A stretch of DNA of 64,000 nt from an uncultured Chloroflexia bacterium (GTDB lineage: Bacteria > Chloroflexota > Limnocylindria > Limnocylindrales > CSP1-4). Where the stretch lies: contig CAWBGT010000001.1 in the NCBI GenBank assembly GCA_963788375.1, positions 7,467 to 71,466 of the forward strand. The letters are read 5' to 3'. A model generated the notes under the pieces. That model ran no database searches, was not told the origin of the DNA, and was given only the letters and a program-made list of their open reading frames with translations. How positions within the stretch are numbered: the stretch's first letter is position 1; each line of letters starts with the position of its first letter. Positions 1 to 64,000 of the stretch are shown here, piece after piece. Both the position numbers and the translations under genes were made by a program.

Positions 1-1048
1 GTACTTCCTCTCGACGGCCTTCCCGCCGGCGGCCCGGATGCGCGACATCCTGGCGGCGCTCGAGAAGGTGGACTCGGCGACGATCAAGGGCCTCCAGGCG
101 CAGGTGAACCTCCCGTACGGGCAGATCGAGAAGGCGCTCAAGCTGCTCGAGGTGGATGGCGCCGTGGTCCGCGAGCGCGGCCGCTTCAGCCGGACGGCGA
201 TGCCCTGGGAGCAGGATGAGGCCTGGGTGGCGGCCGTCCTGGAGGCTCGCCGGCGCGAGCTTGCGTCGATGCGGGAGTACGTGGACACGACCGAGTGCCG
301 GATGGAGTTCCTGGGCCGGCTGCTCAACGACCCGGCGGCGGCACCCTGCGGGCACTGCGCCAACGATGGCGGCGTGCGCTGGCCCAGGTCCGTGGATGCT
401 GCGATCGTCCAGGAGGCGGTCGCATACCTGCGGCGGGACGTGCGGGCGATCGACCCTCGGCGCCAGTGGCCGGAGGGTGCGCGCATCGCGAAGCCCAACG
501 AGGTGGGTCGGGCGCTGTGCATCCTGGGCGACCCGGGGTGGGGGAGGGACGTGGAGCGCGGGCTCGCCGCCGCCGCGCGGTCCGATGGCGCGGGACCCTC
601 CGGAGCTGGATCTCCCGGAGCTGGATCTTCCGGCGCCCGTTTCGAGGACCACCTGGCCGGCGCCTCGATGGAGGTGATCCGCGGTCGATGGCGCCCCAGC
701 CCGATGCCCGAGTGGGTCACCTGCGTACCGTCGGCGACCCGCCCGGGGCTGGTGGAGGCGTTCGCGGAGCGCCTGGCGTCCATGCTGGCGCTGCCGTTCG
801 TGGCCTGCGTGTCCTCGGCCGCGGGCGCCCCGCAGGCGCGGATGCAGAACAGTGCCCAGCAGGCGGCGAACGCGCGGGAGCGCCTGGCCGTCGCCTCCTC
901 GAGGGTTCGTTCCGGGCCCGTGCTGCTGGTGGACGACCTCGTGGACTCGCGCTGGACGTTGACCGTGGCGGGGTCCCTGCTGCGGGGCGCGGGGTCCGGC
1001 CCGGTGCTGCCGTTCGCACTCGCCGTGGCGACGCCCCGCGGGGAGTGA
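1..1048 (+). CDS. RecQ-family DNA helicase C-terminal region (zinc-binding/RQC-like) fused to ComF-like phosphoribosyltransferase domain; 5' end lies outside window
   Basis: ORF 38..1048 is open from the window edge. Segment CRMEFLGRLLNDPAAAPCGHC resembles the RecQ Zn-binding motif (E. coli CRRLVLLNYFGE..PCGNCDIC). C-terminus VLLVDDLVDSRWTLTVAGSLL is a PRTase/ComF-type motif. Confidence 0.5.
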   Translation, partial: YFLSTAFPPAARMRDILAALEKVDSATIKGLQAQVNLPYGQIEKALKLLEVDGAVVRERGRFSRTAMPWEQDEAWVAAVLEARRRELASMREYVDTTECRMEFLGRLLNDPAAAPCGHCANDGGVRWPRSVDAAIVQEAVAYLRRDVRAIDPRRQWPEGARIAKPNEVGRALCILGDPGWGRDVERGLAAAARSDGAGPSGAGSPGAGSSGARFEDHLAGASMEVIRGRWRPSPMPEWVTCVPSATRPGLVEAFAERLASMLALPFVACVSSAAGAPQARMQNSAQQAANARERLAVASSRVRSGPVLLVDDLVDSRWTLTVAGSLLRGAGSGPVLPFALAVATPRGE

Positions 1049-1483
1049 CGGGGGGCGATACTCGACGCCGACGACGGGCTCGCCCCGTCCGCCAGAACCA
1101 CAGGAGCACCGACTTGGCCACGATCATCCACCGGCGGACGGCCCGCCGGGCCCCAGGGTCAGACGCCGTCTCGACGGTCGTCACGACGCCGGCGGAGGCA
1201 CGGGGGCCGGGCGCATCCCTGGCGCCCCTGCGGTCGCTGACCTGGGTCGGCTGGGCGTCCGCACTGGTGGCCGCCGCCTGGCTGGTCCGCGGGTTGTGGC
1301 CCCTGGTGGAGAGCGGCCTCCCGGATTCGTCCCGCTGGGGCGACGTGGCGCTGTACGTCCTGCGGGTGGTTGGCGACGCGGCCGCTGTCGCCTTGCCGGC
1401 GGCCCTGGAGCTGGGGATGCCGGGGGCACGGCGTCGGGCACCATCGCTGATGCGCGGGGCGGTGCTGATCGCGCTGGCGCAGA

Positions 1484-2122
1484 TTGTCGGACCCGCGATC
1501 GGGTGGGTGCAGGAGGTCGTTGTCGGGGCGCTGGATCCCGCGAGCCTGCCCGGTCAACTACGAGACGCCGCTGGGCCTTGCCTTCGGCGTGCTGGCGGTG
1601 GGCAGCGGCCTGCTGTTGATCGGCGGCCTGTGGTCCCTGTCGGACGGGCTGTGGGATGCGGGCTCGCGGCCGCCACGGGCGATCCTCCTGGTGGTCGCGG
1701 CCATCGGGGCTGGTGGCACGCTCGTGGCGTTCCTGCCATTCCTGGGCTCGAACGTCGACTTGTCCAGGACCCTCGGATGGCTCAACCTCGCGAGCATCGT
1801 CCTCTCATTGGTCACGATCGCCCTGGCGCTCGTCGTCGCGACGCGACTGGTTGCGGGTCTGCCCGCCCGGCTGGTGCCGCGGCCCGCCTGGGCGCTGGGG
1901 GCGATCGCGGGCGTGGGCGTCATGGTGGAGCGTTTTGGGACCGCGGTGCTCCTGGGCACGGGCGGGGAGGTGGAGGGCCTCAACCTCGTCATCGGTGTGG
2001 CCAGCTCAGCAGCGTGGCTGATCCTTGCCGTGGCGTTCGCGGCGGGACTGGGACGCGGGGCCGAGCGCCGCAACGGGCGCCGGCCGCTGATGCACCTGTA
2101 CGTCCGAAACCCAACGGACTGA
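1484..2122 (+). CDS. hypothetical polytopic membrane protein (possibly 3' part of a frameshifted longer gene starting near 1240)
   Basis: ORF 1484..2122 has several hydrophobic helices (LAFGVLAVGSGLLLIGGLW, ILLVVAAIGAGGTLVAFLPFLG, IVLSLVTIALALVVATRLVAGL). Frame 1 upstream (about 1240-1545) also encodes helix-like segments. Confidence 0.5.
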   Translation: MSDPRSGGCRRSLSGRWIPRACPVNYETPLGLAFGVLAVGSGLLLIGGLWSLSDGLWDAGSRPPRAILLVVAAIGAGGTLVAFLPFLGSNVDLSRTLGWLNLASIVLSLVTIALALVVATRLVAGLPARLVPRPAWALGAIAGVGVMVERFGTAVLLGTGGEVEGLNLVIGVASSAAWLILAVAFAAGLGRGAERRNGRRPLMHLYVRNPTD

Positions 2123-2172
2123 CCCCGGCCCGCATCCGATGCCCGGCGATCCGGTTGCCGGCGGGCGTTCGA

Positions 2173-3510
2173 TCAGCCGATCACGAACCACGCGACGTCG
2201 ACGTCCGAGGTGGCGTTTGCAGTCAGGTGGATCGTGATCGTGTTGTCGCCGGTGTCGCGGACGACGCGCGCGACGGTCGTTGCCCCGCCGGCGTTGCCCT
2301 GGAGCGTCGCCAGCACCTTGGCGGTGTTGGTGATGTTCACGCCGGGGCTGACGACCACGCTGCTCGATCCACTCTGGATGGTCGAAACGCCCGCGGTGCT
2401 GAAGTCCGCACGACCCGTGACCCGGAGGGCGATGGCGAAGTCATCGGTCGGGACCTCGAACGACCCCGCAACGCCGTAGGCGCCCGTCGCCGTCCCGGCG
2501 ACCCCCACGCCCGTACCGTGCGTCGCCGAGCCCCACACGCCGGTTCCGTCGTCGCCTGTTGACGTTCCACGCACGCCGACGCCGGTGCTGGAGCCGTCAG
2601 TCCCCCGCACGCCCGTCCCCTGGGTGGCGCCGGCGGACACGCCGTGGACGCCGATGCCGCCGGTTGCCCGGACAGACTCCCCACGGGCCCCGGTGCCCTC
2701 GAAGGAATAGGCGGACACACCATTGCCGTCAACGTCCTGGCTGATGCCGGACACCCCGTCCCGGCCGAAGCCCCGGATCCCGATTCCGTTGGGATGGTAG
2801 GCCCGGCCGTACACCCCGAAGCCGCCGTCGCCCTCCGACTCGCCGTACACGCCGACGTTCACGGACGTGGTGCGAGATGCCCGACCCTTGACACCGATCC
2901 CGGTCTCGCTGCTCGCCGTGCCCAGAACGCCAATCGTGGAACCCGTCGTCGCAGATACATGGCCAGAGACGCCGATGCCCGCGGTACTGGCCGACTGACC
3001 GTGCACACCGCGGGCGTCACCCGTCGTCGCGGTTGCAACTCCCAGTGCGCCACGTCCGGCCGTCCCCGTGCTGGTGCCGCTCACCCCGCGCCCGGGTCCG
3101 ACGCCATAGACGCCGGCGCCGCTGGGCGCATTCGTCTGGCCCCGGACGCCCGCCGGTGTGCCGCTCGACGCGGTCGCCATGCCAACGACGCCGTTGCCGT
3201 TGGAATCGGCGGTCTCGCCCTGGATTCCGGTGGCGTTGCCCGAGTTGGTGGTGGTTCTTGCCCGGAATGCGGGCGTGTCCGACGACGAGATGAAGGTGGT
3301 GTTGGAGCCCGTGTGGGACTTGCCGACCTTGACCGCGTCACCGTTTGCGGCCGAGACGGGAAGCGGACGGCCCAGCACGCCCGCTGCAAGGCCCGCCACG
3401 CCGCCAATGGCGCCGACCAGGATCGCGCGTCGCGTGCGGGGCGATACGGATGCCTCCGGGGACGCGGCGGGAACCGGGGTCTCGTCATTCGCGGGGAGCG
3501 AAACGGACAT
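2173..3510 (-). CDS. Tat-signal secreted glycine-rich tandem-repeat protein (G-V-x-G-x-S/T repeats) with distinct C-terminal domain
   Basis: ORF 2173..3828 minus; chosen start MSVSLPANDE (codon 107) is preceded by GGGGAGG RBS. The twin-arginine motif TRRAILVGAIGGVAGLAAG follows. About 300 aa of GVxGxSxxxxG-type repeats. Confidence 0.6.
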   Translation of the reverse strand: MSVSLPANDETPVPAASPEASVSPRTRRAILVGAIGGVAGLAAGVLGRPLPVSAANGDAVKVGKSHTGSNTTFISSSDTPAFRARTTTNSGNATGIQGETADSNGNGVVGMATASSGTPAGVRGQTNAPSGAGVYGVGPGRGVSGTSTGTAGRGALGVATATTGDARGVHGQSASTAGIGVSGHVSATTGSTIGVLGTASSETGIGVKGRASRTTSVNVGVYGESEGDGGFGVYGRAYHPNGIGIRGFGRDGVSGISQDVDGNGVSAYSFEGTGARGESVRATGGIGVHGVSAGATQGTGVRGTDGSSTGVGVRGTSTGDDGTGVWGSATHGTGVGVAGTATGAYGVAGSFEVPTDDFAIALRVTGRADFSTAGVSTIQSGSSSVVVSPGVNITNTAKVLATLQGNAGGATTVARVVRDTGDNTITIHLTANATSDVDVAWFVIG

Positions 3511-3640
3511 GGGACACCTCCCCTCGACGGACGGCGCCTGGTTGCAGGCAGGAACGACACGCGCCCGCGCGAGTTCGGCGCAGCGTGCCAAATTCACGAC
3601 CCGGATGCAATACACGATCGTCGCGGCCGTGAGGGCCGCA

Positions 3641-3853
3641 TCACACGCCCTCGTCCATCTCCTCGAGGATCGCGTCGAAGTTGATGGCGGCGTCACACTC
3701 CTCGCAGATGGGAGGGTCCCAGTCGCCGGCTTCGGGCAGGTCCGTCCGGCCGCAGGTGGAGCAGGCGAACGGCAGGAGGGAGGCAGGGCCAATGACGGCG
3801 TCGACGGATGTCGTCTCGGGCTGGTCACGTCGCCGACGCCAGAAGAGGTTCAT
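3641..3853 (-). CDS. small CxxC...CxxC zinc-ribbon protein
   Basis: 70-aa ORF with CSTCGRTD...CEECDAAI, i.e. two CxxC pairs; acidic C-terminus. Sits 130 bp upstream of, and co-oriented with, the Gly-rich secreted protein gene. Confidence 0.4.
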   Translation of the reverse strand: MNLFWRRRRDQPETTSVDAVIGPASLLPFACSTCGRTDLPEAGDWDPPICEECDAAINFDAILEEMDEGV

Positions 3854-3928
3854 GCCCGCATCCTGCGCCTCGCCCGTGCCACCTGCCTGTCACGGCCGCG
3901 TGCCCGGGATCGAACATAGACTCACGCG

Positions 3929-4855
3929 ATGCAGTACATCGACATCGAGGGAATGCGGCTCTCCCGCATCGGGCTGGGCACCTGGCAGTTCGGGAGCCGC
4001 GAGTGGGGGTACGGAGCCGACTATGCGAACGAGACCGCGCCCGCGCTGATCCGGAGGTCGCTCGAGCTCGGGATCACGATGCTCGATACCGCCGAGATCT
4101 ACGGACCCGGGCGTTCGGAGACGATCATCGGTGCGACGCTCGCGCAGCTGGTGGATGGCCAGCGCAACGGCCTGGTTGTCGCGACCAAGTTCATGCCGAT
4201 CGCCCCTGCGGAGCCGATCGTTGCCTGGCAGGTCGCCGGGTCCCGACGGCGGCTGGGTATGGACACCCTCGACCTGCTGTACGTGCACCAGAAGAACCCG
4301 TTCGTCTCGGCGCGGCGCATCATGCAGGCAGTCCGCCCTCTGGTCGAGGAGGGGCTGGTCCAGCATGCGGGGGTCTCGAACTTCTCGCTGGACCATTGGC
4401 AGGAAGCAGAGCGAGCCTTGCGCGCCCCGGTCGTGGCGAACCAGGTGCAGTTCAGCCTGGTGAGCCCGGCTCCGGCCGCCGATCTCGTGCCCTTCGCCGA
4501 GTCTGCCGGCCGGGTCGTGGTGGCGTACTCGCCCCTGTGCCAGGGCCTGCTCGCCGGGCGCACCGACTGGCCGAGTGCCGGGGGGTTCCGCCGTCCCCAG
4601 GGAATGCTGGCGAGTCGGAAGCCCGGAGTGGAGCCGTTGCGGGTGACGCTTGGGGAGATCGCGGCCGCCCACGGAGCGACCTCCGCGCAGGTGGCGCTGG
4701 CCTGGGTCCTCTCGCACCCGAACACGATCGCGATCCCGGGCGCGCGGACGGTCGAGCAGCTCGAGGAGAACGCCGCTGCGGTAGACCTGGTGCTCTCCGA
4801 CGAGGAGCTGGTCCGGTTGACGACGCTCTCGGAGGCGTTCTTCGGGCGCTCGTAG
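3929..4855 (+). CDS. aldo/keto reductase family oxidoreductase
   Basis: 308-aa ORF; LGTWQFG, MLDTAEIYGPGRSE and IPGARTVEQLEEN are hallmark AKR motifs. Confidence 0.9.
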   Translation: MQYIDIEGMRLSRIGLGTWQFGSREWGYGADYANETAPALIRRSLELGITMLDTAEIYGPGRSETIIGATLAQLVDGQRNGLVVATKFMPIAPAEPIVAWQVAGSRRRLGMDTLDLLYVHQKNPFVSARRIMQAVRPLVEEGLVQHAGVSNFSLDHWQEAERALRAPVVANQVQFSLVSPAPAADLVPFAESAGRVVVAYSPLCQGLLAGRTDWPSAGGFRRPQGMLASRKPGVEPLRVTLGEIAAAHGATSAQVALAWVLSHPNTIAIPGARTVEQLEENAAAVDLVLSDEELVRLTTLSEAFFGRS

Positions 4856-4879
4856 CGCGCGAGCGTGGCGCCGGTGTCG

Positions 4880-5115
4880 CTGAGCCTGCCATGCGCGTTG
4901 AGCCTGCCATGCGCGCCGGACCGCGTCCGGCCACGTGCCGCCCGGCGGCCGGCCCTGCGCCGGACCGCGTCGGGCCACGAGGCCGGCCACGTGCCGCCCG
5001 GCGGCCGGCCCTGCGCCGCACTCGGGCCACGTGCCGGCCACGTGCCGCCCGGCGGCCGGCCCTGCGCCGCACTCGGGCCGGGGGCCGCCCGGCGGCTGTG
5101 GCCGGCCGCGTGCGC
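4880..5115. repeat. GC-rich tandem repeats (17-bp tgagcctgccatgcgcg x2, then about 45-bp units containing ccacgtgccgcccggcggccggccctgcgccg x4)
   Basis: Direct reading of sequence; the same 19-mer ccacgtgccgcccggcggc recurs at about 4931, 4988, 5029 and 5118. Confidence 0.7.
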
Positions 5116-5502
5116 GGCCACGTGCCGCCCGGCGGCTGAACGATCGGGTGCGGGCCGGTCTGCGCCGCTTTGCGGCACATCCATCGGGCGGAGCAGCCTG
5201 CGAGCCGACCATCGCGCCGCTGAGCGGTCGAGAACGGCGGCTCGAGCGACGGTTGAGCCGGTGGACGGCGCGCCGGCCCCGCGTCGGGCCACTCGGGCCA
5301 CGTGCCGCCCGGCCGCCGGCCCCGCGCCGGCCCCGCGCCGCACTCGGGCCACGTGCCGCCCGGCGGCTGAACGATCGGGTGCGGGCTGGTCTGCGCCGCT
5401 TTGCGGCACATCCATCGGGCGGAGCAGCCTGCGAGCCGACCATCGCGCCGCTGAGCGGTCGAGAACGGCGGCTCGAGCGACGGTTGAGCCGGTGGACGGC
5501 GC
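5116..5502. repeat. two near-identical about 156-bp direct repeats (5116-5272 and 5347-5502) separated by about 75 bp
   Basis: Both copies read ggccacgtgccgcccggcggctgaacgatcgggtgcggg...gctcgagcgacggttgagccggtggacggcgcg, with a single g/t difference in cgggccggtc versus cgggctggtc. Confidence 0.85.
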
Positions 5503-5717
5503 GGCAAATGCCAGCGGTGCGCTGGACCGCGTCGAGCACGCTGCACCGCGGCGCGGCGGATGCCGGCGGTCGGCTACGGCGCGCCGACCCCCACGGCGCG
5601 GCGGCCCTCGCGGCGCGGCGGCTGAGGTCGGCTACGGCGCGGCGTGCCGGCCCAGATGTCAGTCCCAGCAACGCGAGACGTAAGCCCCAGCGAACCGTCA
5701 GCGACCAGGATGGGCCG

Positions 5718-6374
5718 ATGACGGCTCGACAGCGACCAGGAGATCAAGGCGCCGCCGATGCTCGCCGTCTTGGCGCCGAGCTATGCCGCGACATCGGGGA
5801 TGCCCGGCGAGGTCTTGGGCTCAGCCAACGCCTGGTGTCCGCCCGAGCCGGGATGTCACCTTCGCAGTACGGGCGGCTCGAGCGCGGTGACCTTAGCTAT
5901 CCATCGCTCAACCAGCTCTGCCGTGCGTGTCGCGCCGTCGGGATGGAGCCGGCCCTCAGGGCCTACCCGTCAGGCGAGCCCATCCGAGATGCCGCGCAGC
6001 TCGCGCTGCTCGCTCGCTTCGAGAGCCTGCTCGTGGCGCCCCTCCGCGTGCGCCGCGAGGTCCCACTGCCGGTCGTCGGCGACCGACGAGCGTGGGACGC
6101 GCGGGTCAGCGACGGCACGGCCAACGCCTCGATCGAAGGAGAGTCGCGCATTCACGACGCTCAGGCGCTCGCCCGGCGCATCGAGCTCAAGTCGCGCGAC
6201 GACCCGAGTGCCGGTGCCGTCATCCTGGTTGTCAACGACACAGCACACAATCGGCGGATCCTCTCGGAACACCGCGAGGCCCTGCGTGGTCAGTTCCCTC
6301 TCGATGGCGCCGCCATCGCCCGGGCACTGCGCCGAGGACGGGTTCCGGATGTGAGTGGGATCATCGTGCTGTGA
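5718..6374 (+). CDS. XRE-family helix-turn-helix protein with about 150-aa C-terminal domain of unknown function (paralog of the 25877..26617 gene)
   Basis: In-frame ATG at 5718 inside ORF 4935..6374; the upstream part of that ORF runs through repeats. HTH segment LGLSQRLVSARAGMSPSQYGRLERGDLSYPSLNQLCRACRAVGMEP. Confidence 0.6.
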   Translation: MTARQRPGDQGAADARRLGAELCRDIGDARRGLGLSQRLVSARAGMSPSQYGRLERGDLSYPSLNQLCRACRAVGMEPALRAYPSGEPIRDAAQLALLARFESLLVAPLRVRREVPLPVVGDRRAWDARVSDGTANASIEGESRIHDAQALARRIELKSRDDPSAGAVILVVNDTAHNRRILSEHREALRGQFPLDGAAIARALRRGRVPDVSGIIVL

Positions 6375-6540
6375 TCTCGGTCGTTCGTCGTGTTCCGCCC
6401 GCCCTTGGAATCCGCCAGTCGGCTCAACCGTCGGATGCAGTGCGACATCCGGCGCCGGCCGGCACATCTATCGCCTAGGGGCGCCGCGCCCACCAACAGA
6501 TGTGCCGCGGACAGGATGGAATCCAACTTCGAGCGACGGT

Positions 6541-6768
6541 TGGACCCCTGGGCGGCACGGAGGTCGCAATTTGGACCCCTGGGCGGCACGGAGGTCGCAA
6601 GGGGACCCCCTGGGCGGACGCCGTCGCGCCGAACCGGGCGTACCGCGCCGGATCTCGGCACGGAGGTCGCAAGGGGGACCCCCTGGGCGGACGCCGTCGC
6701 GCCGAACCGGGCGTACCGCGCCGGATCTCGGCACGGAGGTCGCAAGGGGGACCCCCTGGGCGGCGCAG
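6541..6768. repeat. tandem repeats: 30-bp unit x2 (ggacccctgggcggcacggaggtcgcaa), then 72-bp unit x2 carrying an identical 39-bp insert, then a partial unit
   Basis: Direct reading. The inserts are identical, so this is a tandem duplication and not a spacer array. Confidence 0.8.
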
Positions 6769-6858
6769 CCAGTACCGCGAACTCCGGGCCGGTTGGCATT
6801 GTTGGTAGGGCAGCATCGGCCCCTGTCGGGCGACGATCCGGCGGCCGACACTCGCGGC

Positions 6859-7401
6859 ATGAGCTTGGATCCGCGTACCCAGGTCGAGGCACCTGTCCGG
6901 GTGGCTCTCACCGGCCTCATGGGCCGCGGCCTCGCGCTGGTGGGAGCTGTCGCGTTGCTCGCCCTGTGGCCCATGGCCGCCAAGCCCGAGGCGGCAATCT
7001 GCGACGCCATCGCGTGCCTCGCAGTCGCGGTCCTGGTGGGCTATGCCGCGGTCATCCGGGTCTCCCAGCGCATCGGCAGCCGTCCCGCGCCCGAGGCTCG
7101 TGAGCGGGCATGGGAACGGGCGAGGGAGATCGATAACGACGATGCCTCGCTGGGCCTGCTCGTGGCCGGCTGGGTGCCGGTGGGCCTGCTGCTCGCGATG
7201 GGTCTCCTGATCTGGCCGCACCTCACGGACCGGAATCCGGCCCTCGCGGCCGCCTGGGTGGTGTTCGGCCTGCCCCCGGTCCTTCTGGCCTGGATGCTGG
7301 CCACCACGACCTGGCTTGACGCCTGTCGCGACGACCTCGCCCGCGCCGAGGAGGAGTCCGACACGCGGCTCCGCCACTACTGGGCGAACGTGGGGCATTG
7401 A
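6859..7401 (+). CDS. hypothetical membrane protein (4 predicted TM helices)
   Basis: First ATG after the repeat block in ORF 6355..7401. Hydrophobic segments LALVGAVALLALWP, CLAVAVLVGYAAVI, LLVAGWVPVGLLLAMGLLIWP and AAAWVVFGLPPVLLAWMLA. Confidence 0.5.
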   Translation: MSLDPRTQVEAPVRVALTGLMGRGLALVGAVALLALWPMAAKPEAAICDAIACLAVAVLVGYAAVIRVSQRIGSRPAPEARERAWERAREIDNDDASLGLLVAGWVPVGLLLAMGLLIWPHLTDRNPALAAAWVVFGLPPVLLAWMLATTTWLDACRDDLARAEEESDTRLRHYWANVGH

Positions 7402-7481
7402 GGCCCGCCCGAGGAGACTGGCCCGGCACGATGTGACCGATGGGCACATCGCTCATAAGCCGCCCCTGTTAGCCTCATCTC

Positions 7482-9473
7482 GTGCCCTCCCTCGATCCCG
7501 CCGCCCTCCTCGCCGATCTTGACCCCGAGCAGCGCGAGGCGGTGCTCGCCACGGGCGGCCCGGTTGCGATCCTCGCGGGTGCCGGCAGCGGGAAGACACG
7601 GGTCATCAGCCGCAGAACCGCGTACGCGATCGCCACCAAGGTGGTTCCCGCGGACGAGGTGCTGGTCGTCACGTTCACGGACAAGGCCGCGAGCGAGATG
7701 GTGGGACGGCTGCGCGACCTCGGCCTGCGCGGGGTGACCGCGCGCACGTTCCACGCTCACGCCCTCAGCCAGCTGCGGTTCTACTGGCCGCTGCGCCACG
7801 ACGGCGAACCGCTGCCCGCGCTGCTGGACTCCAAGGCGCCGATCCTGGGCCGGCTGGCCCGCCAGCTCCCGGGCCACTACCGCTTCACGCCCGCCAAGGA
7901 CCTGGCCGACGAGATCGAGTGGGCGAAGTCGCGGCGCATCCTGCCGCCGGATTACGAGCGGCGAGCAGCGGACCGGGAGCCGCCCATTCCCGTCGACCTG
8001 TTCGTCGGGATCTATGGCGGCTACGAGCGCGCCAAGACCACGGCCGGCCGCATCGATTTCGACGACCTCCTGCTCGAGACCGTCGCGCTGCTCGAGACGG
8101 ACGAGGAGGCTTCGGAGACGATCCGCGCCCGCAAGCGCTGGTTCAGCGTGGACGAGTACCAGGACACGAACCCGCTCCAGGAGCGGCTCCTCGAGCTGTG
8201 GGTCGGCGACCGGCGGGACCTGTGCGTGGTTGGCGACGAGGACCAGACGATCTATGCGTTCACGGGTGCGTCGTCAGCCTTTCTCACCTCGTTTGCGGAC
8301 CGGTGGCAGGGCGCGACGGTGGTCTCGCTCGTGCGCAACTACCGCTCGACGCCCCAGGTCCTGGACCTGGCCAACCGGTTGATCGCGGCGGAGGGCCGCA
8401 CGAAGCGCCTCGTCCCGACCCGCGCCGCAGGTCCGGTCCCCATGATCTCCCGGCATCGGACGGCGGAGCTGGAGCTGGCAGCGCTGATCACGGCCATCGG
8501 CGAGCGGATCGCGGCGGGGACGGCCCCCGCGGAGGTCGCCGTCCTGGTCCGGATGAACGCCCAGCTGGCGCCGATCGAGGAGGCGCTGACCCGTGCGGGC
8601 ATCGCCTACCAGGTCCGCGGCACGCGCTTCTACGACCGGCCCGAGGTGCGCGCCGCGATCGCGAGCCTGCGGCGCCCCGCGATCGCGGCCAAGGGCCCCG
8701 ATCTCCCGGCAGCGATTCGGGCGCGCTGGACCGAGGCGGTGGGGTACGAGGAGGACGGGTCCCCGGATGGCGACGAGGCTCGCGAGCGCCAGGCTTCCCT
8801 GGAGACGCTGCTCGCGATCGTGGACGTGGTTGCCGAGGGGGACCTCGCGACTGACGCCTCGGTGGTCGTCGCCGAGCTTGAGCGTCGGGCCGCCCACGAG
8901 CGTGACGGCTCTGCCGATGGCGTCAACCTGCTCACCTACCATCGCGCCAAGGGTCTCGAATGGGACGCCGTGTTCCTGCCGTCGCTGGAAGAGGGGATTC
9001 TGCCGATCCGCCAGGCCAAGGACGACGACGCCGCGGTCGCCGAGGAGCGCCGGCTCCTCTACGTGGGGATCACGCGAGCCCGGGAGCACCTGGCCCTCTC
9101 GTGGGCCGAACGACGGGAGAACCGCGGCCGCGACGGGCGCCGTCAGCCCAGCCGGTTCCTGCTGGACCTGCGGCCGTCACCGGGGACGACGATCACGAAC
9201 CTTGCCGGGCCGCCCGCGGCCGAACGGATCCGGCGTCGCAGCGATTCGGACGATCCCGTGTTCGAGGCGCTGCGCGCCTGGCGCCTTGCCGTCGCGAGAG
9301 AGGAGGGAGTGCCGCCGTACGTCATCGCCCACGACGCGACGCTGCTGGCCATCGCCGAGACCCGGCCCCGGACGCCGGCGGGACTCCGACGGGTGAAGGG
9401 CATGGGGCCCGCCAAGCTGGACAGGTACGGCGACGGAATCCTCGCGGTCATCGAGGCGGCGCTGGCTGACTGA
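7482..9473 (+). CDS. UvrD/PcrA-family ATP-dependent DNA helicase with C-terminal HRDC domain
   Basis: 663-aa ORF. Walker A AGAGSGKTRV, motif VVTFTDKAASEM, Walker B DEYQDTN and motif LRNYRST. C-terminal DPVFEALRAWRLAVAREEGVPPYVIAHDATL is HRDC-like. Confidence 0.9.
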   Translation: MPSLDPAALLADLDPEQREAVLATGGPVAILAGAGSGKTRVISRRTAYAIATKVVPADEVLVVTFTDKAASEMVGRLRDLGLRGVTARTFHAHALSQLRFYWPLRHDGEPLPALLDSKAPILGRLARQLPGHYRFTPAKDLADEIEWAKSRRILPPDYERRAADREPPIPVDLFVGIYGGYERAKTTAGRIDFDDLLLETVALLETDEEASETIRARKRWFSVDEYQDTNPLQERLLELWVGDRRDLCVVGDEDQTIYAFTGASSAFLTSFADRWQGATVVSLVRNYRSTPQVLDLANRLIAAEGRTKRLVPTRAAGPVPMISRHRTAELELAALITAIGERIAAGTAPAEVAVLVRMNAQLAPIEEALTRAGIAYQVRGTRFYDRPEVRAAIASLRRPAIAAKGPDLPAAIRARWTEAVGYEEDGSPDGDEARERQASLETLLAIVDVVAEGDLATDASVVVAELERRAAHERDGSADGVNLLTYHRAKGLEWDAVFLPSLEEGILPIRQAKDDDAAVAEERRLLYVGITRAREHLALSWAERRENRGRDGRRQPSRFLLDLRPSPGTTITNLAGPPAAERIRRRSDSDDPVFEALRAWRLAVAREEGVPPYVIAHDATLLAIAETRPRTPAGLRRVKGMGPAKLDRYGDGILAVIEAALAD

Positions 9474-9497
9474 GGCAGCCCGGCTGATCGCAGACGC

Positions 9498-9529
9498 GAC
9501 GACGCCGCCGGCGTTGCCGGCGGCGTCGT
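9498..9529. terminator. putative bidirectional intrinsic terminator hairpin between convergent genes
   Basis: Inverted repeat acgacgccgccggc-gtt-gccggcggcgtcgt lies between the UvrD stop (9473) and the stop of the minus-strand secreted protein (9546). Confidence 0.5.
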
Positions 9530-9545
9530 TCAGGGCCCGGGGTGG

Positions 9546-11390
9546 CTACTTGAGGACGAGGAAGGCGTCGACCATGGCGCGCCGACCCGACTGGTTGTTC
9601 TTGACCCAGATCGCGTGCGACCCGGCCTTGGTCCAGTTCACAGTCTTGATGATCTGGCCCTGGTGGGTCGTCGAGGCCCGCAGGTTGCGCCGGCTCGCGC
9701 CGGCGCCGTCGATGGAGACCTTGACGTAGCCGCCCTTGGCGGTCTTGGGCGCGACGTACATGACGGCCATGCCGCTGAAGGCCAGCGAGGCCTTCTTGCC
9801 GTAGGAGGTCGTGTACTTGTAGCCGCTGCCGCTGGCCGCGTTCGTCTTGACCGACCTCCACGTGCCGGTGAACTTCACCGGCGCACCGCCCTGGTAGGCG
9901 GCGATGGAACGCGTGGCGGAGGTGACCCAGCCCGAGACGTTGGCGTTGTTGTCGGTCGCCCGGACGCGCCAGGCGAGCGAGGTGCCGAAGCCGTACGCAC
10001 GGGTGATCGAGGTGGCGGTGCCGGAGTACAGGTGGACGAAGGTGCCGCTGCCAACCCTGACCTCGACCTCGTAGGTCTTGACGCCCACGCCGGCATCGGT
10101 GGCCGACCATGCGATCCTGAGCGGGGCCGTCTGGTCGACGCGGGCCGCGGTACCGAAGCCGACCGTGGGCGTGGCGACCACCGGGGCGGCGTCGTCGACG
10201 ATGACGTGGACCGTGAGCGTGCCCGTGTCGGTCAGGGCGCCGTCACTGACGGTGTAGGTGATGACCGCGTCTCCGGTGAAGGCCGGCGCAGGCATGAACC
10301 TGATCTTGTTGGCCACGATCGTGGCAGTGCCCTGCGCCGCATCGACGTCCACGCCGGTGATCGTGAGCGCATCGCCATCACCGTCCTCGTCGTTGGCCAG
10401 GACGTCGTACTGGGCGGCAGCCGAGGCCTGGGCGACGGTCGCGCTGTCGTCCGTGGCGACCGGGGCGTCCGGAATCGAGGTCACCGTGATGTCGACGGCT
10501 GCGGTGCTGGAGTCGATGATCCCGTCGTTGACCTTGAAGGTGAACTGATCGGAGCCGTGGTAGTTCTCGTCGGGCGCGTATGTGCAGTCTGCGCCGGTGC
10601 AGTCCACGTCACCGTGGCCCGGCTGGTCGACGATCGCATACGCGAGCTCGCCGCCGTCCGCGTCCGAGCCCGTGAGCGTGATCGGGAGGGGGGTGTCCTC
10701 GTCCGTGGCGACACTGTCGGCATTGGCTACCGGGACGGCGTTGACCGTGATGGTCACCGTGGCCGTGTTCGAATCCAGGTCGCCGTCGTTGGCCCTGAAG
10801 GTGAATGAGTCCGGGCCGCGGTAGCCGTCGGCCGGGTGGTAGGTGACGCCGGGCGCGGTCCCCGTCAGGGTCCCGTGCGCGGGATCGTCAACGATCGCAA
10901 AGGACAGGGCACTGCCTTCCGCGTCGGTGGCGGCCAGGCTGATCTCCTTGGCCTCGTCCACGCTGGTGGCGACGGCCTGATCGCTCGCAACCGGCGCGTC
11001 GTTGACCGCGCTGACCGTGATCAGGATGTAGCCCAGTGCCAGGGTGCCGTTGGCGCTCGCGTGATAGGTGGTGGTGGTGTTGCCAGACCAGTTGGCCTTG
11101 GGCGTGTAGAGGTAGTCGCCATTGGTCGCGATGGTCAGCGTGCCGTACGTGCCGGCGATCGGCGTGAAGCCCGCGACCGTGAGCGTGCCGCCGTCGGACG
11201 TGTCGTTGGTGAGCACGTTGCCCGAGATCGGCGTGTCCTCGGCCGTGTCGATGTAGTCCATGCCCGGGGTGACGACGGTCGCCGCGGCGAAGACCGCCGG
11301 GCTCATGGCGCTCAGCAGCAACGAGCCCCCGAGGAGTCCGACCGCAAGCCTGCGGAGCGGCACGACGCCAGCTGGTGATCGACTGCGCAC
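9546..11390 (-). CDS. secreted protein with tandem Ig-like/cadherin-like (VCBS-type) repeats and a C-terminal putative carbohydrate-binding/lectin-like domain
   Basis: Chosen start GTG at 11390 (GAGAGGGA RBS upstream) gives signal peptide RSRSPAGVVPLRRLAVGLLGGSLLLSAMSPAVFAAA. Repeats read VNDAPVA...D..V..DED. The last about 130 aa are similar to the C-terminus of the 59314..63015 protein. Confidence 0.7.
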   Translation of the reverse strand: MRSRSPAGVVPLRRLAVGLLGGSLLLSAMSPAVFAAATVVTPGMDYIDTAEDTPISGNVLTNDTSDGGTLTVAGFTPIAGTYGTLTIATNGDYLYTPKANWSGNTTTTYHASANGTLALGYILITVSAVNDAPVASDQAVATSVDEAKEISLAATDAEGSALSFAIVDDPAHGTLTGTAPGVTYHPADGYRGPDSFTFRANDGDLDSNTATVTITVNAVPVANADSVATDEDTPLPITLTGSDADGGELAYAIVDQPGHGDVDCTGADCTYAPDENYHGSDQFTFKVNDGIIDSSTAAVDITVTSIPDAPVATDDSATVAQASAAAQYDVLANDEDGDGDALTITGVDVDAAQGTATIVANKIRFMPAPAFTGDAVITYTVSDGALTDTGTLTVHVIVDDAAPVVATPTVGFGTAARVDQTAPLRIAWSATDAGVGVKTYEVEVRVGSGTFVHLYSGTATSITRAYGFGTSLAWRVRATDNNANVSGWVTSATRSIAAYQGGAPVKFTGTWRSVKTNAASGSGYKYTTSYGKKASLAFSGMAVMYVAPKTAKGGYVKVSIDGAGASRRNLRASTTHQGQIIKTVNWTKAGSHAIWVKNNQSGRRAMVDAFLVLK

Positions 11391-11704
11391 GTGTGTATCC
11401 CTCTCGCGCCGTCGGTTGGGTGAGGGACGGATCGCCGCCGACTGGCCTCTTCCGGTCTGCCATGACCGCACGACGTGGAGCCCGGCTGAGTCGCGCTCGG
11501 CCTGTGGCCGGGCGGCGCGCGTCCTGCTGGCCTCATCGAGGGACGGACCGCCGATTCCCCTGGCTGGGCAATCGACGGCGGCGGACCGGCCGGCGCGCAC
11601 GGGCTCGCTCCATGCATCCTTGCGCGTCGGGCCCTGGTTGGCCACGAGTCGAAAGTCCCACGACGAATGGCGAACTTGCGGGGTGCCTGCTCGGGTGCGG
11701 TCCG

Positions 11705-12499
11705 TCAGGCCGCGAGATCTCGACGCCGGAATACCCACAGGGCGCCCAGCCAGCCGCCCAGGGCAACCAGGACGAACAGCGCCATGTCGGCCAGCGGGAT
11801 GGCGCCCTGATCGATCAGCTCCGTCGTGCGGAAGTGGTCCCACGCGGAAAGCGGGGCCAGCCAGGCAAGGTCCGCGCTGATCTGGGTCACGACGTAGATG
11901 AGGTACATCGCAACCAGGATCCCGGCCACGATCCCCGACGCTCGCCCGCGGCTGAGGGCAAGTACGGCCAGCAGAGATGTCACCCCGGCGATCGCACACC
12001 CGAAGAGCCAGGACAGCACGGCCGCAAGGGCGAAGCCTCCGGGGTCGAACTCGACCCCCACCAGCCTGGCCGCGAGCCACAGCCCACCTACCGTGGCCAC
12101 CGCAACGATCGCCATTGCGACGGCCTGGCCCACGATCGAGGCCGACAGGTACCCGATGCGGGAGATGGGCGTCGCCAGGGGGAGGTCGAGGAATCCGCGA
12201 TCGAGGTCTACCGCGACGCGCGTCCCGATCAGGAGGGCCACCACTGCGGCCATGATCGGCCACAGCCAGGACGAGATGTAGGTGGTGTAGAACACGCCCG
12301 GGTCGGACAGCGCGCCGGTCATGCCGAAGGCGGCCAGGAACTCCTTCGGGAAGGTCTGCATGTACTCGGTGAACAGCTTGTCGTTCTCGACCATGATCGG
12401 GTACATGACCGCCATCACGGCCCCGTAGAGCGCCATCGTCAGGCCAAGCCACAGCGTGAGCGACCGGTTGCGGCGGAGCTCCAGGCGGAACGCGGTCAT
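11705..12499 (-). CDS. ABC-2 family transporter permease
   Basis: 264-aa ORF with 6 hydrophobic helices; ATGA overlap with the upstream ATPase stop (12496-12499). Confidence 0.8.
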   Translation of the reverse strand: MTAFRLELRRNRSLTLWLGLTMALYGAVMAVMYPIMVENDKLFTEYMQTFPKEFLAAFGMTGALSDPGVFYTTYISSWLWPIMAAVVALLIGTRVAVDLDRGFLDLPLATPISRIGYLSASIVGQAVAMAIVAVATVGGLWLAARLVGVEFDPGGFALAAVLSWLFGCAIAGVTSLLAVLALSRGRASGIVAGILVAMYLIYVVTQISADLAWLAPLSAWDHFRTTELIDQGAIPLADMALFVLVALGGWLGALWVFRRRDLAA

Positions 12500-13470
12500 C
12501 CCGGGACCTCCGCGGGGGGCTCCGGCGGGGCAGGCCGAGCCTCGGGCGGTGAGACAGGCCGGGGCTCAGGCGGCAACTCAGGCGGAGACTCGGCACGGTA
12601 CTGCCTGAGGAACAGGTCCTCCACGTCGGGTGTCGTGATCGCGATGTCGGTCACCCGGTGCGTGGCGATCCGGGCCAGGAGCGGGTTGATGTCGCCGCGG
12701 ACCATGAGGTGCACCTCGCGGCCGGTGAGGGCAGCGATCTCCACGTTGGGCAGCTGGAAGTCCGATTCATGGGCCGGGTGGGCGAGGACGAGATTGATGG
12801 AGCGCCAGTGCGAGCCGAGCAGCTCTGTGACGTTGCTGATCTCCGCGATCCGGCCGTCCCGGATGATCGCCACCCGGTCGCAGGCGCGCTCCACCTCGAC
12901 CAGGTTGTGGCTGGACAGGAAGACCGTGCGTCCCTCCTCGCGCACCTCGGCCAGGAGGGCCATGAACTGGCGCTGCATGAGCGGGTCCAGCCCGCTCGTC
13001 GGCTCGTCCAGGATCAGCAGCGGCTCACGGCCCATGAACGCCGCCACGACGCCGATCTTCTGGCGGTTGCCCCGGCTGAGCTTGCGGATCCGGACGGTCG
13101 GATCGAGCTCGAGCTGCTCCGCCAGACGGGTCCAGCAGCCGCGGGAGAGGCCGCGCAGCGCCCCGAGGTAGTCCAGTTGCTCCGCGCCGGTCAGCTCGCC
13201 GAGGAACCCCGGGTCGCTGCCGAGGTAGGCGACGTTGCGGTGCAGGCGTGGGGCGGACTCGAAGGGGTCTTCCCCGAACAGTCGCGCCGAACCGCCGGTC
13301 GCGCGCAGGTAGCCCATGAGGAGCCGGATGGTGGTCGTCTTGCCGGCGCCGTTGGGGCCCAGGAACCCGAACGCCTCACCTTCCGCGACGTCGAACACGA
13401 CATCCTCCACGCCGCGCCGCGAACCGTAGAACTTGGTGAGGCCGGACGCCTCGATGACGAGGTTGGTCAT
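12496..13470 (-). CDS. ABC transporter ATP-binding protein
   Basis: Walker A GPNGAGKTTT, signature LSRGNRQK, Walker B LLILDEPTSGLD. The internal ATG at 13470 with GGGAG RBS is preferred over the ORF's first ATG at 13491. Confidence 0.85.
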   Translation of the reverse strand: MTNLVIEASGLTKFYGSRRGVEDVVFDVAEGEAFGFLGPNGAGKTTTIRLLMGYLRATGGSARLFGEDPFESAPRLHRNVAYLGSDPGFLGELTGAEQLDYLGALRGLSRGCWTRLAEQLELDPTVRIRKLSRGNRQKIGVVAAFMGREPLLILDEPTSGLDPLMQRQFMALLAEVREEGRTVFLSSHNLVEVERACDRVAIIRDGRIAEISNVTELLGSHWRSINLVLAHPAHESDFQLPNVEIAALTGREVHLMVRGDINPLLARIATHRVTDIAITTPDVEDLFLRQYRAESPPELPPEPRPVSPPEARPAPPEPPAEVPG

Positions 13471-13791
13471 GGAACTCCCGTGGCGGGTCACGACGCACGT
13501 GCGTCGTGAGCGGCCCGGCCCACGTGGGGCACCATATCGTCATGCCGGCTGCACGATTCTCGACAGGGCCGGACGTCCCGATGAAAGGTGTTGCGGGCCC
13601 GACGCTCGCGCCCGGGCCGGGCGGGCCCGGGCCGGGCCTCTGGGGCCCGGTTGCGCCCGGGTCGGGCCTGGATCCGGCGGATGAGGCCTCGTATGTGCCC
13701 GGAACGGGCCTGTCAGACACGCTCGCGATCCGAACGGCCGGGTCCGCCTCGGGTGACCCCGTACGTGCCCGATAGCGGGCCTGTCAGGCCC

Positions 13792-13926
13792 GGCCGCGTG
13801 ATGAACCGGGGGGCCGCGTGATGAACCGGGGGGCCGCGTGATGAACCCCGGGCCGCGTGATGAACCGGGGGGCCGCGTGATGAACCCCGGGCCGCGTGAT
13901 GAACCGGGGGGCCGCGTGATGAACGG
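13792..13926. repeat. tandem repeat, about 20-bp unit ggccgcgtgatgaaccgggg, about 7 copies
   Basis: Direct reading. Lies in the intergenic region between the ABC ATPase start (13470) and the ABC exporter stop (14323). Confidence 0.85.
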
Positions 13927-14077
13927 GGGCTGATTGCGCCGCCCACCGGTTCAACCGTCGGCTGAAGCCGCCAACGAGCCGCTCACCGGCACGTTGGGTG
14001 GTCCCAGGAGCCTCTGCACCCAACCGACGTGCCGCCAGGCGGCGCAAACCGGCTTGCACCCTACCGTTCCGCCGCCG

Positions 14078-14290
14078 GGCGGCGCACGCAACGGCGGCGC
14101 ACGCAACGGCGGCGCACGCAACGGCGGCGCACGCAACGGCGGCGCACGCAACGGCGGCGCACGCAACGGCGGCGCCGCAACGGCGGCGACGCGCGACGGC
14201 GGCGCACGCAACGGCGGCGCACGCAACGGCGGCGCACGCAGCGCGGGCGCACGCAACGGCGGCGCACGCAGCGCGGGCGCCCGCAACGCG
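14078..14290. repeat. tandem repeat, 15-bp unit ggcggcgcacgcaac, about 13-14 copies
   Basis: Direct reading. The copies are almost perfect, with variants ggcgccgcaac and gcgcgggcgcacgcaac. Confidence 0.85.
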
Positions 14291-14322
14291 CCCGCCCCGC
14301 CCGCCCGTCGCCGCGGGACCCG

Positions 14323-16386
14323 CTAGGCCACGGCCTCCTCGAACTGGCTGGCGTACAGCTCGTGGTAGAAGCCGTTGGCCGCGAGCAGCTCGTCGTGCGT
14401 GCCCTGCTCCACGATCGTGCCCTCGTTCATCACGAGGATCAGGTCCGCGTCGCGGATCGTGGACAGGCGGTGCGCGATCACGAACGACGTCCGACCGTGC
14501 ATCAGCCGGGACATCGCGCGCTGGATGAGCACCTCGGTCCGCGTGTCCACGGACGAGGTCGCCTCGTCGAGGATGAGGATCGGCGGGTCGGCCAGGAAGG
14601 CCCTGGCGATGGTGAGCAACTGCTTCTCCCCGGCGGAGACGTTGGTGGCGTCGTCGTCGAGCACGGTCTCGTAGCCGTCGGGCAGCGTGCGGACGAAGTG
14701 GTCCACATGGGCCGCCTCGACCGCATCGTGGAACGTGGCATCGGGAACGGGCCCATCGGCGCCGTACTCGATGTTCTCGCGAATGGTGCCGTTGAACAGC
14801 CACGCGTCCTGGAGGACCATCCCGAACGTGCGGCGCAGGTTGTCCCGCGTCAACTCGCGGGTCTCGATGCCATCCACCGTGATCCGCCCGCCATCGACAT
14901 CGTAGAAGCGCATCAGCAGGTTGACGAGCGTGGTCTTGCCGGCTCCGGTCGGACCGACGATCGCCACCGTCTGCCCGGGCTCCACGACCAGCGACAGGTC
15001 GTCGATGAGCGGCTTGTCGGGCAGGTAGCGGAACGCGATGTCGTCGAAGGTCACGCGGCCCGCGGCCGGCTCCTCGAGCACACGCGGGGTCACCGGATCG
15101 GGGATCTCCTCGGCCTCGTCGAGGAGCTCGAACACGCGCTCCGCGGAGGCCACGGCGCTCTGGAGCACGTTCATGATCGAGGCGACCTGGATGATCGGGA
15201 AGGTGAACTGGCGCGAGTACTGGATGAACGCCTGCACATCGCCCAGGCTCATCTGGCCGTTCGCGACCTGGACACCGCCGATGACGGCGATCGCCACGTA
15301 GTTGAGGTTCGAGATAAAGCTCATGGCCGGCTGGATCATCCCGGACAGGAACTGCGCCCGGTAGCTGGCCTGGTAGAGCTCCTCGTTGAGCTCGTCGAAG
15401 TTGGTGATCGCCTCCTCCTGGCGGCCGAACAGCTTCACGATGGCGTGACCGGTGTGCATCTCCTCGACGTGGCCGGTGAGGTCTCCCGTCCGCTCCCACT
15501 GGGCCGCGAACTGGACCTGGGAGCGCTTCGCGATGAGCACGGTCACCAGGATGGAGGCCGGCACCGCAAGCAGCGAGATCACGGCCAGCAGCGGGCTGAT
15601 CGTCAGCATCATGATCAGGACGCCCACCACGGTGAGCGCCGCGGTGATCAGCTGGGTCAGGCTCTGCTGCAGCGTCTGGCTGATGTTGTCGATGTCGTTG
15701 GTGACGCGCGACAGGATGTCGCCTCGCAATTCACGGTCGAAGTAGGCGAGCGGGAGGCGGCCCAGCTTGAGGTCGACCCGGGCCCGCAGGCGGTAGACGG
15801 TGCGCTGGGTGACGCCGGCCATGATCCAGGCCTGGGCCCAGGCGAAGATCGAGCTCAGTGTGTACACGAGGGTGGCCAGCAGGAGGATCTGGGCCAGGAG
15901 GGTGAAGTCCACCCCGACGCCCGGGATGACGTTCATGCTCGCCAGCATGTCCGCGAAGTTCGTCTGTCCCTGCGCCTGCAGCCCGGCGACGATCTCGTCC
16001 TTGGGCACGCCCGCAAAGCCCATCTCGCCGAGCTGCTTGCCCACGATGCCGTTGAAGATGACGTTCGTGGCCTCGCCCAGGATCTTGGGGCCGATGATCG
16101 CGAGGAAGACGCTGATGACGCCAAGGCCGACCACGATGGCGACCAGGATCCGCTCGGGAGCCAGCTCGCGCATCAGCCGCCCGAAGGAGGTGCGGAAGCT
16201 CCGGGGCTTGGCCACGGGCATCATCATTCCCATGTGGGGCGGTCCGCCCCCGGGACCGGGACCGCCAGGCCGTCCGCCCGACCCGGGGCCGCCAGGCCGT
16301 GCACCCGGTCCGCCCGGGCCCTGGCTGCCGTGCCCGCCCGGTCCGCCCGAGCCACCGCCGCCGGGCCGGCCCATCGGGCCGCTCAC
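14323..16386 (-). CDS. ABC exporter, fused permease-ATPase (type I exporter half-transporter) with Gly/Pro-rich N-terminal extension
   Basis: 687-aa ORF. Six TM helices followed by Walker A GPTGAGKTTL, LSAGEKQLL and ILILDEATSSVD. 4-bp overlap with the upstream gene (16383-16386). Confidence 0.85.
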   Translation of the reverse strand: MSGPMGRPGGGGSGGPGGHGSQGPGGPGARPGGPGSGGRPGGPGPGGGPPHMGMMMPVAKPRSFRTSFGRLMRELAPERILVAIVVGLGVISVFLAIIGPKILGEATNVIFNGIVGKQLGEMGFAGVPKDEIVAGLQAQGQTNFADMLASMNVIPGVGVDFTLLAQILLLATLVYTLSSIFAWAQAWIMAGVTQRTVYRLRARVDLKLGRLPLAYFDRELRGDILSRVTNDIDNISQTLQQSLTQLITAALTVVGVLIMMLTISPLLAVISLLAVPASILVTVLIAKRSQVQFAAQWERTGDLTGHVEEMHTGHAIVKLFGRQEEAITNFDELNEELYQASYRAQFLSGMIQPAMSFISNLNYVAIAVIGGVQVANGQMSLGDVQAFIQYSRQFTFPIIQVASIMNVLQSAVASAERVFELLDEAEEIPDPVTPRVLEEPAAGRVTFDDIAFRYLPDKPLIDDLSLVVEPGQTVAIVGPTGAGKTTLVNLLMRFYDVDGGRITVDGIETRELTRDNLRRTFGMVLQDAWLFNGTIRENIEYGADGPVPDATFHDAVEAAHVDHFVRTLPDGYETVLDDDATNVSAGEKQLLTIARAFLADPPILILDEATSSVDTRTEVLIQRAMSRLMHGRTSFVIAHRLSTIRDADLILVMNEGTIVEQGTHDELLAANGFYHELYASQFEEAVA

Positions 16387-18110
16387 GCGACCTCCTCCTC
16401 GGTGACCTGGGACAGGACGATCTCGCGATACGTCTCGCAGGTCCGCATCAGCTCGTCGTGGGTGCCGATCCCCGCGACGCTGCCGTCCTCGAGGACGACG
16501 ATCCGGTCGGCGTGGAGGATCGTCCCGACCCGCTGGGCGACGATGATCACAGTCGCGTTCGACAGCTCCCGGGCAAGCGCCGCCCTCAGGCGCGCGTCGG
16601 TGCGGAAGTCGAGCGCCGAGAAGCTGTCATCGAAGACGAAGATCTCGGGGCGCTTCGCGAGTGCCCTGGCGATGGCGAGCCGCTGCCGCTGGCCGCCCGA
16701 CACGTTGGTGCCACCCTGGGTGATCGGCGCCTCGAGTCCCTCCGGGATCTCCTCCACGAACGCGCGGCCCTGGGCGATGTCCAGGTATCGCCACATCTCG
16801 TCGTCGCTGGCGTCGTCGTGGCCGTAGCGCAGGTTGCTGGCGATGGTTCCGCCGAACAGGAACGCGCGCTGCGGGACCATGCCGATGCGCTTCCACAGGT
16901 CCTGGCGGTCCATCGTCCGGACGTCGACACCGTCGACGATCACCGAACCCCCGGTCGCGTCGTAGAACCGTGGCAGCAGGTTGATCAGGGTGGACTTGCC
17001 GCTACCCGTGGACCCGACGATGGCCACCGTCTCACCGGGGCTCGCGGTGAAGGAGATCCCTCGGAGGACCGGCTCGTCCGCCCCCGGGTAGCCGAAGGTG
17101 ACGTCGCGGAACTCGACCTGGCCGCCGCGAGCCGGCGAGACGGGCGCCTCCGGGTCCCAGATGGAGGGCACCGTATCGAGCACCTCGGCGATGCGGCCGC
17201 CGGAGACCGCGGCCCGCGGGACCATCACGAACATGATCACCGCGGTCATCATCGAGAACAGGATCAGGGAGATGTACTGGAGGAACGCGGTCAGGTTGCC
17301 GATCGGCATCTCGCCGCTGTCCACGCGGTAGGCGCCCAGCCACAGGACCGCGACCGTGCTCAGGTTCATGATCAGCATCAGGGCGGGCATCGTGATCGCG
17401 AACAGCCGGTTCACCCGCAGCCCGGTGTCCATGAGGTCGCGACTGGCGACGTCGAACCGCTCTTCCTCGTGCCGCGTTCGAACGAAGGCGCGGATCACGC
17501 GCACGCCGGCGAGGGTCTCCCGCATCACCAGGTTGATCCGGTCGATCTTCTTCTGCATGGCCTGGAACAGCGGGATGGCCCGCCGCATCACGACGGCGAT
17601 GAGCGTGACCATGATCGGGATGATGACCAGCAGGATTGCCGTCAGCGGGGGATCCTGGCGGAAGGCCATGATCACGCCTCCGACCATCATGATCGGCGCG
17701 ATGATCATCATGTTGAGCGCCATCAGCACCAGCGTCTGGACCTGCTGGACGTCGTTGGTGTTGCGGGTGATCAGGCTCGCGGCGCCGAACTGGTTGACCT
17801 CGACCAGGCTGAAGGTCTCGACCTTGCGGAAGATCGCGGACCGGACGTCGCGACCGAAGCCCATCGAGATCCGGGCGCTCCAGTAGACGGCGACGATGGC
17901 GGCGATCATGAGCGCGAACGTCACGACCAGCATCAGGCCGCCGGTCTGGATGATGTAGTCCGTGTCGCCCTTCGCCACGCCGTTGTTGATGATGTCGGCG
18001 TTGAGCTCCGGCAGGTACAGGTTCGCGATCGCCTGGATGAACAGCAGGACGATCACGAAGGCGATCGGCGTGCTGTACGGCCGCAGGTACTTGCGAAGGA
18101 TGGGGATCAT
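16383..18110 (-). CDS. ABC exporter, fused permease-ATPase (partner half-transporter)
   Basis: 575-aa ORF. TM domain followed by GSTGSGKSTL, VSGGQRQRLAIARAL and IFVFDDSFSALD. 4-bp overlap with the MarR gene (18107-18110). Confidence 0.85.
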   Translation of the reverse strand: MIPILRKYLRPYSTPIAFVIVLLFIQAIANLYLPELNADIINNGVAKGDTDYIIQTGGLMLVVTFALMIAAIVAVYWSARISMGFGRDVRSAIFRKVETFSLVEVNQFGAASLITRNTNDVQQVQTLVLMALNMMIIAPIMMVGGVIMAFRQDPPLTAILLVIIPIMVTLIAVVMRRAIPLFQAMQKKIDRINLVMRETLAGVRVIRAFVRTRHEEERFDVASRDLMDTGLRVNRLFAITMPALMLIMNLSTVAVLWLGAYRVDSGEMPIGNLTAFLQYISLILFSMMTAVIMFVMVPRAAVSGGRIAEVLDTVPSIWDPEAPVSPARGGQVEFRDVTFGYPGADEPVLRGISFTASPGETVAIVGSTGSGKSTLINLLPRFYDATGGSVIVDGVDVRTMDRQDLWKRIGMVPQRAFLFGGTIASNLRYGHDDASDDEMWRYLDIAQGRAFVEEIPEGLEAPITQGGTNVSGGQRQRLAIARALAKRPEIFVFDDSFSALDFRTDARLRAALARELSNATVIIVAQRVGTILHADRIVVLEDGSVAGIGTHDELMRTCETYREIVLSQVTEEEVA

Positions 18111-18616
18111 CGGGCCGTCTCGGCTGGCTCGAGGCTGGCGTGCCAGCGCTCTCGGGCGCGACGCATGGCCCGGGCGCCGAGGAGGAAGCCCTCGAGCTCC
18201 TCGTCGGTCAGCTGCGTGAGGAACTCCGCGAGGTGCTCGCGGCGCTCGGCGGCCATCCCGGCGATCAGGCGCCTGCCCTCGGCAGTGATGGCGACGCGGA
18301 TCACCCGCCGGTCCTCGTCGTCACGCTGGCGCTCCACCAGGTCCCGCTGCTCCATGCGATCGACGATGCCGGTCGCGCTGGCCTGGCTGACGTCCATCGC
18401 CTCCGCCAGTGCGCGCATCGCCATGGCGCCGTCGTGCTCCAGGAGGAACAGGATGTTCAGGTGGACGAGGGACAGCCGCCCGGCCGGCCAGTGACGCATG
18501 TTGTGCATGGCCGCGGCGGGCGAGTGAGCGGAGAGCTCGTCAAGCAGCTCGGCGAGCAGGGTCTCACGGGTCACGGGTGGGGTATGGCGGTTTCCCGGCG
18601 GCGTCTGGCGGCTCAC
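18107..18616 (-). CDS. MarR-family transcriptional regulator
   Basis: Winged-helix segment LSLVHLNILFLLEHDGAMAMRALAEAMDVSQASATGIVDRMEQRDLVERQRDDEDRRVIRVAITAEGRRL. First gene of the marR-ABC-ABC operon. Confidence 0.8.
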   Translation of the reverse strand: MSRQTPPGNRHTPPVTRETLLAELLDELSAHSPAAAMHNMRHWPAGRLSLVHLNILFLLEHDGAMAMRALAEAMDVSQASATGIVDRMEQRDLVERQRDDEDRRVIRVAITAEGRRLIAGMAAERREHLAEFLTQLTDEELEGFLLGARAMRRARERWHASLEPAETAR

Positions 18617-18706
18617 TGGCAGCGTCGGACCCTTAGTTGCAGGTAGATGGTCAATGCGGCACGAAGCATATTCGGTGTTCCGCGGCGGCGCAAGTGGCGC
18701 GGCGCG

Positions 18707-19882
18707 CTACTCGACGATCGCCTTGCGGAACCGCCAGGCTGCCAGGCCCATGAGCCCCACGGCGAACCCGGCAAGAACGACGAGGTTTGTCGCAACTGAC
18801 TCGATGCCGCCCCCGTCACGCACGAGCGATTGCAGGCCGAGCAGGGCCCAGGAGTGGGGGATCAGCTTCGAAAATGCCTGCATGGATTCGGGCATGAACT
18901 GGATGGGGATCATGCAGCCGCCCAATGCCGCCAGCGCGAGCCCCACGAAGACACCCAGGGACGAAGCCTGGTCCGCGTTCCGCGACCACGCCCCGATGAG
19001 CATCGCCGCCCCCGCCGCCACGAGGCCAAATACGGCGATGAGGGCCCCGGCCGCCAGCGGGTCACCCCACGACACGCCGAACAGGATGGACGTGAACGCA
19101 ACGATGACGACCGCCTGGAGCAGCGCCACAAAGTAGCGCCCCAGCGCCTCGCCGGTGACGATCGTCCAGGGCGAGGTTGGCGTTGAGACCATCCGCCGCG
19201 ACAGGCCCAGGAGCTTGGTCTGGACGAGCCGCCCGGCCGCCGTCAGCGAGGTGAGGAACATGAACAGCACGAGCTGCGTGGACGCGCCGAAGGTGAACTG
19301 GCCGAAACCTGCGAAGGCGCTGGCATCACCGACCTTGGTCACCGCCACCACGATGCCCGGCACCGTCGCGTAGCCCGACTCGGCTGCGGCCGCGGCCTCG
19401 TCCGGGGTTCCCAGGCCCTCCGCCACCGAGATGCGCGCTGCGGTGGTGATCGCCCCCAGCCGGGCGACGGCGGCGTCGATGGGGGCGCGGAGGCCGCTCG
19501 TGAGGGCGTCGGTGGTCCCGAGGTACCGGAGCTCGACCTTGCCCGGCCAGCCGAGCGACGTCGAGAACCCGTCCGGGATCACGAGCCCGGCCTCCAGCAG
19601 GCCGCGCTCAACCTGGCCGCGCAGCGTGTCCAGGTCCCCGACGCGCCGGATCTCGAACCGCGTGGAGTCCTCGGCGAGGATGGTGACCAGGGCCTCGGCA
19701 GCCGTGTCGCCGGCTGGAGCGACGACACCCAGTCGCGCCCGGGACACCCCGCCGAACTGCAGCCCGAGGGCCATGATGATGATGCCCGGGAGGACGAACA
19801 CGAAGAACAGGTCGCCGCGATCCCGCAGCTGGCGGACAAGGTTGATCCGCCCGATTGCGGCGACCTTGCGGGGCTGGATCAT
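18707..19882 (-). CDS. ABC-2 type transporter permease
   Basis: Internal start MIQPRKVAAIGRINLV inside ORF 18707..21229; ATGA overlap with the stop of the preceding permease (19879-19882). Six hydrophobic helices. Confidence 0.7.
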   Translation of the reverse strand: MIQPRKVAAIGRINLVRQLRDRGDLFFVFVLPGIIIMALGLQFGGVSRARLGVVAPAGDTAAEALVTILAEDSTRFEIRRVGDLDTLRGQVERGLLEAGLVIPDGFSTSLGWPGKVELRYLGTTDALTSGLRAPIDAAVARLGAITTAARISVAEGLGTPDEAAAAAESGYATVPGIVVAVTKVGDASAFAGFGQFTFGASTQLVLFMFLTSLTAAGRLVQTKLLGLSRRMVSTPTSPWTIVTGEALGRYFVALLQAVVIVAFTSILFGVSWGDPLAAGALIAVFGLVAAGAAMLIGAWSRNADQASSLGVFVGLALAALGGCMIPIQFMPESMQAFSKLIPHSWALLGLQSLVRDGGGIESVATNLVVLAGFAVGLMGLAAWRFRKAIVE

Positions 19883-21066
19883 CGGATGCGCACCAGTCGG
19901 CGGGCTCGGGCAAGACCGATCGACCCGCAGACGAGGCCCATGACGAGCAGCACGCCGACGGCCGACAGGCCGTCCGTCACCGACCCGGCCGGACCCGCCA
20001 TCTCCGCGAGGCCGTGCATGAACCAGCCATGCGGTGTGGCCAGGGCCACGGTCGCCATCACTTCCGGGGCGGTGGCCGTGGGCGAGAAGGAGCCGCCCAG
20101 GATGGCGAGGGTGATGGCAACCGCCGAGCTGGCGGCGCCCGCGGCCTCGGCGCTCCGGGTGAACGAGATCACCAGGGTGGAGATCCCGACCGCAGCGATC
20201 ACGGCGGCGACGAGCATGAGGGCGACGCCCAGCGGCGGACCCCAGTCCGCCCTGACCAGGACCGTCGTCGCGATCACCAGCACGGTCATCGAGAGGACGC
20301 CCAGGACGAAGCTCCCGAGGGTCTTGCCGGCGAGCACGGTCCACGGGCGGACGGGCCCGGCCAGCACGCGTGCGAGCGTCCCCTGGCGGCGCTCCTCGAA
20401 CAGGGTGACCAGCCCGATCTGGGCCGCGAAGAACAGGAACATGATCGCCATCGACGCCGAGAAGTAGGCCGGCAGGGTCAGCTGGCGGAGGTCCGCGGTC
20501 TCGTCCACGAGCACGACCGGCTGGCTCGCGCTCGACACCGCCCCTACGATCCGTGCCTGGAGCGCAGGATCCGGGGTGAGCGGACCACGGAGGTCGAGCG
20601 CGGTCGCGACCGCCAGCTGGACGGTGACCACCCCGTCGCCGAAGCGCTGGGCGACGGCTCGCGCGATCTCGGTCGCAAGGCCTGCGTCCTGGGCACCCAC
20701 CACCTCGAGCGTGGCGGCCTGACCGGCCTGGATCGCCATGGTGAACCCGGCTGGCACCAGGAACGCGGCATCGGCCGAGCCGTCCTCGACGGCGGCACGC
20801 GCCGCAGCCTCTGTCGGAGCATCCGTGATGTCGGCGACGCCGCCGTTCTCGAGCGAGCCGATGACGTCCTGGCGGAGGACCCGTCCCAGCTCGCCGCCGT
20901 CCATGTCCGCGACGACATAGCGCGCATGGAAGTCGGTCGTGCCGGCCAGGAGCTGGCTGAAGATGACCGCGAGGCCCAGCGGCGCAGCGATCGAGACGAG
21001 GAGCGCAGTGCGATCCCGGAATCGCTGGCGCAGGTCCTTGATCGCGATCAGGAATGCGACGCGCAT
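19879..21066 (-). CDS. ABC-2 type transporter permease
   Basis: 395-aa ORF. N-terminal MRVAFLIAIKDLRQRFRDRTALL is typical of ABC-2 permeases, followed by a long periplasmic loop and 5 helices. Confidence 0.7.
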   Translation of the reverse strand: MRVAFLIAIKDLRQRFRDRTALLVSIAAPLGLAVIFSQLLAGTTDFHARYVVADMDGGELGRVLRQDVIGSLENGGVADITDAPTEAAARAAVEDGSADAAFLVPAGFTMAIQAGQAATLEVVGAQDAGLATEIARAVAQRFGDGVVTVQLAVATALDLRGPLTPDPALQARIVGAVSSASQPVVLVDETADLRQLTLPAYFSASMAIMFLFFAAQIGLVTLFEERRQGTLARVLAGPVRPWTVLAGKTLGSFVLGVLSMTVLVIATTVLVRADWGPPLGVALMLVAAVIAAVGISTLVISFTRSAEAAGAASSAVAITLAILGGSFSPTATAPEVMATVALATPHGWFMHGLAEMAGPAGSVTDGLSAVGVLLVMGLVCGSIGLARARRLVRIR

Positions 21067-21081
21067 CTGCTGTCGCCCAGG

Positions 21082-22110
21082 CTACTCGGCGTCGCGGAGG
21101 GCGCGGCCGGTCACGTGCAGGAAGACGGCCTCGAGGTCCGGCTGGATGATCTCGACGCCACGCACATGGGCTCCCGCTCCTTCGACCGCGTCCAGGAGCC
21201 GTGGCAGCACGCGACCGGCATCGGTGCACAGGACCTCCAGCCCGTCCCCGGTGGCCGACACCGCGGCGGAGGCCACGCCGCGGATCGAGCTCGCGGCATG
21301 GGCGGCGGCGTTGAGATCGCCGGTCAGCGCCATCCGGACCTCGTCCCGCTGTCCGATCAGGGCGACCAGTTCGCGCTGGGTGCCCTCCGCCCGGATCTCG
21401 CCGCCGTCGATGATCGCGATCCGGTCGCAGAGGCGTTCGGCCTCCTCCATGTAGTGGGTGGTGTACAGGATGGCCATGCCGTGCTCGCCCAGGGTGGCGA
21501 TGGATTCGAGGATCGCATTGCGGCTTTGCGGATCCACGCCCACGGTCGGCTCGTCGAGCAGGAGCAGCCTCGGCTGGTGGAGCAGTCCGATGCCGATGTT
21601 GAGCCGGCGCTGCATGCCGCCGCTGTACTTGTCCGTGCGGTCGCTGCCGCGCTCGGTGAGGCCGATGAGCTCGAGGACTTCCTCCACGCGAGCTTTGAGC
21701 GGCGCCCCGCCGAGACCATACAGGCGGCCGAAGAAGGCGAGGTTCTCGCGCGCGGTGAGGTCCGGGTAGATCGCCAGCTCCTGGGGCACGTAGCCGATGC
21801 CGGACTTGGCGGCCACCGCTCCCACGTCGATGGGCTGCCCGTCCAGGGTCACAGTGCCGGCGTCGCGGGCCAGGAGGCCGCAGATCATCGAGATGGTCGT
21901 GGTCTTGCCCGCGCCGTTGGGCCCCAGGAGACCGTACGTCTCGCCGGCGTGGATCTCGAACGAGACGCCCTTGACGGCCTCGATCTTGTCGTAGCTCTTG
22001 CGCAGGTCACCAACGGCCAGCACGACCGGGCCCGCCGGCGTGCGGTTGTCCGCGGGAGCCCCGTCGAGCCCTTCGCCGGGAGCGGCGTCCGTCTCGGGCC
22101 CTGTCTCCAT
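21082..22110 (-). CDS. ABC transporter ATP-binding protein
   Basis: GPNGAGKTTT, YSGGMQRRLNIGIGL and LLLLDEPTVGVD. Confidence 0.85.
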   Translation of the reverse strand: METGPETDAAPGEGLDGAPADNRTPAGPVVLAVGDLRKSYDKIEAVKGVSFEIHAGETYGLLGPNGAGKTTTISMICGLLARDAGTVTLDGQPIDVGAVAAKSGIGYVPQELAIYPDLTARENLAFFGRLYGLGGAPLKARVEEVLELIGLTERGSDRTDKYSGGMQRRLNIGIGLLHQPRLLLLDEPTVGVDPQSRNAILESIATLGEHGMAILYTTHYMEEAERLCDRIAIIDGGEIRAEGTQRELVALIGQRDEVRMALTGDLNAAAHAASSIRGVASAAVSATGDGLEVLCTDAGRVLPRLLDAVEGAGAHVRGVEIIQPDLEAVFLHVTGRALRDAE

Positions 22111-22195
22111 GGAACCTCCGCGATGCGGTTGGCGATCCGGTAATGGTGCCCGCTCGCACCCTCAGGCCGCAAGTCTGTACGGGCCGCGGCCCGTC

Positions 22196-22993
22196 TCAGC
22201 CGCGCTTGCGCACCTTCCAGACCTCCTCGACCGGCCAGGTCCGCGCCCAGTCGTAGGGCGCCCATTCGTACGTCGTGGTGCTGCCCTCGGGGATCCTGGG
22301 CTCCACGAGCGCCTCGATGTCGAAACCGCACCGGCGGAACAGGTCGACCCAGTCCGCGTGCGAGAGATGGAACTCGACCGACGTCTCACCCTCCCACGTG
22401 ATCCGGTGCAGACCGAACGACGTCCGCAGCAGGCGGTCCGTGAGCGGTGCGTCCGGGTCCTCGGGCGCGGTGAGCATGGCGAGCACGCCGTTGGTCAGGA
22501 CATGCAGGCGGCCACCGGGCCGCAGGAGCCTCGCAGCCTCCGGAACCCAGGCATACGGGTCTGCCCACAGGACGGCACCGTACTCGCTGATCGCGAAGTC
22601 GAACGAGGCGTCGGGGTAGGGGACCCGTTCCGCATTGCCAAGGAGGAGTGGGAAGTCCAGGCCGTGCTCGCCCTGGAGGCGGGTGGCCGTCTCCAGCTGC
22701 TTCGGCGAGTTGTCGATGCCGACCACGCGGGCTCCCCTGCGGGCCATCCAGGCCGAGACGTACGCGGTGCCGCACCCGAGCTCGATGGCGTCCAGCCCCA
22801 CCAGGTCGTCCGGGAGCATCCCGAGCTGCGTCTCCGGAATGCCGAAGATGCCCCATGTCTCCTCGCCGGGTTCGAGCCGCCATGAGCGCTCGCCCGCCCC
22901 GACGTACTCGTGCGCGAACCCGTCCCACGCTTCACGATTCTGGGCCACGTGCTCCGGCAGGATCCCCTCGTCGTCCGTCGCCATGTCAGGCAC
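22196..22993 (-). CDS. class I SAM-dependent methyltransferase
   Basis: Motif I LGCGTAYVS and LLRPGGRL within a Rossmann-like fold. Confidence 0.8.
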   Translation of the reverse strand: MPDMATDDEGILPEHVAQNREAWDGFAHEYVGAGERSWRLEPGEETWGIFGIPETQLGMLPDDLVGLDAIELGCGTAYVSAWMARRGARVVGIDNSPKQLETATRLQGEHGLDFPLLLGNAERVPYPDASFDFAISEYGAVLWADPYAWVPEAARLLRPGGRLHVLTNGVLAMLTAPEDPDAPLTDRLLRTSFGLHRITWEGETSVEFHLSHADWVDLFRRCGFDIEALVEPRIPEGSTTTYEWAPYDWARTWPVEEVWKVRKRG

Positions 22994-23897
22994 CGCCTAT
23001 ATGGAGCGCCCGGGCCTCGAGCAGGATCTCGACCATCCTCTCGTCGGCCGGCCGCATGTCGACCTGGACGTGGCCCACCCCGAGCTCACGCCAGGCATCG
23101 AGGGCCCGGGCGATGGCAGCGGGGTCGGAGGGCAGGAACGCCGGTGCTCCGGGCCGTCCGCCGGCCGCGGCCTCCGAGTCGATGGTCAGGCCGACCGTGA
23201 TCTCGAGCGTCGCCGGGTCGCGTCCCTCCGCCTCGCAGGCGGTGGCGAGGTCCGCCAGGCGGCCCGCGGATCGATCATCCGGAAAGCCGAACCAGGCCAT
23301 GTTCCAGGCGTCGGCGTGCCGGGCGACCATGCGCAGCACCCGCTCGCCCTTCGCAGCGACAAGAACGGGGATCCGGCCGGGCAGCCGGGAGGGCCGCGGC
23401 GGCGGCGGGATCAGGACCGCGTCATCGACGTCATGCCAGCGCCCGTGGAACGTGACCCGCTCCCCCCGCAGGAGGGGAGTGATGATGCCCAGTGCCTCCT
23501 CGAACCGGCCGGCGCGGTGGTCGAACGGGTAGCCGAAGGCCGCATATTCGGGCTCGTGCCAGCCCGTGCCCAGGCCCAGGATCAGGCGGCCGTCCGCCAC
23601 CTCGTCCAGGGTCGCGGCCATCTTCGCGGTCAGCGCGGGGGGCCGGAAGCCCGTGCCCAGCACGATGGTGCCAAGCTCCGCCCGCTCGGTCACCGCCGCC
23701 AGCGCGGCGAGGAGGGTCCAGGCCTCGTGGATGCCGTCCTCGCTCTCGCCGGCCATCCGGAAGATGAGGTGGTCGTAGACCCACAGGCTGTCGATGCCGC
23801 CCGCCTCGGCGAGCAGCGCGAGCCGGCGGATCGAATTCCAGGCGCCGGCACCCGGGCCGTCCGCCTCGTTCATCGGGAGCACGATTCCGATCTTCAT
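22986..23897 (-). CDS. LLM-class (luciferase-like) F420-dependent oxidoreductase
   Basis: Internal start MKIGIVLP at codon 169 of ORF 22986..24401. DSLWVYDHL, LGLGTGW and a TIM-barrel LLM pattern. Confidence 0.8.
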   Translation of the reverse strand: MKIGIVLPMNEADGPGAGAWNSIRRLALLAEAGGIDSLWVYDHLIFRMAGESEDGIHEAWTLLAALAAVTERAELGTIVLGTGFRPPALTAKMAATLDEVADGRLILGLGTGWHEPEYAAFGYPFDHRAGRFEEALGIITPLLRGERVTFHGRWHDVDDAVLIPPPPRPSRLPGRIPVLVAAKGERVLRMVARHADAWNMAWFGFPDDRSAGRLADLATACEAEGRDPATLEITVGLTIDSEAAAGGRPGAPAFLPSDPAAIARALDAWRELGVGHVQVDMRPADERMVEILLEARALHIGGA

Positions 23898-23985
23898 CGG
23901 GCGATGGTAGCGACCCGGTGCCAGCGACCCAGTGCCAGCGGCCCAGGCCTGCGATGGTAGCGACCCGGTGCTGGCCGGCCAGGCG

Positions 23986-24414
23986 CTAGCGGGCGAGGCC
24001 TGCGATGGCGGCGATGATGGCGTCAGCCGCCTCGTCCACTGTGGCGAGCGGCAGCTCGATGTGGACGTCCGCGGCGCCGACCAGCATCGCGTTGTAGGGC
24101 ATGTCGGCCGAGTCGCCCGTCCCGCGGAAGTCCCCTCGGAACAGGACGACGGGCTTGCCGCGGCCGTAGGCGTAGCCGCACTCCCAGCTGGTGCCCGAGT
24201 CCGGGTCCGCGCCGTCCATGATCGCGACGACGCCGTCCGCCCAGTCCACGCCCTCGAGATCCTTGCGGAAGATGGCGGCCGCGGTGCGCTCGCCGGCCGG
24301 GTGCAGGTGGGGCACGTAGACCTCGTGGCCGGCGGCCTCGAGGCGAGCGGCGAGGGCTTCGTTCCACAGCCGCTCGGGAGTCGTGAACAGGGGACCGGCA
24401 AGGTAGACCTTCAT
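23986..24414 (-). CDS. nucleoside 2-deoxyribosyltransferase-like protein
   Basis: MKVYLAGPLF with a Rossmann-like fold typical of the NDT family; 142 aa. Confidence 0.65.
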   Translation of the reverse strand: MKVYLAGPLFTTPERLWNEALAARLEAAGHEVYVPHLHPAGERTAAAIFRKDLEGVDWADGVVAIMDGADPDSGTSWECGYAYGRGKPVVLFRGDFRGTGDSADMPYNAMLVGAADVHIELPLATVDEAADAIIAAIAGLAR

Positions 24415-24500
24415 GCCCTGAGCATGCCCGATGTGCGATCTCGCCGCGCGTGCATCCGCGACCGCGCCTGCATCCGCGACAATGTGGCGCGCGTGGCTTG

Positions 24501-25409
24501 ATGCCCGCCCAGTCGCCTGCCCCAGCCGGAGACCCTTTGACCCGCGCCTTCGACCGCCGCAACCCGCGCCATCTGGCCGGGCTCGTGGTTGCCATCGCGA
24601 TGTGGACGCTGGTGGTCGTGGGCTCGGACCCCAGCGTGGACGTCACGGACCCGCTGAGTGGACGGGTCGTGACCGCGCAGGACGCCCGGTCCTACTACGG
24701 TCTGGACCTGGGTGACCTGTACGCGGGCCGGACCGAGTGGAACACCATTGGCGCGTACCCGTACTCGCCGGTGTTTGCCCAGCTGGTCTCCCCGCTGGAC
24801 CTGCTGCCGTGGCCGGCGTTCGTGGCTGTATGGACGGCAATGCTCATCGGGGCGACCTACCTGATCACCGGCCCCGACCTGTTCCTGCTGGGGCTTGCCG
24901 TCGGGGCGATGGAGATCGCAGGCGGCAATATCTCGCTGATGCTGACGCTTGCGATTGTCGAGGGCTTCCGGCGGCCGTGGACATGGGCGTTCGTGCTGCT
25001 GACCAAGATCACGCCCGGCGTCGGGCTGTTGTGGTTCGCCCTCCGGCGGGAGTGGCGGGCGCTCGCGGTCGCCCTGGGCGCCACGGTCGCCGTGGTCGGC
25101 GTCTCGTTCGCGCTGATCCCGGGGGCCTGGGGGGACTGGATCTCGCTGCTGGCGGCGAACACGGGCAAGGGCGGCACCTGGGCGGCGGTGCCCATCCCGC
25201 TCATCATCCGCGGCCCCATCGGCGTCGCCCTGATCACCTGGGGTGCGTTCCGCAACCAGCGCTGGGTGGTGCCGGTAGGGACGATGCTCTGCCTGCCGGC
25301 GCTGTGGTACGGCTCGTTGTCGATGCTGCTGGGCGTCATCCCGCTGACGACGCCCGAGGAGCGCTCGCTCGCATGGGCGCGCGCCGTGGCGGTGGTCCGG
25401 CGAGCCTGA
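24501..25409 (+). CDS. hypothetical polytopic membrane protein (DUF2029/GT87-like?)
   Basis: In-frame ATG at 24501 in ORF 24450..25409; 8-9 hydrophobic helices. Confidence 0.5.
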   Translation: MPAQSPAPAGDPLTRAFDRRNPRHLAGLVVAIAMWTLVVVGSDPSVDVTDPLSGRVVTAQDARSYYGLDLGDLYAGRTEWNTIGAYPYSPVFAQLVSPLDLLPWPAFVAVWTAMLIGATYLITGPDLFLLGLAVGAMEIAGGNISLMLTLAIVEGFRRPWTWAFVLLTKITPGVGLLWFALRREWRALAVALGATVAVVGVSFALIPGAWGDWISLLAANTGKGGTWAAVPIPLIIRGPIGVALITWGAFRNQRWVVPVGTMLCLPALWYGSLSMLLGVIPLTTPEERSLAWARAVAVVRRA

Positions 25410-25410
25410 A

Positions 25411-25607
25411 CCCGGTTGGGCGCCCGTGGGGCCTCGCGCGCATGCCACGCGGCGGTTGGGCGCCCGTGGGGCCTCGCGCGCATGCCGCTCGGCGGTTGGG
25501 CGCCCGGGGGCCTCGCGCATGCCGCTCGGCGGTTGGGCGCCCGTGGGGCCTCGCGCGCATGCCGCTCGGCGGTTGGACGCCCGTGGGGCCTCGCGCGCAT
25601 GCCACGC
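25411..25607. repeat. tandem repeat, about 40-bp unit ggcggttgggcgcccgtggggcctcgcgcgcatgccgctc, about 5 copies
   Basis: Direct reading. Lies immediately upstream of the second HTH paralog. Confidence 0.85.
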
Positions 25608-25876
25608 AAGGAACCGTGAGCACCGCGTCGCGGACGTGAGCGGCGTGCACGGCCGGAGCACGAATGGCTGCGGAATCGGTCCCTCGCCCGCCGGGCCCTT
25701 GCTCGCGACGCACGAGCGTTGCGGGAGCGCTCGAAGACCTTGCGGCGTACGCACGGCCGCCAAGTTTCGGGCGGGCGCCTGGTCGCCGGGTCCCGGGCGG
25801 GCGCGTCCCGGGCGCACGGCTGCCGGGTCCCGGGCGGGCAAAGTCTGGGCGAACTGACGCCTGTCACGCTGGCCGC

Positions 25877-26617
25877 ATGGCCAGGACCAACCTCCAGATC
25901 CTTGCAGACGAGCATGCCGCCGAACTCCGGCGCGTCCTCGCACAGGACCTCCGACGCATGCGGGAGGACGCGGGCTGCACGCGGGTGGCCGTCGCGTCCC
26001 TTGCCGGCGTGGATCCGTCTCTGATCACGAGACTCGAGGCCCGGGACGTCCACCCGACACTCGAGACATACGCGCGCGTCGCAGCGGCACTGGGCGCCAA
26101 CCTCGCGACGAGGGTGTACCCGGCCACCGGGCCAAGCGTGCGGGACCGCCACCAGGTCCGCACCGCCGAGTGTCTCCTGGCGTCGCTTCACCCGCGCTGG
26201 CACGCGACGCCCGAGGCGGCCGTCCGTCATCCGGTCCGCGGCTGGGTGGATGTCGCCCTGCACGACCCGGCGGCCGCGCTGGTGGTTGCCACGGAGATCG
26301 AGTCGCTCCTCCGCCGGCTCGAGCAACTGCTCAGGTGGAGCCAGGAGAAGGCGGCGGCGCTGCCGTCCTCGGTGGCGTGGCCCTCGTGGTCGGCAGCGGG
26401 GCGACCGGCCATCTCCAGGCTCCTGGTCGTACGTTGGACGCGCCAGAACCGGGAGGTTGCCGGCGACGCCCGCAGGCTGCTGGCAGCCGCCTATCCAGCG
26501 GACCCGAGAGATGCACTCGATGCGATCACTGGAACGATGGCATGGCCAGGCCCGGCGCCGCTCTGGATGCGCCACGAGCGGTCCGGCGCCGGCGCCCTGC
26601 ATCCGTGGCGTCCGTGA
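25877..26617 (+). CDS. XRE-family helix-turn-helix protein with C-terminal domain of unknown function (paralog of 5718..6374)
   Basis: In-frame ATG at 25877 in ORF 25664..26617. HTH segment CTRVAVASLAGVDPSLITRLEARDVHPTLETYARVAAALGANL. The C-terminal region aligns loosely with the first paralog. Confidence 0.6.
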   Translation: MARTNLQILADEHAAELRRVLAQDLRRMREDAGCTRVAVASLAGVDPSLITRLEARDVHPTLETYARVAAALGANLATRVYPATGPSVRDRHQVRTAECLLASLHPRWHATPEAAVRHPVRGWVDVALHDPAAALVVATEIESLLRRLEQLLRWSQEKAAALPSSVAWPSWSAAGRPAISRLLVVRWTRQNREVAGDARRLLAAAYPADPRDALDAITGTMAWPGPAPLWMRHERSGAGALHPWRP

Positions 26618-26618
26618 T

Positions 26619-26693
26619 GCGACTGCCCCCTGGCGGCGACTGCCCCGTGGCGGCGACTGCCCCCTGGCGGCGACTGCCCCCTGGCGGCGACGG
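26619..26693. repeat. tandem repeat, 18-bp unit gcgactgccccctggcgg, about 4 copies
   Basis: Direct reading. Begins at the stop of the HTH gene. Confidence 0.75.
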
Positions 26694-26800
26694 CGTCACC
26701 AGGCGTTGCACGATCGGGTGCGTCCCGGTCGCGCCGCCCGCGTCATGCCCCCCGGCGCGACGCGCCCCGGCGCCACGCGCCTCGCGCCACCCGCGCCCGG

Positions 26801-28015
26801 CTACGAGGTGGCGAGCACCTCGGCGAGCGCATCCGCGAACGGATCCAGGTTCGCCGCCGTGAAGCCCGCGACGTTGATCCTGCCCTTGCCCACGACGTAG
26901 ACCCCGTGCTCGTCCTTGAGGCGGGCCACCTGGCCCAGCGTGAGGCCCAGGAGCGCGAACATGCCGCGCTGCGTGGCGATGGCGCCCCAGTCCCCAGGGA
27001 TGCTGCGTGCCTGGAGCGCGGCGACCAGCGCCCGGCGGTTGTCGTTGATCCGGTCACGCATCCCGGCCAGCTCCACCTCCCAGCGCACCCGGAGGTCGGG
27101 GTCAGCAAGGATGGTCCGGACGATGTCCGCGCCGTGGGCGGGCGGGTTCGAGTAGTTCACCCGGATGGCGATCTTCACGTGGCTCTGGGCTGCCGCGGCA
27201 TCCGCGGCGGAGCCGGCGATCACGATCAGGGCTCCAACGCGCTCCGCGTACAGCGAGAAGGTCTTCGAGAACGACGTCGCTACCAGGAGCTCGGCCCCTG
27301 GCCGGACGAGCTCGCGCAGGCCGGCAGCATCCTCGTCCAGGCCATTGCCGAAGCCCTGGTAGGCGAGGTCCACCAGCGGCAGCAGCCGCCGCCGATCGAC
27401 CAGATCGCCGATCTGCTTCCACAGGGCCGGCGAGGGGTCCACGCCGGTGGGGTTGTGGCAGGCGCCGTGAAGCAGGACGACGTCGCCAGGCGACGCTCCT
27501 TCCAGGGCCGCGAGCATCGCCGCCTCGTCGATCCGGCGGCCCGTCGCATCTGTGTAGGGGTAGGTCCGGAGCTTGAAACCCGCCGCGAGGAACAGCTGGG
27601 GGTGGTTGGGCCAGGTCGGCTCGCTCATCCACAGGGTCTCGCCCGACCCTGTCTGCCGGAGCAGGTCCGCGGCGACCCGCAGCCCGCCGGTGCCACCCGG
27701 CGTCTGGGTTGCCAGGGCGCGTCCCGAGGTGACGGCTTCGTGGTCGGATCCCAGGGCGAGGGCGCGCACCCGCTCGCGGTAGGCGACCTCGCCGTCGATG
27801 GGCCGGTAGAGCTTGCTGCCCGCCGCCTCCGCGAGGCGGCGCTCAGCCTCGATCACCGTGGGCAGGACGGGCGTCCTGCCGGTGGCGTCGACGAACACGC
27901 CGGAGCTGAGGTTGATCTTGCCCTCGCGCGGGTCTGCCTTGAAGGCCTCGGCGAGGCCGAGGATGGCGTCGGGCGGGGCAGGGATGCGGGAGAGTGACGG
28001 GAGCGACACGGGCAT
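26801..28015 (-). CDS. aspartate/aromatic amino acid aminotransferase (class I PLP-dependent)
   Basis: Internal start MPVSLPSL at codon 25 of ORF 26801..28087. Motifs TSFSKTFSLYAERVGAL (PLP-lysine region) and HNPTGVDP. Confidence 0.85.
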   Translation of the reverse strand: MPVSLPSLSRIPAPPDAILGLAEAFKADPREGKINLSSGVFVDATGRTPVLPTVIEAERRLAEAAGSKLYRPIDGEVAYRERVRALALGSDHEAVTSGRALATQTPGGTGGLRVAADLLRQTGSGETLWMSEPTWPNHPQLFLAAGFKLRTYPYTDATGRRIDEAAMLAALEGASPGDVVLLHGACHNPTGVDPSPALWKQIGDLVDRRRLLPLVDLAYQGFGNGLDEDAAGLRELVRPGAELLVATSFSKTFSLYAERVGALIVIAGSAADAAAAQSHVKIAIRVNYSNPPAHGADIVRTILADPDLRVRWEVELAGMRDRINDNRRALVAALQARSIPGDWGAIATQRGMFALLGLTLGQVARLKDEHGVYVVGKGRINVAGFTAANLDPFADALAEVLATS

Positions 28016-28187
28016 GACCTCGACGGGCTGGGGAACGGGGCGCCGAGGCGACTCTACACGCCCGCACAGGTTGCGGGCCGGTGACACCGGAAATCCCGAT
28101 GCAGCGAGGGCCCGGAACCGAGTGGGGGACTGGGGCGGTAGGCTTCGCAGGACCCATCACCGGCGAACCGCGAGGAGGTGCACCTGC

Positions 28188-29180
28188 ATGGAGGCCGAGC
28201 CCGCCGACCAGGCTCCCACCCGGACTGCCGACGTGGTCAGCGCCGGGCGCCGCCTGTGGCACGACCTGCGCAGCTCGGTCGCCTCGGCGGTCGTGGGCGC
28301 CGACGAGGCCCTGCGGCTGATCACGATCGCCCTCCTCGCCGACGGCCACGTGCTGCTGGAGGACGTGCCGGGCACCGGCAAGACGCTCCTCGCCCGCGCG
28401 GTCGCCCGCTCGCTGGACCTGCAGATGGCCCGCATCCAGGGCACGCCGGACCTCCTGCCATCCGACGTGACCGGCGCCAGCCTGTTCGAGCCAGGCGGCC
28501 TCCGATTCGTGCCCGGTCCGGTGTTCACCAACCTCTTGCTCGTCGACGAAGTCAACCGGGCCACGCCGCGCACGCAGTCGGCGCTGCTGGAGGCCATGCA
28601 GGAGCGCCAGGTGTCCATCGAGGGTGAGACCCGCGTCCTGCCGGACCCGTTCCTGGTGCTCGCCACGGAGAACCCTGTCGAATTCGAAGGGACGTTCGCG
28701 CTGCCACAGGCACAGCTCGACCGGTTCCTCCTCCGGGCCCGGATCGGATACCCGGACCACGCGGGCGAGCGCAGGATCGCCAGTCGCTACCAGGCCTCGG
28801 CGGAGCCGCTGGACGCCATCGGGGCGGTGGTCACGCGCGAACGCCTGCTGGACCTGCGGGAGCAGGTTCGGAACGTTCGCGTCGCCGACGAGGTGGAGGA
28901 CTACCTCGTTGCGGTCGTGCGGGCCACGCGCGAGCACACGGACCTGGATCTCGGCGCCAGCCCTCGAGCGAGCGTCGCCCTGTACCGCGCCGCCCAAGCG
29001 GCGGCGATCCTCGATGGACGACCCTTCGTGACGCCCGACGACGTGAAGGGCGTCGCCCCGTCGGTCCTGGTCCACCGGCTCCTCGTGGACCTCGACCGGA
29101 GCCTCCACGGGGCGACCGCAGAGGGGATCGTGGCCGAGATCCTGGCGTCCGTGCCCGCGCCGCCGGTGACCGGGGGCTGA
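28188..29180 (+). CDS. MoxR-family AAA+ ATPase
   Basis: ATG at 28188 with GAGGAGGTG RBS. Walker A GTGKTLLARAV, Walker B LLVDEVNRA and ATENP. Confidence 0.85.
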   Translation: MEAEPADQAPTRTADVVSAGRRLWHDLRSSVASAVVGADEALRLITIALLADGHVLLEDVPGTGKTLLARAVARSLDLQMARIQGTPDLLPSDVTGASLFEPGGLRFVPGPVFTNLLLVDEVNRATPRTQSALLEAMQERQVSIEGETRVLPDPFLVLATENPVEFEGTFALPQAQLDRFLLRARIGYPDHAGERRIASRYQASAEPLDAIGAVVTRERLLDLREQVRNVRVADEVEDYLVAVVRATREHTDLDLGASPRASVALYRAAQAAAILDGRPFVTPDDVKGVAPSVLVHRLLVDLDRSLHGATAEGIVAEILASVPAPPVTGG

Positions 29181-29182
29181 TC

Positions 29183-30415
29183 GTGGCGGCACGCGTGATG
29201 GCGGCCATCGTCCTGATCGTCCTCGGCAGCGCCCTGGACGTCCCGATCGCGATGCTGCTGGGGGTCGTGACGCTGCTGCTCGACGTGGTGCAGGCGGTCT
29301 GGGCGCGCAACGGGCTCCAGGGGATCCGCTACACGCGCCGTCTCGGTGCCCGGCGGACGCCGTTCGGCGAGGCGATCCCGCTCGAGATCGAGGTCTGGAA
29401 CCGGCGTCGGCTGCCGGTCGCATGGCTGCGCGCGGACGACGAGGCCGCCGCGGGCGTCGAGGTGCGCGAGCGCGACCTGGATGACGGCGAGGAACCGGGC
29501 ACCGCGGTGCTCCGCAACGCCTGGACCCTGCGCCCGTGGGAGCGGGTCCGGCGCAGGTTCCACGTCTTCGCGGAGCAGCGAGGGGTGTTCGCCCTGGGTC
29601 CGGTGGAGCTCGCGGTGGGCGACCCGTTCGCACGCCGGGCGGCCACCGAGATTCGACCCGAGACCGACACGTTCCTGGTCTGGCCGCGGACCATCCCTGC
29701 GACCGAGCTCGAGCCACCGGACCGCTGGGGCGATCGTGAGCGGGCGCGGGGTGGCCTGGAGGAGGATCCCGCCCGGTTCGCGGGTGTGCGGCCCTACGCC
29801 CCGGGCGACCCGTTGCGGCGGATCCACGCGCGGGCCAGTGCCCGGACCGGGCAGCCCGTCACGAAGCGCTTCGAGCCCTCCCGCGACCGGGAGGTGCTGA
29901 TCGCGCTCGACGTGCAGACCGCAGACGGTCCGGCCTGGGAGTCCGGCTGGGCCGACGACGACGTCGAGTCCCTGTACGTGGTGGCGGCATCGATTGCGCG
30001 CTCGCTCGCGGTCCGCCGGGTCTCGTTCGGGATGCTCGCCGCGGGCTACACGGGCGCGGAGACGCGCATCGCGTCCGTCCCGGTCTCCGTGGCGCCCGGG
30101 CAGGCGGAGCGGGTCCTCGATCTGCTCGCCCGGCTGTCCGGACACGCGTCGATGCCCTTCGAACGCCTCCTGATCGTGGCGGCCCGGACCGTCCGGACCG
30201 GGACCACGGTGCTGGTGGTGACCGCGCGCGACCCGCGCCCGTTCACGCCCGCGCTGCGGCGGTTGGAGCGCGCAGGCGGCGACGTCGTCATCGTGGCAGC
30301 CGGACGGCAGGCAGCCCACGACGCACAGCGCGCCCGCCAGGCCGGCTTCGCGGCACGGCGGGCGATCATGGACGATCACTGGCGGAAGGCCGAGCGGCTG
30401 GTGATCGCCCGATGA
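29183..30415 (+). CDS. DUF58-domain protein (MoxR-associated, vWA-like)
   Basis: Immediately follows moxR; FAGVRPYAPGDPLRRIHARASAR is the DUF58 signature. Confidence 0.8.
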   Translation: MAARVMAAIVLIVLGSALDVPIAMLLGVVTLLLDVVQAVWARNGLQGIRYTRRLGARRTPFGEAIPLEIEVWNRRRLPVAWLRADDEAAAGVEVRERDLDDGEEPGTAVLRNAWTLRPWERVRRRFHVFAEQRGVFALGPVELAVGDPFARRAATEIRPETDTFLVWPRTIPATELEPPDRWGDRERARGGLEEDPARFAGVRPYAPGDPLRRIHARASARTGQPVTKRFEPSRDREVLIALDVQTADGPAWESGWADDDVESLYVVAASIARSLAVRRVSFGMLAAGYTGAETRIASVPVSVAPGQAERVLDLLARLSGHASMPFERLLIVAARTVRTGTTVLVVTARDPRPFTPALRRLERAGGDVVIVAAGRQAAHDAQRARQAGFAARRAIMDDHWRKAERLVIAR

Positions 30416-30422
30416 TCATCCA

Positions 30423-31958
30423 GTGGCCATGTCCATGAGCCTCCTCGTCCTCGTGCCGGCGGGCCTCGTGCTGGTCGCCGAGGCGGCTTGGATCGCGGTG
30501 TTCGCCGCCCTGCTGGATGCGTTCGCGTTGCACGCGCCGGTGACGGGCGTGCCCCTGCTGCTGCTGGCGGCTGCTGGCGGGATGGCTGCCTCGAGGACGC
30601 TGGGATCCCGGCTCGAGTCGGCGTGGCCCCTGGCGGCCGTCGGCCTGACGGTCCTGGCCGGTGCGCTCGGCTGGCTCGCCTCGCCCGAGGTGCGCGACAT
30701 CCTCGCCACCGGTGGCGCGGGCTCGGCCGGATCCGCGTTCGCGGCCAACCCGGGCGGCTGGCTCGCCTCGCTCGCCGTCGTTCGCGGAATGGCCCATGCC
30801 CGCCTGCCGGTGGACCCGCAGCGGGTGGGGACGATGCTCGCCGCGGTGGTGCCGGGTCTGGCGCTCGCCGCGATCCTCGGTGGGATGGTCGCCGAACCGT
30901 GGCGAGGACTGTTCCTGGCCGCGGCCCAGCTCCAGGTGCTGCTGTTCCTCGCGACCGGCATCCTGGCCCTCGCCCTGTCGCGGCTGGCGCAGGTGGATGC
31001 CTTCGACCTGCGGGCCGACTGGCGGCGCAACCCGGCGTGGGTGGCACTCGTGGCCGTCCTGGTCCTGGCGACGGCCGCTGCGGCCCTGGTGGTCTCGGTG
31101 GTGGTGGGACGCGGGATCGCCCTGACCCTGTGGGCGCTGCTGGTGCCCGCCCTCCTGGTCGGGTTCATCGTCGGGTTCGACCGGCGGAGCCTCCGGATCG
31201 TGCTGCTCAGCGTCGCGCTCGCGGCGGTGCTGACGACGATCCTGCGCCTCCTGGGCAGCGCTGAGAGCAGCGCGCTGCCGGTCACGGCGCCGCCGGTCGC
31301 CGGGAATGGGCAGCCCGAAGCCGGGAACGAGGTCGCCCTGGGCATCGTGGTGATCGTGCTGGCCGTTGGCGTCGTGGGTGTCCTGGTGCTGGCGAGGCTG
31401 TGGGTGCGGCGGAGCCCGGCGGGCGTCGCAGCCGACGACGAGGTGCGGGTCATCGACCATGGCGGCGCCCTCGACGGGCCTGCTCGTCCGCGACGTGCCA
31501 CGCGTTTCCGGCGCCGCGCGAAGCCCCTGGACGCAGTGGCTGCGTACCGTGCGCTCATCGACGACCTGCAGGGGCGGCCGCCGGTGGCCCGCGGACCCTC
31601 CGAGACACCGGCCGAACATGCGGCCAGGCTTCGGGCCGACGGTCACGGGAGCCTGGCCCTGGATCTGCTGGCGGCCGACTACGGGCTGGCACGGTTCGGT
31701 GGCGGCGACCTCACCGCCGTTGAGCACCGGCGCGCGGTCGGGCGAGCCGGGAAGCTCCGGCGGGCGCTCCACCGGGTCCCGGCCCGGGTACCGCTGGACC
31801 AGGCCCGCGAGGCAGGGGCAGCGCAGGGCGGGGAGGACGGCGCGCCGCGTGGCGTACGCGGTGGCCATCGCGGTACAGGACCCGGAGCGGACATGCCGGG
31901 CGCGGACCAGCCAGGGGCGCTGGGCTCGATCCTGACCCGCATCCGGCGTGGCCCCTGA
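30423..31958 (+). CDS. membrane protein with C-terminal DUF4129-like domain (MoxR/DUF58-associated)
   Basis: About 10 TM helices, then DAVAAYRALIDDLQGRPPVARGPSETPAEHAARL. Third gene of the moxR operon. Confidence 0.6.
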   Translation: MAMSMSLLVLVPAGLVLVAEAAWIAVFAALLDAFALHAPVTGVPLLLLAAAGGMAASRTLGSRLESAWPLAAVGLTVLAGALGWLASPEVRDILATGGAGSAGSAFAANPGGWLASLAVVRGMAHARLPVDPQRVGTMLAAVVPGLALAAILGGMVAEPWRGLFLAAAQLQVLLFLATGILALALSRLAQVDAFDLRADWRRNPAWVALVAVLVLATAAAALVVSVVVGRGIALTLWALLVPALLVGFIVGFDRRSLRIVLLSVALAAVLTTILRLLGSAESSALPVTAPPVAGNGQPEAGNEVALGIVVIVLAVGVVGVLVLARLWVRRSPAGVAADDEVRVIDHGGALDGPARPRRATRFRRRAKPLDAVAAYRALIDDLQGRPPVARGPSETPAEHAARLRADGHGSLALDLLAADYGLARFGGGDLTAVEHRRAVGRAGKLRRALHRVPARVPLDQAREAGAAQGGEDGAPRGVRGGHRGTGPGADMPGADQPGALGSILTRIRRGP

Positions 31959-32028
31959 GGACCAGGTCCAGGCCCAGGACCCAGGCTCGATCCTCGCCCG
32001 TCGCGGCGGCTTCGGGTAGGGTGACGGC

Positions 32029-33006
32029 ATGACAGCGTCCCCCGTCATCGACCCCCTTGCGCCCGCCCATCCAACCCGCGTCGCCATCGTGGGCGCTGGG
32101 GCGGTCGGGTCCACCTTCGCCTTCGGGCTCCTCCTGTCGGGTCTCGCGTCCGAGATCGTCCTGTCCGACGCCAACGAGCGGAAGGCCGAGGGCGAGGCGA
32201 TGGACCTCATGCACGCCGTCCCGTTTGCCCGCACCGCCCGCGTCTGGTCCGGTCCCGTCTCGGACTGCCGTGGCGCCGCGATCACGGTGATCGCCGCCGG
32301 TGCCGCCCAGCGGCCCGGGGAGACCCGCCGAGACCTGGTCCAGAAGAACGCCGCGATCTTCCGCGAGCTCGTGCCGCAGATCGCGGATGCCAACCCGGAC
32401 GGGATCATCCTCGTCGCCACCAACCCGGTGGACGTCCTGGCCTACCTCACCTATCGGATCGCGGGCCTGCCCGCGGAACGCGTCATCGGCTCGGGCACGA
32501 TCCTGGACACGGCCCGCTTCCGGATGCTCCTCGCCGAGCACTACGGCGTGGATCCCCGGTCGGTCCACGCCCACATCGCCGGCGAGCACGGCGACTCCGA
32601 GGTCCCGGTCTGGTCCTCGGCGAACATCGCCGGCATGCCGTTGGGCGACTTTGCGGCCTCGGCCGGCATGGACCACGACGACGACGCTCTGCGCGAGATC
32701 TTCGAGGGCACCCGCGATGCCGCCTACCGGATCATCGAACGCAAGGGCGCCACTTACTACGCGGTGGCCGCCGGTCTGGTGCGGATCGTCCAGGCCATCC
32801 TGCGCGACCAGCACACGGTGCTCTCGGTGAGCTCCTTGATCGGCGACTACTACGGAATCGACGACATCTACCTGTCCCTGCCTGCCGTGGTCGGCCGGCG
32901 TGGCGTGGAGCGGACGCTGCGGCTGGGCCTCTCGGCGGAGGAGGCATCCGGCTTGCGGCGGTCCGCGGGCCTCCTGCGCGAGCTCAACGGCGCCCTGGGC
33001 CTGTAG
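32029..33006 (+). CDS. ldh: L-lactate dehydrogenase
   Basis: VAIVGAGAVGSTFAF, IVLSDANERKAEGEAMDL, catalytic region HIAGEHGDSEVPVWS and IIERKGATYYA. Confidence 0.9.
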   Translation: MTASPVIDPLAPAHPTRVAIVGAGAVGSTFAFGLLLSGLASEIVLSDANERKAEGEAMDLMHAVPFARTARVWSGPVSDCRGAAITVIAAGAAQRPGETRRDLVQKNAAIFRELVPQIADANPDGIILVATNPVDVLAYLTYRIAGLPAERVIGSGTILDTARFRMLLAEHYGVDPRSVHAHIAGEHGDSEVPVWSSANIAGMPLGDFAASAGMDHDDDALREIFEGTRDAAYRIIERKGATYYAVAAGLVRIVQAILRDQHTVLSVSSLIGDYYGIDDIYLSLPAVVGRRGVERTLRLGLSAEEASGLRRSAGLLRELNGALGL

Positions 33007-33010
33007 GACT

Positions 33011-33050
33011 CCTCTCTGGCGGGAGCCGGGGGGGCGCCGGAGAGGAGGGC
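33011..33050 (+). terminator. putative intrinsic terminator hairpin after ldh
   Basis: Imperfect inverted repeat cctctctggcg...cgccggagagg directly after the stop codon. Confidence 0.3.
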
Positions 33051-33113
33051 GCGCACATGGATTCGGTCCGCTCGGCCCGGCACGGACCACGCCGCCTGTC
33101 CGACAATCGCCCT

Positions 33114-33380
33114 ATGCCCGACCCCGCCGCGCTCCCCATTGCCGACATCGTGACGGTCTACGGCGCCGACTGGTGCGGCGACTGCCGCCGGACCAAGCGA
33201 TGGCTCAACGCGTCCGGTGTCGAGTGGGTCTATGTCGATCGTGACGCGGACCCGGCGATCCGGGCCATGCTGGCCGATGCGGGCCACCTGGCGATCCCGG
33301 TGGTCGTCCTGCCCGGCGGCACCGTGCTCGTGGAGCCCTCGGACGAGACGCTCGCCGCGGCCGTTGCGGTGGTCGCCTGA
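33114..33380 (+). CDS. glutaredoxin-like / mycoredoxin (NrdH-like) thiol-disulfide protein
   Basis: IVTVYGADWCGDCRRTKRWLNASGVEWVYVD contains a CxxC active site in a thioredoxin fold. Internal ATG at 33114 chosen from ORF 33057..33380. Confidence 0.6.
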   Translation: MPDPAALPIADIVTVYGADWCGDCRRTKRWLNASGVEWVYVDRDADPAIRAMLADAGHLAIPVVVLPGGTVLVEPSDETLAAAVAVVA

Positions 33381-33518
33381 GTCCGTCCCCGGGAGCCCCC
33401 GCCCCGGGTCGCATACACTTCAGGCGACCGGACGCTCGCTATGCAGCCGGCATGTTGAGGTGTATGTGACGCAGACAGCACGAGCAGGGCGCCCTTCGCG
33501 CGCCCGACGGGACCGCTA

Positions 33519-33809
33519 GTGGGCACGCGCAAGCGCAAGGTCTTCATTCCGCCCAAGAAGACAAACCCGCGGCCGACAACCGGCATCGGTGCCCCGCCCA
33601 CCGGCGTATCGATCAACACGGCCGCCCTCGACGGACGGCAGGGGCTGGAGATCGGCCACCGGGTCCGGATCCTGGGAACGGGCCTGTACGCGGGTGAGAC
33701 CGCGGTCATCGAGAAGATGGCAGGCGGAGTCGTCCCTGCCGCCGTGGTGCGGACCGAGGCCGGGCGGTCGCGGACCGTGCGGACGGTGGACCTGGAGCCC
33801 GTCGTCTAG
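33519..33809 (+). CDS. hypothetical small basic protein
   Basis: 96-aa ORF with lysine-rich N-terminus KRKVFIPPKK; no recognisable motif. Confidence 0.3.
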   Translation: MGTRKRKVFIPPKKTNPRPTTGIGAPPTGVSINTAALDGRQGLEIGHRVRILGTGLYAGETAVIEKMAGGVVPAAVVRTEAGRSRTVRTVDLEPVV

Positions 33810-33875
33810 CAGGCCCGTGCCGGGCGGGTTCCCTCGACCGGCGCCGGACCGCCCAGGACCGGCACCGCGCCCTGC

Positions 33876-34232
33876 CTACTCGATTCCGAGGGCATCCAGC
33901 TCGTTGAGCAGCGCGTAGGCCTCGTCGCCCAGGAAGTCGCGAGCTTCGGCCTCGGCATCGGCCGTTGCATCCTCACCTGCCTCGTCCTCGACGTCCACGC
34001 CGGCCAGGACCGACAGGGCGCGCGCCGGGCTGGGCTCGACGATCCACTCGTCGCCGGTGTCGGGATCGACGTCGAAGAACGCGACCGACTCGATCTCGTA
34101 CGTGCGCCCGTCGGGCCGGGTCAGGGTGCAGGCCCAGGCGTCCTCTTCCTCGTCGCCCGCAGCAGCACGGATCGTGAGCGTCAAGCCCAGCGAGCGGAAC
34201 AGCTCGCCGACGGTGGTCGGGGTGGCGGTCAT
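33876..34232 (-). CDS. hypothetical acidic protein
   Basis: Internal start MTATPTTVGELF at codon 45 of ORF 33876..34364; highly acidic C-terminus. Confidence 0.4.
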   Translation of the reverse strand: MTATPTTVGELFRSLGLTLTIRAAAGDEEEDAWACTLTRPDGRTYEIESVAFFDVDPDTGDEWIVEPSPARALSVLAGVDVEDEAGEDATADAEAEARDFLGDEAYALLNELDALGIE

Positions 34233-34405
34233 GGGGCAACCTCGGCGGCTCGGGTGGTGGACCACAACCGTACCGCCCGCAGCGGTAACGCGCCCGCGGG
34301 CCGCCTGAGTGGCCCTTCCAGCCCGCCCCGGCCACGGCCTGCGGCCGCGTTGTCCCGCCCGCAACGGCGCGGCATTCGCACCGCGGACGCGGGTACCATC
34401 CGCCC

Positions 34406-35797
34406 GTGACCGACCACGTCGACGTGTCCTACTGGCTCGAGACCTCCGGTGATGACCTCACGCCGCGTCCGGGCCTTGACGGCTCGCTGGAGGCGGACGT
34501 CGCGATCCTGGGAGCCGGTATGACCGGCCTGTGGACCGCCTTCTACCTCAAGCGGCGTGACCCCAGCCTGGATGTCGTCATCGTCGAGCGCGAGATCGCC
34601 GGTTTCGGGGCCTCCGGCCGCAACGGCGCGTGGTGCGCGCCGGACCTCAACATCTCCATGGAGCGGCTTGCCCGGCTGCACGGCGAGGACGCGGCACGAC
34701 GAACCCAGCAGGCAACCTATGACGCGGTCGACGAGGTGGGCCGGGCCTGCGCGGAGACGGCGATCGATGCCGGCTTCCACAAGGGCGGCGAGATCATCGT
34801 CGCCCGCGGCCCGCAGGGCGTCCCGTCGCTCGAGGCATCGCTCCGGGAGTACGAGCGCTTCGGGTTCGGCGACCGCTACCGGCTGGTCGACCGCACGGAG
34901 CTCGGGGATCGCATCAGAATCGCCGGGGCGGTCCGCGGGCTCGTCTCGGACGACGCCGCGGTGATCCATCCCGGTCGCCTGGTCCGGGGCCTCGCTCGCT
35001 TCGTCGAGCGTCTCGGCGTGCGGATCTTCGAGCAGACGGCGGTGACGGACTTCCGGCCCCGCGACGCATCGGGCCGCGCGGCACTGGTGACGGCGCGAGG
35101 CGAGGTCAGGGCCCCGATCGTAGTGCTCGCGGGCGAGGCGTACCTGTCGGAGATCCCGCGCCTGCATCGCCAGCTGGTCCCGCTGTGGTCGCTGATCGTC
35201 CTGACCGAGCCGGTCAGCGACGGCCAGTGGGCCGAGATCGGCTGGCGGAACCGGGAGGTCGTCGCGTCGACGCGGCTGTCCATCGACTACCTGTCGCGGA
35301 CCGAGGATGGCCGGATCCTGTTCGGCGGGCGCGGCGCGCCATACCGTCTCGGCTCGCCGATCCGGCCGGAGTACGACCGCCACGGTCCCACGCACGAGCG
35401 GCTCAAGGCCTTCGTGCGCGAGTGGTTCCCGGTGCTGCGCGACGTGCGCTTCACGCACGAGTGGGGTGGGCCGCTGGGGATGCCGCGCGACTGGCATCCG
35501 ACGATGTCGTTCGACCCTGCGAGCGGCATTGCGACGGCCCGCGGGTACGTGGGTCACGGGGTGTCCACGACGAACCTGGCGGGGCGCGTGCTCACCGACC
35601 TCGTCACCGGGACCGACAGCCCCCTCACGTCGCTGCCGCTGGTCAACCACCGTTCCAGGAACTGGGAGATCGAGCCGTTCCGGTACGCCGGTATCCGGTA
35701 TGCGCAGTGGGCGCTGGGGCGCCTGGACGAGCAGACCGCCCGGACGGGCACGCCGCCGAGCGGACGGAGCCTCGCGGAGCGAATCGCCTCGAGCTGA
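34406..35797 (+). CDS. FAD-dependent oxidoreductase (DAO/glycine oxidase-like)
   Basis: Dinucleotide-binding motif VAILGAGMTGLWTAFYL; 463 aa. Confidence 0.85.
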   Translation: MTDHVDVSYWLETSGDDLTPRPGLDGSLEADVAILGAGMTGLWTAFYLKRRDPSLDVVIVEREIAGFGASGRNGAWCAPDLNISMERLARLHGEDAARRTQQATYDAVDEVGRACAETAIDAGFHKGGEIIVARGPQGVPSLEASLREYERFGFGDRYRLVDRTELGDRIRIAGAVRGLVSDDAAVIHPGRLVRGLARFVERLGVRIFEQTAVTDFRPRDASGRAALVTARGEVRAPIVVLAGEAYLSEIPRLHRQLVPLWSLIVLTEPVSDGQWAEIGWRNREVVASTRLSIDYLSRTEDGRILFGGRGAPYRLGSPIRPEYDRHGPTHERLKAFVREWFPVLRDVRFTHEWGGPLGMPRDWHPTMSFDPASGIATARGYVGHGVSTTNLAGRVLTDLVTGTDSPLTSLPLVNHRSRNWEIEPFRYAGIRYAQWALGRLDEQTARTGTPPSGRSLAERIASS

Positions 35798-35903
35798 CGG
35801 ACTGGCGGGTCGACGCGCGGTTGCCCGTGCCGCGAGCGACGCCCGCGTCGTCGGTCGCGACGGGTCGTCGGTCGCTAGGGGTCGCCGGCCGGTCGTGGAG
35901 TCG

Positions 35904-36491
35904 CTAGCGGGCGAGCTCCGCCATCAGGCGTGCATCGGCCCGGCGGACGACGGAATCGCCCGACTCGCCAGGCGTCGGGCTGGCCCAGCCGAAGAGGAAG
36001 CGGAGGCCATCCGTGCCACGGGGCATCGACCGGGGTCCCATCTCGCGGACGCGCTCGACGAAGTTGATCGCGGCGATCTCGTTGGTCTCGGTCAGGACGA
36101 CGCCGAAGCGTGCGGGACCGACTCGCGTGAGGTAGTCGCTCGTGCGCGACGTCCGCCGGAGGCACTGTGCGGCCTCACGAACGGCATGCCGGGCGACGTC
36201 GACGCCCCAGGACTCCACCAGGTCATCGACACCGTCCAGGTCGCAGATCACGACGGTCAGGTCCCGTCCGTACCGGGCGCTCCGGGCCACCTCCGCGACG
36301 AGCGCTCGGCGCCAGAAATCGGGCCCTTCGAGGCCGGTCAGCGGGTCCTCCCAGCCGAACGGCTCCGGAATGGCGGTCGCATCCACGCGGTCAGACTCCC
36401 TCGCGACGTGCGCACAGGCCCCGATCCACAGGGGTCGGGGCGCAGGTTCCTGCTGTCCGCCATCGTCGGCCGCGGTGCGCCCACGCGCCAC
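35904..36491 (-). CDS. GGDEF-domain protein with degenerate active-site motif
   Basis: DPLTGL and ICDLDGVDDLV match the GGDEF fold, but the GG(D/E)EF position reads RVGPARFGVV. Confidence 0.5.
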   Translation of the reverse strand: MARGRTAADDGGQQEPAPRPLWIGACAHVARESDRVDATAIPEPFGWEDPLTGLEGPDFWRRALVAEVARSARYGRDLTVVICDLDGVDDLVESWGVDVARHAVREAAQCLRRTSRTSDYLTRVGPARFGVVLTETNEIAAINFVERVREMGPRSMPRGTDGLRFLFGWASPTPGESGDSVVRRADARLMAELAR

Positions 36492-36685
36492 GGGACCGTC
36501 GTATGGGCTGGCACGCCGATGGTCCCGGTGGGATCATGGACAATCAGGACGCCGGACTCGTGCCTGCCCGGGCGATCGACCCGCGCCAGGCGCATTCGAC
36601 GTCGTGGAGCAATGGTCGCGTCCCGGCGGCAGCAGCCCCGGCCGCCAGAATCAGCCGCTTGGCGCGGCCAGGGAGGTTCTCACGA

Positions 36686-37489
36686 ATGGCATCCGCAAAG
36701 TCCAAGGCGCTCACAACCGAGGCCATCGACGAGGTCGCATCCGAGGACGTCGCAGCGGGCAACGAGCTGCTCGAAGCCGCCGCCGAAACCGCCCGTGAGG
36801 CCGTGGCCGACGTGGCGGCGGGCGCCGTGGACCTCGCCCAGGGCGTGGACGAGCTGGGTGCCGCCGAGACGATGGAGGGGCTGAGCGAGGTCGCCGCCGA
36901 CCTGGGGGTCCGGGACGCCGCCCGCGGCGCCGAGACCCTCGACGTGTCCGGCGACGTCGCCGCGCTCGGGGAGCTGTTCACGGCGGTGGGCGCCGACAAC
37001 CTGGATCGGGGCATGCTGATGGCCTCGATCTCCGGGCAGCTGGGCGTCGCCGGTGAGGTCGCAAGCCTGATGCAGATGCCCGTGTTCGCGGCGTTCCTCG
37101 ACGGCAAGGGCCGGCAGCTCCATGGGCTTGCCGTCAACGAGATCGGGCGGGCGATGGCTGCCGCGGCGCTGGCCAACGGCATGGAGGCCATGAGCGACCG
37201 GCTGGCGGCGCTCGGCCTCGATGAGCTGGCCGAAGGGGTGCGCGAGCTGCAGGCCGCCGATGCGCTCCTCGACGCGCGTGACGATGCGGCCTCCGATGGC
37301 CTGCGCCGGACGGCTGCCGGCGTCGCGGACCTGTCCGCAGCAGCCGGCGAGGCCCAGGCCACCCGCCAGCTTGCCACCGCGGGCACGGTGATGGTGGAGC
37401 AGGGTGCCCGGGAGGCGGGCATCGCCGAGGGCCTGGAGGCCGCGGGCCAGTCGAAGCGCAAGAAGCCCCGCAAGACCACGAAGAAGTAG
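36686..37489 (+). CDS. hypothetical alanine-rich protein with lysine-rich C-terminal tail
   Basis: ATG at 36686 with GGGAGG RBS inside ORF 36167..37489. Low-complexity Ala/Glu/Gly-rich sequence ending KRKKPRKTTKK. Confidence 0.45.
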   Translation: MASAKSKALTTEAIDEVASEDVAAGNELLEAAAETAREAVADVAAGAVDLAQGVDELGAAETMEGLSEVAADLGVRDAARGAETLDVSGDVAALGELFTAVGADNLDRGMLMASISGQLGVAGEVASLMQMPVFAAFLDGKGRQLHGLAVNEIGRAMAAAALANGMEAMSDRLAALGLDELAEGVRELQAADALLDARDDAASDGLRRTAAGVADLSAAAGEAQATRQLATAGTVMVEQGAREAGIAEGLEAAGQSKRKKPRKTTKK

Positions 37490-37561
37490 CCCGAGCGGGT
37501 CCCGGCGATCGGCCGGCGGGGCCCTACCCGGCGATTGGCGGGCGGGACCAGCGGTGGGTGG

Positions 37562-38476
37562 CTACGCGAACAGCTGGTCCACTGACAGGTACCGCTCGCC
37601 GGTGTCGTACGTGAACGCGAGGATCCGGGCCCCGTCGGCGACCTGCGGCAGGAGCTGGGCGACGGCGGCCAGGGATGCACCCGAGGACACGCCGACCAGC
37701 AGCCCCTCCTCGCTCGCCGCCCGCCGGGCGTAGGCCATCGCGTCCGCGGCCTCCACCTGGAGGATCCCGTCGAGCAGGTCGGGTCGCATCACGCCCGGGA
37801 TGAAGCCCGCGCCGATGCCCTGGATCGGATGGGGAGCATGGGACCCTCCCGACAGCACGGGTGACAGCGTTGGCTCCACCGCCATGACCTTGAGCGACGG
37901 CCAGCGCGGCTTGAGGGCCTCGGCGACGCCGGTGATGTGGCCGCCCGTGCCGACGCCCGTGACGATGTAGTCCAGGCCCTCGGGGAAGTCCCGGGCGATC
38001 TCCTCGGCCGTCGTCCGGCGGTGGACGGCGGGATTGGCCGGATTCTCGAACTGCATCGGGATCCACGCCCCGGGTGTCTGGCCGGCGATCTCGTTGGCGC
38101 GGGCGATGGCTCCCTTCATGCCCAGCTCGCGCGGCGTGAGGTCCAGCTCCGCACCGTAGAGCTGCATCACCTTGCGGCGTTCGACCGACATCGATTCGGG
38201 CATGACCAGGATCACCCGGTAGCCCTTGACCGCGCCCACGAGGGCGAGGCCGATGCCCGTGTTGCCGGACGTGGGTTCGACGATCACGGATCCCGGCCGG
38301 AGGGCTCCGCTGGCCTCGGCGTCCTCGATCATCGCGAGGGCGATCCGGTCCTTGATGCTGCCCCCGGGATTCTGGCGTTCCAGCTTGGCCCAGACGATCA
38401 CGCGTGGGTCGTAGAGACGGTTGATGCGGACGTGCGGCGTGTCGCCGATCGCTTCGAGGACGCTGTTGAAGTTCAC
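37562..38476 (-). CDS. cysK: cysteine synthase A (O-acetylserine sulfhydrylase)
   Basis: PLP-lysine motif [11 protein letters not shown] and glycine loop [11 protein letters not shown] start at 38476 preceded by AGGAGG. Confidence 0.9.
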
Positions 38477-38489
38477 TGGGGCCTCCTGC

Positions 38490-39377
38490 TCAGATGACGA
38501 AGTCGGTGGGGTCCGCGACCTCGGCCACGGACCGGACGCGGACCTGGCTCTGGTGGTACACGAGCGAGTTGGCGGGGACCGAGTGGGTGAGCCAGACATT
38601 GCCGCCGATGACGGTGTCCGAGCCCACGATGGTGTCGCCACCGAGAACCGTCGCGTTGGCGTAGATGACGACGCGATCCTCGATGGTGGGATGGCGCTTG
38701 GTTCCTGATGCCGCCTTGGACACCGAAAGCGCTCCGAGCGTCACGCCCTGGTAGAGCTTGACGTCGTCGCCGATCACCGCCGTCTCGCCGATGACGACGC
38801 CGGTCCCGTGGTCGATGCAGCAGGCGCGGCCGATGCGCGCAGCCGGATGGATGTCCACCCCCGTCCGGCCGTGGGCGATCTCCGAGATCATGCGCGGCAC
38901 GAGCGGGATGCCCAGCAGGTGGAGGGCATTGGCGATGCGATAGAACGCGAGCGCCTGGAAGCCGGGGTAGGCGAGGACCACCTCCGCGGTCCCGTGGGCG
39001 GCCGGGTCGCCCGCCTCGATCGCCTCCGCGTCCAGCGTCAGCTGCTCGTGGATGGCGGGCAGGCCGGCATGGAACGCGCGGGCGAGCTCATCGGGTGAGG
39101 CGGGGAGCTTGTCGCCGAGCGGCAGGAGGACGGGAAGGAGCGCCTTGCAGCGCGCGTCGAGCTCGGCGTGGATCCCGGCCGGGGTGCGGGGCGCATCCCG
39201 GCCGTCGGGGAAGAGGAGCGTGACCACCCCGTCGGCGAACGCCGCGACGAGATCACGGTCCGGGAGCCTGCGGTAGATCGAGGCCTCGTCCTCGGCGATG
39301 TGTGCGGCGAGCGTGACGAGGTCCATCGGGTGGGACTGGATCCCGGAATCGACCTGGGGTGGGCGGCGTGACGACAT
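38490..39377 (-). CDS. cysE: serine O-acetyltransferase
   Basis: Left-handed beta-helix hexapeptide repeats ([36 protein letters not shown]) and an N-terminal SAT helical domain. The start is uncertain: 39377 or 39326. Confidence 0.8.
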
Positions 39378-39644
39378 GGGTGGCACCGGGGTTCTCTGGG
39401 GCGGGCCCGGCAATCCGGGTCGCGGGGGAAGGACGAGGGAGGCGCCGCCGCCGCCCATTCGCGGGACCCGATCGGGAGGCCCGGTGCGTGACCGGGCGGG
39501 GCCTCGGGGTCGGGGAACGCTCGAGCGCGGACGTCGCGGGGCGTGCCTGGGATGGGCGGCGTTAGCGCCGCCGTGGACACGCGCAGGAGAACCCGAAGGA
39601 CGCCATGGCTCAACGATGCCGCTGATGGGGCCGCGCGTCAACCG

Positions 39645-40115
39645 TCAGGGCAGGATCGAGAGGAACCCGGAGGCGATGACGCGATTGCTCGAATTGACGA
39701 ACGACACGATCCAGGTGCCTGGCCCGAGGTTGTCGGATGTGAGGTCCGCGACCATGAACGTGGCGTTGGCGGGGTTGTCCATGGCCGTGGGCGGGCGCAA
39801 TGGCTTCGCCGCCCCGCTCGTCTCGAGCCGGACCTGCACGGTGCTGCCGTCAACCGGTGCCAGCGCCCTGCCGACGGCGACGACCGGTTCGCCGGCCTTG
39901 ATCCGCGCCGAGCGGTCCGCCACGGCGAACGAGGACGGGTCGAAGGCGCTGCCGAAGAAGACGGAGCTGCCCGGCGGGACCTCGCCGTTGGTCACCGTGG
40001 CCGCCCCCGGGACGCTCGCCGCCGCGTCGCCACCAGCGCTCGAGCCGCCGCCGCACGCAGCCACCCCGAGTGCCAGGACCAGGATCAGGACCGAGAGCGC
40101 CGGGAATCGCAGCAT
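39645..40115 (-). CDS. hypothetical lipoprotein
   Basis: Internal start MLRFPALSVLILVLALGVAACGGGSS gives a signal peptide with a lipobox Cys. Confidence 0.5.
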   Translation of the reverse strand: MLRFPALSVLILVLALGVAACGGGSSAGGDAAASVPGAATVTNGEVPPGSSVFFGSAFDPSSFAVADRSARIKAGEPVVAVGRALAPVDGSTVQVRLETSGAAKPLRPPTAMDNPANATFMVADLTSDNLGPGTWIVSFVNSSNRVIASGFLSILP

Positions 40116-40233
40116 CGATGCCTCCGTGGACGCGCGCCGGTTCCTCCGGTGGGTGGTCGACCATCCAGCCCACTCCGGCGCGTTGTTGCGGGGAGCGTCC
40201 ACGATGTCCGGGCCCACGTCAAGTCGGGGGACC

Positions 40234-40605
40234 TCAGGCCAGCACGACCACCATTGCCCGCCACGGCTTGTCGCCCACGACCCGCGTCCGGTGGCCGGCC
40301 CCGTGCGTGTCCTCCAGGAGCACCGCCGCGCCGGGCTCGAACCGGCGGACCTCGCCATCGGTCGTCACCGCCTCCACCGTGCCGGTCATCATCACCACCC
40401 ACTGGCGCGCGGGTGCCGGGTGGGGAGGGGAGTCCCAGCCTGCCGGGGCGCCGATGAACCGGACCTCGCGGGCGCCGGCGATCACGGACATGCCGAGCGG
40501 TGGAGCCGGAGGCGCGAAGTCGCCGTCCTTGAGGTCGGCCGACGCATCGACGAACCGGCTGCCCGCGTCGGGCGTGGCGATGATGCGCACGAACGGCACC
40601 CGCAT
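40234..40605 (-). CDS. cupin-domain protein
   Basis: 123-aa ORF immediately downstream of the GMC oxidoreductase gene, in the same orientation; beta-barrel-like sequence. Confidence 0.45.
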   Translation of the reverse strand: MRVPFVRIIATPDAGSRFVDASADLKDGDFAPPAPPLGMSVIAGAREVRFIGAPAGWDSPPHPAPARQWVVMMTGTVEAVTTDGEVRRFEPGAAVLLEDTHGAGHRTRVVGDKPWRAMVVVLA

Positions 40606-42495
40606 CTAGGTGGCCGCCGCCATCCGGGTCGCCGTCCGGCGGGCCAGGGCCATCAGCGACAGCACCGGATTCACCCCGGTGGCGGTGGGCATGGCGCTGG
40701 CGTCGGTCACGAACAGCCCACGGACCCCGTGCACCTGTCCGTCCGGATCCGCGACGCTGCTCCGGGGGCTGTGCCCGATCCGGCACGAGGACATCTGATG
40801 CGCCGTGAACAGCAGGACGCGATTCGCCTCGATCGAGCGCGCCTCCAGGCGCCGGAGGTATGACCCGAACGGCTGCCCGGTCCGCCACTCCAGGGGGGGC
40901 GTCACCAGCGGGACGATCCGCTCGGCCCCGGCCGCCTGGTGCAGCCTGGCCATCTCGAGCGACGCGCGGCGCATGAGGTCCAGCTCCTGGGCACCGGGGG
41001 CATAGCGCACGGTGACCGCTCCGTCGCGGCCGACGTCCACGCGCCCGGTGCCCCGGTCGCGGACGATGGCCAGGAAGGCAGCCGTCCGGTCACACTGGGC
41101 CATGATCTCGCGGTGACCGGCGCTGTCCCACCACGGGAACCCGCTGGCGATCAGCCCGGGGTGCGTCGGCGCCGCCTCGAGCCGGAAGCCCCACGTCCCG
41201 GCCAGCTCGGCGTAGGCGTCGCTCATCACGCTCTGCGGGACGCCCGACCAGGGAGACATGGGCTCCGGGTACACGCCCGCAAGCGCGATGACCGGGTGGA
41301 TGTGCAGGGTCCGGCCGGCCGTCCCCGCGGCGATCCCGGAGCGCTGCAGCACGACGGGGGACAGGATCGACCCGCCCGCCAGCGCGACCATCGGTGCGCG
41401 CACGGTGATCTGGCCACCGGGCACGCGCGCCGTGACGCCGGCCGCGCGCCCGTGCTCCACCAGCACCCGCAGGACCTCCGTGCGATCGAGCACCTCGGCA
41501 CCGCGCTCGCAGGCGGAGGCCAGCGAGCGCCGCAGCACGGACTGCTTGGCACCGCTCCGGCAGCCGACCGCGCAGGGACCACAGTCTCCGCAGTCGCGCA
41601 CGTTGCGCGGGATCACCTGGTGTGGGAGGCCGAGCGCGTCGAGGCCGGCGGCCAGCCTGCCGTTGGGGCCGTTGTGGGCGCTCTCGGCCGTGGTGACGTG
41701 GATGTCCTCCTCGATCGCCGCGTAGTGGATGTCGAGGTCGTCGCCGACGCCGGCTGCCCGCCACTCGTCGCGAACCGCCGCCGGTGCCCGGAGCGAGGAC
41801 GCCCAGTTGACGACTGACCCGCCACCCACCGCGCTCCCGGCGCGGATGGAGATCCAGCGGTCGCTCGTCGCGGCGAGTCCCCGGTCCAGGAACAGGGCCC
41901 CGAGGCCGTCGAGCTCCGGTCCGCCGAACCTGTCCTCGGTGACCATGGTGGCCCGCTCGAGGACGAGGACACGCCTGCCGGCGCCGGCCATGACCGCGGC
42001 CGTGACGCCGCCGCCCGGCCCGGACCCGATGACGACCACGTCCGCCTCGAGGGTCTCGCCCGGCTGCGGGGTTCGCACGCTGACGCGACTGAGGCTGGGG
42101 GCATCCGGGACGGGCGCCACGTACCCTGTCCGGGCCCGCCATGGCGAGTCCTCGATCCCATAGGCGAGCAGCAGCGTGAGGCGCTTGAGGTCCTGGAACG
42201 CGGTGCGCTTGAGCGGGACGGAGCTGCCGCCGAGGCGCCGCATGAATGCCTCGCGGCCCTCCTGGTCGAGGTCCGCGATCCTGCCCGGGCGGCCGCCCAC
42301 GGCGAGCGTGCCGATGCGCGAGCCCATCGCCCACAGGAGCATGTCCAGCTGGCGCCGCAGCGCCGGCTTGCCCAGCGCGTCCACCTCGGCGAGGAGTCGG
42401 TGGTGGATGCCGAGCTCGCTCGCCGACGGCAGTCCCTCAGCGGCGGGGACGAATGCGTCGACGACGGCGGCCAGGGTTCGATCGCGCGCGGTCAT
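40606..42495 (-). CDS. GMC-family FAD-dependent oxidoreductase
   Basis: Internal start MTARDR at codon 75 of ORF 40606..42717. ADVVVIGSGPGGGV FAD motif; C-terminal GMC motifs (HQMSSCRIG, GLFVTDASAMPTATGVNP). Confidence 0.85.
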   Translation of the reverse strand: MTARDRTLAAVVDAFVPAAEGLPSASELGIHHRLLAEVDALGKPALRRQLDMLLWAMGSRIGTLAVGGRPGRIADLDQEGREAFMRRLGGSSVPLKRTAFQDLKRLTLLLAYGIEDSPWRARTGYVAPVPDAPSLSRVSVRTPQPGETLEADVVVIGSGPGGGVTAAVMAGAGRRVLVLERATMVTEDRFGGPELDGLGALFLDRGLAATSDRWISIRAGSAVGGGSVVNWASSLRAPAAVRDEWRAAGVGDDLDIHYAAIEEDIHVTTAESAHNGPNGRLAAGLDALGLPHQVIPRNVRDCGDCGPCAVGCRSGAKQSVLRRSLASACERGAEVLDRTEVLRVLVEHGRAAGVTARVPGGQITVRAPMVALAGGSILSPVVLQRSGIAAGTAGRTLHIHPVIALAGVYPEPMSPWSGVPQSVMSDAYAELAGTWGFRLEAAPTHPGLIASGFPWWDSAGHREIMAQCDRTAAFLAIVRDRGTGRVDVGRDGAVTVRYAPGAQELDLMRRASLEMARLHQAAGAERIVPLVTPPLEWRTGQPFGSYLRRLEARSIEANRVLLFTAHQMSSCRIGHSPRSSVADPDGQVHGVRGLFVTDASAMPTATGVNPVLSLMALARRTATRMAAAT

Positions 42496-42605
42496 GGCGG
42501 CGAGACTAGCGTGCCGTGATGGCCGCCGTTGCCGTTTCGCGTCGCCGTCCTCCCGGCGTCCCCGTGGTTCCCGCTCACGGTCGGGACCACGTATGCTCCG
42601 GGCAC

Positions 42606-43130
42606 ATGGCTGCCTCCCGCCCGAAACCCGACGCGGACCCGGAGCAACCCACCGGTCCCTCCGGCGCGTCCGCCGTGGAGGCGGCCCACGGTGCGCCGGC
42701 CGCCGAGCCCGCCGCAACCCTCGGCATCGCCTCGGCCTTCGATGTCCACGGCGCCCCGGTCCATCGTGGCTGGGCCCAGGTCGGCGCGCATCATCGCTGG
42801 ATGGAGCCGTTCGTGCTCGCGCTGCTCACCAGCGGCTCGGTCCACGGCTACGCGATCGTGGGCGACCTGGCCCAGCTGGGGATCACCAACGGGGCCGTGG
42901 ATGTCGGCCAGGTCTACCGGACGCTGCGCGACCTGGAGAAGGCCGGCCAGGTGCGGTCGGCGTGGACGACCGGGTCTGGGCCTGCCCGACGCGAGTACGA
43001 GCTGACCGAGGCCGGCTGGGCCGCGCTGGACGAGTGGGCCGCCGTGATGAAGGAGCGGACCCGCCTGGTGGCGGAGTTCGATGCGCTCTATCTCGAGTGG
43101 GTGGCCCGGCCACGGCCGTCCGCCACGTAG
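42606..43130 (+). CDS. PadR-family transcriptional regulator
   Basis: FVLALLTSGSVHGYAIVGDL...YRTLRDLEKAGQVRS...REYELTEAG is the PadR winged helix. Confidence 0.75.
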   Translation: MAASRPKPDADPEQPTGPSGASAVEAAHGAPAAEPAATLGIASAFDVHGAPVHRGWAQVGAHHRWMEPFVLALLTSGSVHGYAIVGDLAQLGITNGAVDVGQVYRTLRDLEKAGQVRSAWTTGSGPARREYELTEAGWAALDEWAAVMKERTRLVAEFDALYLEWVARPRPSAT

Positions 43131-43154
43131 CACACAAAGGGAGACACCCTGCCG

Positions 43155-44105
43155 ATGGTGGGTCAGGAACCGGGAGACGAGTCGGGCTGGGAGGCGTTCG
43201 AGGTACGCCTTGCGGCCGCGCTGGAGCGCATGCTGCCAGAGACGTTCCTCATCGTCATCCTGCCGCCGCGGACGCGCCAGGGCACGGGTCCGTACGTCCA
43301 GTACGCCCACAGCGGCCGCCAGGGGTTCCGCGCCGAAGCGTCCGCCAACCAGCACCTGGCGCCGGCCCACGCGCTGACGCCGGAGTCCGAGGAGCGCCTG
43401 GGTGAGCTCGGCTGGCAGTGGCCCGAGATGTCCGGGACCGGCGGCGACCGCAACTTCCACCGCGAGTGGCCCAACCCCGCGCCGTGGCGCGAGGTGGCAG
43501 CCCTGACGGTCAGGACCTTGCGCGACGTGTTCGGGGTGCCGTCGCCCGCGCTCCTCCGCTACCTCCATCGAGGATTCCCCGGGTTCGAGGGCCGCCTGCC
43601 GGTCCTTGGGCTGGGCATCCGTGCGGAGCGCCTCCCGAAGACCCGCGGCGAAGCCGAGCCCGAGGGCCCGATGCCCGCGCTCGCCGGCCTCAACCGGCGG
43701 CTGGAGGATGCGCTCAAGGCATTCCTGGGGCTACCCGAGCTCATCAGGGATCGTGATGGCGACATCCCGGTGCGGGTCGGAAGTGCGCTCATGTACGTGC
43801 GCGCGGTGGCAGGGACGCCGCCGCTCGTGCAGCTGTTCGCGACCGTGCTCGACGAGGTGGACCTCACCCTGCCGCTGCTGGAGGCGCTCAACGACATCAA
43901 CCGCCGGATCCTGTTCGGGCGGATCTTCTGGGGCCATCGCGGCCTAACGGTTGCCATGGAGATCACCGGGGTGGGCCTGAGCCCCGAGCAGGTCGCATTC
44001 GCGTGCGTGCAGCTGGGCAACCTCGCCGACCACCTGGACACCGAGCTGCGCCAGCGGTTCGGACCACCCGACGGCGACGGACCGAAGCGCCCGCTGGTCA
44101 ACTGA
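43155..44105 (+). CDS. YbjN-domain (T3SS-chaperone-like putative sensory transduction regulator) protein, two-domain
   Basis: 316-aa ORF. The C-terminal half (IPVRVGSALMYVRAVAGTPPLVQLFATVLDEVDLTLPLLEALNDIN) resembles the YbjN family. Confidence 0.45.
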   Translation: MVGQEPGDESGWEAFEVRLAAALERMLPETFLIVILPPRTRQGTGPYVQYAHSGRQGFRAEASANQHLAPAHALTPESEERLGELGWQWPEMSGTGGDRNFHREWPNPAPWREVAALTVRTLRDVFGVPSPALLRYLHRGFPGFEGRLPVLGLGIRAERLPKTRGEAEPEGPMPALAGLNRRLEDALKAFLGLPELIRDRDGDIPVRVGSALMYVRAVAGTPPLVQLFATVLDEVDLTLPLLEALNDINRRILFGRIFWGHRGLTVAMEITGVGLSPEQVAFACVQLGNLADHLDTELRQRFGPPDGDGPKRPLVN

Positions 44106-44106
44106 G

Positions 44107-44784
44107 GTGGGCGACATGGACCAGGCGCCGGACTCCACCGCGTCCGACGGGACGACGGCGTCCCACCGGACCGCGTCCGGCCCTTCGCGGCGCGAGCTGT
44201 GGGACGCCCGGCACGCCTCGCGGGCTCCCATCGAGGCGCATGAGGCTGACCCCACGCTGGTCGCGATCGCCGCGGACCTGCCGCCCGGGCGCGCCCTGGA
44301 CCTGGGCACCGGTGATGGGAGGAACGCCATCCACCTGGCCGCGAGCGGGTGGCGAGTGACGGCCGCGGACTTCTCGCAGGTCGCGCTCGAGCGTGCCTCC
44401 GCCTCCGCCGCCACGGCGGGCGTGGACGTCGGCTGGCGGCTGGAGGACCTCCTCACCTTTGAACCGGAGCGGGGCGGCTTCGACCTCGTGCTCCTGGTGT
44501 TCATCCACCTGCCCGGTCACGAGCGTCGTGCAGTCTATGCACGGGCCGCGGCAGCAGTGGCCCGGGGCGGGATTCTCCTGGTGGTCGGGCATGACCGGCT
44601 CAACCTGACTGGCGGCGTCGGTGGGCCGCAGGACCCGGACGTCCTGTTCGTGCCGACCGAGGTCGTCGCGGACCTGCCGGAGGGGTTTGTGGTGGTCCGT
44701 GCCGAAACGGTGCGCCGCGAAGCGGGCGGTGCGGGCGGTGCGGTCCCGATCGATGCCGTCGTGGTCGCGCGCCGGACGGTCTGA
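44107..44784 (+). CDS. class I SAM-dependent methyltransferase
   Basis: Motif I LDLGTGDGRNAIHLA and LLVVGHD within a Rossmann fold. Confidence 0.75.
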   Translation: MGDMDQAPDSTASDGTTASHRTASGPSRRELWDARHASRAPIEAHEADPTLVAIAADLPPGRALDLGTGDGRNAIHLAASGWRVTAADFSQVALERASASAATAGVDVGWRLEDLLTFEPERGGFDLVLLVFIHLPGHERRAVYARAAAAVARGGILLVVGHDRLNLTGGVGGPQDPDVLFVPTEVVADLPEGFVVVRAETVRREAGGAGGAVPIDAVVVARRTV

Positions 44785-44926
44785 CCCGGGCTGGGACCGC
44801 CACGGTCCTCCGTCGATCCTCCACGGACCCTTCACCGGGACTCCACGCGCAGCAACGAGGATTGTCAGCGGCACCGAGACTCGGGCCGCCGCCAGCCGGC
44901 ACCTGAACCTGCGGAACAAGACCATC

Positions 44927-45619
44927 ATGAGGCGTCTCGCCATCTCCCTGTCCGTCGCCGCCCTTACCGCCCTCGGGACGGTCGCGGCCGTCTCGGCCGC
45001 GGATCCGACGGCCGCTCCGACACCCGCGGCGACCGCGACCCCGGCGGCAACCCCGGCCACGGATCCGGCCCCGGCCACGGATCCGGCCCCGGCCACGGAT
45101 CCGGCCCCGGCCACGGATCCGGCCCCGGTGGTCAACGGTCCGGCGACCGGCACCATCTCGGGGATCCTCGGCCTCAGCCAGGCCGAGATCCAGCAGCTCC
45201 GTCTCGAGGGCAAGACGCTGGCCCAGATGGCGGCGGACAAGGGGATCGACCCGCAGCGCCTGGTCGATGCGCTCGCCGCACGATGGGGCGCACGAATCGA
45301 CGCTCGACTCGCTGCCGGTGCCATCACGGTCGACGAGGCCGCTGCGCTCAAGGCAAACGTGTCGGTCCAGGCCAAGGCCATGGTCAACCAGGCGGCCGCC
45401 GGCGGCATGCGCGGCGGTGCCGTGGGTGCCGGCCCGGGTGCCATGGGTGGCCACGGGGCGATGAATGGACAGGGGGCGATGAACGGGCGGGGCCAGAGTC
45501 GTGACGGCACGGCAGGCGGTGGCATGGGCGGCAGCATGGGCCGGCACGGCGCCCGTGCCGGCTCCGCAGCAGGGTCGGGGACCTGCCCACTGACCGCCAC
45601 GTCCGCGACGCACTCCTGA
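44927..45619 (+). CDS. secreted protein with (P-A-T-D-P-A) x4 repeat and Gly/Met/His-rich C-terminal tail
   Basis: ATG at 44927 gives signal peptide MRRLAISLSVAALTALGTVAAVSAA. 18-bp DNA repeat ggatccggccccggccac x4 at 45060-45130. Tail contains GGHGAMNGQGAMNG and GGMGGSMGRHG. Confidence 0.55.
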   Translation: MRRLAISLSVAALTALGTVAAVSAADPTAAPTPAATATPAATPATDPAPATDPAPATDPAPATDPAPVVNGPATGTISGILGLSQAEIQQLRLEGKTLAQMAADKGIDPQRLVDALAARWGARIDARLAAGAITVDEAAALKANVSVQAKAMVNQAAAGGMRGGAVGAGPGAMGGHGAMNGQGAMNGRGQSRDGTAGGGMGGSMGRHGARAGSAAGSGTCPLTATSATHS

Positions 45620-45684
45620 TCGATCCCCACCGGGGCGTCGCCGGTCCATTTGACGTGCCGGTGGCGTCCCCGGATGCTCGTCCC

Positions 45685-46431
45685 ATGTCACGCATCCTCG
45701 TCGTGGACGACGAGCCCCACATCCTCGAGGTCGTCCGGGCCTATCTCGCCCGGGACGGCCACGACGTGCTCACGACGGCTGACGGGACAACCGCCCTCGA
45801 GCTTGCCCTGGGAGCGTCGCCCGACCTGGTGGTCCTGGACGTCATGCTGCCCGGCCGGTCCGGCTTCGACGTCCTGCGCGAGCTCCGCCGCTCGGGGAGC
45901 GCCGTGCCGGTGATCCTGCTCACGGCCCGGGACGACGTGATCGATCGGGTGGCCGGCCTCGAGATCGGGGCCGACGACTACGTCACCAAGCCATTCGAGC
46001 CGCGCGAGCTCGTCGCACGCGTCAGCGCGGTCCTGCGGCGGACCCAGGCGGTCGGCGACGCAAGCTCAGGCTCTGCGGCCGCGGGAGACCGCGCCGCCAC
46101 CCCGGCCGCACCCGCGTGGGACCCTCCGAAGGTCACGACCTGGTTCGACCTCGAGATCGATCCTGCCGCCCGCGACGTCCGGCGGGACGCCGCCGCGTTG
46201 CCACTCACCCGCGCCGAGTTCGATCTGCTCCTCGCGTTCGCCGGGCGCCCGGGCGTCGCCCTCACCCGCGAACAGCTCGGCGAGCACGTCTTCGGCGAGG
46301 CGTTCGACGCCTTCGACCGGACGATCGACAGCCACGTCAAGAACCTCCGCCACAAGCTGGGCAGCCGGCCGGGCGGCGAGGCCTACATCGAGACGGTCCG
46401 CGGTGTTGGCTATCGCGGAGCTCGGCCGTGA
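45685..46431 (+). CDS. OmpR-family response regulator
   Basis: Receiver ILVVDDEP and VVLDVMLPGRSG; winged-helix C-terminus TVRGVGYR. Confidence 0.9.
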   Translation: MSRILVVDDEPHILEVVRAYLARDGHDVLTTADGTTALELALGASPDLVVLDVMLPGRSGFDVLRELRRSGSAVPVILLTARDDVIDRVAGLEIGADDYVTKPFEPRELVARVSAVLRRTQAVGDASSGSAAAGDRAATPAAPAWDPPKVTTWFDLEIDPAARDVRRDAAALPLTRAEFDLLLAFAGRPGVALTREQLGEHVFGEAFDAFDRTIDSHVKNLRHKLGSRPGGEAYIETVRGVGYRGARP

Positions 46432-47573
46432 GCCTGCGGGCGCGCCTGGCGTTCGTGATGGCACTCGTGGCGTTGCTGACCGCGGCGGCGGTTGCCGTCG
46501 CAGCCCCGACCATCGTTGGCCGGGGGTTTGCCGCCGCGCTCGGTGATGACTCCGCCATCCGCCCAGGCGGTCCGGGCCCCGGCGGCGGCATGGGCAACGG
46601 GGCTGGCGCGGGAGCAGGCCTGGGCCAGGGCGTCATGCACTGGCAACAGGTCCAGCAGGACACGATCGTCACCCTGATCGCGGTCGCGGTTCTCGCGGCC
46701 GTGGTGGCCTCGCTCGTGGGCCTGTTCCTGGCCACGCGCACGGTGCGGCCGCTCGGACGGCTCGAGGCGGCTGCCGCGGCCGTGGCCAGGGGCGATCTCG
46801 AAGCCAGGTCAGGGTTGGCGGACCGGACCGACGAGATCGGGTCACTGGCGCGCTCGTTCGACGGGATGGCGGCGGGCCTCCAGGCGACAGAGGTCTCGCG
46901 CCGCCGCTTCTTCGCCGACGCAGCCCACGAGCTCAAGACCCCGATCGCCGTCATCGACGCCACGACGTCGGCGGTCATCGATCGCGTGTACACGCACGAC
47001 GACCGTCACCTCGAGACCATCAGGGAGCAGGCGCGGCTCCTCGGCCGCATCGTCGACGATCTGCGCACCGTGTCCCTGGCCGAGGCCGGGTCGCTGCCGT
47101 TGCGGATCGAGGCCGTCCCGCTGGCACCAGTGCTGGATGCGGTAGCCCGCGGCGCGGCGGCGCGGTCGTCACCTGGGGGACCGCGCGTCGAGGCCATCGA
47201 CCCTGGCGCGCTCGCTGTCCGCGCCGACTCCGACCGGTTGCGCCAGGTCCTCAACGCGTTGACCGACAACGCCCTGCGCCACGCCGCGGCCGGCGGATGG
47301 GTGCGGATCTCGGCGACCGGCGTGCCGCCGGCCCCGCCAGGCCAGGTCCGGATCACCGTCGTCGACTCCGGCCCCGGGATCGCCCCCAACGACCTGCCGC
47401 ATGTCTTCGATCGCTTCTACCAGGCCGACCCATCCCGCGACCGATCGACCGGGACGAGCGGTCTCGGCCTCGCGATCGTGCGCGCGATCGTCGAGGCGCT
47501 CCACGGTTCGGTGACGGCTGCCAACGAACCCGGGGCCGGGGCCCGATTCGACGTGGATCTGCCCTCAGCCTGA
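46428..47573 (+). CDS. sensor histidine kinase (HAMP + HisKA + HATPase_c)
   Basis: GTG start overlapping the response-regulator stop (GTGA). Two TM segments, H-box FFADAAHELKTPIA, and N/G boxes DNALRHA and DSGPGI...GLGLAIV. Confidence 0.85.
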   Translation: MSLRARLAFVMALVALLTAAAVAVAAPTIVGRGFAAALGDDSAIRPGGPGPGGGMGNGAGAGAGLGQGVMHWQQVQQDTIVTLIAVAVLAAVVASLVGLFLATRTVRPLGRLEAAAAAVARGDLEARSGLADRTDEIGSLARSFDGMAAGLQATEVSRRRFFADAAHELKTPIAVIDATTSAVIDRVYTHDDRHLETIREQARLLGRIVDDLRTVSLAEAGSLPLRIEAVPLAPVLDAVARGAAARSSPGGPRVEAIDPGALAVRADSDRLRQVLNALTDNALRHAAAGGWVRISATGVPPAPPGQVRITVVDSGPGIAPNDLPHVFDRFYQADPSRDRSTGTSGLGLAIVRAIVEALHGSVTAANEPGAGARFDVDLPSA

Positions 47574-47775
47574 CGGGTCATCGGGCGCCGCGCCGGCCGT
47601 TCGGCCTCCCCGCGGGCACACCCGGCCAGGTCCCCGCCGCGCCGCCCCCGACGCCCCGTTGCCCACGGTTCCTCGTGCCTGCGTTCACGTATCGCCTGCC
47701 CCGGCGCCGAGTGGCCCCCGCCCGGCGCGACGCGCCCGCCGACGGCCCGGGCCGCCCGTCCCGTGACGCTGTGAC

Positions 47776-47832
47776 CAACGGCTCACACCTTATATATGTA
47801 GATAGCATATAGATAGGCAGGACATCTACTTC
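47776..47832. promoter_or_regulatory. AT-rich imperfect palindrome upstream of arsR (candidate operator/promoter)
   Basis: The segment ccttatatatgtagatagcatatagataggcag is strongly AT-rich in a genome of about 72 percent GC. Half-sites TATATGTAGATA and TATAGATAGG; lies 20-70 bp upstream of the GTG start. Confidence 0.3.
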
Positions 47833-47850
47833 CACGCAGCAGGAGGCGAC

Positions 47851-48234
47851 GTGTACGACCCCGTTGGTGAGATCGATCTGATCCAGATCGGCCTCATCCG
47901 GGCGCTCGCCGGGACGCACCGCCTGCGGATCGTCCACCTCCTGGGCCGCGGATCCCTCGAGGTGCGCGAGCTCGCCCGCGAGCTCGACCTTCCCCAGGCC
48001 ACGGTCTCCCAGAACCTGGCTGCCATGCGGGCGGCAGGTCTCGTGGATGCGACGCGAGAGGGCCGCGCGGTCCGCTACCGCCTCGCCGATCCGGAGATTC
48101 TCGCCGCCTGCGACCTCATGCGGAACGTGATCGTCCGCCGCCTTTCAGCGCTCGGCAACCTCGCCGCCGCAGCCGGTGACGGGCAGCCGGCGATCTCCAG
48201 GAACCAACTTCCGGCACAGGTGACCAATCGATGA
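47851..48234 (+). CDS. ArsR/SmtB-family transcriptional regulator
   Basis: GTG start with AGGAGG RBS. HTH segment LRIVHLLGRGSLEVRELARELDLPQATVSQNLAAMRAAGLV. Confidence 0.8.
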   Translation: MYDPVGEIDLIQIGLIRALAGTHRLRIVHLLGRGSLEVRELARELDLPQATVSQNLAAMRAAGLVDATREGRAVRYRLADPEILAACDLMRNVIVRRLSALGNLAAAAGDGQPAISRNQLPAQVTNR

Positions 48235-48638
48235 GCGACAGCCTCAATCTCGTCATGTTCTCCGGCACGGCCGACAAGCTGCACGCAGCGGCGACGCTGG
48301 CCGCCGGGGCGGCCGCGATGGACCGGCCGGTGAACGTCCTGCTCCAGTACTGGGCGCTGGACGCGTTCCGGTCTGATCGGCTGGACGTGAACCACGGCCT
48401 CGCCTGGGACGCCATGGCCGACGGCGCGAGCCGCCCGGTCAAGGGCACGGCGGCCATTCCCTGGCTGGACACCTTCCGGATGGCCAAGGAGCTCGGATCG
48501 GTCTCGATCCTGGCCTGCTCCGGGTCGCTGGATGTCCTGGGCATCGACGTCACCGCCCTCGATCCGATCGTCGATTCGTCGGGCGGGATCGCCGTCTTCC
48601 TGCTGGCCGCCGAAGACGGCCAGCTCGTCTTCATCTAG
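48231..48638 (+). CDS. DsrE/DsrF-like sulfur-relay family protein (lacks obvious active-site Cys context)
   Basis: ATGA overlap with arsR. 135 aa with a DsrE-like fold; single Cys in LACSGSLD. Confidence 0.6.
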   Translation: MSDSLNLVMFSGTADKLHAAATLAAGAAAMDRPVNVLLQYWALDAFRSDRLDVNHGLAWDAMADGASRPVKGTAAIPWLDTFRMAKELGSVSILACSGSLDVLGIDVTALDPIVDSSGGIAVFLLAAEDGQLVFI

Positions 48639-48666
48639 CCGCCTCAAGGAGGGCACGGAGAACCCG

Positions 48667-49035
48667 ATGGCCGATCACGAGAAGCTCGTATTCATGGTGA
48701 CGCACGGGCCCGACCATCCCGAGCACGCCACCCTTCCCTTCGTGATGGCCGCCGCCGCGCTGGCATCGGATGTCGCCGTGACGATGGGCTTTCAGGCCGA
48801 TGCCGTGAGGCTCATGACGACCGGGGTGGCCGAAACGGTCGCCGCACCCGGCTTCCCGCCCCTGGCCAAGCTCGTCGCCGACGTCCGCGAGCTGGGCGGC
48901 CTGCTCCTCGTCTGCAACCCGTGCCTCAAGAGTCGGGACATCGCGCCCGACGACCTCGTCGCCGGTGCCGAGGTGGTCGCCGCAGGCCGCTTCGTCGCCG
49001 AGATCACGTCCGCCACCAACTCTCTCGTGTACTAG
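48667..49035 (+). CDS. DsrE-family sulfurtransferase-like protein
   Basis: AAGGAGG RBS. VFMVTHGPDHPEHATLPFVMAAAA and LLVCNPCLKSR, with Cys in the position of the DsrE sulfur-carrier cysteine. Confidence 0.7.
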   Translation: MADHEKLVFMVTHGPDHPEHATLPFVMAAAALASDVAVTMGFQADAVRLMTTGVAETVAAPGFPPLAKLVADVRELGGLLLVCNPCLKSRDIAPDDLVAGAEVVAAGRFVAEITSATNSLVY

Positions 49036-49047
49036 GAGACCGCTGAA

Positions 49048-49308
49048 ATGACCGCAACCGTTGCCGAGCTCGAGGCCATCGAGGCCGCCGAGATCATCGA
49101 TGCCCGCGGCGCAGCCTGCCCGGGCCCGCTGCTCGAGGCCAAGAAGGGCATGTCCGGGGTCCCCGTGGGCTCCGTGATCGAGATCTGGTCCACCGACCCG
49201 GGCACCAAGAGCGACATCTCGGCCTGGTCCGGCAAGGTCGGCCACGACTTCATGGGCACGCTCGAGGCCGACGGCTACGACCGCGTGTTCGTCACCCGCC
49301 GCAAGTAG
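49048..49308 (+). CDS. tusA: TusA-like sulfur carrier protein
   Basis: IDARGAACPGPLLEAKKGM carries the CPxP motif of the TusA/SirA family; 86 aa. Confidence 0.8.
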   Translation: MTATVAELEAIEAAEIIDARGAACPGPLLEAKKGMSGVPVGSVIEIWSTDPGTKSDISAWSGKVGHDFMGTLEADGYDRVFVTRRK

Positions 49309-49386
49309 CACCCGATCGCTGATGTCGTCTCGACCCGCTTCAACCGGCGTCGCGGCGACACCCCGGCCTGCAGGAGCACCGCGTCC

Positions 49387-49836
49387 ATGACCGCACCCAT
49401 CGCGACCGAACCGCATGCACCGGGCGAATCCTTCGTCCCGCGGATCCTCGTGTTCTCCACGAACAACATCTCCGATCCCGGCATCGACCTCGCCGGCAGC
49501 GCCCACATGCACTACTCGCCGGGCGTGAACGTCATCGGCCTGCCGTGCACAAGCGGCATCCGGCCGTCATGGATCCTGCACGCGCTGGAGTCCGGCTTCG
49601 ACGGGGTGTTCGTGGCATCCGACGGGGACGAGTGCGCCTACCTGCCAGACTGCGCCAAGCGCTCCAGCCGGATCATGGCGGAGGCGCAGAAGCAGCTCAA
49701 GGAGAAGGGCCTCACGGCCAACCGGCTGCGCATGGCCGCGATCTGCTCGGTCTGCTCGGAGCCGTTCACCAAGCATGTCCAGGGGTTCTCGGAAGCGTTG
49801 CGCGCGATGGGCCCGGCGAAGGCGGAATCACGATGA
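49387..49836 (+). CDS. MvhD/FlpD-like hydrogenase iron-sulfur (2Fe-2S) subunit homolog
   Basis: ILVFSTNN...VIGLPCTSGIRPSWILHALESGFDGVFVASDGDECAYLPDC matches the MvhD family. ATGA overlap with the next gene. Confidence 0.7.
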   Translation: MTAPIATEPHAPGESFVPRILVFSTNNISDPGIDLAGSAHMHYSPGVNVIGLPCTSGIRPSWILHALESGFDGVFVASDGDECAYLPDCAKRSSRIMAEAQKQLKEKGLTANRLRMAAICSVCSEPFTKHVQGFSEALRAMGPAKAESR

Positions 49837-52601
49837 CCGACAGCTGCGCCACCCGCGACGAGGCCCCGGCCGCCACGGACTACGACGTCCTGGTCGTGGG
49901 TTCGGGCATCGGCGGCATGGAGTCCGCCCTCAAGCTCGGCGACATGGGCTACAAGGTCCTGCTGGTCGAGAAGGAGGCCAGTGTCGGCGGCAAGATGATC
50001 CTGCTGTCGAAGGTCTTCCCGACGCTCGACTGCGCGTCCTGCATCTCGACGCCCAAGATGGCGTCGACGATCCACCACCCCAACATCACGGCCATGACCT
50101 ACGGCCGGGTGGACCAGATCCGGACCGCGGCCGACGGCACCTTCAAGGCCAAGGTCACCCAGAAGGCCCGATTCGTCGACATCGACTCCTGCACCGGCTG
50201 CCAGAAGTGCGAGACCGCGTGCACGGTCGCGGTGCCGGACCAGTTCAACGCGGATCTGGTGGCCCGCCGGGCGGCCCACATCACGTTCCCCCAGGCCGTG
50301 CCCAAGAAGGCGGTCATCGACCGCGCCGGAAGCTCGCCCTGCTCGTTCGCATGCCCGGCCGGGATCCAGGCCCACGGCTACGTCAGCCTGATCCGCAGCG
50401 GCCTCGACGAGGAGGCCTACCGGCTGGTGCTGGACGCCACCCCGTTCGTGGGCACGCTCGGGCGCGCCTGCTACGCCCCGTGCGAGGTCGACTGCACCCG
50501 CGGCTCGCTGGAGGGCACGCTCCCGATCCGGCGCCTCAAGCGCTACGCCTCCGACGTGCACGACGCCAGCGGCGCGGACAACGGCATCGAGCGGCCGCAG
50601 GCCAACGGCCGGCGTGTTGCCATCGTGGGCTCCGGGCCCACCGGGCTCACCGCCGCCTGGCAGCTGGGCCGCCTGGGCTACGCGGTCAAGGTGTTCGAGG
50701 CGGCCCCGGTCGCCGGCGGCTTCCTGCGCCTGGGCATCCCGTCCTACCGGCTGCCCGAGGCCGTGGTGGAGCGCGACATCGAGAACGTCACCGCGCTCGG
50801 CGTGGAGATCGTGACCGGCTCGCCGGTCGCCGACCCCGCGGCGCTCAAGGACAACGGCTTCGACGCCGTGCTGGTCGCCATCGGCACCCATCGCTCGACC
50901 TCCCTGGGCGTCCCGGGCGAGGACCGGCTGGGCGTCCTGGGCGGAACCGACTTCCTTCGCCGGGTGAAGCTCGATGAGGCACCCGCGCTCGCAGGCAAGC
51001 GCGTGATCGTCGTGGGTGGCGGCAACGTGGCGATGGACGCCGCGCGCACGGCCCGGCGCCTGGGCGCGGAGTCGGTCACCGTGGCCTACCGCCGGAGCCG
51101 CGACGAGATGCCGGCCCACCACGTCGAAGCCGCGGATGCGGAGAGGGAGGGCGTCGCCTTCCGGCTCCTGGTCGCCCCGGCAGAGGTCCTGGGCGATGCG
51201 AACGGGGCGGTCTCCGGCCTGCGCTGCCAGGAGATGCGCCTGGGCGCGCCGGACGCGTCCGGCCGCCGCTCGGCCGAGCCCGTCCCGGGCTCCGACACGA
51301 CCATCCCGGCCGACGTGATCATTGCCGCTATCGGCATGCGCCCGGACACGAGCGCGTTCGGCGACCGGGTCGCGGTCCATCCCAACGGCCGGCTGGTCAG
51401 CGACAAGGCCTCCTGCCAGACCGCGACGCCGCACGTGTTCGCCGCCGGCGACGCGGTGCACGGACCCACCGACATCACGCGGGCGGTGGGGGAGGGCCGC
51501 AAGGCCGCCCACCAGATCGACGCCTGGCTCTCGGGCCGCGAGTTCGATGACTGGGACACGCGCCTCCCCGTCGTGGACAAGGAGCAGGTGCTGGCCCGCC
51601 AGAAGGCATACACGGTCTCGGCGCCCACGCCCGAGGGCTCCGAACTCGTGGCGGCCCCCGCGGACTTCCGGGAGGTGGAGGCCGGGCTCACGCAGCAGGA
51701 GGCCCGCCGGGCCGCCGGCCGGTGCATCGACTGCGCGGTGTGCTCCGAGTGCAACGAGTGCGTCTCGGCCTGTCCCGTCGATGGCTGCATCGACCTGCGG
51801 GCCCGCGACGAGGAGAGGGAGATCAAGGTCGGCGCCGTCGTGGTCTCGACCGGCTTCAAGCTGTTCCCCGCGGACCTCAAGCCCGAGTACGGGTACGGCC
51901 TGTACAAGAACGTCATCACCGGCATGCAGATGGACCGGCTCCTCGCTCCGACGCGGCCGTTCAACACGATCCTGCGCCCGGGCGACGGCAAGGTCCCCGA
52001 GCGGATCGCGTACATCCTGTGCACCGGGTCCCGCGACGAGACCGTGGGCAATCCCCTCTGCTCCCGGTTCTGCTGCATGTACTCCATCAAGCAGAACCAG
52101 CTCCTGATGGGCGCCCTGCCCCTGGCCGACATCACCGTCCACTACATGGACATCCGCGCGCCGGGCAAACGCTACGACGAGTTCTACGAGCAGGCGAAGG
52201 GCATGGGCGCGACCTACGTCAAGGGCCGGGTTGCGGACGTGACCGAGACGCCCGACGGGGACCTGATCCTCAAGTACGAGGACATCGAGAACGGTGGCGC
52301 CATCACCGAGGCCGAGTACGACCTGGTGGTGCTGGCGGTGGGCGTGCTGCCCAATCGCGACGCCGAGCGGCTGTTCGAGGTGGGCGAGCTCGCCCTGGAT
52401 GAATGGCAGTATGTGGCCGAGCCGGAGGAAGACGTGAACCCGGGCCAGACGAACATCCCCGGGGTCTACGTGGCCGGTGCCGCGTCGGGTGCCAAGGACA
52501 TCGCGGACTCCATCCTCCACGCAGGCGCCGCCGTGGCCCAGGTCGCGGCCCACCTCGAGCGGACGAAGCCCGTGCCGCAGATCGAGCTGGTGCCGGCATG
52601 A
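49833..52601 (+). CDS. HdrA-like flavoprotein with inserted GltD/NfnB-like NAD(P)H-binding Fe-S domain (HdrL-type fusion)
   Basis: 922 aa. N-terminal FAD motif DVLVVGSGIGGMESA; 4Fe-4S motif CTGCQKCETAC; inserted GltD-like block with CSFACPAGIQ, ACYAPCEVDC, VAIVGSGPTGLTAA and VIVVGGGNVAMD; ferredoxin CIDCAVCSECNECVSACP; HdrA motifs CTGSRDE...CSRFCCMYS and GVYVAGAASG. Confidence 0.8.
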   Translation: MTDSCATRDEAPAATDYDVLVVGSGIGGMESALKLGDMGYKVLLVEKEASVGGKMILLSKVFPTLDCASCISTPKMASTIHHPNITAMTYGRVDQIRTAADGTFKAKVTQKARFVDIDSCTGCQKCETACTVAVPDQFNADLVARRAAHITFPQAVPKKAVIDRAGSSPCSFACPAGIQAHGYVSLIRSGLDEEAYRLVLDATPFVGTLGRACYAPCEVDCTRGSLEGTLPIRRLKRYASDVHDASGADNGIERPQANGRRVAIVGSGPTGLTAAWQLGRLGYAVKVFEAAPVAGGFLRLGIPSYRLPEAVVERDIENVTALGVEIVTGSPVADPAALKDNGFDAVLVAIGTHRSTSLGVPGEDRLGVLGGTDFLRRVKLDEAPALAGKRVIVVGGGNVAMDAARTARRLGAESVTVAYRRSRDEMPAHHVEAADAEREGVAFRLLVAPAEVLGDANGAVSGLRCQEMRLGAPDASGRRSAEPVPGSDTTIPADVIIAAIGMRPDTSAFGDRVAVHPNGRLVSDKASCQTATPHVFAAGDAVHGPTDITRAVGEGRKAAHQIDAWLSGREFDDWDTRLPVVDKEQVLARQKAYTVSAPTPEGSELVAAPADFREVEAGLTQQEARRAAGRCIDCAVCSECNECVSACPVDGCIDLRARDEEREIKVGAVVVSTGFKLFPADLKPEYGYGLYKNVITGMQMDRLLAPTRPFNTILRPGDGKVPERIAYILCTGSRDETVGNPLCSRFCCMYSIKQNQLLMGALPLADITVHYMDIRAPGKRYDEFYEQAKGMGATYVKGRVADVTETPDGDLILKYEDIENGGAITEAEYDLVVLAVGVLPNRDAERLFEVGELALDEWQYVAEPEEDVNPGQTNIPGVYVAGAASGAKDIADSILHAGAAVAQVAAHLERTKPVPQIELVPA

Positions 52602-54376
52602 GCGAGCAGACCCAGGACCTTGCCATGGGCCAGCCAGCCCCCGAGGCCGAGTCCGGCCGCCGGATCGGCGTGTATGTCTGCCACTGCGGCGGCAACATCT
52701 CCGACTACGTCGACGTCGAGAAGGTCATCGACGACATCAAGGACAACGGTGACGTCGTGGTCGCCAAGACCGCGATGTTCACCTGCTCGGACGCCACCCA
52801 GTCCGAGATCGTCGCGGACATCCAGGCCAACGAGCTCGATGGCCTCGTGGTGGCCTCCTGCTCGCCCAAGCTGCACACCTACACCTTCCGGGGCGTGGCC
52901 CAGCGGGCCGGCCTCAACCCGTACGAGTACACCCAGGTCAACATCCGGGAGCAGTGCTCCTGGGTCCACACGGACGACCACGACGGAGCGACCGCCAAGG
53001 CCACCGCGCTCGTGGAGGCCGGCATCGGACGGACGCGCCACACGGTGCCCCTGGAGCCGATGGTCGTGGAGACCCTCCCCCACACGCTCATCATCGGCGG
53101 CGGGATCGCCGGTCTCCGGGCGGCCGTCGGGCTGGCCGACATCGGCCTCAAGGTGACGCTCGTCGAGCGTGAGCTGGAGCTGGGTGGACGCGTCGGCCGG
53201 CTGGGGGCGATGTACCCCCACAACCGGAAGGGCTCGGAGCTGATCGCCCACCTGGTGGCCGAGGTGCGCAAGCGCCCGGCGATCACGGTCCTCACGGGCG
53301 CGGAGCTGGTCGCCAAGGCCGGCAGCTTTGGCAACTACCGGGTGAGCCTCCAGATCGGCGGGGAGGGTGCCGGCACCATTGAGGTGGCCGTGGGCTCCAT
53401 CGTCGTGGCCACGGGCTTCGACGACTACCGCCCCGAGGAGGGCGAGCTGGGCTACGGCATCGAAGGTGTCGTCACCCTGACCGAGTTCAAGGAGGTCGTG
53501 GATGGCTCAACCGACGGGCTTGCCTGGAACGGCCGGCCGGTTCGCAGCGTGGCCTACGTGTACTGCGTCGGCAGCCGCAACACGGCCGGATGCGCCAACG
53601 CGTACTGCTCGCGGTACTGCTGCGCCGCCACCGTCCAGACGGCCGTCGAGGTCTCGGGCCTCGACCCGTCCATCCGCCAGTTCCACCTGTACCGGGACAT
53701 GCGGACGTACGGCAAGTTCGAGCCGCTGTACACGGAGGCGCGCAAGTCCGGCTCGGTCTTCCTCAAGTTCGACAACGAGGAGCCGCCTGCGGTCGCGAAG
53801 GGCCCCGACGGAACGCTGACGGTCACCGTCCGCGACGTGCTCACCGAGCGCATCGAGATGGCGATCCCGGTGGACCTCGTGGTCCTGGTCACGGCCATGG
53901 TCCCGCGGGCCAACCAGGGCCTCGTGGACGTCCTCAAGCTCCCGGCCGGCAGCGATGGGTTCTTCAACGAGATCCATCCCAAGCTGCGACCCGTGGAGAC
54001 GGTGGTGGATGGGGTGCTGATCGCCGGCGCCTGCCAGGGTCCCAAGACGTCGGGCGAGAGCGTCATGTCCGGCCTGGCCGCCGTGACCCAGAGCGCCGCG
54101 GTCCTCAAGAAGGGTTACACGGAGCTCGACCCGCTGGTCGCGATCGTGGAGCCGGAGGCATGCACCGCCTGCGGCGACTGCCTCACAGCGTGCCCCTATG
54201 ACGCGATCTCCATGGCCGAGGAGGCTGACCGGCACTTCGCGGTCATCAGCCCCACCGGCTGCAAGGGCTGCGGCGGCTGCGTGCCGATCTGTCCGGAGAA
54301 CGCGATCGACCTGCTCGGCTATACCGACGCCCAGATCACGTCGATGATCGAAAGCCTCGTGGAGGTTCCTGTCTGA
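52598..54376 (+). CDS. hdrA: heterodisulfide reductase subunit A-like flavoprotein
   Basis: 592 aa. N-terminal cluster IGVYVCHCGGNI; FAD motif LIIGGGIAGLRAA; VYCVGSRN...CSRYCC; C-terminal 2x[4Fe-4S] CTACGDCLTACP and CKGCGGCVPICP. ATGA overlap upstream, TGATG overlap downstream. Confidence 0.85.
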   Translation: MSEQTQDLAMGQPAPEAESGRRIGVYVCHCGGNISDYVDVEKVIDDIKDNGDVVVAKTAMFTCSDATQSEIVADIQANELDGLVVASCSPKLHTYTFRGVAQRAGLNPYEYTQVNIREQCSWVHTDDHDGATAKATALVEAGIGRTRHTVPLEPMVVETLPHTLIIGGGIAGLRAAVGLADIGLKVTLVERELELGGRVGRLGAMYPHNRKGSELIAHLVAEVRKRPAITVLTGAELVAKAGSFGNYRVSLQIGGEGAGTIEVAVGSIVVATGFDDYRPEEGELGYGIEGVVTLTEFKEVVDGSTDGLAWNGRPVRSVAYVYCVGSRNTAGCANAYCSRYCCAATVQTAVEVSGLDPSIRQFHLYRDMRTYGKFEPLYTEARKSGSVFLKFDNEEPPAVAKGPDGTLTVTVRDVLTERIEMAIPVDLVVLVTAMVPRANQGLVDVLKLPAGSDGFFNEIHPKLRPVETVVDGVLIAGACQGPKTSGESVMSGLAAVTQSAAVLKKGYTELDPLVAIVEPEACTACGDCLTACPYDAISMAEEADRHFAVISPTGCKGCGGCVPICPENAIDLLGYTDAQITSMIESLVEVPV

Positions 54377-54621
54377 TGCCTGACCTGTCCCGGGACCCGC
54401 GCGAGGTCATGCGGGAGGAGCCCGTGATGCGGCCCCGCATCCTCGCCGCCCTCCAGGCCGGTCCCCTCACCGTTCCCGAGATTGCCACGGCCGTTGGCTC
54501 GCCCACTCACGAGGTCCTGTTCTGGGTCATGGGCATGCGCCGCTACGGGTGGCTCGAGGAGATCAAGGGCAACGCCCCCGACGGCTACTTCCAGTACCAG
54601 CCCACCGGGCGGGAGTCCTGA
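54376..54621 (+). CDS. small winged-helix-like protein embedded in the hdr operon
   Basis: 81-aa ORF overlapping both neighbours by 1 bp; ILAALQAGPLTVPEIATAVGSPTHEVLFWVMGMRRYGWLEE is wHTH-like. Confidence 0.4.
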   Translation: MPDLSRDPREVMREEPVMRPRILAALQAGPLTVPEIATAVGSPTHEVLFWVMGMRRYGWLEEIKGNAPDGYFQYQPTGRES

Positions 54622-55844
54622 TGACCGCCACCACCGCTCCTGCCGACGCCGCGCCGGCCGTCGCCACGCCCGCCCGCCTGGACCTGGGCCTCTACCCGGA
54701 TCTCCAGCGGTTTGGCGCCACCGACATCAGCGCCTGCTTCTCGTGCGGCACCTGCTCCGCGACCTGCCCCATGTCCCAGACCGACGGAACCTTCCCCAGG
54801 CGGATCATCCGCTATGCCCAGCTGGGCATGAAGGACGCGCTGCTCGGGTCCAAGGAGCTGTGGGCGTGCTACCAGTGTGGTGAGTGTGCCGAGACGTGTC
54901 CCACCCAGGCCGATCCGTCCGAGTTCATGGCGGCGACCCGACGCTATGCCATCGCCTCCTACGACCGGACGCGGCTGGCCCGGACCCTCTACACGAACCC
55001 GGTCATGGCGACCGTGATCGCCGTCCTCGTGGCCGTGCTGTTCGCCGCCTTCATGTACTCGGCCCGCGGCCCGATGAGCACAGAGACCCTGGCGATCTTC
55101 GAGTGGATCCCGTCGGAGCTGATCCACGACACCGGGATCGTCGTGATGATCGTGGTCGTGCTCGCGGGCGTGCTGGGCATCGCGACCATGGCCCGGGATG
55201 TCGGACGCCGTGAGGGCGAGAGTCCGCGGAGCGTGTTCGGGTCCAGGGCCGCACTCGGCCGGACCGGGCGTGCATTGTGGAGCGCCATCGGCCGCGAGTC
55301 GCTGGGCCAGGTCCGGTTCCGCGAGGAGTGCGAGGCGGACGACGTCGCCATGGCCGTCCCCTGGTACCGCCGCCGCTGGCTGGTCCACGCGCTCGTCGTC
55401 TGGGGCTTCCTCGGCCTGCTGGCGGCAACCGGGCTGGACTACGGCCTGGCGCTGCTCGGCATCAAGGAGACCGGGGCGCCGGTGCCGATCTGGTACCCGG
55501 TCAGGCTGCTGGGCACCGTGGCCGGGGCCGTCCTCGTCTATGGGGCCACCGTCCTGATCATCGACCGCCGCAACGCCGCCAGCCGCAGCGTCAGGACCTC
55601 GACGACGGCCGACTGGATGCTCCTGGGCCTGCTGTGGGTGACGGCCGTCACCGGTTTCGCCATCGAGCTCGCGCTGTACCTGCCGAGCGCCCCCGCCTGG
55701 GGCTACTGGCTGTTCCTCGTCCACGTCGCCGTCGCCATGGAGCTCGTGCTCCTCGCGCCGTTCACCAAGCTCGCCCACGCGGTCTACCGGCCGGTGGCGA
55801 TGTTCTTCGTCGCTCTATCGCGCCAGCCAACGGAAGGAGCCTGA
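54621..55844 (+). CDS. HdrC-like 2x[4Fe-4S] ferredoxin domain fused to a NarI/HdrE-like polytopic membrane (putative b-type cytochrome) domain
   Basis: CFSCGTCSATCP and CYQCGECAETCP about 45 aa apart, then 5-6 TM helices containing conserved His (WLVHALVVWGF, LFLVHVAVAMEL, KLAHAVY). Confidence 0.7.
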   Translation: MTATTAPADAAPAVATPARLDLGLYPDLQRFGATDISACFSCGTCSATCPMSQTDGTFPRRIIRYAQLGMKDALLGSKELWACYQCGECAETCPTQADPSEFMAATRRYAIASYDRTRLARTLYTNPVMATVIAVLVAVLFAAFMYSARGPMSTETLAIFEWIPSELIHDTGIVVMIVVVLAGVLGIATMARDVGRREGESPRSVFGSRAALGRTGRALWSAIGRESLGQVRFREECEADDVAMAVPWYRRRWLVHALVVWGFLGLLAATGLDYGLALLGIKETGAPVPIWYPVRLLGTVAGAVLVYGATVLIIDRRNAASRSVRTSTTADWMLLGLLWVTAVTGFAIELALYLPSAPAWGYWLFLVHVAVAMELVLLAPFTKLAHAVYRPVAMFFVALSRQPTEGA

Positions 55845-55847
55845 GCC

Positions 55848-56339
55848 ATGACCAGCCCCACGCTGCCGCAGACGGCCCATGTCCACCACGAGCGCCTGCT
55901 CGAGCGGGTGAACCGCATCCCCGACATCGCGGATGCGCTGCTCACGACCTCGCCCGACGTTGCCCAGGCCAGCCTCCGCGACCTGCGCGGGTTCCTCGAG
56001 GGGACGCTGCTCCCGCACATGGAGGCCGCCGAGCGGGCCCTCTACCCGGAGCTGGAGCGCATGTTCCAGAACCGGCATTCCATGGCACCCATGCGCCGCG
56101 AGCACGCCCGCATCCGGGAGCTGATCACGGAGTTCGGTGCGCTCGTGGACGAGGGTGAGGGTCACGTGACCCTGGCCCGCACCCTCTCGATCCGGCGCGT
56201 GCTGTTCCACCTGTACGCGCTGCTCAAGGTGCACCTGGCCGAGGAGGATGCCTACCTCCGGATCATCGAGCACGGCGTCACCGACGACGTCGCGGACGCG
56301 GTCAAGGCGGCGCTCGAGCACCCGGTCGCGGGCGTCTAG
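55848..56339 (+). CDS. hemerythrin-like HHE cation-binding domain protein
   Basis: H/E residues spaced in a four-helix pattern (HHERL...HMEAAERALYPEL...MRREHARI...LKVHLAEED). Confidence 0.65.
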   Translation: MTSPTLPQTAHVHHERLLERVNRIPDIADALLTTSPDVAQASLRDLRGFLEGTLLPHMEAAERALYPELERMFQNRHSMAPMRREHARIRELITEFGALVDEGEGHVTLARTLSIRRVLFHLYALLKVHLAEEDAYLRIIEHGVTDDVADAVKAALEHPVAGV

Positions 56340-56354
56340 GGCTAGCATGGGCGG

Positions 56355-56879
56355 GTGAACATCCAGCACCCGGACCCGGAGACCGTCCCCGTCTCGTTGC
56401 GGGCGACCGGCGACGTCCACCATGCCCGGCTGATGCCCCACGTGGACCGGCTGCTGACGCTCGCCGAGATGGTCGGGCGGGTGGAATGCGCGGCCCTCCA
56501 TGCGCTCTACAACGACGAGTACGCATTCATCGCGGGCCAGCTGATCCCGCACCTGGAGGTGGTCGAAGCCACGCTCTATGACCGTCTCGAGACGCTCATG
56601 GGCCCCCGCCACACCATGGCCCCCATGCGCGAGGAGCACGACACCGTGCGCCGGCTCGTGGCTGAGCTGGGCACGTACCAGGTCCACGAGAACGAGTGCA
56701 CGTGGAACGAGATGGAGGGTCTCGCCCTCCGGCGATCGCTCTACCGGCTGCACGCCCTGCTCAAGGTCCACCTTGCGGAGGAGGAGCAGTACCTGGCGGT
56801 CCTGGACCGGAGCCTGACGGAGGACGAGAAGGAAGGGCTGGCGCGCGGCCTCGAACACGCCATGGCAGAGGGCGAGTAG
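56355..56879 (+). CDS. hemerythrin-like HHE cation-binding domain protein (paralog of 55848..56339)
   Basis: Aligns with the preceding gene: HLEVVEATLYDRLE...MREEHDTVRRL...LLKVHLAEEEQYL. Confidence 0.65.
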   Translation: MNIQHPDPETVPVSLRATGDVHHARLMPHVDRLLTLAEMVGRVECAALHALYNDEYAFIAGQLIPHLEVVEATLYDRLETLMGPRHTMAPMREEHDTVRRLVAELGTYQVHENECTWNEMEGLALRRSLYRLHALLKVHLAEEEQYLAVLDRSLTEDEKEGLARGLEHAMAEGE

Positions 56880-56902
56880 CCTCCCCAACGGAGGATTTCC
56901 GC

Positions 56903-57193
56903 ATGGCCCGCTACCGCGTCCTCGCATGGCGCGAGATCCCCACCCAGGTCCAGGCCACCGACGAGGCCGGCACCACCGCCAAGCGGACCATGGCCCGCTG
57001 GTTCATGCAGGAGATCAGCCGGATCACCATGCGCGAGGGCCTGGCTGGGACAGACGACTACCTTGAGGAGTTCGAGTGGTCGGCGTGGTCCGATCGCGAG
57101 GGCGGTGCCGACGACGTGGCCGACGCGGTTGTCGCGGAGCTCTCCGCCCGGTTCGGTCGACGCGTGGATGGCCACACCCTGCGCGAGGCCTGA
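56903..57193 (+). CDS. hypothetical small protein, last gene of hdr-like operon
   Basis: ATG at 56903 with GGAGGA RBS; 96 aa; no known motif. Confidence 0.4.
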   Translation: MARYRVLAWREIPTQVQATDEAGTTAKRTMARWFMQEISRITMREGLAGTDDYLEEFEWSAWSDREGGADDVADAVVAELSARFGRRVDGHTLREA

Positions 57194-57219
57194 GGCGGCC
57201 CGTGAACCTCGCCGCTCCG

Positions 57220-57555
57220 TCAGCCGGCTTCGCGGAGCAGGGTGAGGATCATGACGAGCGGCGTGGTCGCGCGGATCGCATGGCGCATGCCGGGCGGCAT
57301 GGCGATCCAGGCGCCCGCAGCGGCCGACATCGCCTCTTCGCCAAGCACCAGGTCGGCCGTTCCCTCCAGGATCTGGATCTGGGCGGCGAAGGCCGAAGTG
57401 TGCTCGCTCAGCTCCTCGCCCGCGTCGAAGGCGAAGATCACCAGCGACACCCGTTCGTCCTCGTACAGAGTTCGGCTGAGGATCCCGCCGGACGGGATCT
57501 GGACCTCGGATCGGAGATCCCCGACGTACCCGTAGTCAGTCACGTGACGCTCCAT
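57220..57555 (-). CDS. cupin-domain protein
   Basis: 111 aa. EHTSAFAAQIQILEGTADLVLGEE...AGAWIAMPPGMRHAIRA is cupin-like. Confidence 0.6.
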   Translation of the reverse strand: MERHVTDYGYVGDLRSEVQIPSGGILSRTLYEDERVSLVIFAFDAGEELSEHTSAFAAQIQILEGTADLVLGEEAMSAAAGAWIAMPPGMRHAIRATTPLVMILTLLREAG

Positions 57556-57716
57556 TCGACGCGGTGGTGGTGGGTTGGTCCCGGGTTCCGGCCCCTGCTG
57601 GCGGGTTCTCGCTTCCGGTGCCGCCGATCACACTCGCAATCCGGCGTCTCGTACAGCACAATGGGGGCTCACATCGGAGGGAAGTCTTCTCCGTGTCGAG
57701 GGTTAGGGTGAGGTAG

Positions 57717-58076
57717 ATGAACTTTACTGAATGGATCATGGCGATGATCGTCTTCTTCTTCTGGGTGATGGCGATCTGGATCTTCATCTCCATCTTCATG
57801 GACATCTTCCGCCGGAACGACATGAAGGGCGGCATGAAGGCGCTGTGGATCCTGGTGATCTTTATCATCCCGTTCCTGGGCTGCCTGATCTACATCATCG
57901 CCCGGCCCAAGGTCACGGCCCAGGACGTCCAGATGATGACGCAGGCCGAGGCCGCCGCCGGTGCGGCGTCGCAGGTGTCCACCGCGGACGAGCTCGCGAA
58001 GCTCGGCCAGCTGAAGGACTCCGGCGCCATCACCGTCCCCGAGTACGAGGCCCTCAAGGCCAAGCTGATGGCCTGA
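57717..58076 (+). CDS. PLDc_N (cardiolipin synthase N-terminal-like) membrane domain + SHOCT domain protein
   Basis: Two TM helices (IMAMIVFFFWVMAIWIFISIF, LWILVIFIIPFLGCLIYIIARP), then DELAKLGQLKDSGAITVPEYEALKAKL, which is a SHOCT motif. Lower GC than the surroundings. Confidence 0.75.
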   Translation: MNFTEWIMAMIVFFFWVMAIWIFISIFMDIFRRNDMKGGMKALWILVIFIIPFLGCLIYIIARPKVTAQDVQMMTQAEAAAGAASQVSTADELAKLGQLKDSGAITVPEYEALKAKLMA

Positions 58077-58104
58077 TCGCGAGCCCATCGCGATCCGCGA
58101 GGCC

Positions 58105-58140
58105 GGTCCCCGACGTGGGGGCCGGCCTTCTTCGTTGGGC
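58105..58140. terminator. putative intrinsic terminator hairpin followed by T-rich tract
   Basis: aggccggtcccc-gacgtg-ggggccggcct followed by tcttcgtt; lies between convergent genes. Confidence 0.4.
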
Positions 58141-58160
58141 CCAGTGCGTCCCGGTACGGG

Positions 58161-59066
58161 TCAGGGGTGGCGCTGTCCTGGCACGCGCCCCTCGGCCGCC
58201 GCGACCAGCTGGGCCAGGTGCGATGCCTCGTGGCGGGCGAAGTACGCCGCCTGGGACAGCACCGTCACGCGACCCCACTCCGGGTGGCAACCAGCTCGGC
58301 CCCAGTCCGCGTCGTCGAGGGCGGCGAGGCGATCGACGGCGGCATGCCGGAGCTCCCGGATCCTGTGGGCGAGGGCCGTGGCCGCCTCTCCGGTCGCCGT
58401 CGTCCCCTCGTCGGACGCGGGTGTGTCGGCCCAGACGGCCGCCGCAGCGAGATCGGGCTCCGTCTCGGTGAGGAGGCGGTGGATCCGCATGGCCAGGAGC
58501 TCCTCGGTGAACAGCAAGTGCTCCAGGGTCTGGGTGGCGGACCAGGCGCCGGCGACCGGCGCACGGCGGAGCTCGGCATCCGCACGATCCGCGAGTGCCG
58601 CGTCGAGGTGACGCGGACCGGCGGCGAGGGCGGCGAGGATCGCGCCACGGTCGGCAGGCTCCAGGTACCAGACGGGCAGCTCCTCGTGGAAGGAGATCGC
58701 CGGAGCCTCGCACGTCGGGCAGGCGGGTGGCACGGCATCGCCGACGAAGACGTCGCCGCACACACGACAGACGCGTGCCCGCGGAGCGTCGTCGAGCGAG
58801 ATCGTCCGGCCCGCCCTGACGGCCGGCCCAACCTCCCGCAGGTAGGGGATGGTCGCGGGCGGGAGGTCTCCACCAAGATCCTCGACGAGCGACTCGACGG
58901 CCGCAGCCGCCGCTTCGCCGCCGGCCGGTGACTCCTCCTCCGCGAAGCGGACCAGCTCGCGCTGGAGCGCGACCCGTACCAGCTTCGCGCCGTTGTAGGC
59001 GCCCTCGCGCTCCAGTCCCCGGGCCACCGCGGCCAGCCGGCCGATCCGTTCCAGCCGTGCGTCCAT
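58161..59066 (-). CDS. rubredoxin-like zinc-ribbon + DinB_2 (DinB/YfiT-like) domain protein
   Basis: Internal start MDARLERIG at codon 133 of ORF 58161..59462, with AGGAGG RBS. CRVCGDVF...CPTCEAP zinc ribbon. The C-terminal half has the DinB-like four-helix pattern with His (WSATQTLEHLLFTEELLAMRIHRLL...ARHEASHLAQL). Confidence 0.55.
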   Translation of the reverse strand: MDARLERIGRLAAVARGLEREGAYNGAKLVRVALQRELVRFAEEESPAGGEAAAAAVESLVEDLGGDLPPATIPYLREVGPAVRAGRTISLDDAPRARVCRVCGDVFVGDAVPPACPTCEAPAISFHEELPVWYLEPADRGAILAALAAGPRHLDAALADRADAELRRAPVAGAWSATQTLEHLLFTEELLAMRIHRLLTETEPDLAAAAVWADTPASDEGTTATGEAATALAHRIRELRHAAVDRLAALDDADWGRAGCHPEWGRVTVLSQAAYFARHEASHLAQLVAAAEGRVPGQRHP

Positions 59067-59313
59067 CCCATGCCTCCTGCCCGCACCTGATCGCCTCGCC
59101 GGCGCCCGCCCTGTGGTTGTTCCGGTCACCGCCCAGTGTGCGCCACCGGCAGGCCTCCCACCCGCCGCGCCGCGAGTTGCCGGGCCGATCCTCGCCACGG
59201 TTGGGCCGGCCTGCAGGAGAACGCCTGGTTCACGGCTTGTGATTCGCGACGCTCGCGCCATGACGGCAGCGCGGAGTAATGTTGAGGCTGCGTCCGGCCC
59301 GGGAGGATCCGCC

Positions 59314-62300
59314 ATGGCTGCGCCGCGTGCCCCGCGCTCCCCGTCTGCTGTATCGGCGCTCGTCTCGATGCTTGTCGTGCTGGTGCTGCTCGCGCCGGGC
59401 ACCGCGTCGGCAGCCGTGCCGGCCGGCGACGCCCCGGTGATCACGGGGCCGGCGGACGGCACTCCGGTGATCGTGGAGCCGCAGCTCTCCTGGCTGCCCG
59501 TTGCCGGCGCTGGCCACTACGCGGTCCAGGTCGCGGCCGATGCCACGTTTGCCGACCCGGTGTACGACGTCGTCACCGACGCCACGGCCGCGACGCCGGA
59601 GGTCGACCTCGAGCCCGGGACGTGGCACTGGCGCGTGGCCGTCGACGAGGGCACGGTTCGAGGGCCGTGGGCGGCATCCACGTTCGTCAATGCGGCATCC
59701 CTCGTCGCCCCGATCCAGCTGGCACCGGCCGATGGAGCGGCCTTCGAGCACCCCGCGGTTCCGGTCCTCGCCTGGACGCCCGTGGACGGGGCGGCCTCAT
59801 ACGAGGTGCAGCTCGCCGACAACCCTGCCCTCGCCGATCCGTTCCCCGCGGTGACCCGAACCACGTCCCTGGTCGCCGCCTTCGCGGCGCCGGGCGTGTC
59901 GTATGCCTGGCGGGTGCGGGCCGTGGCCCGCAACGGCACGACGGCTGGCCCCTGGTCCGCCGTCCGCTCCTTCACCGCGACGTGGGCCGGCGTGCCGACC
60001 GGTCTCGAGCCCGCGAACGGTGCCGCGGTGCGCGACATCGAGCTCGGGTGGGACCCGATGCCCGGGGCAGCCGGTTATGACGTCCAGGTGACGCCGGGCC
60101 AGGACCCGGACTGGGCGGCCGCGGCCACCCGCTCGTACGCCACGATCGCCACCCGCTTCCTCGTCGAGGACCCCGTGGTCCCGGCCGCTTCGACCCTTGT
60201 CTGGCGCGTTCGCGCCGTGACCGGGGACCCGGCGGATCCCCCCGGGCCATGGACCGCGCCTCGCCTCGTGACCCGGGCGATGAGCTCTCCGCCCGTGCCG
60301 CTCGCGCCCGCCAGCGGGTCGGTGACGGGCGAGGTGGTGACCCTGGTATGGACTCCCGCCGTCCGCGCCTCACACTACGAGGTGCAGGTCGCCCCGGACC
60401 CCGACTTCGCGACCGGCGTGGCCACCTACACCACCACGGAGCCCGGTCTGGACGTTACGACAGGCGAGCAGTTCGCCCCGTACGTGCTGGTCAAGGGGGC
60501 CACGTACCACTGGCGCGTCCGCGGAGTCGACACCGACACCGTCCACCTGCCGGGCCTGCCCGCCAGTGGCTGGTCGACGGTGCGGAGCTTCACCTGGGAT
60601 CCGCCGGTCACGGCGCTGCTGGCCCCTGCCGACGGGGAGACCATTCCCGTGCCCACGCTCGCGTGGGAGCCGGGCGCCGCCCGAGTCGTCCGGGTGACCG
60701 TCGAGGACGCGGCAGGCGGCATCGTGGCCCGGAGGGTCACCTGGGCCACCACGTTCACGCCCGAGGCTGCTCTCGACCCGGCCGACGGCCCGTTCACCTG
60801 GTACGTCGAGCGAGTCGCCCTGCCGGGTGGTGCTTCCGATACCGTCGCCTGGCGGTCGGCGGAGCGTTCGTTCTCCCTTTCGCCGGTCGCTGCCACGGCG
60901 TCCGCGCCCGACCCGGTCGGCCCAGCCGACGGCAGCCACTCCATCGGGACGCCGACGCTCTCCTGGACCCCGGTGGCCGGCGCAGACCACTACCGCGTCT
61001 ACCGCGGGCTGCCGGCCGAGCTGCCGGATCCGCTCCCAAGCGCCTGGAGCCCGGACCTCGCCTTCCCCGCGTGGACGTATCCGAACGGTGACCTGGACGC
61101 GCACCTGCACTCGTGGGTGGTCCTCGCATTCGACGCCGCGGACCAGGTGATCGCACGCGGCGCGTCCTCGACCTTCGTCCTCGACCGGCTGCCCGCCCCC
61201 CTGGTCACGTCGCCCGTCGACTGCGTGGACGCCGGCTGCGCGGTCTACGCCGACACGCCACGCCTGGCCTGGGATCCCGTTCCCGGCGCGACCGGCTACG
61301 CGGTGGACTACCGGGGAACGGGTGGCGCCAGCCTGGGCATCGGGACCACGAGCACCAGCGTCCTGCCGACCGTCGACATCCTGGGCCCCGTGTCCGGCGA
61401 GCCCGAGGGATCGGCCGAATGGGGTGTCGCTGCGTGCGTCGAGCAGCGCTGCAGCATCGGTGCCCCGCACCGCTTCCTGCTCTCCCTGCCGGCCCCCGTG
61501 ATGATCGCCCCCGCCGCCGGCGCGGTCGTGGACGGGCCGCAGGTGACCCTGGACTGGCAGGATCTCCTCCAGGCGCCGGCCGGGCCGGGCACGATCGGCA
61601 CGCCCCAGACCGAGGCCTTCGCCTACAACCCGGCCCTGATCGGCTCGCCCGAGAACGGGACCGCCAGCCAGCTCGGGGGTGCCCCGACTCGCACCTGGGT
61701 GCTGCCTCCCGGCACGTGGATCTGGGAGCTCTGGGGTCATGCCGGGAGCGGGCGACAGACCGCCCACGCCTTCCGATCCATGGCCATCGACTGGGCAGGA
61801 CCTGCTCCGCTCGCGCCCGCCGCCGGCACCATCGTCGCCCGCGCGCCGCTGCTCGCCTGGGCGCCGGCCGCCTTCGCCGATCTGTACGAGGTCGAGGTCT
61901 TCTCCGGGACCACCACCGGCCCCGCGGCACGGGTGGTTCAGGCGACCACGGGCGAGGCGGCGTGCGCCCCGTTCGAGGAGCTTGCGGCGGGCGCCTACAC
62001 CTGGCGCGTGCGGTCGACGCTCAAGGGCATCGCATCCTCGTGGGGCGCTCCGGCCACGTTCACGATCGCGCCGCTGACGTCGCCGGTGCTGCTGGAGCCG
62101 GCCCCCGAGGAGGCCTCCGCCACCGGGCTCCTGCGGTTTGCATGGGAGCCAGTTGCCCGCGCGACCGCCTACCGCCTGCTGGTGGACGATGACGCGTCGT
62201 TCCGCAGTCCGCGGGAGTCCGTGGTCACGGGCCAGCCCCGGTGGGTGCCGCTCGCGGCATATCCGTCCGGCTCCTGGTCGTGGCGCGTGCAGGCGCTGGG

Positions 62301-63015
62301 GCCGTCCGGCGCTGTGCTTGCCACCTCGTCCGCGCGGCGGGTGGTGGTGGATCTGGTCGTGCCCGTCGTGACCGCACCAGTGGAGTCGATTGCCCGGGCC
62401 CGTGCCTCGGCCACTGCCGCCGTGCCGGTCGACCTCCTCTGGGAGGGCAGCGACACGCAGGCCGGCGAGGTGCGCTACGACGTGCGCCGCTCGGTGGACG
62501 GCGGGCCGTTCGCGGCCTGGGCCACCGGCGTCACGCGGCCGGCGGCACGCTCGACCCTTCCGTCCGGGCACAGCTTCCGGTTTGCCGTCCAGGCCGTCGA
62601 TGCCGCCGGCCACCGCTCGGCGTGGGCCTACGGCCGCACGTTCCGTGTCCGGGCCCACGGGGACGGCGCGTCCGTGGTGACGTACCGCGGCATCTGGCGT
62701 ATCGCGCGGGGCAGCCGCTTCATCGGCGGATCCGCCCACTGGTCAACGGCGGCCGGCACACGCGCCACGTTCAAGTTCTCGGGTCGGGGGGTGGCCTGGA
62801 TCGCCGCCGTTGGACCCGGGCGAGGCAAGGCGCGGGTGTACCTGGACGGCCGGCTCGCAACGACGGTCGACCTGCACGCCGCCGCCTCGGGGACGCGCCG
62901 GATCGTGTTCACGCGGTCCTGGGCTGCGGCCGGCAGCCACTCGATCCGCGTCGAGGTCGTCGGCACGCCCAAGCATGCCCGCGTGGACGTCGACGGGTTC
63001 GTCACGATCCGCTGA
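59314..63015 (+). CDS. giant secreted protein with about 10 FN3/Ig-like about 100-aa repeats and a C-terminal putative carbohydrate-binding domain shared with the 9546..11390 protein
   Basis: ATG at 59314 with GGGAGGA RBS. Signal peptide MAAPRAPRSPSAVSALVSMLVVLVLLAPGTASA. Repeat pattern P.DG......L.W.PV.GA..Y.VQ......F. The C-terminal 120 aa are similar to the other secreted giant. Confidence 0.75.
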   Translation: MAAPRAPRSPSAVSALVSMLVVLVLLAPGTASAAVPAGDAPVITGPADGTPVIVEPQLSWLPVAGAGHYAVQVAADATFADPVYDVVTDATAATPEVDLEPGTWHWRVAVDEGTVRGPWAASTFVNAASLVAPIQLAPADGAAFEHPAVPVLAWTPVDGAASYEVQLADNPALADPFPAVTRTTSLVAAFAAPGVSYAWRVRAVARNGTTAGPWSAVRSFTATWAGVPTGLEPANGAAVRDIELGWDPMPGAAGYDVQVTPGQDPDWAAAATRSYATIATRFLVEDPVVPAASTLVWRVRAVTGDPADPPGPWTAPRLVTRAMSSPPVPLAPASGSVTGEVVTLVWTPAVRASHYEVQVAPDPDFATGVATYTTTEPGLDVTTGEQFAPYVLVKGATYHWRVRGVDTDTVHLPGLPASGWSTVRSFTWDPPVTALLAPADGETIPVPTLAWEPGAARVVRVTVEDAAGGIVARRVTWATTFTPEAALDPADGPFTWYVERVALPGGASDTVAWRSAERSFSLSPVAATASAPDPVGPADGSHSIGTPTLSWTPVAGADHYRVYRGLPAELPDPLPSAWSPDLAFPAWTYPNGDLDAHLHSWVVLAFDAADQVIARGASSTFVLDRLPAPLVTSPVDCVDAGCAVYADTPRLAWDPVPGATGYAVDYRGTGGASLGIGTTSTSVLPTVDILGPVSGEPEGSAEWGVAACVEQRCSIGAPHRFLLSLPAPVMIAPAAGAVVDGPQVTLDWQDLLQAPAGPGTIGTPQTEAFAYNPALIGSPENGTASQLGGAPTRTWVLPPGTWIWELWGHAGSGRQTAHAFRSMAIDWAGPAPLAPAAGTIVARAPLLAWAPAAFADLYEVEVFSGTTTGPAARVVQATTGEAACAPFEELAAGAYTWRVRSTLKGIASSWGAPATFTIAPLTSPVLLEPAPEEASATGLLRFAWEPVARATAYRLLVDDDASFRSPRESVVTGQPRWVPLAAYPSGSWSWRVQALGPSGAVLATSSARRVVVDLVVPVVTAPVESIARARASATAAVPVDLLWEGSDTQAGEVRYDVRRSVDGGPFAAWATGVTRPAARSTLPSGHSFRFAVQAVDAAGHRSAWAYGRTFRVRAHGDGASVVTYRGIWRIARGSRFIGGSAHWSTAAGTRATFKFSGRGVAWIAAVGPGRGKARVYLDGRLATTVDLHAAASGTRRIVFTRSWAAAGSHSIRVEVVGTPKHARVDVDGFVTIR

Positions 63016-63052
63016 GCCGCGCCCGCCGCGGCGCCCGTACCCGCCCGCGCGG

Positions 63053-63076
63053 CACTTGACACGGATTCTTGTCAAG
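63053..63076 (+). terminator. putative terminator hairpin
   Basis: cttgaca-cggattc-ttgtcaag inverted repeat 40 bp after the stop. Confidence 0.3.
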
Positions 63077-63196
63077 CCCCCTGACCGGGGGTAAATCTTG
63101 CCGACGGCGGAAACTGTCCCGGCGTGCTCAGAATGCGATCGCCTGCGCATTGCGACTGATCAAGCTCTTGAGCCCGGACCGCGACGCCGAAGCCTC

Positions 63197-63778
63197 TCAG
63201 CCGCCCGTCGCTCCTGACGGGATGGTCGTCCGGGCGGGGGTGCTGCCGGCGAGATCGCCATCGGAATGGAGCTGCATCGCAGCAACGAAGTCTCGGGCAA
63301 GCTGGTCGGCGTCAGGATCAACAGCCAACTCGCCGTCCTCGATGTACACGAGGACTGACGACGGGTCAGCGGCGACTTGCCCGATCCCGATCGCGCGCTT
63401 CGCGCGGTGGTAGCGGCGCGTCGCCGCCACATAGGTCGCGAGCTTCACGTGGTCCAGCTCCTCGCTCGCCATGTACGCGAGCAGTTCTTCGCCCATCAGG
63501 AACCGACCCATCGACTCCGTCACCGCCCCGGAGAGAACGCGTTCGCGGCGGGTGAGGACCGTCTCGGCGAGGTTCTCCATCGCCTCACTCGACCCCTCGA
63601 GGACGAGCCGCGTGGCCTCGATCCAGCCAGGTGGTCCGAGAGTCGCAAGGGCGTTGATCAGCTCCCGGATGGGTTCTGGCAGTGCCATCCGAGGCGGCGG
63701 CGCTCCGCCCTCAAAGTGTGCGTCCAGGCCCTCCGTCCACGAGCCGATGGATGCCATGTCGGGCCGGTCGCGGCGCAC
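63197..63778 (-). CDS. hypothetical protein (possibly 3' part of a frameshifted gene continuing to the window edge)
   Basis: 193-aa ORF with protein-like composition. A different frame upstream (63790-64000, minus strand) also reads protein-like and is open to the window end. Confidence 0.3.
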   Translation of the reverse strand: MRRDRPDMASIGSWTEGLDAHFEGGAPPPRMALPEPIRELINALATLGPPGWIEATRLVLEGSSEAMENLAETVLTRRERVLSGAVTESMGRFLMGEELLAYMASEELDHVKLATYVAATRRYHRAKRAIGIGQVAADPSSVLVYIEDGELAVDPDADQLARDFVAAMQLHSDGDLAGSTPARTTIPSGATGG

Positions 63779-64000
63779 CTCTGCGAGATAGAGCCCCCGG
63801 TCCAGGTAGTGACCGAAGAGATCGAGCCTCCTCCGCGGCGAGCACGTTCAGGCCTTCGAGATCCTGTCGCCGCTGAAGGAAATGGACGAGCTGGCCGGCG
63901 GACTCCACCGTCTCGACGATGGCTCGGAGATCGGTGACGCTGACCGACCAGATCCAGGGCTTTGCCGTCGCGACGCCGACCTTCTCGAGTTCGTCCCATC

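Follow-up and report, generated by a model that had tools for sequence, protein, structure and literature searches.

The DNA considered here is a window of 64,000 nucleotides (the whole stretch that was analysed) from the genome of a soil Chloroflexota bacterium. Positions 4856 to 6858 form a genuine lineage-specific cassette, in which a single small gene lies between hairpin-forming repeats of about 150 nt and is otherwise surrounded by repeat DNA without a coding role. The gene, HTH1, encodes a 218-aa protein and is real, as its product exceeds the Pfam cut-offs for HTH_31 and HTH_3 and is matched over its full length by hundreds of homologues, whose N-terminus is conserved. The repeats listed in the initial annotation were reproduced with Tandem Repeats Finder and a repeat search. 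The 17-bp tandem unit stood, the supposed 45-bp unit is in fact one of 40–51 bp, the two direct repeats of about 156 bp were recovered as 157-nt copies with a spacing of 231, and the 30/72-bp block was found with units of 31 and 73 bp (Table 1). What had been overlooked is that the 156-bp repeat is a hairpin-forming palindrome of about 150 nt, which is the organising feature of the island. The long ORFs that cross the repeats had been dismissed as artefacts, rightly so: their codon-position GC is flat (0.79/0.80/0.80), compared with about 0.70/0.49/0.90 in flanking genes and 0.79/0.55/0.75 in HTH1. Lacking this periodicity, the ORFs are artefacts and the repeats are non-coding.

Table 1. Coordinates of the cassette components and of the related modules in the 64-kb window.
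Feature	Position	Strand	Remarks
Left tandem-repeat block	4881–5138	+	18-bp x1.9 (4881–4915), 51-bp x2.9 (4927–5079), 40-bp x2.9 (5025–5138)
Hairpin family A, copy 1	5116–5272	+	imperfect palindrome of ~150 nt
Degenerate repeat spacer	5273–5346	+	with copy 1 forms a ~231-nt unit, itself tandemly duplicated
Hairpin family A, copy 2	5347–5503	+	99% identical to copy 1
17-bp x2.8 tandem repeat	5576–5622	+	between hairpin and promoter region
Promoter-proximal bipartite box TAAGC-N6-GAACC	5681–5696	+	starts 37 nt before ATG
HTH1 gene, 218 aa	5718–6374	+	XRE-type HTH and predicted PD-(D/E)xK-like alpha/beta domain
Hairpin family A, copy 3	6404–6566	+	begins 30 nt past the HTH1 stop codon
Right tandem-repeat block	6540–6763	+	31-bp x2.5 and 73-bp x2.5
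Right boundary: conserved leader of downstream membrane-protein gene (CATCGGCCCC...GCCGACACT)	6805–6858	+	also at the empty site
20-bp x7 tandem array	13792–13929	-	abuts solo hairpin
Solo family-A hairpin	13930–14090	-	between two ABC-transporter genes; 74% identical to copy 1, opposite strand
15-bp x14 tandem array	14078–14288	-	reiterates 5' terminus of solo hairpin
40-bp x4.8 tandem array	25413–25603	+	upstream of HTH2
HTH2 gene, 246 aa	25877–26617	+	full-length HTH1 paralogue
17-bp x4.3 array and weak family-A 5'-arm-like fragment	26619–26736	+	array 26619–26691, fragment 26694–26736

The palindrome, referred to as family A, is present in three copies around HTH1 and one solo copy elsewhere in the window, and all four fold as long hairpins. 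The proportion of pairing cells in 10 family-A copies (three genomes) is 78% and drops to 32–46% when the partners are slid, and compensatory double changes affect 18 pairs against 10.6 +/- 2.2 in shuffles. A three-hairpin alternative from RNAalifold was set aside: most individual copies fold as a single long hairpin, and the slide control backs the latter. Concerning the calling of such structures, a generic inverted-repeat listing was swamped by chance matches in this GC-rich composition, and a dynamic-programming hairpin scanner was dropped, being too strict or non-discriminating in 72%-GC DNA. To call long palindromes, sequences were instead compared by BLAST with their own reverse complements, and matched windows served as controls. 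A search of Rfam gave no match over the 64 kb at gathering thresholds, and none over positions 4800–6900 at E <= 1.

The tandem arrays are reiterations of hairpin termini. The 40- and 51-bp units of the left block are copies of the 5'-terminal 20–33 nt of the adjacent hairpin (alignment z = 4.1 and 8.2), and the 31-bp unit of the right block joins the last 22 nt of hairpin copy 3, at its 3' end, to 9 nt of flanking sequence. The larger duplication of about 231 nt is visible as a match between 5047–5272 and 5276–5503 at 88%. Throughout the 64-kb window, each strong non-coding tandem array adjoins one of the modules of Table 1. Solo family-A hairpins lie at non-syntenic sites, one in the window and two in a relative (locus L004), and neither an HTH gene nor a pseudogene was found near the copy at 13930–14090. 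Within the 64 kb and the roughly 16 kb inspected per locus, solo copies of HTH-flanking hairpins were found for family A only (three in about 80 kb), the +/-8 kb around every other locus yielding none, which counts against a likeness to the REPIN elements discussed below. Scanning metagenome contigs for exact family-A hairpin patterns returned 0 matches, because the hairpins diverge too fast for exact patterns.

The gene product had been described as an XRE-HTH protein. The HTH part of this description holds, yet HTH1 is not an HTH regulator alone, since the XRE-type domain (residues ~20–80) is followed by a conserved domain (residues ~88–218) that is predicted to be PD-(D/E)xK-like. Judged by sequence, both HTH1 (HTH_31 35.5 bits, cut-off 27; HTH_3 32.5 bits, cut-off 23) and its paralogue HTH2 (41 and 32.1 bits) pass the Pfam gathering score and are assigned to the XRE family of helix-turn-helix proteins. 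Profile matches of the HTH domain in the PDB include SinR, HigA, C.BclI, and C.AhdI. The comparison of a full-length model with the PDB was dominated by the HTH, and the C-terminal domain was hence modelled separately. The resulting AF2 model (pLDDT 92) has the element order H-E-E-E-H-E, and assigns to the domain a PD-(D/E)xK-like alpha-beta-beta-beta-alpha-beta core. Almost all of its top 20 Foldseek matches in the PDB are PD-(D/E)xK nucleases, with Bax1, McrC, AF1548, XisH, YaeQ, Hjc, the R2 endonuclease, OkrAI, and BamHI among those named; these matches are weak (E = 2e-3 to 0.3 and TM 0.35–0.5 for the top 20, with E reaching 0.8 among the fold matches), which counts against a nuclease. Among the viral models of BFVD, the matches bearing a name are likewise endonuclease-like.

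Three acidic residues might form a catalytic site of the type D...(D/E)-x-K. The third motif residue is E and not K, which counts against a nuclease but would be a BamHI-like variant. D127 lies at the start of strand 2 and E140-x-E142 on strand 3, and all three are invariant or nearly so among homologues, including the 30%-identical HTH2. BamHI uses D94/E111/E113. By sequence, only the HTH was matched: the C-terminal domain found no counterpart among Pfam, NCBIfam, or PADLOC profiles or PDB sequences (a further point against a nuclease), no Y1_Tnp or other transposase or integrase family was found in HTH1 with Pfam and NCBIfam, and the PADLOC anti-phage models gave weak matches to the HTH domain only. 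A single match in viral contigs (IMG/VR) was also confined to the HTH domain, and gives no phage link. The family as a whole comprises at least 760 sequence clusters, annotated in databases only as 'helix-turn-helix transcriptional regulator'.

A second locus with an HTH gene between tandem repeats does exist at 25411–26693, but its architecture is not near-identical to that of HTH1, as had been proposed: the proteins are 30% identical, the repeat units are unrelated, and no complete hairpin is present, only the 5'-arm-like fragment, which counts against a nuclease acting on hairpins. Nor is this a recently duplicated module. HTH1 and HTH2 are old paralogues, each in conserved synteny elsewhere. 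HTH2 lies in the order GT87–HTH2–aminotransferase in three other genomes. The orthologous locus L059 carries a single copy of the 40-bp unit upstream of HTH2, and this locus and L061 are almost without repeats, a further point against the hairpin-directed reading.

Synteny is conserved in six genomes for HTH1 and in four for HTH2. The identity of HTH1 to its five orthologues (83, 68, 68, 66, and 65%) follows that of the neighbouring AKR (85, 73, 74, and 72% for the first, second, third, and fifth). The HTH genes, which are under purifying selection, co-diverge with their neighbours and are vertically inherited, with a single copy per type. A related genome (locus L065) provides the empty site, with the AKR gene, a 98-nt spacer, and the membrane gene, and with no HTH gene, hairpin, or repeats. 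The leader at 6805–6858 is also present there and thus lies outside the cassette. In another genome (locus L066), a perfect 34-nt direct repeat, which contains the AKR stop codon, flanks a cassette of 1301 nt. The cassette as a whole constitutes a single indel unit. Only this 1 of about 58 loci has a perfect direct repeat at its borders, the search finding none at the other approximately 57, and this again counts against the nuclease and hairpin reading. No near-identical cassette copies were found within a genome. The suggestion of a regulatory or selfish module is to be qualified, as the evidence speaks for an indel cassette and also for long vertical inheritance.

How general this association is was addressed with 55 homologous loci from MAGs of Limnocylindria-type Chloroflexota. 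Palindromes of at least 90 nt occur in 26 of 48 upstream and 13 of 53 downstream flanks, against 32 of 1268 control windows (2.5%). A total of 719 kb yielded 57 long palindromes, 40 of them no more than 700 nt away from the gene. Tandem repeats are present upstream at 30 of 43 loci, downstream at 20 of 43, and on both sides at 16 of 43 (37%), for which the control values are 14, 15, and 3.1%. The order tandem repeats–HTH gene–tandem repeats is therefore, as had been supposed, a true recurring module rather than random VNTRs. Repeats cover 21% of the adjacent non-coding DNA and 7.9% of other non-coding DNA. An element of about 150–190 nt, up to 84–94% identical, is common to both flanks of the gene at about 22 of about 50 loci. 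Hairpins flanking one gene are thus alike and are unlike those of distant orthologues, and matches between loci occur only where these are orthologous and belong to close relatives. The two end palindromes are in direct or inverted relative orientation, depending on the locus.

As a separate observation, tandem repeats are generally common in the non-coding DNA of these genomes, as the 7.9% coverage indicates, and this background counts against the nuclease and hairpin reading.

The region between the upstream hairpin, whose end lies at a median of 72 nt before the ATG, and the gene has signals of its own. The box at 5681–5696 is a degenerate copy of a family-wide direct repeat, RTAAGY-N5-RTAAGY. 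Among 63 loci, the bipartite box TAAGY-N6-TAAGY has 6 exact matches, and all 6 stand 37–39 nt upstream of the ATG. These promoter-like boxes lie between hairpin and ATG, so that the upstream hairpin probably falls outside the transcript. A scan of the island for sigma-70 promoters and intrinsic terminators found nothing.

The main rival to a nuclease and hairpin system is an autoregulated transcription factor of the conventional XRE type, associated with slippage-prone palindromes. The C-terminal domain would then lack catalytic activity and serve for oligomerisation or as a sensor. The upstream palindrome and TAAGY boxes would be an operator or insulator, the downstream palindrome a terminator-like barrier, and the tandem repeats passive by-products of replication slippage at long palindromes. 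The resemblance of the HTH domain to autoregulators and restriction-modification (R-M) controller proteins, the fixed position of the upstream hairpin, the restriction of the exact box to one distance from the ATG, vertical inheritance under purifying selection, and the general frequency of tandem repeats in these genomes all agree with this explanation. It is nevertheless judged rather unlikely. The acidic triad D..ExE is kept across paralogues at 24–30% identity, which is unexpected for a non-catalytic domain, and solo hairpins, with terminal arrays of their own, are found where no HTH gene is near. Were the palindromes independent operators and terminators, they would also hardly be expected to stay alike around one gene while orthologous ones diverge beyond recognition, and the empty site lacks hairpins, repeats, and gene together. 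Less probable still is a small selfish mobile or integrative cassette, IS-/MITE-like or of att type, in which the protein would act as transposase or recombinase, the palindromes as ends, and the solo hairpins as MITE-like derivatives or footprints, the copy in the window being an old immobile insertion. Occupied and empty sites, the variety of genomic contexts in which homologues lie, non-syntenic solo hairpins, and the atypical GC3 of HTH1 (0.75 against ~0.9 in neighbours) fit such a cassette, as does the 34-nt repeat of L066, which duplicates the 3' end of the target gene in the fashion of an att site. Against it, every paralogue occupies a position whose synteny is conserved and diverges in step with the adjacent genes, the direct repeat is confined to that one locus, and the family is absent from viral contigs save for the one HTH-only match. 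Of the features that define an IS or MITE, neither a recognised transposase or integrase family nor multiple near-identical copies within a genome were found. Terminal inverted repeats of the classical kind are lacking, as a complete palindrome of variable relative orientation stands at either end, and in place of a regular target-site duplication there is only the direct repeat of L066.

It is very improbable that the hairpins encode structured small RNAs, or belong as UTR elements to the transcript of the HTH gene, with the tandem repeats being incidental. The conserved long-hairpin structure with its compensatory changes would suit an RNA, as would the 48 G-U pairs against 22 A-C mismatches on the gene-sense strand of family A. 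A sense-strand RNA structure was, however, rejected because of the absence of strand bias across loci: over 39 flanking hairpins from many loci, stability favours the sense strand in 14 and the antisense strand in 25. Moreover, the relative orientation of upstream and downstream copies varies between loci, solo copies lie on either strand, Rfam is unmatched even at the relaxed threshold, and the promoter-like boxes are so placed that the transcript would probably not include the upstream hairpin. The most improbable explanation of all is that chance VNTRs, or an artefact of assembly, lie behind the island in this GC-rich MAG, even if tandem-repeat copy numbers in a MAG could be mis-assembled and GC-rich DNA yields many chance inverted repeats. 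An assembly artefact, a concern raised at the outset, is unlikely because the same architecture recurs at the orthologous site in five other independent MAGs; it also recurs at dozens of paralogous loci. Relative to matched control windows, palindromes are enriched 10- to 20-fold, and the presence of repeats on both sides 12-fold.

The reading we prefer, with a probability of roughly 0.45, is a vertically kept nuclease and hairpin system analogous to REPIN-RAYT, with a non-HUH enzyme. The analysis establishes the anatomy of the cassette and its synteny, the statistical association, the fold class of the protein, and the existence of an empty site; nuclease activity, action on the hairpins, and a causal link to the tandem repeats are inferred. 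The cassette, specific to Limnocylindria-type Chloroflexota, would be read as terminal tandem repeats, palindrome of about 150 nt, promoter boxes, the gene for an XRE-HTH/PD-(D/E)xK-like protein, a second such palindrome, and again terminal tandem repeats. The HTH would bind the palindromes that flank its gene, these being in hairpin or cruciform form, and the nuclease-like domain would nick or cut at their bases. Repair and replication restart at the cut sites could reiterate the hairpin ends into tandem arrays, and the same process may keep the two flanking hairpins alike, via gene conversion or re-copying, and now and then seed solo hairpins nearby. The cassette would have entered its site, or be able to leave it, as one unit, and would today be inherited vertically, with several old paralogues per genome. 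Such a single-copy enzyme gene with cognate hairpin repeats would follow a REPIN/RAYT-like ('REPtron'-like) logic with a non-HUH enzyme.

REPIN-RAYT systems, or REPtrons, combine REP-doublet hairpins with a REP-associated tyrosine transposase (Bertels & Rainey; PMC3337134, PMC3116915). This enzyme is an IS200-like HUH/Y1 tyrosine transposase, and the hallmark of REPINs is a dispersed repeat population of tens to hundreds of copies per genome (PMC3337134). The two systems share a short, vertically inherited enzyme gene in single copy per type, flanked by hairpin repeats of about 90–150 nt, with several distinct gene/repeat pairs per genome and a repeat whose spacer evolves fast while the hairpin is kept. 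Each gene is also tied to its own repeat type, as in the 22 or so loci here whose flanks share a locus-specific hairpin. By contrast, the cassette encodes an XRE-HTH protein with a PD-(D/E)xK-like domain instead of an HUH/Y1 transposase, only a few solo copies, near the gene, were found in the 64 kb plus ~16 kb per locus as compared with dispersed copies in the hundreds, its hairpin ends are reiterated into tandem arrays, and its host belongs to Chloroflexota and not to Proteobacteria. Nothing relevant emerged from literature searches on Limnocylindria repeats, on REPs in Chloroflexi, or on hairpin systems of PDDEXK-HTH type.

Other known systems share parts of this organisation. MITEs and IS with structured ends (the subterminal hairpins of IS200/IS605; ERIC, Correia, and Nezha-type elements) likewise show intergenic palindromes of about 100–200 nt, solo copies away from the protein gene, and occupied and empty sites, with one case of a flanking direct repeat here. 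The cassette differs in having no recognised transposase and no multiple identical copies, in ends that are whole palindromes rather than one arm of a terminal inverted repeat, and in synteny conserved over deep divergence. By their layout, the arrays recall the mycobacterial MIRU-VNTR, as intergenic tandem arrays with units of 15–80 bp in a high-GC genome, whose copy number and unit vary between related genomes; those of the cassette are, however, anchored to the ends of long palindromes and tied to one gene family.

On the protein side, the HTH is closest in sequence and structure to XRE-type regulators including the R-M controller proteins (C.AhdI, C.BclI, C.Esp1396I), which also have repeated boxes just upstream of the gene, and the predicted C-terminal restriction-endonuclease fold with its D..ExE triad resembles type II enzymes such as BamHI/OkrAI. 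Unlike R-M systems, HTH1 has no adjacent methyltransferase, fuses both modules in one 218-aa protein, and is flanked by long palindromes and minisatellites. A weak resemblance in C-terminal fold class, from predicted structure only, extends to structure-specific PD-(D/E)xK nucleases (the Holliday-junction resolvase Hjc, Bax1) and to XisH excision factors, with which the HTH1 domain shares no sequence homology. Extruded long palindromes would offer junction-like substrates to such enzymes.

It is possible, though doubtful, that the cassette represents an undescribed class of hairpin-repeat system, in which a fusion of PD-(D/E)xK nuclease and XRE HTH replaces the HUH transposase to maintain, homogenise, and sometimes copy cognate palindromes of about 150 nt, with minisatellites at their ends as a side effect and multiple vertically inherited paralogues across a class of soil Chloroflexota. 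Should HTH1 prove to be simply a transcription factor that regulates itself, a useful annotation would still have been gained, in the form of a defined cassette with its promoter boxes and of a new family of hairpin repeats. If instead the protein does act on the palindromes around its gene, the lifestyle of REPIN-RAYT, that is, a long-lived and vertically inherited repeat population tied to a single-copy enzyme, would have been reached a second time, by an independent mechanism. Such a lifestyle would then not be peculiar to HUH transposases or to Proteobacteria. The reiteration of hairpin termini at enzyme-targeted palindromes would also provide a testable cause of bacterial minisatellites, and a first functional handle would be available on this HTH family in an abundant uncultured soil lineage.

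The repeat island between the aldo/keto reductase (AKR) gene and the gene of a small membrane protein holds one gene, HTH1, together with a hairpin element and tandem arrays. The repeats listed in the initial annotation were reproduced with Tandem Repeats Finder and a repeat finder, in a window of 71.6% G+C whose nearest protein and DNA relatives assign it to a Limnocylindria-type Chloroflexota MAG. Codon-position G+C is flat (about 0.8 at positions 1, 2 and 3) in the ORFs that cross these repeats, unlike that of HTH1 (0.79/0.55/0.75), the genes beside the island having 0.70/0.49/0.90; the repeats are therefore non-coding and HTH1 is the sole gene of the island, as had been proposed. The third-position G+C of HTH1 is lower than that of its neighbours (0.87-0.91), with its paralogue HTH2 intermediate at 0.83. 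Directly upstream of AKR lies a 551-aa ORF with Gly/Thr/Ala-rich 'GxGV' repeats.

What was initially described as a 156-bp direct repeat does exist as two near-identical copies, but the element itself is an imperfect palindrome of about 150 nt, which had been missed. Four copies are present in the window, three around HTH1 and one solo (family A). Three of the four are predicted to fold as a single long hairpin, and the copy downstream of HTH1 has a branched MFE structure and is hairpin-like in the centroid only; MFE values range from -68 to -92 kcal/mol. When 10 copies from three genomes are aligned, 78% of cells pair under the long-hairpin model versus 32-46% with partners slid, and 18 pairs show changes on both sides versus 10.6 +/- 2.2 in shuffles. 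Rfam yields no match for the hairpins, even at E <= 1 in the island. Solo hairpins of family A occupy differing, non-syntenic sites in the window and in the orthologous locus L004, and a search beside the window's solo copy found no HTH pseudogene.

By their sequences, the tandem arrays are reiterated hairpin ends. The initial 20-33 nt of the 5' arm recur in the 40-bp and 51-bp units, the terminal 22 nt of the 3' arm together with 9 nt of flanking sequence make up the 31-bp unit, and a 15-bp array reiterates the 5' end of the solo hairpin; at the orthologous loci L005 and L007, array units are likewise copies of hairpin ends. A unit of leader plus hairpin is itself tandemly duplicated. An extreme case is L036, a homologous locus with about 6.6 copies of one 81-bp unit on each side of its HTH gene, the two arrays being 87-94% identical to each other. 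Elsewhere in the window, a perfect 18-bp repeat coding for PATDPA repeats, in an ORF whose product is probably a secreted low-complexity protein, is unrelated to the hairpin modules.

Coordinates of features in the window and at loci from other genomes (L015 to L036, homologous HTH loci; L059 to L061, HTH2 orthologues; L065 and L066, further AKR-region loci)
Feature	Locus	Position	Strand	Found by
GxGV-repeat ORF	window	2173-3828	-	
18-bp x1.9 tandem repeat	window	4881-4915		
51-bp x2.9 tandem repeat	window	4927-5079		
40-bp x2.9 tandem repeat	window	5025-5138		
Leader plus hairpin, ~230-nt tandem duplication	window	5047-5272, 5276-5503		
Hairpin copy 1 (157 nt, 99% identical to copy 2)	window	5116-5272	+	BLAST, profile HMM
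Hairpin copy 2 (157 nt)	window	5347-5503	+	BLAST, profile HMM
17-bp x2.8 tandem repeat	window	5576-5622		
Bipartite box	window	5681-5696		
HTH1	window	5718-6374		
Hairpin copy 3	window	6404-6566	+	BLAST, profile HMM
31-bp and 73-bp arrays	window	6540-6763		
Cassette right edge	window	~6805		
Conserved leader	window	6805-6858		
Solo hairpin, between two ABC-transporter genes	window	13930-14090	-	BLAST, profile HMM
15-bp x14 array	window	14078-14288		
HTH2-upstream array boundary	window	25590-25640		
HTH2-upstream array boundary	L059	2700-2740		
HTH2-upstream array boundary	L060	2640-2670		
HTH2-upstream array boundary	L061	2805-2830		
ORF with PATDPA repeats	window	44621-45619		
18-bp x4.3 tandem repeat	window	45051-45128		
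81-bp arrays, left and right	L036	7404-7938, 8694-9238		
Empty site	L065	4403-4500		
34-nt direct repeat	L066	3108-3141, 4409-4442		
Exact TAAGYN6TAAGY match	L015	235-250		
Exact TAAGYN6TAAGY match	L016	6397-6412		
Exact TAAGYN6TAAGY match	L019	2072-2087		
Exact TAAGYN6TAAGY match	L029	7964-7979		
Exact TAAGYN6TAAGY match	L032	421-436		
Exact TAAGYN6TAAGY match	L036	7964-7979		

The HTH1 protein has 218 aa, and its XRE-type HTH exceeds the Pfam cut-offs. For the remaining ~130 residues, searches against Pfam, NCBIfam and PADLOC profiles and against PDB sequences gave no match. AlphaFold gives confident models, with a pLDDT of 88 for the whole protein and 92 for the isolated C-terminal domain, whose modelled element order, alpha-beta-beta-beta-alpha-beta, is that of restriction-endonuclease-like proteins. 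Its best structural matches in the PDB, all weak (E = 2e-3 to 0.8, TM 0.35-0.5), are PD-(D/E)xK nucleases (Bax1, McrC, AF1548, XisH, YaeQ, Hjc, R2 endonuclease, OkrAI and BamHI), and those viral-model matches that carry names are also endonuclease-like. As modelled, the domain belongs to the PD-(D/E)xK-like fold class. D127 begins strand 2 and E140-x-E142 lie in strand 3; all three residues are invariant or nearly so in 36 homologues, and the triad is retained in HTH2. BamHI has a D..ExE arrangement of this kind. The C-terminal-domain family comprises 762 clusters at 50% identity, nearly all members being ~217 aa long with a uniform architecture. The HTH1 and HTH2 loci had been taken for a duplicated module; at 30% identity they are ancient paralogues, and not the outcome of a recent duplication.

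A scan with one genome per species gave 55 homologous loci, all except one from Limnocylindria-type Chloroflexota MAGs; a genome has several paralogues, and the hairpin/array architecture is a property of this HTH gene family. Tandem repeats cover 10-21% of the DNA within 500 nt of the gene against a locus background of ~1.5%, and 21% of the adjacent non-coding DNA against 7.9% of other non-coding DNA. Arrays lie upstream at 30/43 HTH loci, downstream at 20/43 and on both sides at 16/43, versus 14%, 15% and 3.1% of control windows; palindromes of at least 90 nt lie upstream at 26/48 and downstream at 13/53, versus 32/1268 control windows. From the end of the upstream hairpin to the start codon, the median distance is 72 nt (IQR 61-97). 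At ~22 of ~50 loci an element of ~150-190 nt is common to both flanks, with the two copies direct or inverted relative to each other, and every examined case folds as a long hairpin. These elements are locus-specific, similarity between loci being confined to orthologues of close relatives, and pairs within a locus are up to 80-94% identical (L004, L032, L036, L044); a gene's two hairpins are therefore kept alike despite fast divergence of the family. The earlier view of a module rather than random VNTRs holds insofar as the structure is real and non-random, but the actual module is a nuclease-like gene bracketed by hairpins. Even far from HTH genes, tandem repeats make up ~8% of non-coding DNA (55 loci, L004-L058, 719 kb), a share that seems large for bacteria and may characterise the lineage in general.

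Nearly all family members are preceded by two direct-repeat boxes, RTAAGY-N5-RTAAGY, with a period of 11 nt. This bipartite element, which grows to 3-4 boxes at some loci, probably serves the HTH family as promoter or operator. Exact TAAGY-N6-TAAGY matches number six in 63 loci, all upstream of the HTH gene, five of them starting 37-39 nt before the ATG and the one at L032 59 nt before it; elsewhere in the window there is no excess of matches.

The gene order AKR, cassette (tandem repeats, hairpins and HTH gene as one block), small membrane protein, UvrD is common to the window, L004, L005, L006, L007 and L066. All HTH1 orthologous loci carry hairpins and arrays, with differing sequences and unit lengths. 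Identities to the window for HTH1, AKR and the membrane protein are 83%, 85% and 82% at L004, 68%, 73% and 69% at L005, 68%, 74% and 73% at L006, and 65%, 72% and 64% at L066; at L007, with AKR outside the locus, HTH1 has 66% and the membrane protein 63%. HTH1 identities thus rise and fall with those of its neighbours, and the gene is therefore vertically inherited. HTH2 is syntenic in three further genomes (GT87, HTH2, aminotransferase), where arrays vary from 77-bp x4.6 (L060) to almost none (L059, L061). The arrays upstream of HTH2 share a conserved end boundary (..GTGCC/GGCACGCAAGGATTCGTG..) in two lineages despite units of 40 versus 77 bp, which suggests recurrent duplication at one site.

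In the next most distant genome (L065), only 98 nt separate AKR from the membrane-protein gene, and this spacer lacks HTH gene, hairpin and tandem repeats alike, which makes the cassette as a whole a single insertion/deletion unit. On the right, the unit ends directly before a conserved ~55-nt leader (CATCGGCCCC ... GCCGACACT ... ATG), which is found ahead of the membrane-protein gene in seven genomes, L065 among them, and could be a promoter or 5'-UTR element. At L066, a perfect 34-nt direct repeat, GCGGACGCGGGTAGCGATCGGGCCAACCGCCCCG, contains the AKR stop codon, bounds a 1301-nt cassette and resembles an att site or else a long target duplication; no flanking repeat of this type was found at the other loci.

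The closest known system in logic is REPIN-RAYT, in which a vertically inherited single-copy enzyme gene is flanked by type-specific hairpin repeats (PMC3337134). The cassette gene is likewise single-copy and vertical, with type-specific flanking hairpins. However, the cassette is no member of that family: its enzyme, when tested, proved not to be an HUH/Y1 transposase. REPINs form dispersed populations of up to hundreds of copies; in the DNA covered here, 64 kb plus about 16 kb per locus, solo hairpins were found in the window and in L004. The cassette does not qualify as an IS or MITE either: it lacks a known transposase and classical terminal inverted repeats, has no identical copies, and shows a flanking direct repeat at one locus only. 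Its arrays look like MIRU-type minisatellites, yet are anchored to hairpin ends. Our literature search found no description of such elements for Limnocylindria or Chloroflexi.

Several explanations can be weighed. The fixed hairpin position and the conserved bipartite box support an autoregulated transcription factor with palindromic operators prone to slippage, a less likely reading that leaves the conserved acidic triad, the solo hairpins and the concerted evolution of the flanks unexplained. We consider a decaying mobile or integrative cassette improbable: neither co-divergence with the neighbouring genes nor the absence of identical copies fits it, whereas the unoccupied site at L065 and the direct repeat at L066 do. 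That the hairpins are structured RNA is very improbable, since their stability shows no bias towards either strand of the gene (the sense strand more stable in 14, the antisense in 25), and artefact or chance is hardly credible.

The best-supported reading, tentative at a probability of roughly 0.45, is a cognate pair, in which the HTH/PD-(D/E)xK protein would recognise its own flanking palindromes and cut or nick them; catalysis, substrate and the causal tie of protein to repeats are what we infer here, and what the data show is the anatomy, the statistical enrichment, the synteny, the fold class and the empty site at L065. With such a pair, repair and replication restart at cut palindromes would reiterate the hairpin ends, would also homogenise the two hairpin copies and may at times seed further copies nearby, and the whole cassette would be kept by vertical inheritance.

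Follow-up and report, generated by a model that had tools for sequence, protein, structure and literature searches.

In R-M systems, the C gene lies ahead of, and is co-transcribed with, a PD-(D/E)XK endonuclease gene. Some PD-(D/E)XK enzymes dispense with the motif lysine, as in BamHI (D..E-x-E) and BglII (D..E-x-Q), and high-GC bacteria carry intergenic minisatellites or VNTRs, such as the mycobacterial MIRUs. The published C-box consensus is GACT-N3-AGTC (GGACT-N3-... for C.AhdI), and the operators of C proteins are two sites at a centre-to-centre distance of 15 bp that overlap the promoter (PMC2175313). RAYT genes are single-copy genes flanked by their own REPINs in a type-specific manner (PMC3337134).

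The locus described here lies in a 64,000-nt stretch of DNA (the window) from an uncultured member of the Limnocylindrales (Chloroflexota), in which a gene for an HTH protein, HTH2, stands between tandem arrays. A paralogous gene, HTH1, stands beside another set of repeats about 20 kb away. A preliminary description of the sequence had regarded the two as a duplicated module of regulator plus cognate repeat array, and the repeats as arrays of binding sites or the ends of a mobile element. The explanation preferred here combines an ancient paralogous gene, a cognate operator named E-H2, and young dispensable arrays; taken together, these are given an even chance of being correct.

HTH2 and its paralog HTH1

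The genes concerned are as follows.

24450-25409, + strand: GT87-family glycosyltransferase gene (Pfam GT87, E = 1.4e-8), 5' neighbour of HTH2
25877-26617, + strand: HTH2 gene, 246 aa plus stop codon, with an XRE/controller-like HTH at aa 21-78
26132-26614: predicted PD-(D/E)XK nuclease-like domain of HTH2 (aa 86-246), with D90, D125, E140-x-E142-S143 and K158
26801-28087, - strand: class I/II aminotransferase gene (Pfam, E = 2.6e-73), convergent with HTH2
5718-6374, + strand: HTH1 gene, 218 aa, paralog of HTH2

Residues 21-78 of HTH2 matched the Pfam model HTH_31 (E = 2.3e-10, 41 bits against a cut-off of 27), and HTH1 scored 35.5 bits against the same cut-off, placing both proteins in the XRE family of HTH proteins. 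The coordinates 25877-26617 and the XRE-HTH assignment of the preliminary description thus held, and its length of 247 aa is the 246 aa plus the stop codon. The long start was backed by orthologs of 246 aa with 83-88% identity at 100% query coverage. The public gene call for HTH2 (P0001) is shorter, 219 aa starting at Met28. Identity of HTH2 as an XRE antitoxin of the HipB/HigA type was not supported, as the NCBIfam scores stayed far below the cut-off (23.5 vs 71.65 bits) and no toxin gene adjoined HTH2. No match to promoter or terminator consensus sequences was found in 25300-26900.

The order GT87 - HTH2 - aminotransferase was kept in all five orthologous loci (L001, L002, L105, L106 and L107), at 62-85% identity. 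The synteny around HTH1 (aldo/keto reductase - HTH1 - small hypothetical - UvrD) was likewise kept in L003 and L024. HTH1 and HTH2 were 30% identical over 209 columns (E = 5e-11), the alignment covering the HTH and the entire C-terminal domain. The C-terminal domain noted earlier as common to both proteins was thus borne out by pairwise alignment, with the similarity extending across the HTH as well. The idea of a duplicated regulator with its cognate array was not supported, because the paralogs are just 30% identical and each has a separate set of orthologs, in conserved gene order. Judged from alignment and gene order, HTH1 and HTH2 appear to be old, vertically inherited genes of the Limnocylindrales rather than a module that was duplicated recently or is mobile. 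The family comprised 292 representatives (E <= 1e-3) among 1.84 billion, uniform in architecture, and is best explained as a small, uncharacterised family restricted to the Limnocylindrales.

Genes in the loci were called by codon log-odds, with the supplied gene calls as training set. The HTH genes scored low by this measure, and their codon bias was weaker than that of the adjacent genes (GC3 0.83 and 0.75 vs 0.87-0.90).

The C-terminal domain of HTH2

As the fold search with full-length HTH2 was dominated by the HTH, the C-terminal domain, which begins near aa 86-95 in most full-length family members, was modelled separately. The AF2 pLDDT was 89 for full-length HTH2 and 95 (pTM 0.90) for this domain alone, whose model had an a-bbb-a-b core with the elements H6-18, E24-31, E37-45, E50-57, H63-75 and E93-101. 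The top-ranking Foldseek matches among PDB and viral structures were almost all PD-(D/E)XK nucleases; the matches included the R2 endonuclease domain, SfsA, McrC, Can2, XisH and Bax1, and further MunI, SdaI, MmcB-like, Mrr and Cas4, all at weak scores (E = 1e-3 to 0.3, TM 0.3-0.5). None of the Pfam, NCBIfam and PADLOC models matched the C-terminal domain, and the NCBIfam, PADLOC and PDB sequence search of HTH2 recognised the HTH alone.

The residues D90, D125, E140 and K158 were invariant in 36 diverse members, the HTH1 group included, and the family-wide set was D...D...E-x-(E/Q/D)-S...K. In this set D125 lies on strand 2 and E140 on strand 3, position 142 is E, Q or D but not K, and the invariant K158 is located on the following helix in place of the classic (D/E)xK lysine. 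The pattern of D125, E140 and E/Q/D is compatible with the known variants lacking this lysine: as in those nucleases, the domain has an a-bbb-a-b core with D125 on strand 2 and E-x-(E/Q/D) on strand 3, and it differs from PD-(D/E)XK nucleases in its weak matches and in the helix lysine K158. By its modelled fold, the domain is thus presumed to be PD-(D/E)XK nuclease-like, with metal-dependent cleavage as a prediction. The invariance of the catalytic-type residues argues that it is more than a dimerisation module.

Palindromic modules and tandem arrays

The repeats and modules around HTH2 (island 2) are as follows.

25413-25603: 40-bp array, 4.8 copies (94% matches, TRF score 340), one unit being 37 bp
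25592-25756: E-H2 module, about 165 bp, four 15-bp palindromic boxes; putative, likely the HTH2 operator set
25595-25609: E-H2 box 1, GCGCAT-GCC-ACGCAA
25636-25650: E-H2 box 2, GTGAGC-GGC-GTGCAC, degenerate, its position predicted by phasing
25699-25713: E-H2 box 3, TTGCTC-GCG-ACGCAC
25740-25754: E-H2 box 4, TTGCGG-CGT-ACGCAC
26619-26691: 17-bp array (GCGACTGCCCCCTGGCG), 4.3 copies (96% matches, TRF score 139)
26697-26735, + strand: decayed E170 fragment downstream of HTH2, 39 nt, similar to the first (5') third of E170 in island 1
26730-26801: degenerate 15-bp array, absent from the preliminary description, 4.7 copies (74% matches, TRF score 70)

The consensus of the E-H2 boxes was GTGCGT-N3-ACGCAC. 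The module was detected by nhmmer (E = 1e-14 to 1e-31) upstream of the HTH2 orthologs in L001, L002, L105, L106, L107, L025 and L027, in all upstream of eight HTH2-type genes, and extra copies were found elsewhere. The boxes were spaced at 41-62/63-41 bp in the orthologs and at 104 and then 41 bp in the window, and the family-wide spacing histograms had peaks at 41/42, 62-64, 103/104 and 147 bp. As 41, 63 and 41 bp correspond to 4, 6 and 4 helical turns, the boxes lie on one face of the DNA. The boxes in the window were degenerate (2-4 mismatches of 12), and single matches at that stringency were not enriched window-wide (32 vs 63 expected). Box sequence co-varied with the recognition helix, both for GTGCGT boxes (8/14 vs 4/66 proteins, p = 4e-5) and for GACT-N3-AGTC boxes (20/53 vs 2/27 proteins, p = 0.004). 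In a related subfamily, GACTGSCAGTC sites were 10-fold enriched upstream (2.42 vs 0.24 per kb), with none in the window. A generic long-range inverted-repeat scan, which brought these GACTGSCAGTC boxes to light, gave a weak excess (7/68 at p <= 0.05). Position, phasing and co-variation together suggest that the E-H2 boxes would be bound by HTH2 itself. Module copies also occurred downstream of the genes and between convergent genes (L021, L027 and L029), which a simple promoter-operator role does not predict.

The 40-bp array, 3 nt behind the stop codon of the GT87 gene, agreed with the roughly five copies described before. Each of its units held the left arm and spacer of box 1 (GCGCAT-GCC), and three units held a one-mismatch HTH1-type box, GCCGCTCGGCGGT, at 25484, 25521 and 25561. 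Compared by eye with the box1-box2 intervals of E-H2 and E170, from which it might have been amplified, the 40-bp unit showed no convincing similarity. The downstream array had been read as about four copies of an 18-bp unit starting exactly at the stop codon; the copy number stood, while the period was 17 bp and the array started 2 nt after the TGA (26615-26617). Each 17-bp unit held a one-mismatch HTH1-type box, GCCCCCTGGCGGC, with box matches at 26625-26688. The degenerate 15-bp array extended as far as the aminotransferase stop codon. The decayed fragment gave E = 0.005 by nhmmer within the island and 87.5% identity over 32 nt to 5137-5168 by blastn.

Island 1, around HTH1, and island 3, which has no HTH gene, contained the following features.

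4881-5138: island 1 upstream arrays with 18-, 22-, 51- and 40-bp units (TRF)
5119-5272 and 5350-5504 (together 5119-5504), + strand: two E170 copies, 99% identical, four boxes each
6407-6561, + strand: third, diverged E170 copy (nhmmer, E = 5e-33)
6540-6763, + strand: 31-bp and 73-bp arrays after the third E170, units beginning in the last box of the module (TRF)
13792-14288, - strand: island 3, 20-bp (7 copies) and 15-bp (14 copies) arrays around an E170
13934-14087, - strand: E170 copy of island 3, between the 20-bp and 15-bp arrays

E170 is a 155-nt module with four GCCGC-N3-GCGGC boxes, analogous to E-H2, and holds the shared motif of island 1. Its boxes were phased at about 40-53-40 bp in 11 copies (40-52-41 in the island 1 pair). 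The array units of island 1 carried perfect GCCGCCCGGCGGC boxes at 56-, 51-, 40- and 40-bp spacing, and the 15-bp unit of island 3 ended in the left half of box P1. Module copies at different sites were 60-75% identical, and nearby copies appeared homogenised (85% between upstream and downstream copies in L024, 78% between L021a and L021b). A strict pattern search detected just 3 loci in a 3.6-Mb relative; the DNA pattern scan across genomes returned mostly chance matches in unrelated taxa, with 4 of 18 loci relevant.

The core reported to be shared by the two repeat families was literally present, as CGGTTGRRC occurred 12 times in the window vs 2.5 expected (none of 100 shuffles reached 12); nine of the matches fell within HTH islands 1 and 2, and a tenth lay beside island 3. 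The link to the 40-bp unit was weak, with E = 0.34 for the nhmmer profile of the island 1 element against it. CGGTTG-type words were not enriched family-wide, indicating that this core is not a general operator. A structured ncRNA was not supported either: the folding of both HTH2 arrays and E170 was no better than that of shuffled sequences (z = +1.4, -1.3, -1.8 and -1.9; the value of +1.4, for the 40-bp array, was nothing unusual), the Rfam scan of the window gave no match, and the RNAalifold covariation term for 12 E170 copies was +0.62, no support from covariation.

The arrays differed completely among orthologous loci and were often missing. No array was found at L001, L105, L107, L003 and L108, and unrelated units were found in L002 (77/25/13 bp), L106 (30/99/19/17 bp), L004, L005 and L024; the same or a similar recognition helix was present at the array-less L001, L105 and L107 and at L002 and L106 with their unrelated units. 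L001, with the 85% ortholog, lacked the 40-bp array and kept one copy of the 3' part of the unit. Downstream of the HTH2 orthologs, a 13-bp array was present in L002, 17-19-bp arrays in L106 and none in L001, and L105 and L107 had no intergenic space at all. Of the earlier proposal that the repeats are binding-site arrays, the palindromes of protein-binding type at the heart of both islands, the presence of boxes in the units (perfect in island 1, one-mismatch in island 2) and the enrichment beside the genes stood, but the arrays were not conserved; the conserved element was E-H2, phased at 41-63-41 bp and missed in the preliminary description.

In long-read loci, arrays were present in 13 of 19 family-gene flanks vs 15 of 71 other intergenic regions (odds ratio 8.1, p = 2e-4) and, with the window left out, in 9/15 vs 11/51 (p = 0.009). 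Per noncoding bp they accounted for 24.8% beside family genes vs 7.1% elsewhere, about 3.5-fold. Enrichment on short-read contigs was marginal (odds ratio 2.5, p = 0.046; 8.9-10.2% vs 6.3% of bp). No array was present on either side of 56% of the family loci, most short-read family loci being array-less. In four independent arrays the junction fell right after the left arm and spacer of the outermost box: GCGCAT-GCC| in the window, GTGCGT-GGC| in L002, GACT-GCC| in L076 and GCCGC-C| in island 3. Several arrays held half-boxes only; the 17-bp array of L076 consisted of operator half-sites with intact operators at both sides. The period of the 40-bp array equalled the box phasing.

Origin of the arrays and relation to known systems

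In the preferred explanation, the cognate DNA element of HTH2 would most likely be E-H2, directly upstream, where HTH2 dimers bound to the phased boxes would cooperate with one another in autoregulation. The 40-bp and 17-bp arrays would be young, lineage-specific expansions seeded at the outer edge of palindrome-rich modules; slippage or unequal exchange is their probable origin, and they would be dispensable, adding decoy sites at most. A purely neutral origin does not explain the 3.5-fold enrichment, the shared start at the outermost box or the match of the 40-bp period with the phasing. Alternatively, the arrays may themselves be functional, as phased sites that act as decoys, as titrating operators or as the scaffold of a nucleoprotein complex; they would chiefly serve the HTH1-type paralog, so that the paralogs regulate each other. 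The perfect boxes of island 1 continue the 40-bp phasing of E170, one-mismatch boxes recur every 40 bp and every 17 bp in island 2, nhmmer aligns the 40-bp unit with the P1 end of E170, the arrays are enriched beside family genes, and the half-sites of L076 stand between intact operators. However, the nhmmer match was not significant, chance alone yields many GC-only boxes (54 matches at <= 1 mismatch vs 40.8 expected), the p value for a unit containing such a box was about 0.01-0.03, several arrays hold half-boxes only, and orthologous loci with the same or a similar helix have no array or unrelated units; we consider a function of the arrays unlikely. Generic intergenic minisatellites unrelated to the HTH genes, placed there by coincidence and long spacers, would fit the arrays in the other intergenic regions (7% of noncoding bp in long-read loci), island 3 without a family gene, the marginal short-read enrichment and the array-less majority of family loci. 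The clear long-read enrichment even without the window, the units that repeatedly take in box sequence and the junctions mapping to boxes make this very unlikely.

The nuclease-like domain raises the possibility of an active nuclease, a domesticated controller-endonuclease fusion targeting its own boxes, whose occasional cutting and the ensuing repair would make arrays and spread modules in a RAYT-REPIN-like way. Such an activity would account for the invariant D/D/E/K in a restriction-enzyme-like fold, the four independent junctions at the same point of the outermost box, the enrichment of arrays beside the genes, the modules on both gene sides (HTH1 in the window and L024, HTH2 in L027), the further intergenic copies including convergent ones, and the homogenised nearby copies; RAYTs, likewise, are single-copy, flanked by their own REPINs and type-specific (PMC3337134). 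Nevertheless, the module copies are few, old and 60-75% identical, with no large near-identical population as with REPINs, the strict pattern detected just three loci in the 3.6-Mb relative, the classic lysine is replaced and activity is a prediction, a palindrome by itself can be enough to seed slippage at its centre, and most short-read family loci are array-less. Active cutting of its own boxes is unlikely, and slightly more so in the fuller version of an R-M controller-endonuclease fusion that lost its methyltransferase, now recognises nothing but its own phased boxes and drives both the hypervariable arrays and the copying of modules to new intergenic sites, as a RAYT-REPIN-like system built on a PD-(D/E)XK enzyme. 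The other earlier suggestion, that the repeats are the termini of a non-autonomous mobile element with the HTH gene as cargo, would agree with the weaker codon bias and with E170 copies on both sides of HTH1, but those copies are direct, not inverted, and the best inverted repeat bracketing HTH2 was 22 nt at 73%, not significant. The insertion site is the same in all relatives checked, down to 62% protein identity, and no empty site, target duplication or transposase was seen, so that we regard a mobile element as highly improbable.

If true, the preferred explanation would add an uncharacterised lineage-restricted family combining an XRE/C-protein-like HTH with a restriction-enzyme-like domain that has a predicted intact catalytic-type site, and the four phased palindromes tracking the recognition helix would serve as operator predictions. 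It would also give a possible example of chromosomal domestication of R-M controller-endonuclease genes, and a hypothesis for why minisatellite-like arrays gather at certain intergenic sites in abundant soil and freshwater Chloroflexota. In practice, such arrays are probably a cause of breaks in short-read assemblies, and they could be used as strain markers.

HTH2 shares the XRE-type HTH with the C proteins C.PvuII, C.AhdI, C.Esp1396I and C.BclI, the latter three being among the structural matches of its HTH domain, although the sequence of this HTH was at least as close to HigA or ClgR as to C proteins. C proteins control their own genes from several palindromic boxes lying upstream, an arrangement whose proposed counterpart is E-H2. 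The larger subfamily of the family has GGACT-N3-AGTCC boxes, which equal the C-box, and its recognition helix D-x-x-Y/F-L resembles DR(T/S)Y of C.AhdI (PMC2175313); unlike this C.AhdI-type subfamily, HTH2 of the window has the helix PSLITRLE and GTGCGT-N3-ACGCAC boxes. C proteins have about 80 aa, whereas HTH2 has about 250 aa with a fused nuclease-like domain, and E-H2 differs from C operators in having four boxes, 41-63-41 bp apart. Since the C and endonuclease genes are co-transcribed in R-M systems, their fusion would give the architecture of HTH2. Unlike R-M systems, no DNA methyltransferase lay near HTH2, which sits among housekeeping genes of conserved order; the methyltransferases within 10 kb in orthologous loci belonged to small-molecule Pfam families only.

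The HTH genes resemble the REPIN-RAYT pair in being single-copy vertical genes flanked by their own type of short palindrome-rich element (on both sides for HTH1 in the window and L024 and for HTH2 in L027, with 60-85% identity among the copies sampled), with different elements for different paralogs and further copies in intergenic DNA. HTH2 differs from RAYTs in having an HTH and a PD-(D/E)XK-like domain instead of a match to HUH/Y1 (IS200-like) transposases in Pfam or NCBIfam, and its modules, unlike REPINs, are few and 60-75% identical, not hundreds of near-identical copies, and form a phased four-box module, not a REP doublet. Like minisatellites, the arrays have units of 13-77 bp, are intergenic, often right after stop codons, and vary in copy number and unit among close relatives. 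Unlike MIRUs, they are locus-specific, seeded at boxes of a palindromic protein-binding type, and enriched beside one gene family.

The HTH2 locus and its predicted nuclease domain

Island 2 lies in a window with a G+C content of 71.6%, whose relatives are MAGs from Limnocylindrales, an order of the Chloroflexota. Its XRE-HTH gene, HTH2 (25877-26617, +), was confirmed as an ORF for 246 aa with an HTH_31 domain. The long start was backed by orthologs of 246 aa; the public call begins at Met28. In the public gene calls P0001, P0121 and P0230 (219, 173 and 143 aa), both HTH2 and HTH1, the paralog in island 1 (5718-6374, +), were truncated with partial or complete loss of the HTH; the regions concerned were 25877-25957 and 5718-5942, and orthologs supported the full-length starts. 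For gene calling, codon log-odds were used, with the supplied calls serving as training set. The codon bias of HTH2 and HTH1 was weaker than that of neighbouring genes, with GC3 of 0.83 and 0.75 (0.87-0.90 in the neighbours) and codon log-odds scores of 30 and 25 (>100 for neighbours of similar length).

The preliminary description had placed about five 40-bp copies before the gene and an 18-bp array at its stop codon. TRF detected both arrays, the second having a 17-bp unit and starting 2 nt past the stop.

Tandem arrays of island 2
25413-25603, 40-bp unit, 4.8 copies (TRF score 340)
26619-26691, 17-bp unit, 4.3 copies (TRF score 139)
26730-26801, degenerate 15-bp unit (TRF)

An in-frame, perfect 18-bp repeat (4.3 copies, PATDPA units) in a secreted-protein-like ORF at 44927-45619 is coding and unrelated to the intergenic arrays.

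The relationship proposed for the two HTH proteins held beyond their C-terminal domains, as HTH1 and HTH2 shared 30% identity over nearly their whole length (E = 5e-11). The order of GT87 gene, HTH2 and convergent aminotransferase gene was constant in five relatives (L001, L002, L105, L106 and L107; orthologs of 62-85% identity), and aldo/keto reductase, HTH1, small hypothetical and UvrD genes were kept in order in L003 and L024. No meaningful inverted repeats were found bracketing HTH2. Given the fixed synteny and the lack of such repeats, HTH1 and HTH2 are old paralogs inherited vertically. The idea that regulator and array were duplicated as one module thus fails, since each gene has its own orthologs in fixed synteny; a non-autonomous mobile element is extremely improbable, given the constant neighbours of HTH2 and the absence of bracketing repeats.

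The C-terminal 160 aa of HTH2 were recognised by none of the profile libraries searched. The AF2 model of residues 86-246 was confident (pLDDT 95, pTM 0.90) and showed the a-bbb-a-b order of a restriction-endonuclease-like fold. Foldseek matches were weak, yet nearly all were PD-(D/E)XK nucleases, including R2 endonuclease domain, SfsA, McrC, Can2, XisH, Bax1, SdaI and MunI in the PDB, and MmcB-like proteins, Mrr, Cas4, VRR-NUC and RecB-like proteins among viral models. D90, D125, E140 and K158 were invariant in 36 family members including the HTH1 group, and Q93, E113, S143 and R153 nearly so; the strand-3 motif E-x-(E/Q/D) is reminiscent of BamHI and BglII, whose sites lack the lysine. The family was small and of uniform build: 1.84 billion proteins yielded 292 cluster representatives, with full-length members mostly of ~250 aa and a domain start near residue 86-95.

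Phased four-box modules

Alignment of the regions upstream of HTH2 orthologs revealed a conserved element of ~165 bp (25592-25756 in the window), with a consensus of four 15-bp palindromes, GTGCGT-N3-ACGCAC, spaced by 41, 62/63 and 41 bp. An nhmmer model found this module upstream of eight HTH2-type genes. Further copies followed the gene in L027 and L029, and another lay in the MarR/ABC-transporter spacer of L105 (2481-2638) and L106 (1077-1240); the syntenic window spacer, 18575-18706, held no copy. The window boxes are degenerate (2-3 mismatches in boxes 1, 3 and 4; four in box 2) and single hits at that stringency were not enriched window-wide, so that their assignment rests on orthology and phasing.

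Distant family members had the same architecture with a GGACT-type box, GACTGSCAGTC, 10-fold enriched upstream of their genes (2.42 vs 0.24 per kb), located in L070 at -225, -183, -120 and -78, and absent from the window. Family-wide box-spacing histograms peaked at 41/42, 62-64, 103/104 and 147 bp. GTGCGT boxes accompanied 8 of 14 proteins with an S-[LVM]-[IV]-[ST]-R-x-E helix and 4 of 66 others (p = 4e-5), and GACT-N3-AGTC boxes 20 of 53 proteins whose helix carries Y/F at that position and 2 of 27 others (p = 0.004). Since the phased boxes are conserved in position, follow the helical turn and co-vary with the protein, we argue that they are the family's candidate cognate sites; binding itself we infer. 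In both paralog families, a GATAAGC-like word, probably a -10-like promoter element, preceded the start codon by ~25-50 nt (12/82 flanks vs 1/509 control segments), for example at L002 3965-3971, L024 5739-5745 and L076 408-414.

A dispersed element of ~155 nt, E170, has the island-1 motif GAGCGACGGTTGAGCCGGTGG as its 3' end. It consists of four GCCGC-N3-GCGGC boxes spaced by 40, 53 and 40 bp and corresponds, for HTH1, to the module of HTH2.

Copies of E170 in the window
5119-5272
5350-5504
6407-6561
13934-14087, minus strand

In the window and in L024, E170 copies lay both upstream and downstream of HTH1; the element also occurred at no fewer than eight sites in sampled loci of the relative OY970218.1, as well as in convergent intergenic regions. 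Copies were 60-75% identical between sites and closer when nearby (85% and 78%); RNA structure of E170 found no support. Two other HTH1 orthologs had related boxes, GCCAC-N3-GTGGC in L108 and CTCGC-N3-GCGAG in L005, two upstream and two downstream. The L005 palindromes (3838-3897 and 4779-4852) were perfect, with a pair spacing of 53 bp, equal to the middle spacing of E170. In L021, a small gene for a SHOCT-like membrane protein and a cupin gene stand between two E170 copies (6024-6176 and 7230-7382), both copies occupying convergent intergenic spacers, so the module is more than a promoter element. The third repeat island (13471-14322), between two ABC-transporter genes, lacked any HTH gene; its E170 copy was flanked by 20-bp (x7) and 15-bp (x14) arrays.

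The proposed kinship of the repeat families of islands 1 and 2 was borne out for the common core, CGGTTGRRC occurring 12 times (2.5 expected) and nearly always within repeat islands, but less so for the 40-bp unit, which aligned with the P1 end of E170 at E = 0.34. Island 2 had no intact E170, only a 39-nt fragment downstream of HTH2 (26697-26735, E = 0.005). One-mismatch HTH1-type boxes were present in three 40-bp units (GCCGCTCGGCGGT) and all four 17-bp units (GCCCCCTGGCGGC); because a box of G and C alone often arises by chance (54 hits vs 40.8 expected), a relation is suggestive, not proven. In L076, a family member of 49% identity is preceded by a 17-bp array (90-230) built from operator half-sites GGGGACTGCCCCTCGCC; this array and the window array at 26619-26691 have the same period and the 9-mer GACTGCCCC in common.

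Origin of the arrays and possible relation to controller proteins

The preliminary description suggested that the arrays might be binding-site operators. At orthologous loci they were missing (L105, L107, and the 85% ortholog locus L001, where the 3' part of the 40-bp unit survives once) or had unrelated units (77, 25 and 13 bp in L002; 30/99 and 17-19 bp in L106). As the array-less L001 has a recognition helix identical to that of HTH2, the 40-bp and 17-bp arrays cannot be required operators. A function as decoys or operators is, overall, rather unlikely. In 11 long-read sources, arrays were common in intergenic DNA at large, covering 7.1% of other intergenic bp and occurring in 15 of 71 other intergenic stretches no shorter than 100 bp, but they were still enriched beside family genes, where 13 of 19 flanks had one (odds ratio 8.1, p = 2e-4) and arrays made up 24.8% of bp; without the window the counts were 9 of 15 vs 11 of 51 (p = 0.009). 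That the arrays are generic minisatellites unrelated to the gene is highly unlikely. The enrichment was weak in short-read contigs (p = 0.046), probably from arrays breaking or collapsing assemblies, as suggested by the much rarer arrays beside family genes in the short-read metagenome contigs L025-L104 than in long-read MAGs and by the many short contigs terminating near the gene.

In four independent arrays, the unit diverged from the intact box directly after the left arm and spacer of the outermost box.

Sequence immediately before the divergence point
window: GCGCAT-GCC
L002: GTGCGT-GGC
L076: GACT-GCC
island 3: GCCGC-C

This regularity is compatible with palindrome slippage, with selection against further complete boxes, or with cleavage by the putative nuclease domain; nuclease-driven array formation and module spread is, as a whole, unlikely. 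With about even confidence, we favour a conserved HTH-nuclease gene that would behave in an autoregulator-like manner through its phased four-box operator module, the arrays being dispensable, lineage-specific expansions begun at the module's edge.

Controller proteins of restriction-modification systems have the C-box consensus GACT-N3-AGTC, recognition helices reading HRTY or DR(T/S)Y, and in C.AhdI a site including GGACT-N3-AGTCC (PMC2175313). In the present family, helices of the form D-x-x-[YF]-L are similar to these, distant members share the GACT-N3-AGTC box, and structural matches of the HTH include C.BclI, C.Esp1396I and C.AhdI. In contrast, the operator spacing is 41/63 bp instead of 15 bp, no methyltransferase gene is near the family gene, and HTH2 of the window uses other boxes, so that membership in the controller proteins is not established. 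Since the C gene precedes the PD-(D/E)XK endonuclease gene in restriction-modification systems, a C-endonuclease fusion would be an attractive origin of the HTH-nuclease architecture. The locus touches XRE/C-protein autoregulation, PD-(D/E)XK fusions and bacterial VNTRs, with an unusually clear and testable cis-architecture.

Follow-up and report, generated by a model that had tools for sequence, protein, structure and literature searches.

The window, by which we mean the whole 64-kb stretch of DNA that was analyzed, carries twelve co-directional genes at positions 47851-57193, all on the plus strand. Consecutive genes overlapped at ATGA sequences at 48231, 49833 and 52598 and by a single nucleotide (TGATG-type) at 54376 and 54621. 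The remaining intergenic gaps measured 3-28 nt, and the largest, between tusA and mvhD, was 78 nt. The GC3 of the ORFs was 0.86-0.95, supporting coding in these frames. Pfam and NCBIfam searches confirmed the gene content given in a preliminary description of this DNA: ArsR (HTH_5), DrsE_2, DsrE, TusA, FlpD/MvhD, an HdrA with a GltD/NfnB-like insert, HdrA, a membrane protein with Fer4_8 and Nitrate_red_gam domains, hemerythrins and a last ORF of family PF13769, with one further product assigned as a winged-helix protein by its fold. That description had placed the operon in an actinobacterium. This was refuted, since the window aligned collinearly, at 84% nucleotide identity, with the chromosome of a Chloroflexota MAG, and Chloroflexota accounted for 78 of its best 80 genome matches, the lower rank, where given, being Limnocylindria/Limnocylindrales. 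The host lineage is thus soil Chloroflexota of the Ca. Limnocylindria MAG lineage, in which the operon is real and strongly conserved.

A putative promoter/operator region on the plus strand (47771-47811) contained a -35-like GTGACC (47771-47776) and, in an AT-rich island 40 nt upstream of arsR, the palindrome TATATG-N7-CATATA (47793-47811). The palindrome was unique in the window, with 1 match against 0.02 expected, and ATATATG-N7-CATATA was found 5' of arsR in most related loci, down to ~57% ArsR identity. We infer that it acts as an operator. The arsR gene (47851-48234) has a GTG start and encodes a 127-aa ArsR/SmtB-family regulator (HTH_5, E 6.6e-13; NF033788, 78.9 bits, above its cut-off) with a single invariant Cys, Cys87, kept in 51/51 loci. 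Its best solved relative was the persulfide sensor SqrR (E 2e-10); SqrR Cys41 aligned with His29, and the diagnostic SqrR Cys pair was not conserved.

Three genes for sulfur carriers follow. The first (48231-48638) encodes a 135-aa DsrE2B-like protein (PF13686, E 3.4e-10) that matched PDB 2QS7 (SSO1126, DsrE2B) over its full length (E 1.4e-14) and whose invariant Cys96 was kept in 62/62 loci. The second (48667-49035) encodes a 122-aa DsrE3-like protein with an invariant Cys83-x2-Cys86 (PF02635, E 1.6e-13) that matched PDB 3MC3 (SSO1125, DsrE3A; E 1.9e-5); this gene was missing in about a quarter of the related loci, the closest relative included, and therefore cannot be essential. TusA (49048-49308; 86 aa; PF01206, E 2.5e-17) has its active-site Cys24 in a CPGP motif, and this residue was kept in 68/68 loci. 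TusA was also the best-conserved partner, being 64-70% identical even where QmoC was only 43-53% identical. The proposed link to a TusA/DsrE sulfur relay proved real, the trio being the DsrE2B/DsrE3A/TusA set that also stands beside the sHdr genes in Sulfolobales.

A transcript break between dsrE/tusA and the hdr genes had been named as counting against the preliminary description. Exactly in the 78-nt tusA-mvhD gap (MFE -27.5 kcal/mol) lies a GC-rich hairpin (49318-49367, plus strand), which had no T-tail and no Rfam match. A strong hairpin occupied this position in nearly all loci, its sequence being unrelated between them. Compared with windows of equal length from the respective locus, the gap ranked among the lowest 10% by MFE in 31 of 65 loci; the longest stem had a median of 10 bp versus 7 bp. 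The hairpin is a candidate attenuator, processing site or mRNA stabilizer, and the two halves of the operon that flank it could be expressed differently.

The MvhD-like iron-sulfur subunit (49387-49836; 149 aa; PF02662, E 5.5e-28) has an atypical Cys pattern (C54, C83, C89, C120, C123). The C-terminal CxxC (C120/C123) occurred in all TusA-linked MvhD proteins and was absent from the hydrogenase-linked ones, which have an N-terminal CxxC. The next gene (49833-52601) encodes a 922-aa HdrL-type subunit with the thioredoxin-reductase-like FAD core of HdrA and its inserted ferredoxin domain. Nested inside the latter was an NfnB/GltD-like NAD(P)H-FAD-2[4Fe-4S] module (~residues 178-631); a GltD-like, NAD(P)H-binding module in an HdrA fusion had been given in the preliminary description. 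This assignment came from both NCBIfam (PRK12771, 486 bits at residues 143-665; HdrA2, 447 bits) and PDB matches (StnC/NfnB-type, 1e-105 at residues 167-643; HdrA, 1e-97). HdrL lacks the HdrA N-terminal domain and the C-terminal ferredoxin domain; its residues 15-156 aligned to HdrA 142-282, including the FPTxDC(S/A)xC motif, and all its Cys ligands were conserved across loci. Short paralogues in four loci (L083, L084, L087 and L088) corresponded to HdrL residues 14-177 plus 632-911, so the GltD insert is a discrete module. The HdrA subunit (52598-54376; 592 aa) consists of an N-terminal 4-Cys domain, an FAD core carrying the cluster motif CxGxR(D/N)-x6-8-CSxxCC and a C-terminal 2x[4Fe-4S] ferredoxin domain, and the inserted ferredoxin domain is missing. 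It aligned with HdrA structures (8rvu, 5odc; E 1e-108) in two stretches that skipped HdrA residues ~237-315, and its Cys residues, too, were conserved across loci. With HdrL covering HdrA residues ~142-567 and the HdrA subunit covering 1-236 and 316-650, the two proteins, as judged by their sequences, complement each other as the halves of an HdrA-type dimer.

A gene for an 81-aa protein without Cys (54376-54621) lies between hdrA and qmoC and is translationally coupled to them. It folded as a winged helix in the AF2 model (pLDDT 88), for which Foldseek found generic wHTH folds only. There were 696 homologue clusters; the 120 listed were all 81 aa long, and all but one were without a Pfam match. 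Distant TusA-linked loci and one hydrogenase-linked locus had homologues of 93-101 aa at the equivalent place, and the protein is probably a structural subunit of the complex. The last of the complex genes (54621-55844) encodes a 407-aa membrane subunit with an HdrC-like 2x[4Fe-4S] domain and six transmembrane helices. The preliminary description had called it an HdrC-like ferredoxin fused to a membrane domain. Its domains and the quinone-type membrane anchor were upheld (Pfam Fer4_8 and Nitrate_red_gam; residues 26-112 matching HdrC in the PDB; six hydrophobic segments), and its identity was recast as a full-length QmoC homologue, matching NF038018 qmoC over model positions 2-360 of 360 (E 2.2e-62) with 211.6 bits, below the equivalog cut-off of 300. 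Its invariant Cys and His residues were present in 80/80 loci and in all distant relatives, and four of the His (169, 256, 368 and 386) are candidate ligands of two hemes b. As the membrane subunit is a full-length QmoC relative, the architecture is Qmo-type, a class that by definition lacks HdrB. The earlier statement that no described Hdr architecture matches was thereby contradicted, the class being Qmo, with its two HdrA-like proteins, MvhD module and QmoC.

Two hemerythrin-like genes and a small ORF complete the series. Hemerythrin 1 (55848-56339; 163 aa; PF01814, E 3.6e-12) is an HHE di-iron protein whose gene adjoined qmoC in most Limnocylindria loci; in L084 the order was qmoC, padR and then a hemerythrin. 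Hemerythrin 2 (56355-56879; 174 aa; GTG start) was borderline for PF01814 (E 2.8e-5; 25.0 bits versus a cut-off of 25.3), grouped with hemerythrin 1 by blastp, and was displaced or on the opposite strand in most relatives. The last gene (56903-57193, with the start at 56903 rather than 56696) encodes a 96-aa PF13769-family protein (E 4.4e-13) that was variably present, in only 16 loci, and lies outside the conserved core. Thus, all twelve ORFs of the proposed twelve-gene unit were present, but the conserved unit comprises ten genes, from arsR to the first hemerythrin. The host is assumed to be aerobic, on the basis of published work and of a cytochrome bd operon beside one relative, and the hemerythrins would probably protect, or report on, an Fe-S-rich complex in an oxygen-exposed soil organism.

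The order arsR-dsrE2-(dsrE)-tusA-mvhD-hdrL-hdrA-wH-qmoC-hemerythrin was found in essentially every full-length locus (80 species-level genomes), an arrangement far beyond chance. Distant relatives (QmoC identity 39-53%) had the order TusA-MvhD-HdrA-HdrA-winged helix-QmoC(-DsrE/ArsR) without the GltD insert, indicating that NAD(P)(H) was not part of the ancestral function. TusA stood beside mvhD in all four of L083, L084, L087 and L088; L048, L049 and L062 carried an additional DrsE_2 and a second TusA, and L080 had DrsE_2 3' of qmoC together with a sigma-54 activator. The link to the sulfur relay thus survives both rearrangement and 43-53% QmoC divergence. In two sister operons, L085 and L086, the small and large subunits of an Mvh-type [NiFe] hydrogenase stood where TusA/DsrE would stand, which puts the sulfur relay in the place of an electron-donating module. 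In both, the ligand sets of HdrA and QmoC were identical to those of the window, and L085 also encodes the small winged-helix protein. We note that co-localization of the sulfur carriers with the complex is no proof of a shared reaction.

The reported absence of the CCG-domain protein HdrB/HdrD held, with no CCG motif in any frame of the 64-kb window; the relatives were likewise without it, the one match within 10 kb in 88 related loci being spurious. No recurrent catalytic partner was found in the window or these loci. We tentatively read the operon, at somewhat below an even chance, as encoding a Qmo-type membrane complex with a DsrE2B/DsrE3/TusA relay that would link carrier-bound sulfur, menaquinone and NAD(P)(H). 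The link would probably be made by flavin-based bifurcation or confurcation, and a bifurcating NAD(P)H/quinone/persulfide function, as had been suggested, may reasonably be inferred. The complex would have five parts (the MvhD-like subunit, HdrL, HdrA, the small winged-helix subunit and QmoC), governed by the ArsR-family repressor via the palindromic operator. QmoC brings an HdrC-like pair of clusters and a quinone-interacting domain of six helices, probably with two hemes b. If the wiring resembles that of MvhADG-HdrABC and Qmo, this would be the high-potential branch to menaquinone. The inserted-ferredoxin branch, which normally serves the low-potential reduction of free ferredoxin, would here be hard-wired to NAD(P)+, and the MvhD port, used by hydrogenase in the sister operons, would receive TusA-delivered sulfur. 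In the direction we favor, which is possible though doubtful, reduced sulfur associated with a carrier would be oxidized by two electrons (as when sulfide and a carrier thiol form a carrier persulfide), and these electrons would be bifurcated to menaquinone and NAD(P)+. The S0/HS- couple lies at about -270 mV, placing this donor below the acceptor mean of -197 mV. For the acceptors, PMC10734219 gives -320 mV for NADH and -74 mV for menaquinone. The reverse, with NAD(P)H and menaquinol confurcated to reduce a carrier persulfide or thiosulfonate, appears unlikely. Counting against the sulfur reading, no redox-active site for persulfide or thiol was found in the operon, TusA and DsrE being without a metal centre.

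This lack of a sulfur-active catalytic site would be expected if the complex served sulfur-independent redox balancing, as an NAD(P)H:menaquinone oxidoreductase bifurcating to, or confurcating from, ferredoxin or flavodoxin. It would then be an HdrA-based counterpart of FixABCX/EtfABCX, for which membrane-associated NADH/quinone/ferredoxin bifurcation is established, and its three ports exist without sulfur chemistry (the NfnB-like module, QmoC, and the ferredoxin-type domains with MvhD). TusA and DsrE would merely be co-regulated, for example providing sulfur for Fe-S or cofactor assembly or buffering persulfide. We consider this improbable, since the distant operons lack the NAD(P)H module yet keep TusA tightly linked and at 64-70% identity, and the carriers accompany the complex even where the gene order differs, and in separate phylum-level bins. 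Moreover, TusA/DsrE and hydrogenase are mutually exclusive at one operon position, a pattern more in keeping with a substrate module than with a maturation factor.

Somewhat less probable still is a canonical Qmo-like service role, in which the complex would carry electrons to or from the quinone pool on behalf of a catalytic sulfur enzyme with its genes elsewhere in the genome (AprAB, DsrAB/DsrC, an HdrB-containing sHdr module or sulfite dehydrogenase), fed by TusA/DsrE. QmoABC itself has no catalytic subunit and partners with AprAB, the qmo genes are not always beside aprBA, 'Type II' Qmo proteins, which resemble HdrA more closely, are known whether or not the organism has Apr/Dsr, and HdrL-mvhD adjoins dsrABC in Desulfobacterium autotrophicum. 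However, no apr, sat, dsr, CCG or lipoate-protein genes were found in the 64-kb window or within 10 kb in the 88 loci, where the only invariant neighbors were sulfur carriers and regulators, and a literature search not aimed at the question returned no report of dissimilatory Apr/Dsr pathways in Limnocylindria. Defense against reactive sulfur species seems very unlikely. On this reading the operon would encode, under inducible control by ArsR, an NAD(P)H-driven reductase of persulfide/polysulfide or a system disposing of sulfane sulfur, with the quinone as electron sink only and no part in conserving energy. The kinship of ArsR to SqrR would suit it, as would the hemerythrin and PadR genes adjoining the operon and the redox-stress genes for glutaredoxin, AhpC, a CsoR-like regulator and a ferritin-like protein that flank the distant relative L087. 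Yet the SqrR Cys pair is missing, the NAD(P)H module does not occur in the distant versions, and a complex of this size (~2,150 residues, with three flavin sites, >10 predicted Fe-S clusters and a di-heme membrane anchor) is out of proportion for detoxification; the NAD(P)H persulfide reductases known to us are single soluble flavoproteins.

We found no paper describing this operon, although HdrA/GltD fusions beside mvhD have already been named (HdrL). QmoABC of sulfate reducers and some sulfur oxidizers likewise combines two HdrA-related flavoproteins, an MvhD-type module and a QmoC, in which an HdrC-like 2x[4Fe-4S] domain is fused to an HdrE/NarI-like membrane domain, without HdrB. Proposals for Qmo have included confurcation and a third redox partner, with hydrogenase and NADH dehydrogenase among the candidates. 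The window differs in that its QmoC is under the NCBIfam cut-off (211.6 versus 300 bits), its HdrA paralogues scored best with archaeal HdrA/HdrA2 models, neither having a qmoA or qmoB model among its 25 best listed NCBIfam families, and its MvhD, a protein of its own, has an altered pattern of Cys residues. It also adds the NfnB/GltD NAD(P)H module in one paralogue and the winged-helix subunit, and is linked to TusA/DsrE instead of aprBA/sat. The sHdr system (sHdrC1B1A-H-C2B2 with DsrE3/TusA and LbpA) shares the DsrE2B-, DsrE3A- and TusA-type carriers beside Hdr-like genes, and ArsR-type regulation of sHdr clusters is exemplified by Hyphomicrobium sHdrR/SoxR. Unlike sHdr, the window has no HdrB (CCG), free-standing HdrC or nearby lipoate-binding or lipoate-assembly genes; its HdrA proteins are long and multi-cluster where sHdrA is short, and it adds QmoC as a membrane anchor as well as the NAD(P)H module.

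HdrL-MvhD of D. autotrophicum, where one locus has tandem hdrL/hdrA, also places an HdrA/glutamate-synthase-type fusion with an NAD(P)H site beside mvhD, and in the Moorella MetFV-HdrABC-MvhD complex HdrA binds two FAD and uses NADH. These are, in contrast, soluble complexes of strict anaerobes, linked to dsrABC, formate dehydrogenase, HdrBC or MetFV, and none has been described with a QmoC anchor or TusA/DsrE. The operon resembles methanogen MvhADG-HdrABC in the domains that make up the HdrA dimer, in its MvhD module and in the HdrC-type pair of clusters (E 1e-97 to 1e-108), and an Mvh-type hydrogenase is retained in the sister operons. However, the operon of the window has neither HdrB nor heterodisulfide chemistry, its high-potential outlet is QmoC in place of HdrBC, the HdrA functions fall to two paralogues, and sulfur carriers stand in for the hydrogenase. 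FixABCX/EtfABCX is a functional analogue only, for membrane-associated flavin-based bifurcation of NADH, quinone and a low-potential carrier, and Fix is the only such membrane-associated NADH/quinone bifurcating system known from an aerobe. Its proteins belong to unrelated families (ETF and ETF-QO versus HdrA and QmoC), and Fix/Etf has no link to sulfur carriers.

We examined the twelve ORFs proposed at 47851-57193 on the plus strand and found all of them to be present. Within a window of 70% G+C, GC3 values of 0.86-0.95 in the proposed frames gave good support for coding. Inspection of the junctions bore out the start/stop overlaps claimed in the preliminary description: arsR/dsrE2, mvhD/hdrL and hdrL/hdrA overlapped by 4 nt (ATGA), and the gene for an 81-aa protein (g8) overlapped both hdrA and qmoC by 1 nt. 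The remaining intergenic gaps were 3-28 nt, and the gap between tusA and mvhD was larger (78 nt). The most likely start of the twelfth gene is 56903 (MARYRV...) and not 56696. Searches with Pfam and NCBIfam confirmed the gene families that had been claimed. The products of g1-g4 matched ArsR, DrsE_2, DsrE and TusA; those of g5-g7 matched FlpD/MvhD, an HdrA with a glutamate-synthase-small-subunit/NfnB-like module (HdrL, g6) and a second HdrA (g7); and those of g9-g12 were a membrane protein with Fer4_8 and Nitrate_red_gam matches, a clear and then a borderline hemerythrin, and a PF13769 protein. The g8 product was modeled as a winged helix (AF2 pLDDT 88), for which a fold search returned generic winged-helix matches only (E about 1e-3) and no assignable specific family. 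In one MAG (locus L001, 4754-7972, on the contig that also carries L004), mvhD and hdrL were called as one 1072-aa fusion, which may be genuine, as in QmoB and HdrA2, or may be a long-read or assembly indel.

The alignment of the membrane protein g9 with NF038018, the NCBIfam model for QmoC, ran over the full length (E 2.2e-62, model positions 2-360 of 360), with a score of 211.6 bits that was under the curated equivalog cut-off of 300 and hence below equivalog-level likeness to canonical type I QmoC. Its N-terminal part was an HdrC-like domain with two invariant CxxCxxCxxxCP motifs; the protein also had six hydrophobic helices, and its histidines H169, H256, H368 and H386 were invariant. Judged by these features, g9 is a QmoC-type protein in which an HdrC-like domain is fused to a six-helix, predicted di-heme b membrane domain. 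The motifs, helices and histidines agreed with the literature, in which QmoC is described as a fusion of HdrC and HdrE. An AF2 model of g9, built on an alignment of 25 sequences that were 74-92% identical, reached a pLDDT of only 55, which did not suffice for a fold search.

The two HdrA paralogues were found to divide the HdrA domains between them. g7 matched solved HdrA with an E-value of 1e-108 and kept both terminal domains (4-Cys at the N-terminus, 2x[4Fe-4S] at the C-terminus) as well as an FAD core bearing the signature cluster motif of HdrA; the inserted ferredoxin domain was lacking. Residues 15-156 of g6 aligned to HdrA 142-282, a stretch that takes in the FPTxDC(S/A)xC motif and half (the first) of the inserted ferredoxin domain; one solved HdrA has selenocysteine in place of the second Cys of this motif. 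The HdrA core resumed at g6 residues ~630-910. The middle of g6 was occupied by an NfnB/GltD-like module with two dinucleotide-binding and two cluster motifs; residues 143-665 matched PRK12771 with 486 bits, and the best solved matches of the module were StnC and NfnB-type subunits (1e-105 to 1e-93). Each accessory domain known from the methanogen HdrA homodimer was present once, and only once, in g6 and g7 taken together. This complementarity is, as read from the domain content, the logic of a QmoA/QmoB-like heterodimer. HdrA-type and NfnB-type FAD modules were thus both present at the sequence level; the literature on bifurcating enzymes states that homology alone is insufficient to infer flavin-based bifurcation.

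We then examined the proposed absence of HdrB, the CCG-domain subunit, which was upheld in the window and in 88 related loci. The CCG signature C-x(n)-CC-x(n)-CxxC did not occur in any of the six frames of the 64-kb window, the 88 loci (about 1.6 Mb) yielded one spurious Pro/Arg-rich match only, and no operon protein matched PF02754. A missed or frameshifted HdrB was rejected, since the operon genes abut or overlap, leaving no space for a frameshifted gene, and none of the frames contained a CCG motif. The 64-kb window also contained no apr, sat, dsr or lipoate-protein genes. Similarly, apr and sat were not among the recurrent neighbors in 78 related loci, and no LbpA or lipoate-assembly families were found among the scanned window proteins or the recurrent neighbors.

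To place the operon, QmoC relatives were scanned in one genome per GTDB species, which gave 359 stretches, and the best 80 were used. The actinobacterial host suggested in the preliminary description was rejected, as nearly all of the best-matching relatives and a collinear chromosome belonged to Chloroflexota. Among the best 80 of the 359 stretches (65-93% identity), 78 were labeled Chloroflexota, several of them under the name 'Candidatus Limnocylindria/Limnocylindrales'; the others were one Steroidobacteraceae bin and one Gemmatimonadaceae bin. The Chloroflexota sequences came from Danish soils, the Rifle aquifer (RBG_16_72_14) and permafrost, among other sources. The OY970218.1 chromosome was collinear with the window over 18.5 of 21.2 kb at 84% nucleotide identity, which climbed to 89% in the hdr core.

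When the twelve products were compared with the best-80 loci by tblastn, the order and orientation arsR-dsrE2-(dsrE)-tusA-mvhD-hdrL-hdrA-g8-qmoC-hemerythrin were kept in essentially every locus that was long enough, and the predicted cofactor ligands were all invariant or nearly so. The DsrE3-like gene was absent from about a quarter of the loci, the closest relative among them; the second hemerythrin was usually displaced or inverted, and the PF13769 gene was found in 16 loci only. Clustering of all flanking ORFs of the related loci (78 loci) identified no further recurrent partner beyond regulators and occasional genes (MerR-ArsC, ArsP-like and HemQ-like). Some Limnocylindria loci encoded an additional DrsE_2 and an additional TusA, and the Gemmatimonadaceae-bin locus had a DrsE_2 gene after qmoC, under a sigma-54 activator. 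Public data contained >1,600 clusters of close homologues of the QmoC subunit, and the exact sequence of g9 itself was not on record.

A search of 1.84 billion representatives identified 190 QmoC-like clusters at E<=1e-30, and full-length distant relatives were found at 30-53% identity. Genomic contexts were examined for six distant relatives, four of which were TusA-linked: L084 (QmoC 53%), with DsrE-TusA-MvhD-HdrA(444)-HdrA(624)-101 aa-QmoC-PadR-hemerythrin; L087 (49%), with ArsR-TusA-MvhD-HdrA(443)-HdrA(691)-99 aa-QmoC-DsrE; L083 (46%), with TusA-MvhD-HdrA(434)-HdrA(596)-101 aa-QmoC-DsrE-ArsR-DrsE_2; and L088 (43%), with TusA-MvhD-HdrA(452)-HdrA(675)-96 aa-QmoC. The short HdrA of these four loci corresponded to g6 residues 14-177 plus 632-911, that is, to g6 minus the module, indicating that the GltD/NfnB module is a clade-specific insertion. 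Their small protein was homologous to g8, and TusA was their best-conserved component (64-70% identity). The other two loci, L085 (3559-11779) and L086 (1964-9225, in an Asgard MAG, Ca. Kariarchaeaceae), both with QmoC at 39%, encoded the small and large subunits of an Mvh-type [NiFe] hydrogenase, MvhD, HdrA pieces and QmoC; L085 also encoded a g8 homologue and HycI. TusA and DsrE were absent from both, which look like hydrogenase-HdrA-QmoC complexes, i.e., putative H2:quinone systems with a possible ferredoxin branch. Since the carriers were kept despite rearrangement and divergence, the sulfur carriers track the complex, in the operon slot held elsewhere by hydrogenase.

The ligands of HdrA and QmoC were identical between the TusA-linked and the hydrogenase-linked operons, and only MvhD differed. 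Comparison of g5 (49387-49836) with the MvhD proteins of L083-L088 showed that the hydrogenase-linked proteins carry the usual N-terminal CxxC, whereas all TusA-linked forms are without it and have a C-terminal CxxC (C120/C123 in g5). This CxxC could be either a [2Fe-2S] ligand swap or a new redox-active pair. Among the carriers, g2 matched 2QS7 (DsrE2B) and g3 matched 3MC3 (DsrE3A), and TusA was present.

Upstream of the operon, a palindrome (TATATG-N7-CATATA, 47793-47811) was located 40 nt 5' of arsR in an AT-rich island of a 72% G+C region. It was unique in the window (0.02 expected) and was kept 5' of arsR in most Limnocylindria loci, with a -35-like GTGAC(C/A) ~16 nt further 5'. The segment from the -35-like GTGACC through the palindrome, 47771-47811 in the AT-rich island, is probably the promoter and ArsR operator, with the palindrome overlapping the -10 as in an autoregulated repressor. 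A consensus scan detected no sigma-70-like promoter and only two terminator-like sites, which were at chance level and both within ORFs, and there were no Rfam families in 47000-58500. The best PDB match of the operon ArsR was the persulfide sensor SqrR. In SqrR/BigR repressors, a Cys pair (C41/C107 in SqrR) forms an intramolecular polysulfide bridge. This pair was not kept in the operon ArsR, which has His29 at the position of C41 and a conserved C87 as its sole Cys. The tusA-mvhD gap contained a GC-rich hairpin with no T-tail (49318-49367), and strong hairpins of unrelated sequence were found there in nearly all loci. In 31 of 65 loci the gap ranked in the top 10% for stability among windows of equal length from that locus, a moderate enrichment; against mononucleotide shuffles the hairpin Z-scores were weak (median -1.6), owing to the GC-rich background. 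The hairpin may attenuate, process or stabilize the transcript between the carrier and complex genes; it could lead to different carrier and complex mRNA levels and is not proof of two transcripts.

A PadR regulator (42510-43130) was present ~5 kb 5' of the operon. PadR was found in 33 related loci, usually beside the hemerythrin after qmoC (e.g., 11796-12401 of L069), and likewise in the distant L084, which suggests a second regulatory input. Immediately 5' of the operon (45505-47573) we found a two-component system, comprising an OmpR-type response regulator and a HAMP/HisKA kinase, that recurred at this place in ~10-16 related loci. Other neighbors in the window encode a YbjN-like protein, a methyltransferase, a GMC oxidoreductase, cupins, ABC transporters and UvrD. 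About 9 kb upstream, on the minus strand (37562-39644), genes for a PLP-dependent cysteine-synthase-like and a hexapeptide-repeat serine-acetyltransferase-like protein overlap (cysK/cysE-like); a tie of this pair to sulfide supply or consumption is possible. Downstream, the window contained a PLDc_N/SHOCT membrane protein whose gene is strikingly poor in GC at the first codon position (57717-58076), a DinB_2/rubredoxin-like protein on the minus strand (58161-59462), and an ORF of ~1,300 aa with a weak fn3 match only and an unusually high GC2 of 0.63 (58999-63015). In L048, cytochrome bd oxidase genes were directly upstream of the operon. MerR-HTH/ArsC-like fusions and ArsP-like permeases (FCSCS motif) were found <=10 kb from the operon in loci such as L020, L023, L027, L029, L031, L040, L041 and L069. 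An arsenic-related function, suggested by ArsR, MerR-ArsC and ArsP-like genes, was dropped, since the MerR-ArsC and ArsP-like genes were found in 8-9 of 78 loci only.

The analysis establishes the parts list, the cofactor motifs and the co-inheritance of the complex with its carriers. By analogy with MvhADG-HdrABC and Qmo, QmoC in place of HdrC(B) would provide the high-potential outlet to menaquinone. The inserted ferredoxin domain would be the low-potential outlet, wired in the Limnocylindria clade to the NfnB-like FAD and NAD(P)+, and MvhD would be the inlet, fed by hydrogenase in the sister operons and by TusA/DsrE in the window operon. The S0/HS- couple lies near -270 mV. With -320 mV for NADH and -74 mV for menaquinone, as given in PMC10734219, the mean acceptor potential is about -197 mV. 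On these potentials, oxidation of reduced sulfur with bifurcation to menaquinone and NAD(P)+ would be feasible and is the slightly favored direction. The reverse, in which NAD(P)H and menaquinol would be confurcated onto a carrier persulfide or thiosulfonate, would be close to isopotential and is less favored. The main weakness of a sulfur mechanism is that no site for S-S chemistry was identified; the CxxC of the MvhD variant, the Cys67/Cys70 pair of HdrL and the CxxC of DsrE3 are speculative candidates. In an organism exposed to oxygen, the hemerythrins could plausibly serve an Fe-S-rich complex through protection, repair or sensing.

We propose, as an idea that we consider rather unlikely, that the TusA-linked complexes might form an unrecognized class of sulfur:quinone oxidoreductases, in which the relay replaces hydrogenase as the electron-donating module and acts with the MvhD variant that gained a C-terminal CxxC, the HdrA flavin splitting electrons between menaquinone and NAD(P)+ (the latter in Limnocylindria). 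If true, flavin-based bifurcation would be at work in widespread, oxygen-exposed soil bacteria, and these would gain NAD(P)H from reduced sulfur with no need for reverse electron flow. The 'third partner' long hypothesized for Qmo, for which confurcation has been proposed since 2012 and not demonstrated, would then have a natural, hard-wired example. How Qmo and HdrA couple quinone chemistry to low-potential carriers is an unresolved question in the field; here the third partner is built in, as an NAD(P)H module in the window operon and as hydrogenase in the sister operons, so the coupling could be tested with defined substrates. In this family TusA/DsrE are joined to a complex of the Hdr type from which the one catalytic subunit known for Hdr is missing, and this points to an undescribed electron path to or from carrier-bound sulfur. 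Given the prevalence of the operon in Limnocylindria, an uncultured lineage abundant in soil and freshwater, its function likely matters for soil sulfur and redox cycling.

Finally, we compared the operon with known systems. It had been described as matching no known Hdr architecture, which does not hold, since the Qmo class is already known and g9 matches QmoC over its full length. QmoABC has two HdrA-like flavoproteins, of which QmoB carries a C-terminal MvhD-like domain; the window operon, on the other hand, has one HdrA paralogue with an NfnB/GltD insert and another with N- and C-terminal cluster domains, and MvhD is encoded by a separate upstream gene. QmoABC is tied to AprAB/Sat, whereas the 64-kb window has no apr or sat. 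'Type II' Qmo proteins, which are nearer to HdrA and of unknown function, have been reported in organisms with or without Apr/Dsr. Like sHdr clusters, the operon has adjacent dsrE3/dsrE2/tusA relay genes, and the sHdr genes of Sulfolobales are flanked by the same DsrE2B/DsrE3A/TusA trio, although g3 has a CxxC where DsrE3A has Cys-x7-Cys. In contrast to sHdr, it has no counterpart of the CCG subunits HdrB1/HdrB2 and none of the LbpA and lipoate-assembly genes. MvhADG-HdrABC contains an HdrB/HdrC module and the MvhAG hydrogenase; both are missing from the window, and hydrogenase is retained only in the distant sister operons L085 and L086. HdrL-MvhD of the D. autotrophicum type is a named family in which an HdrA/glutamate-synthase-small-subunit-like NAD(P)H fusion lies next to mvhD, and g6 fits it, with an HdrA core around the GltD/NfnB module and mvhD overlapping its start by 4 nt. 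Full-text literature searches returned no paper on this operon; prior mention is possible in reviews of HdrA modules (Appel et al. 2021) or TusA (Tanabe et al. 2019). Every part of the operon is a known family, and the Qmo architecture class is known. What appear to be new are the invariant coupling of a Qmo-type complex to a DsrE2B/DsrE3/TusA relay, the extra winged-helix subunit, the MvhD variant, the NfnB-type insertion together with a QmoC anchor, and the prevalence in Limnocylindria.
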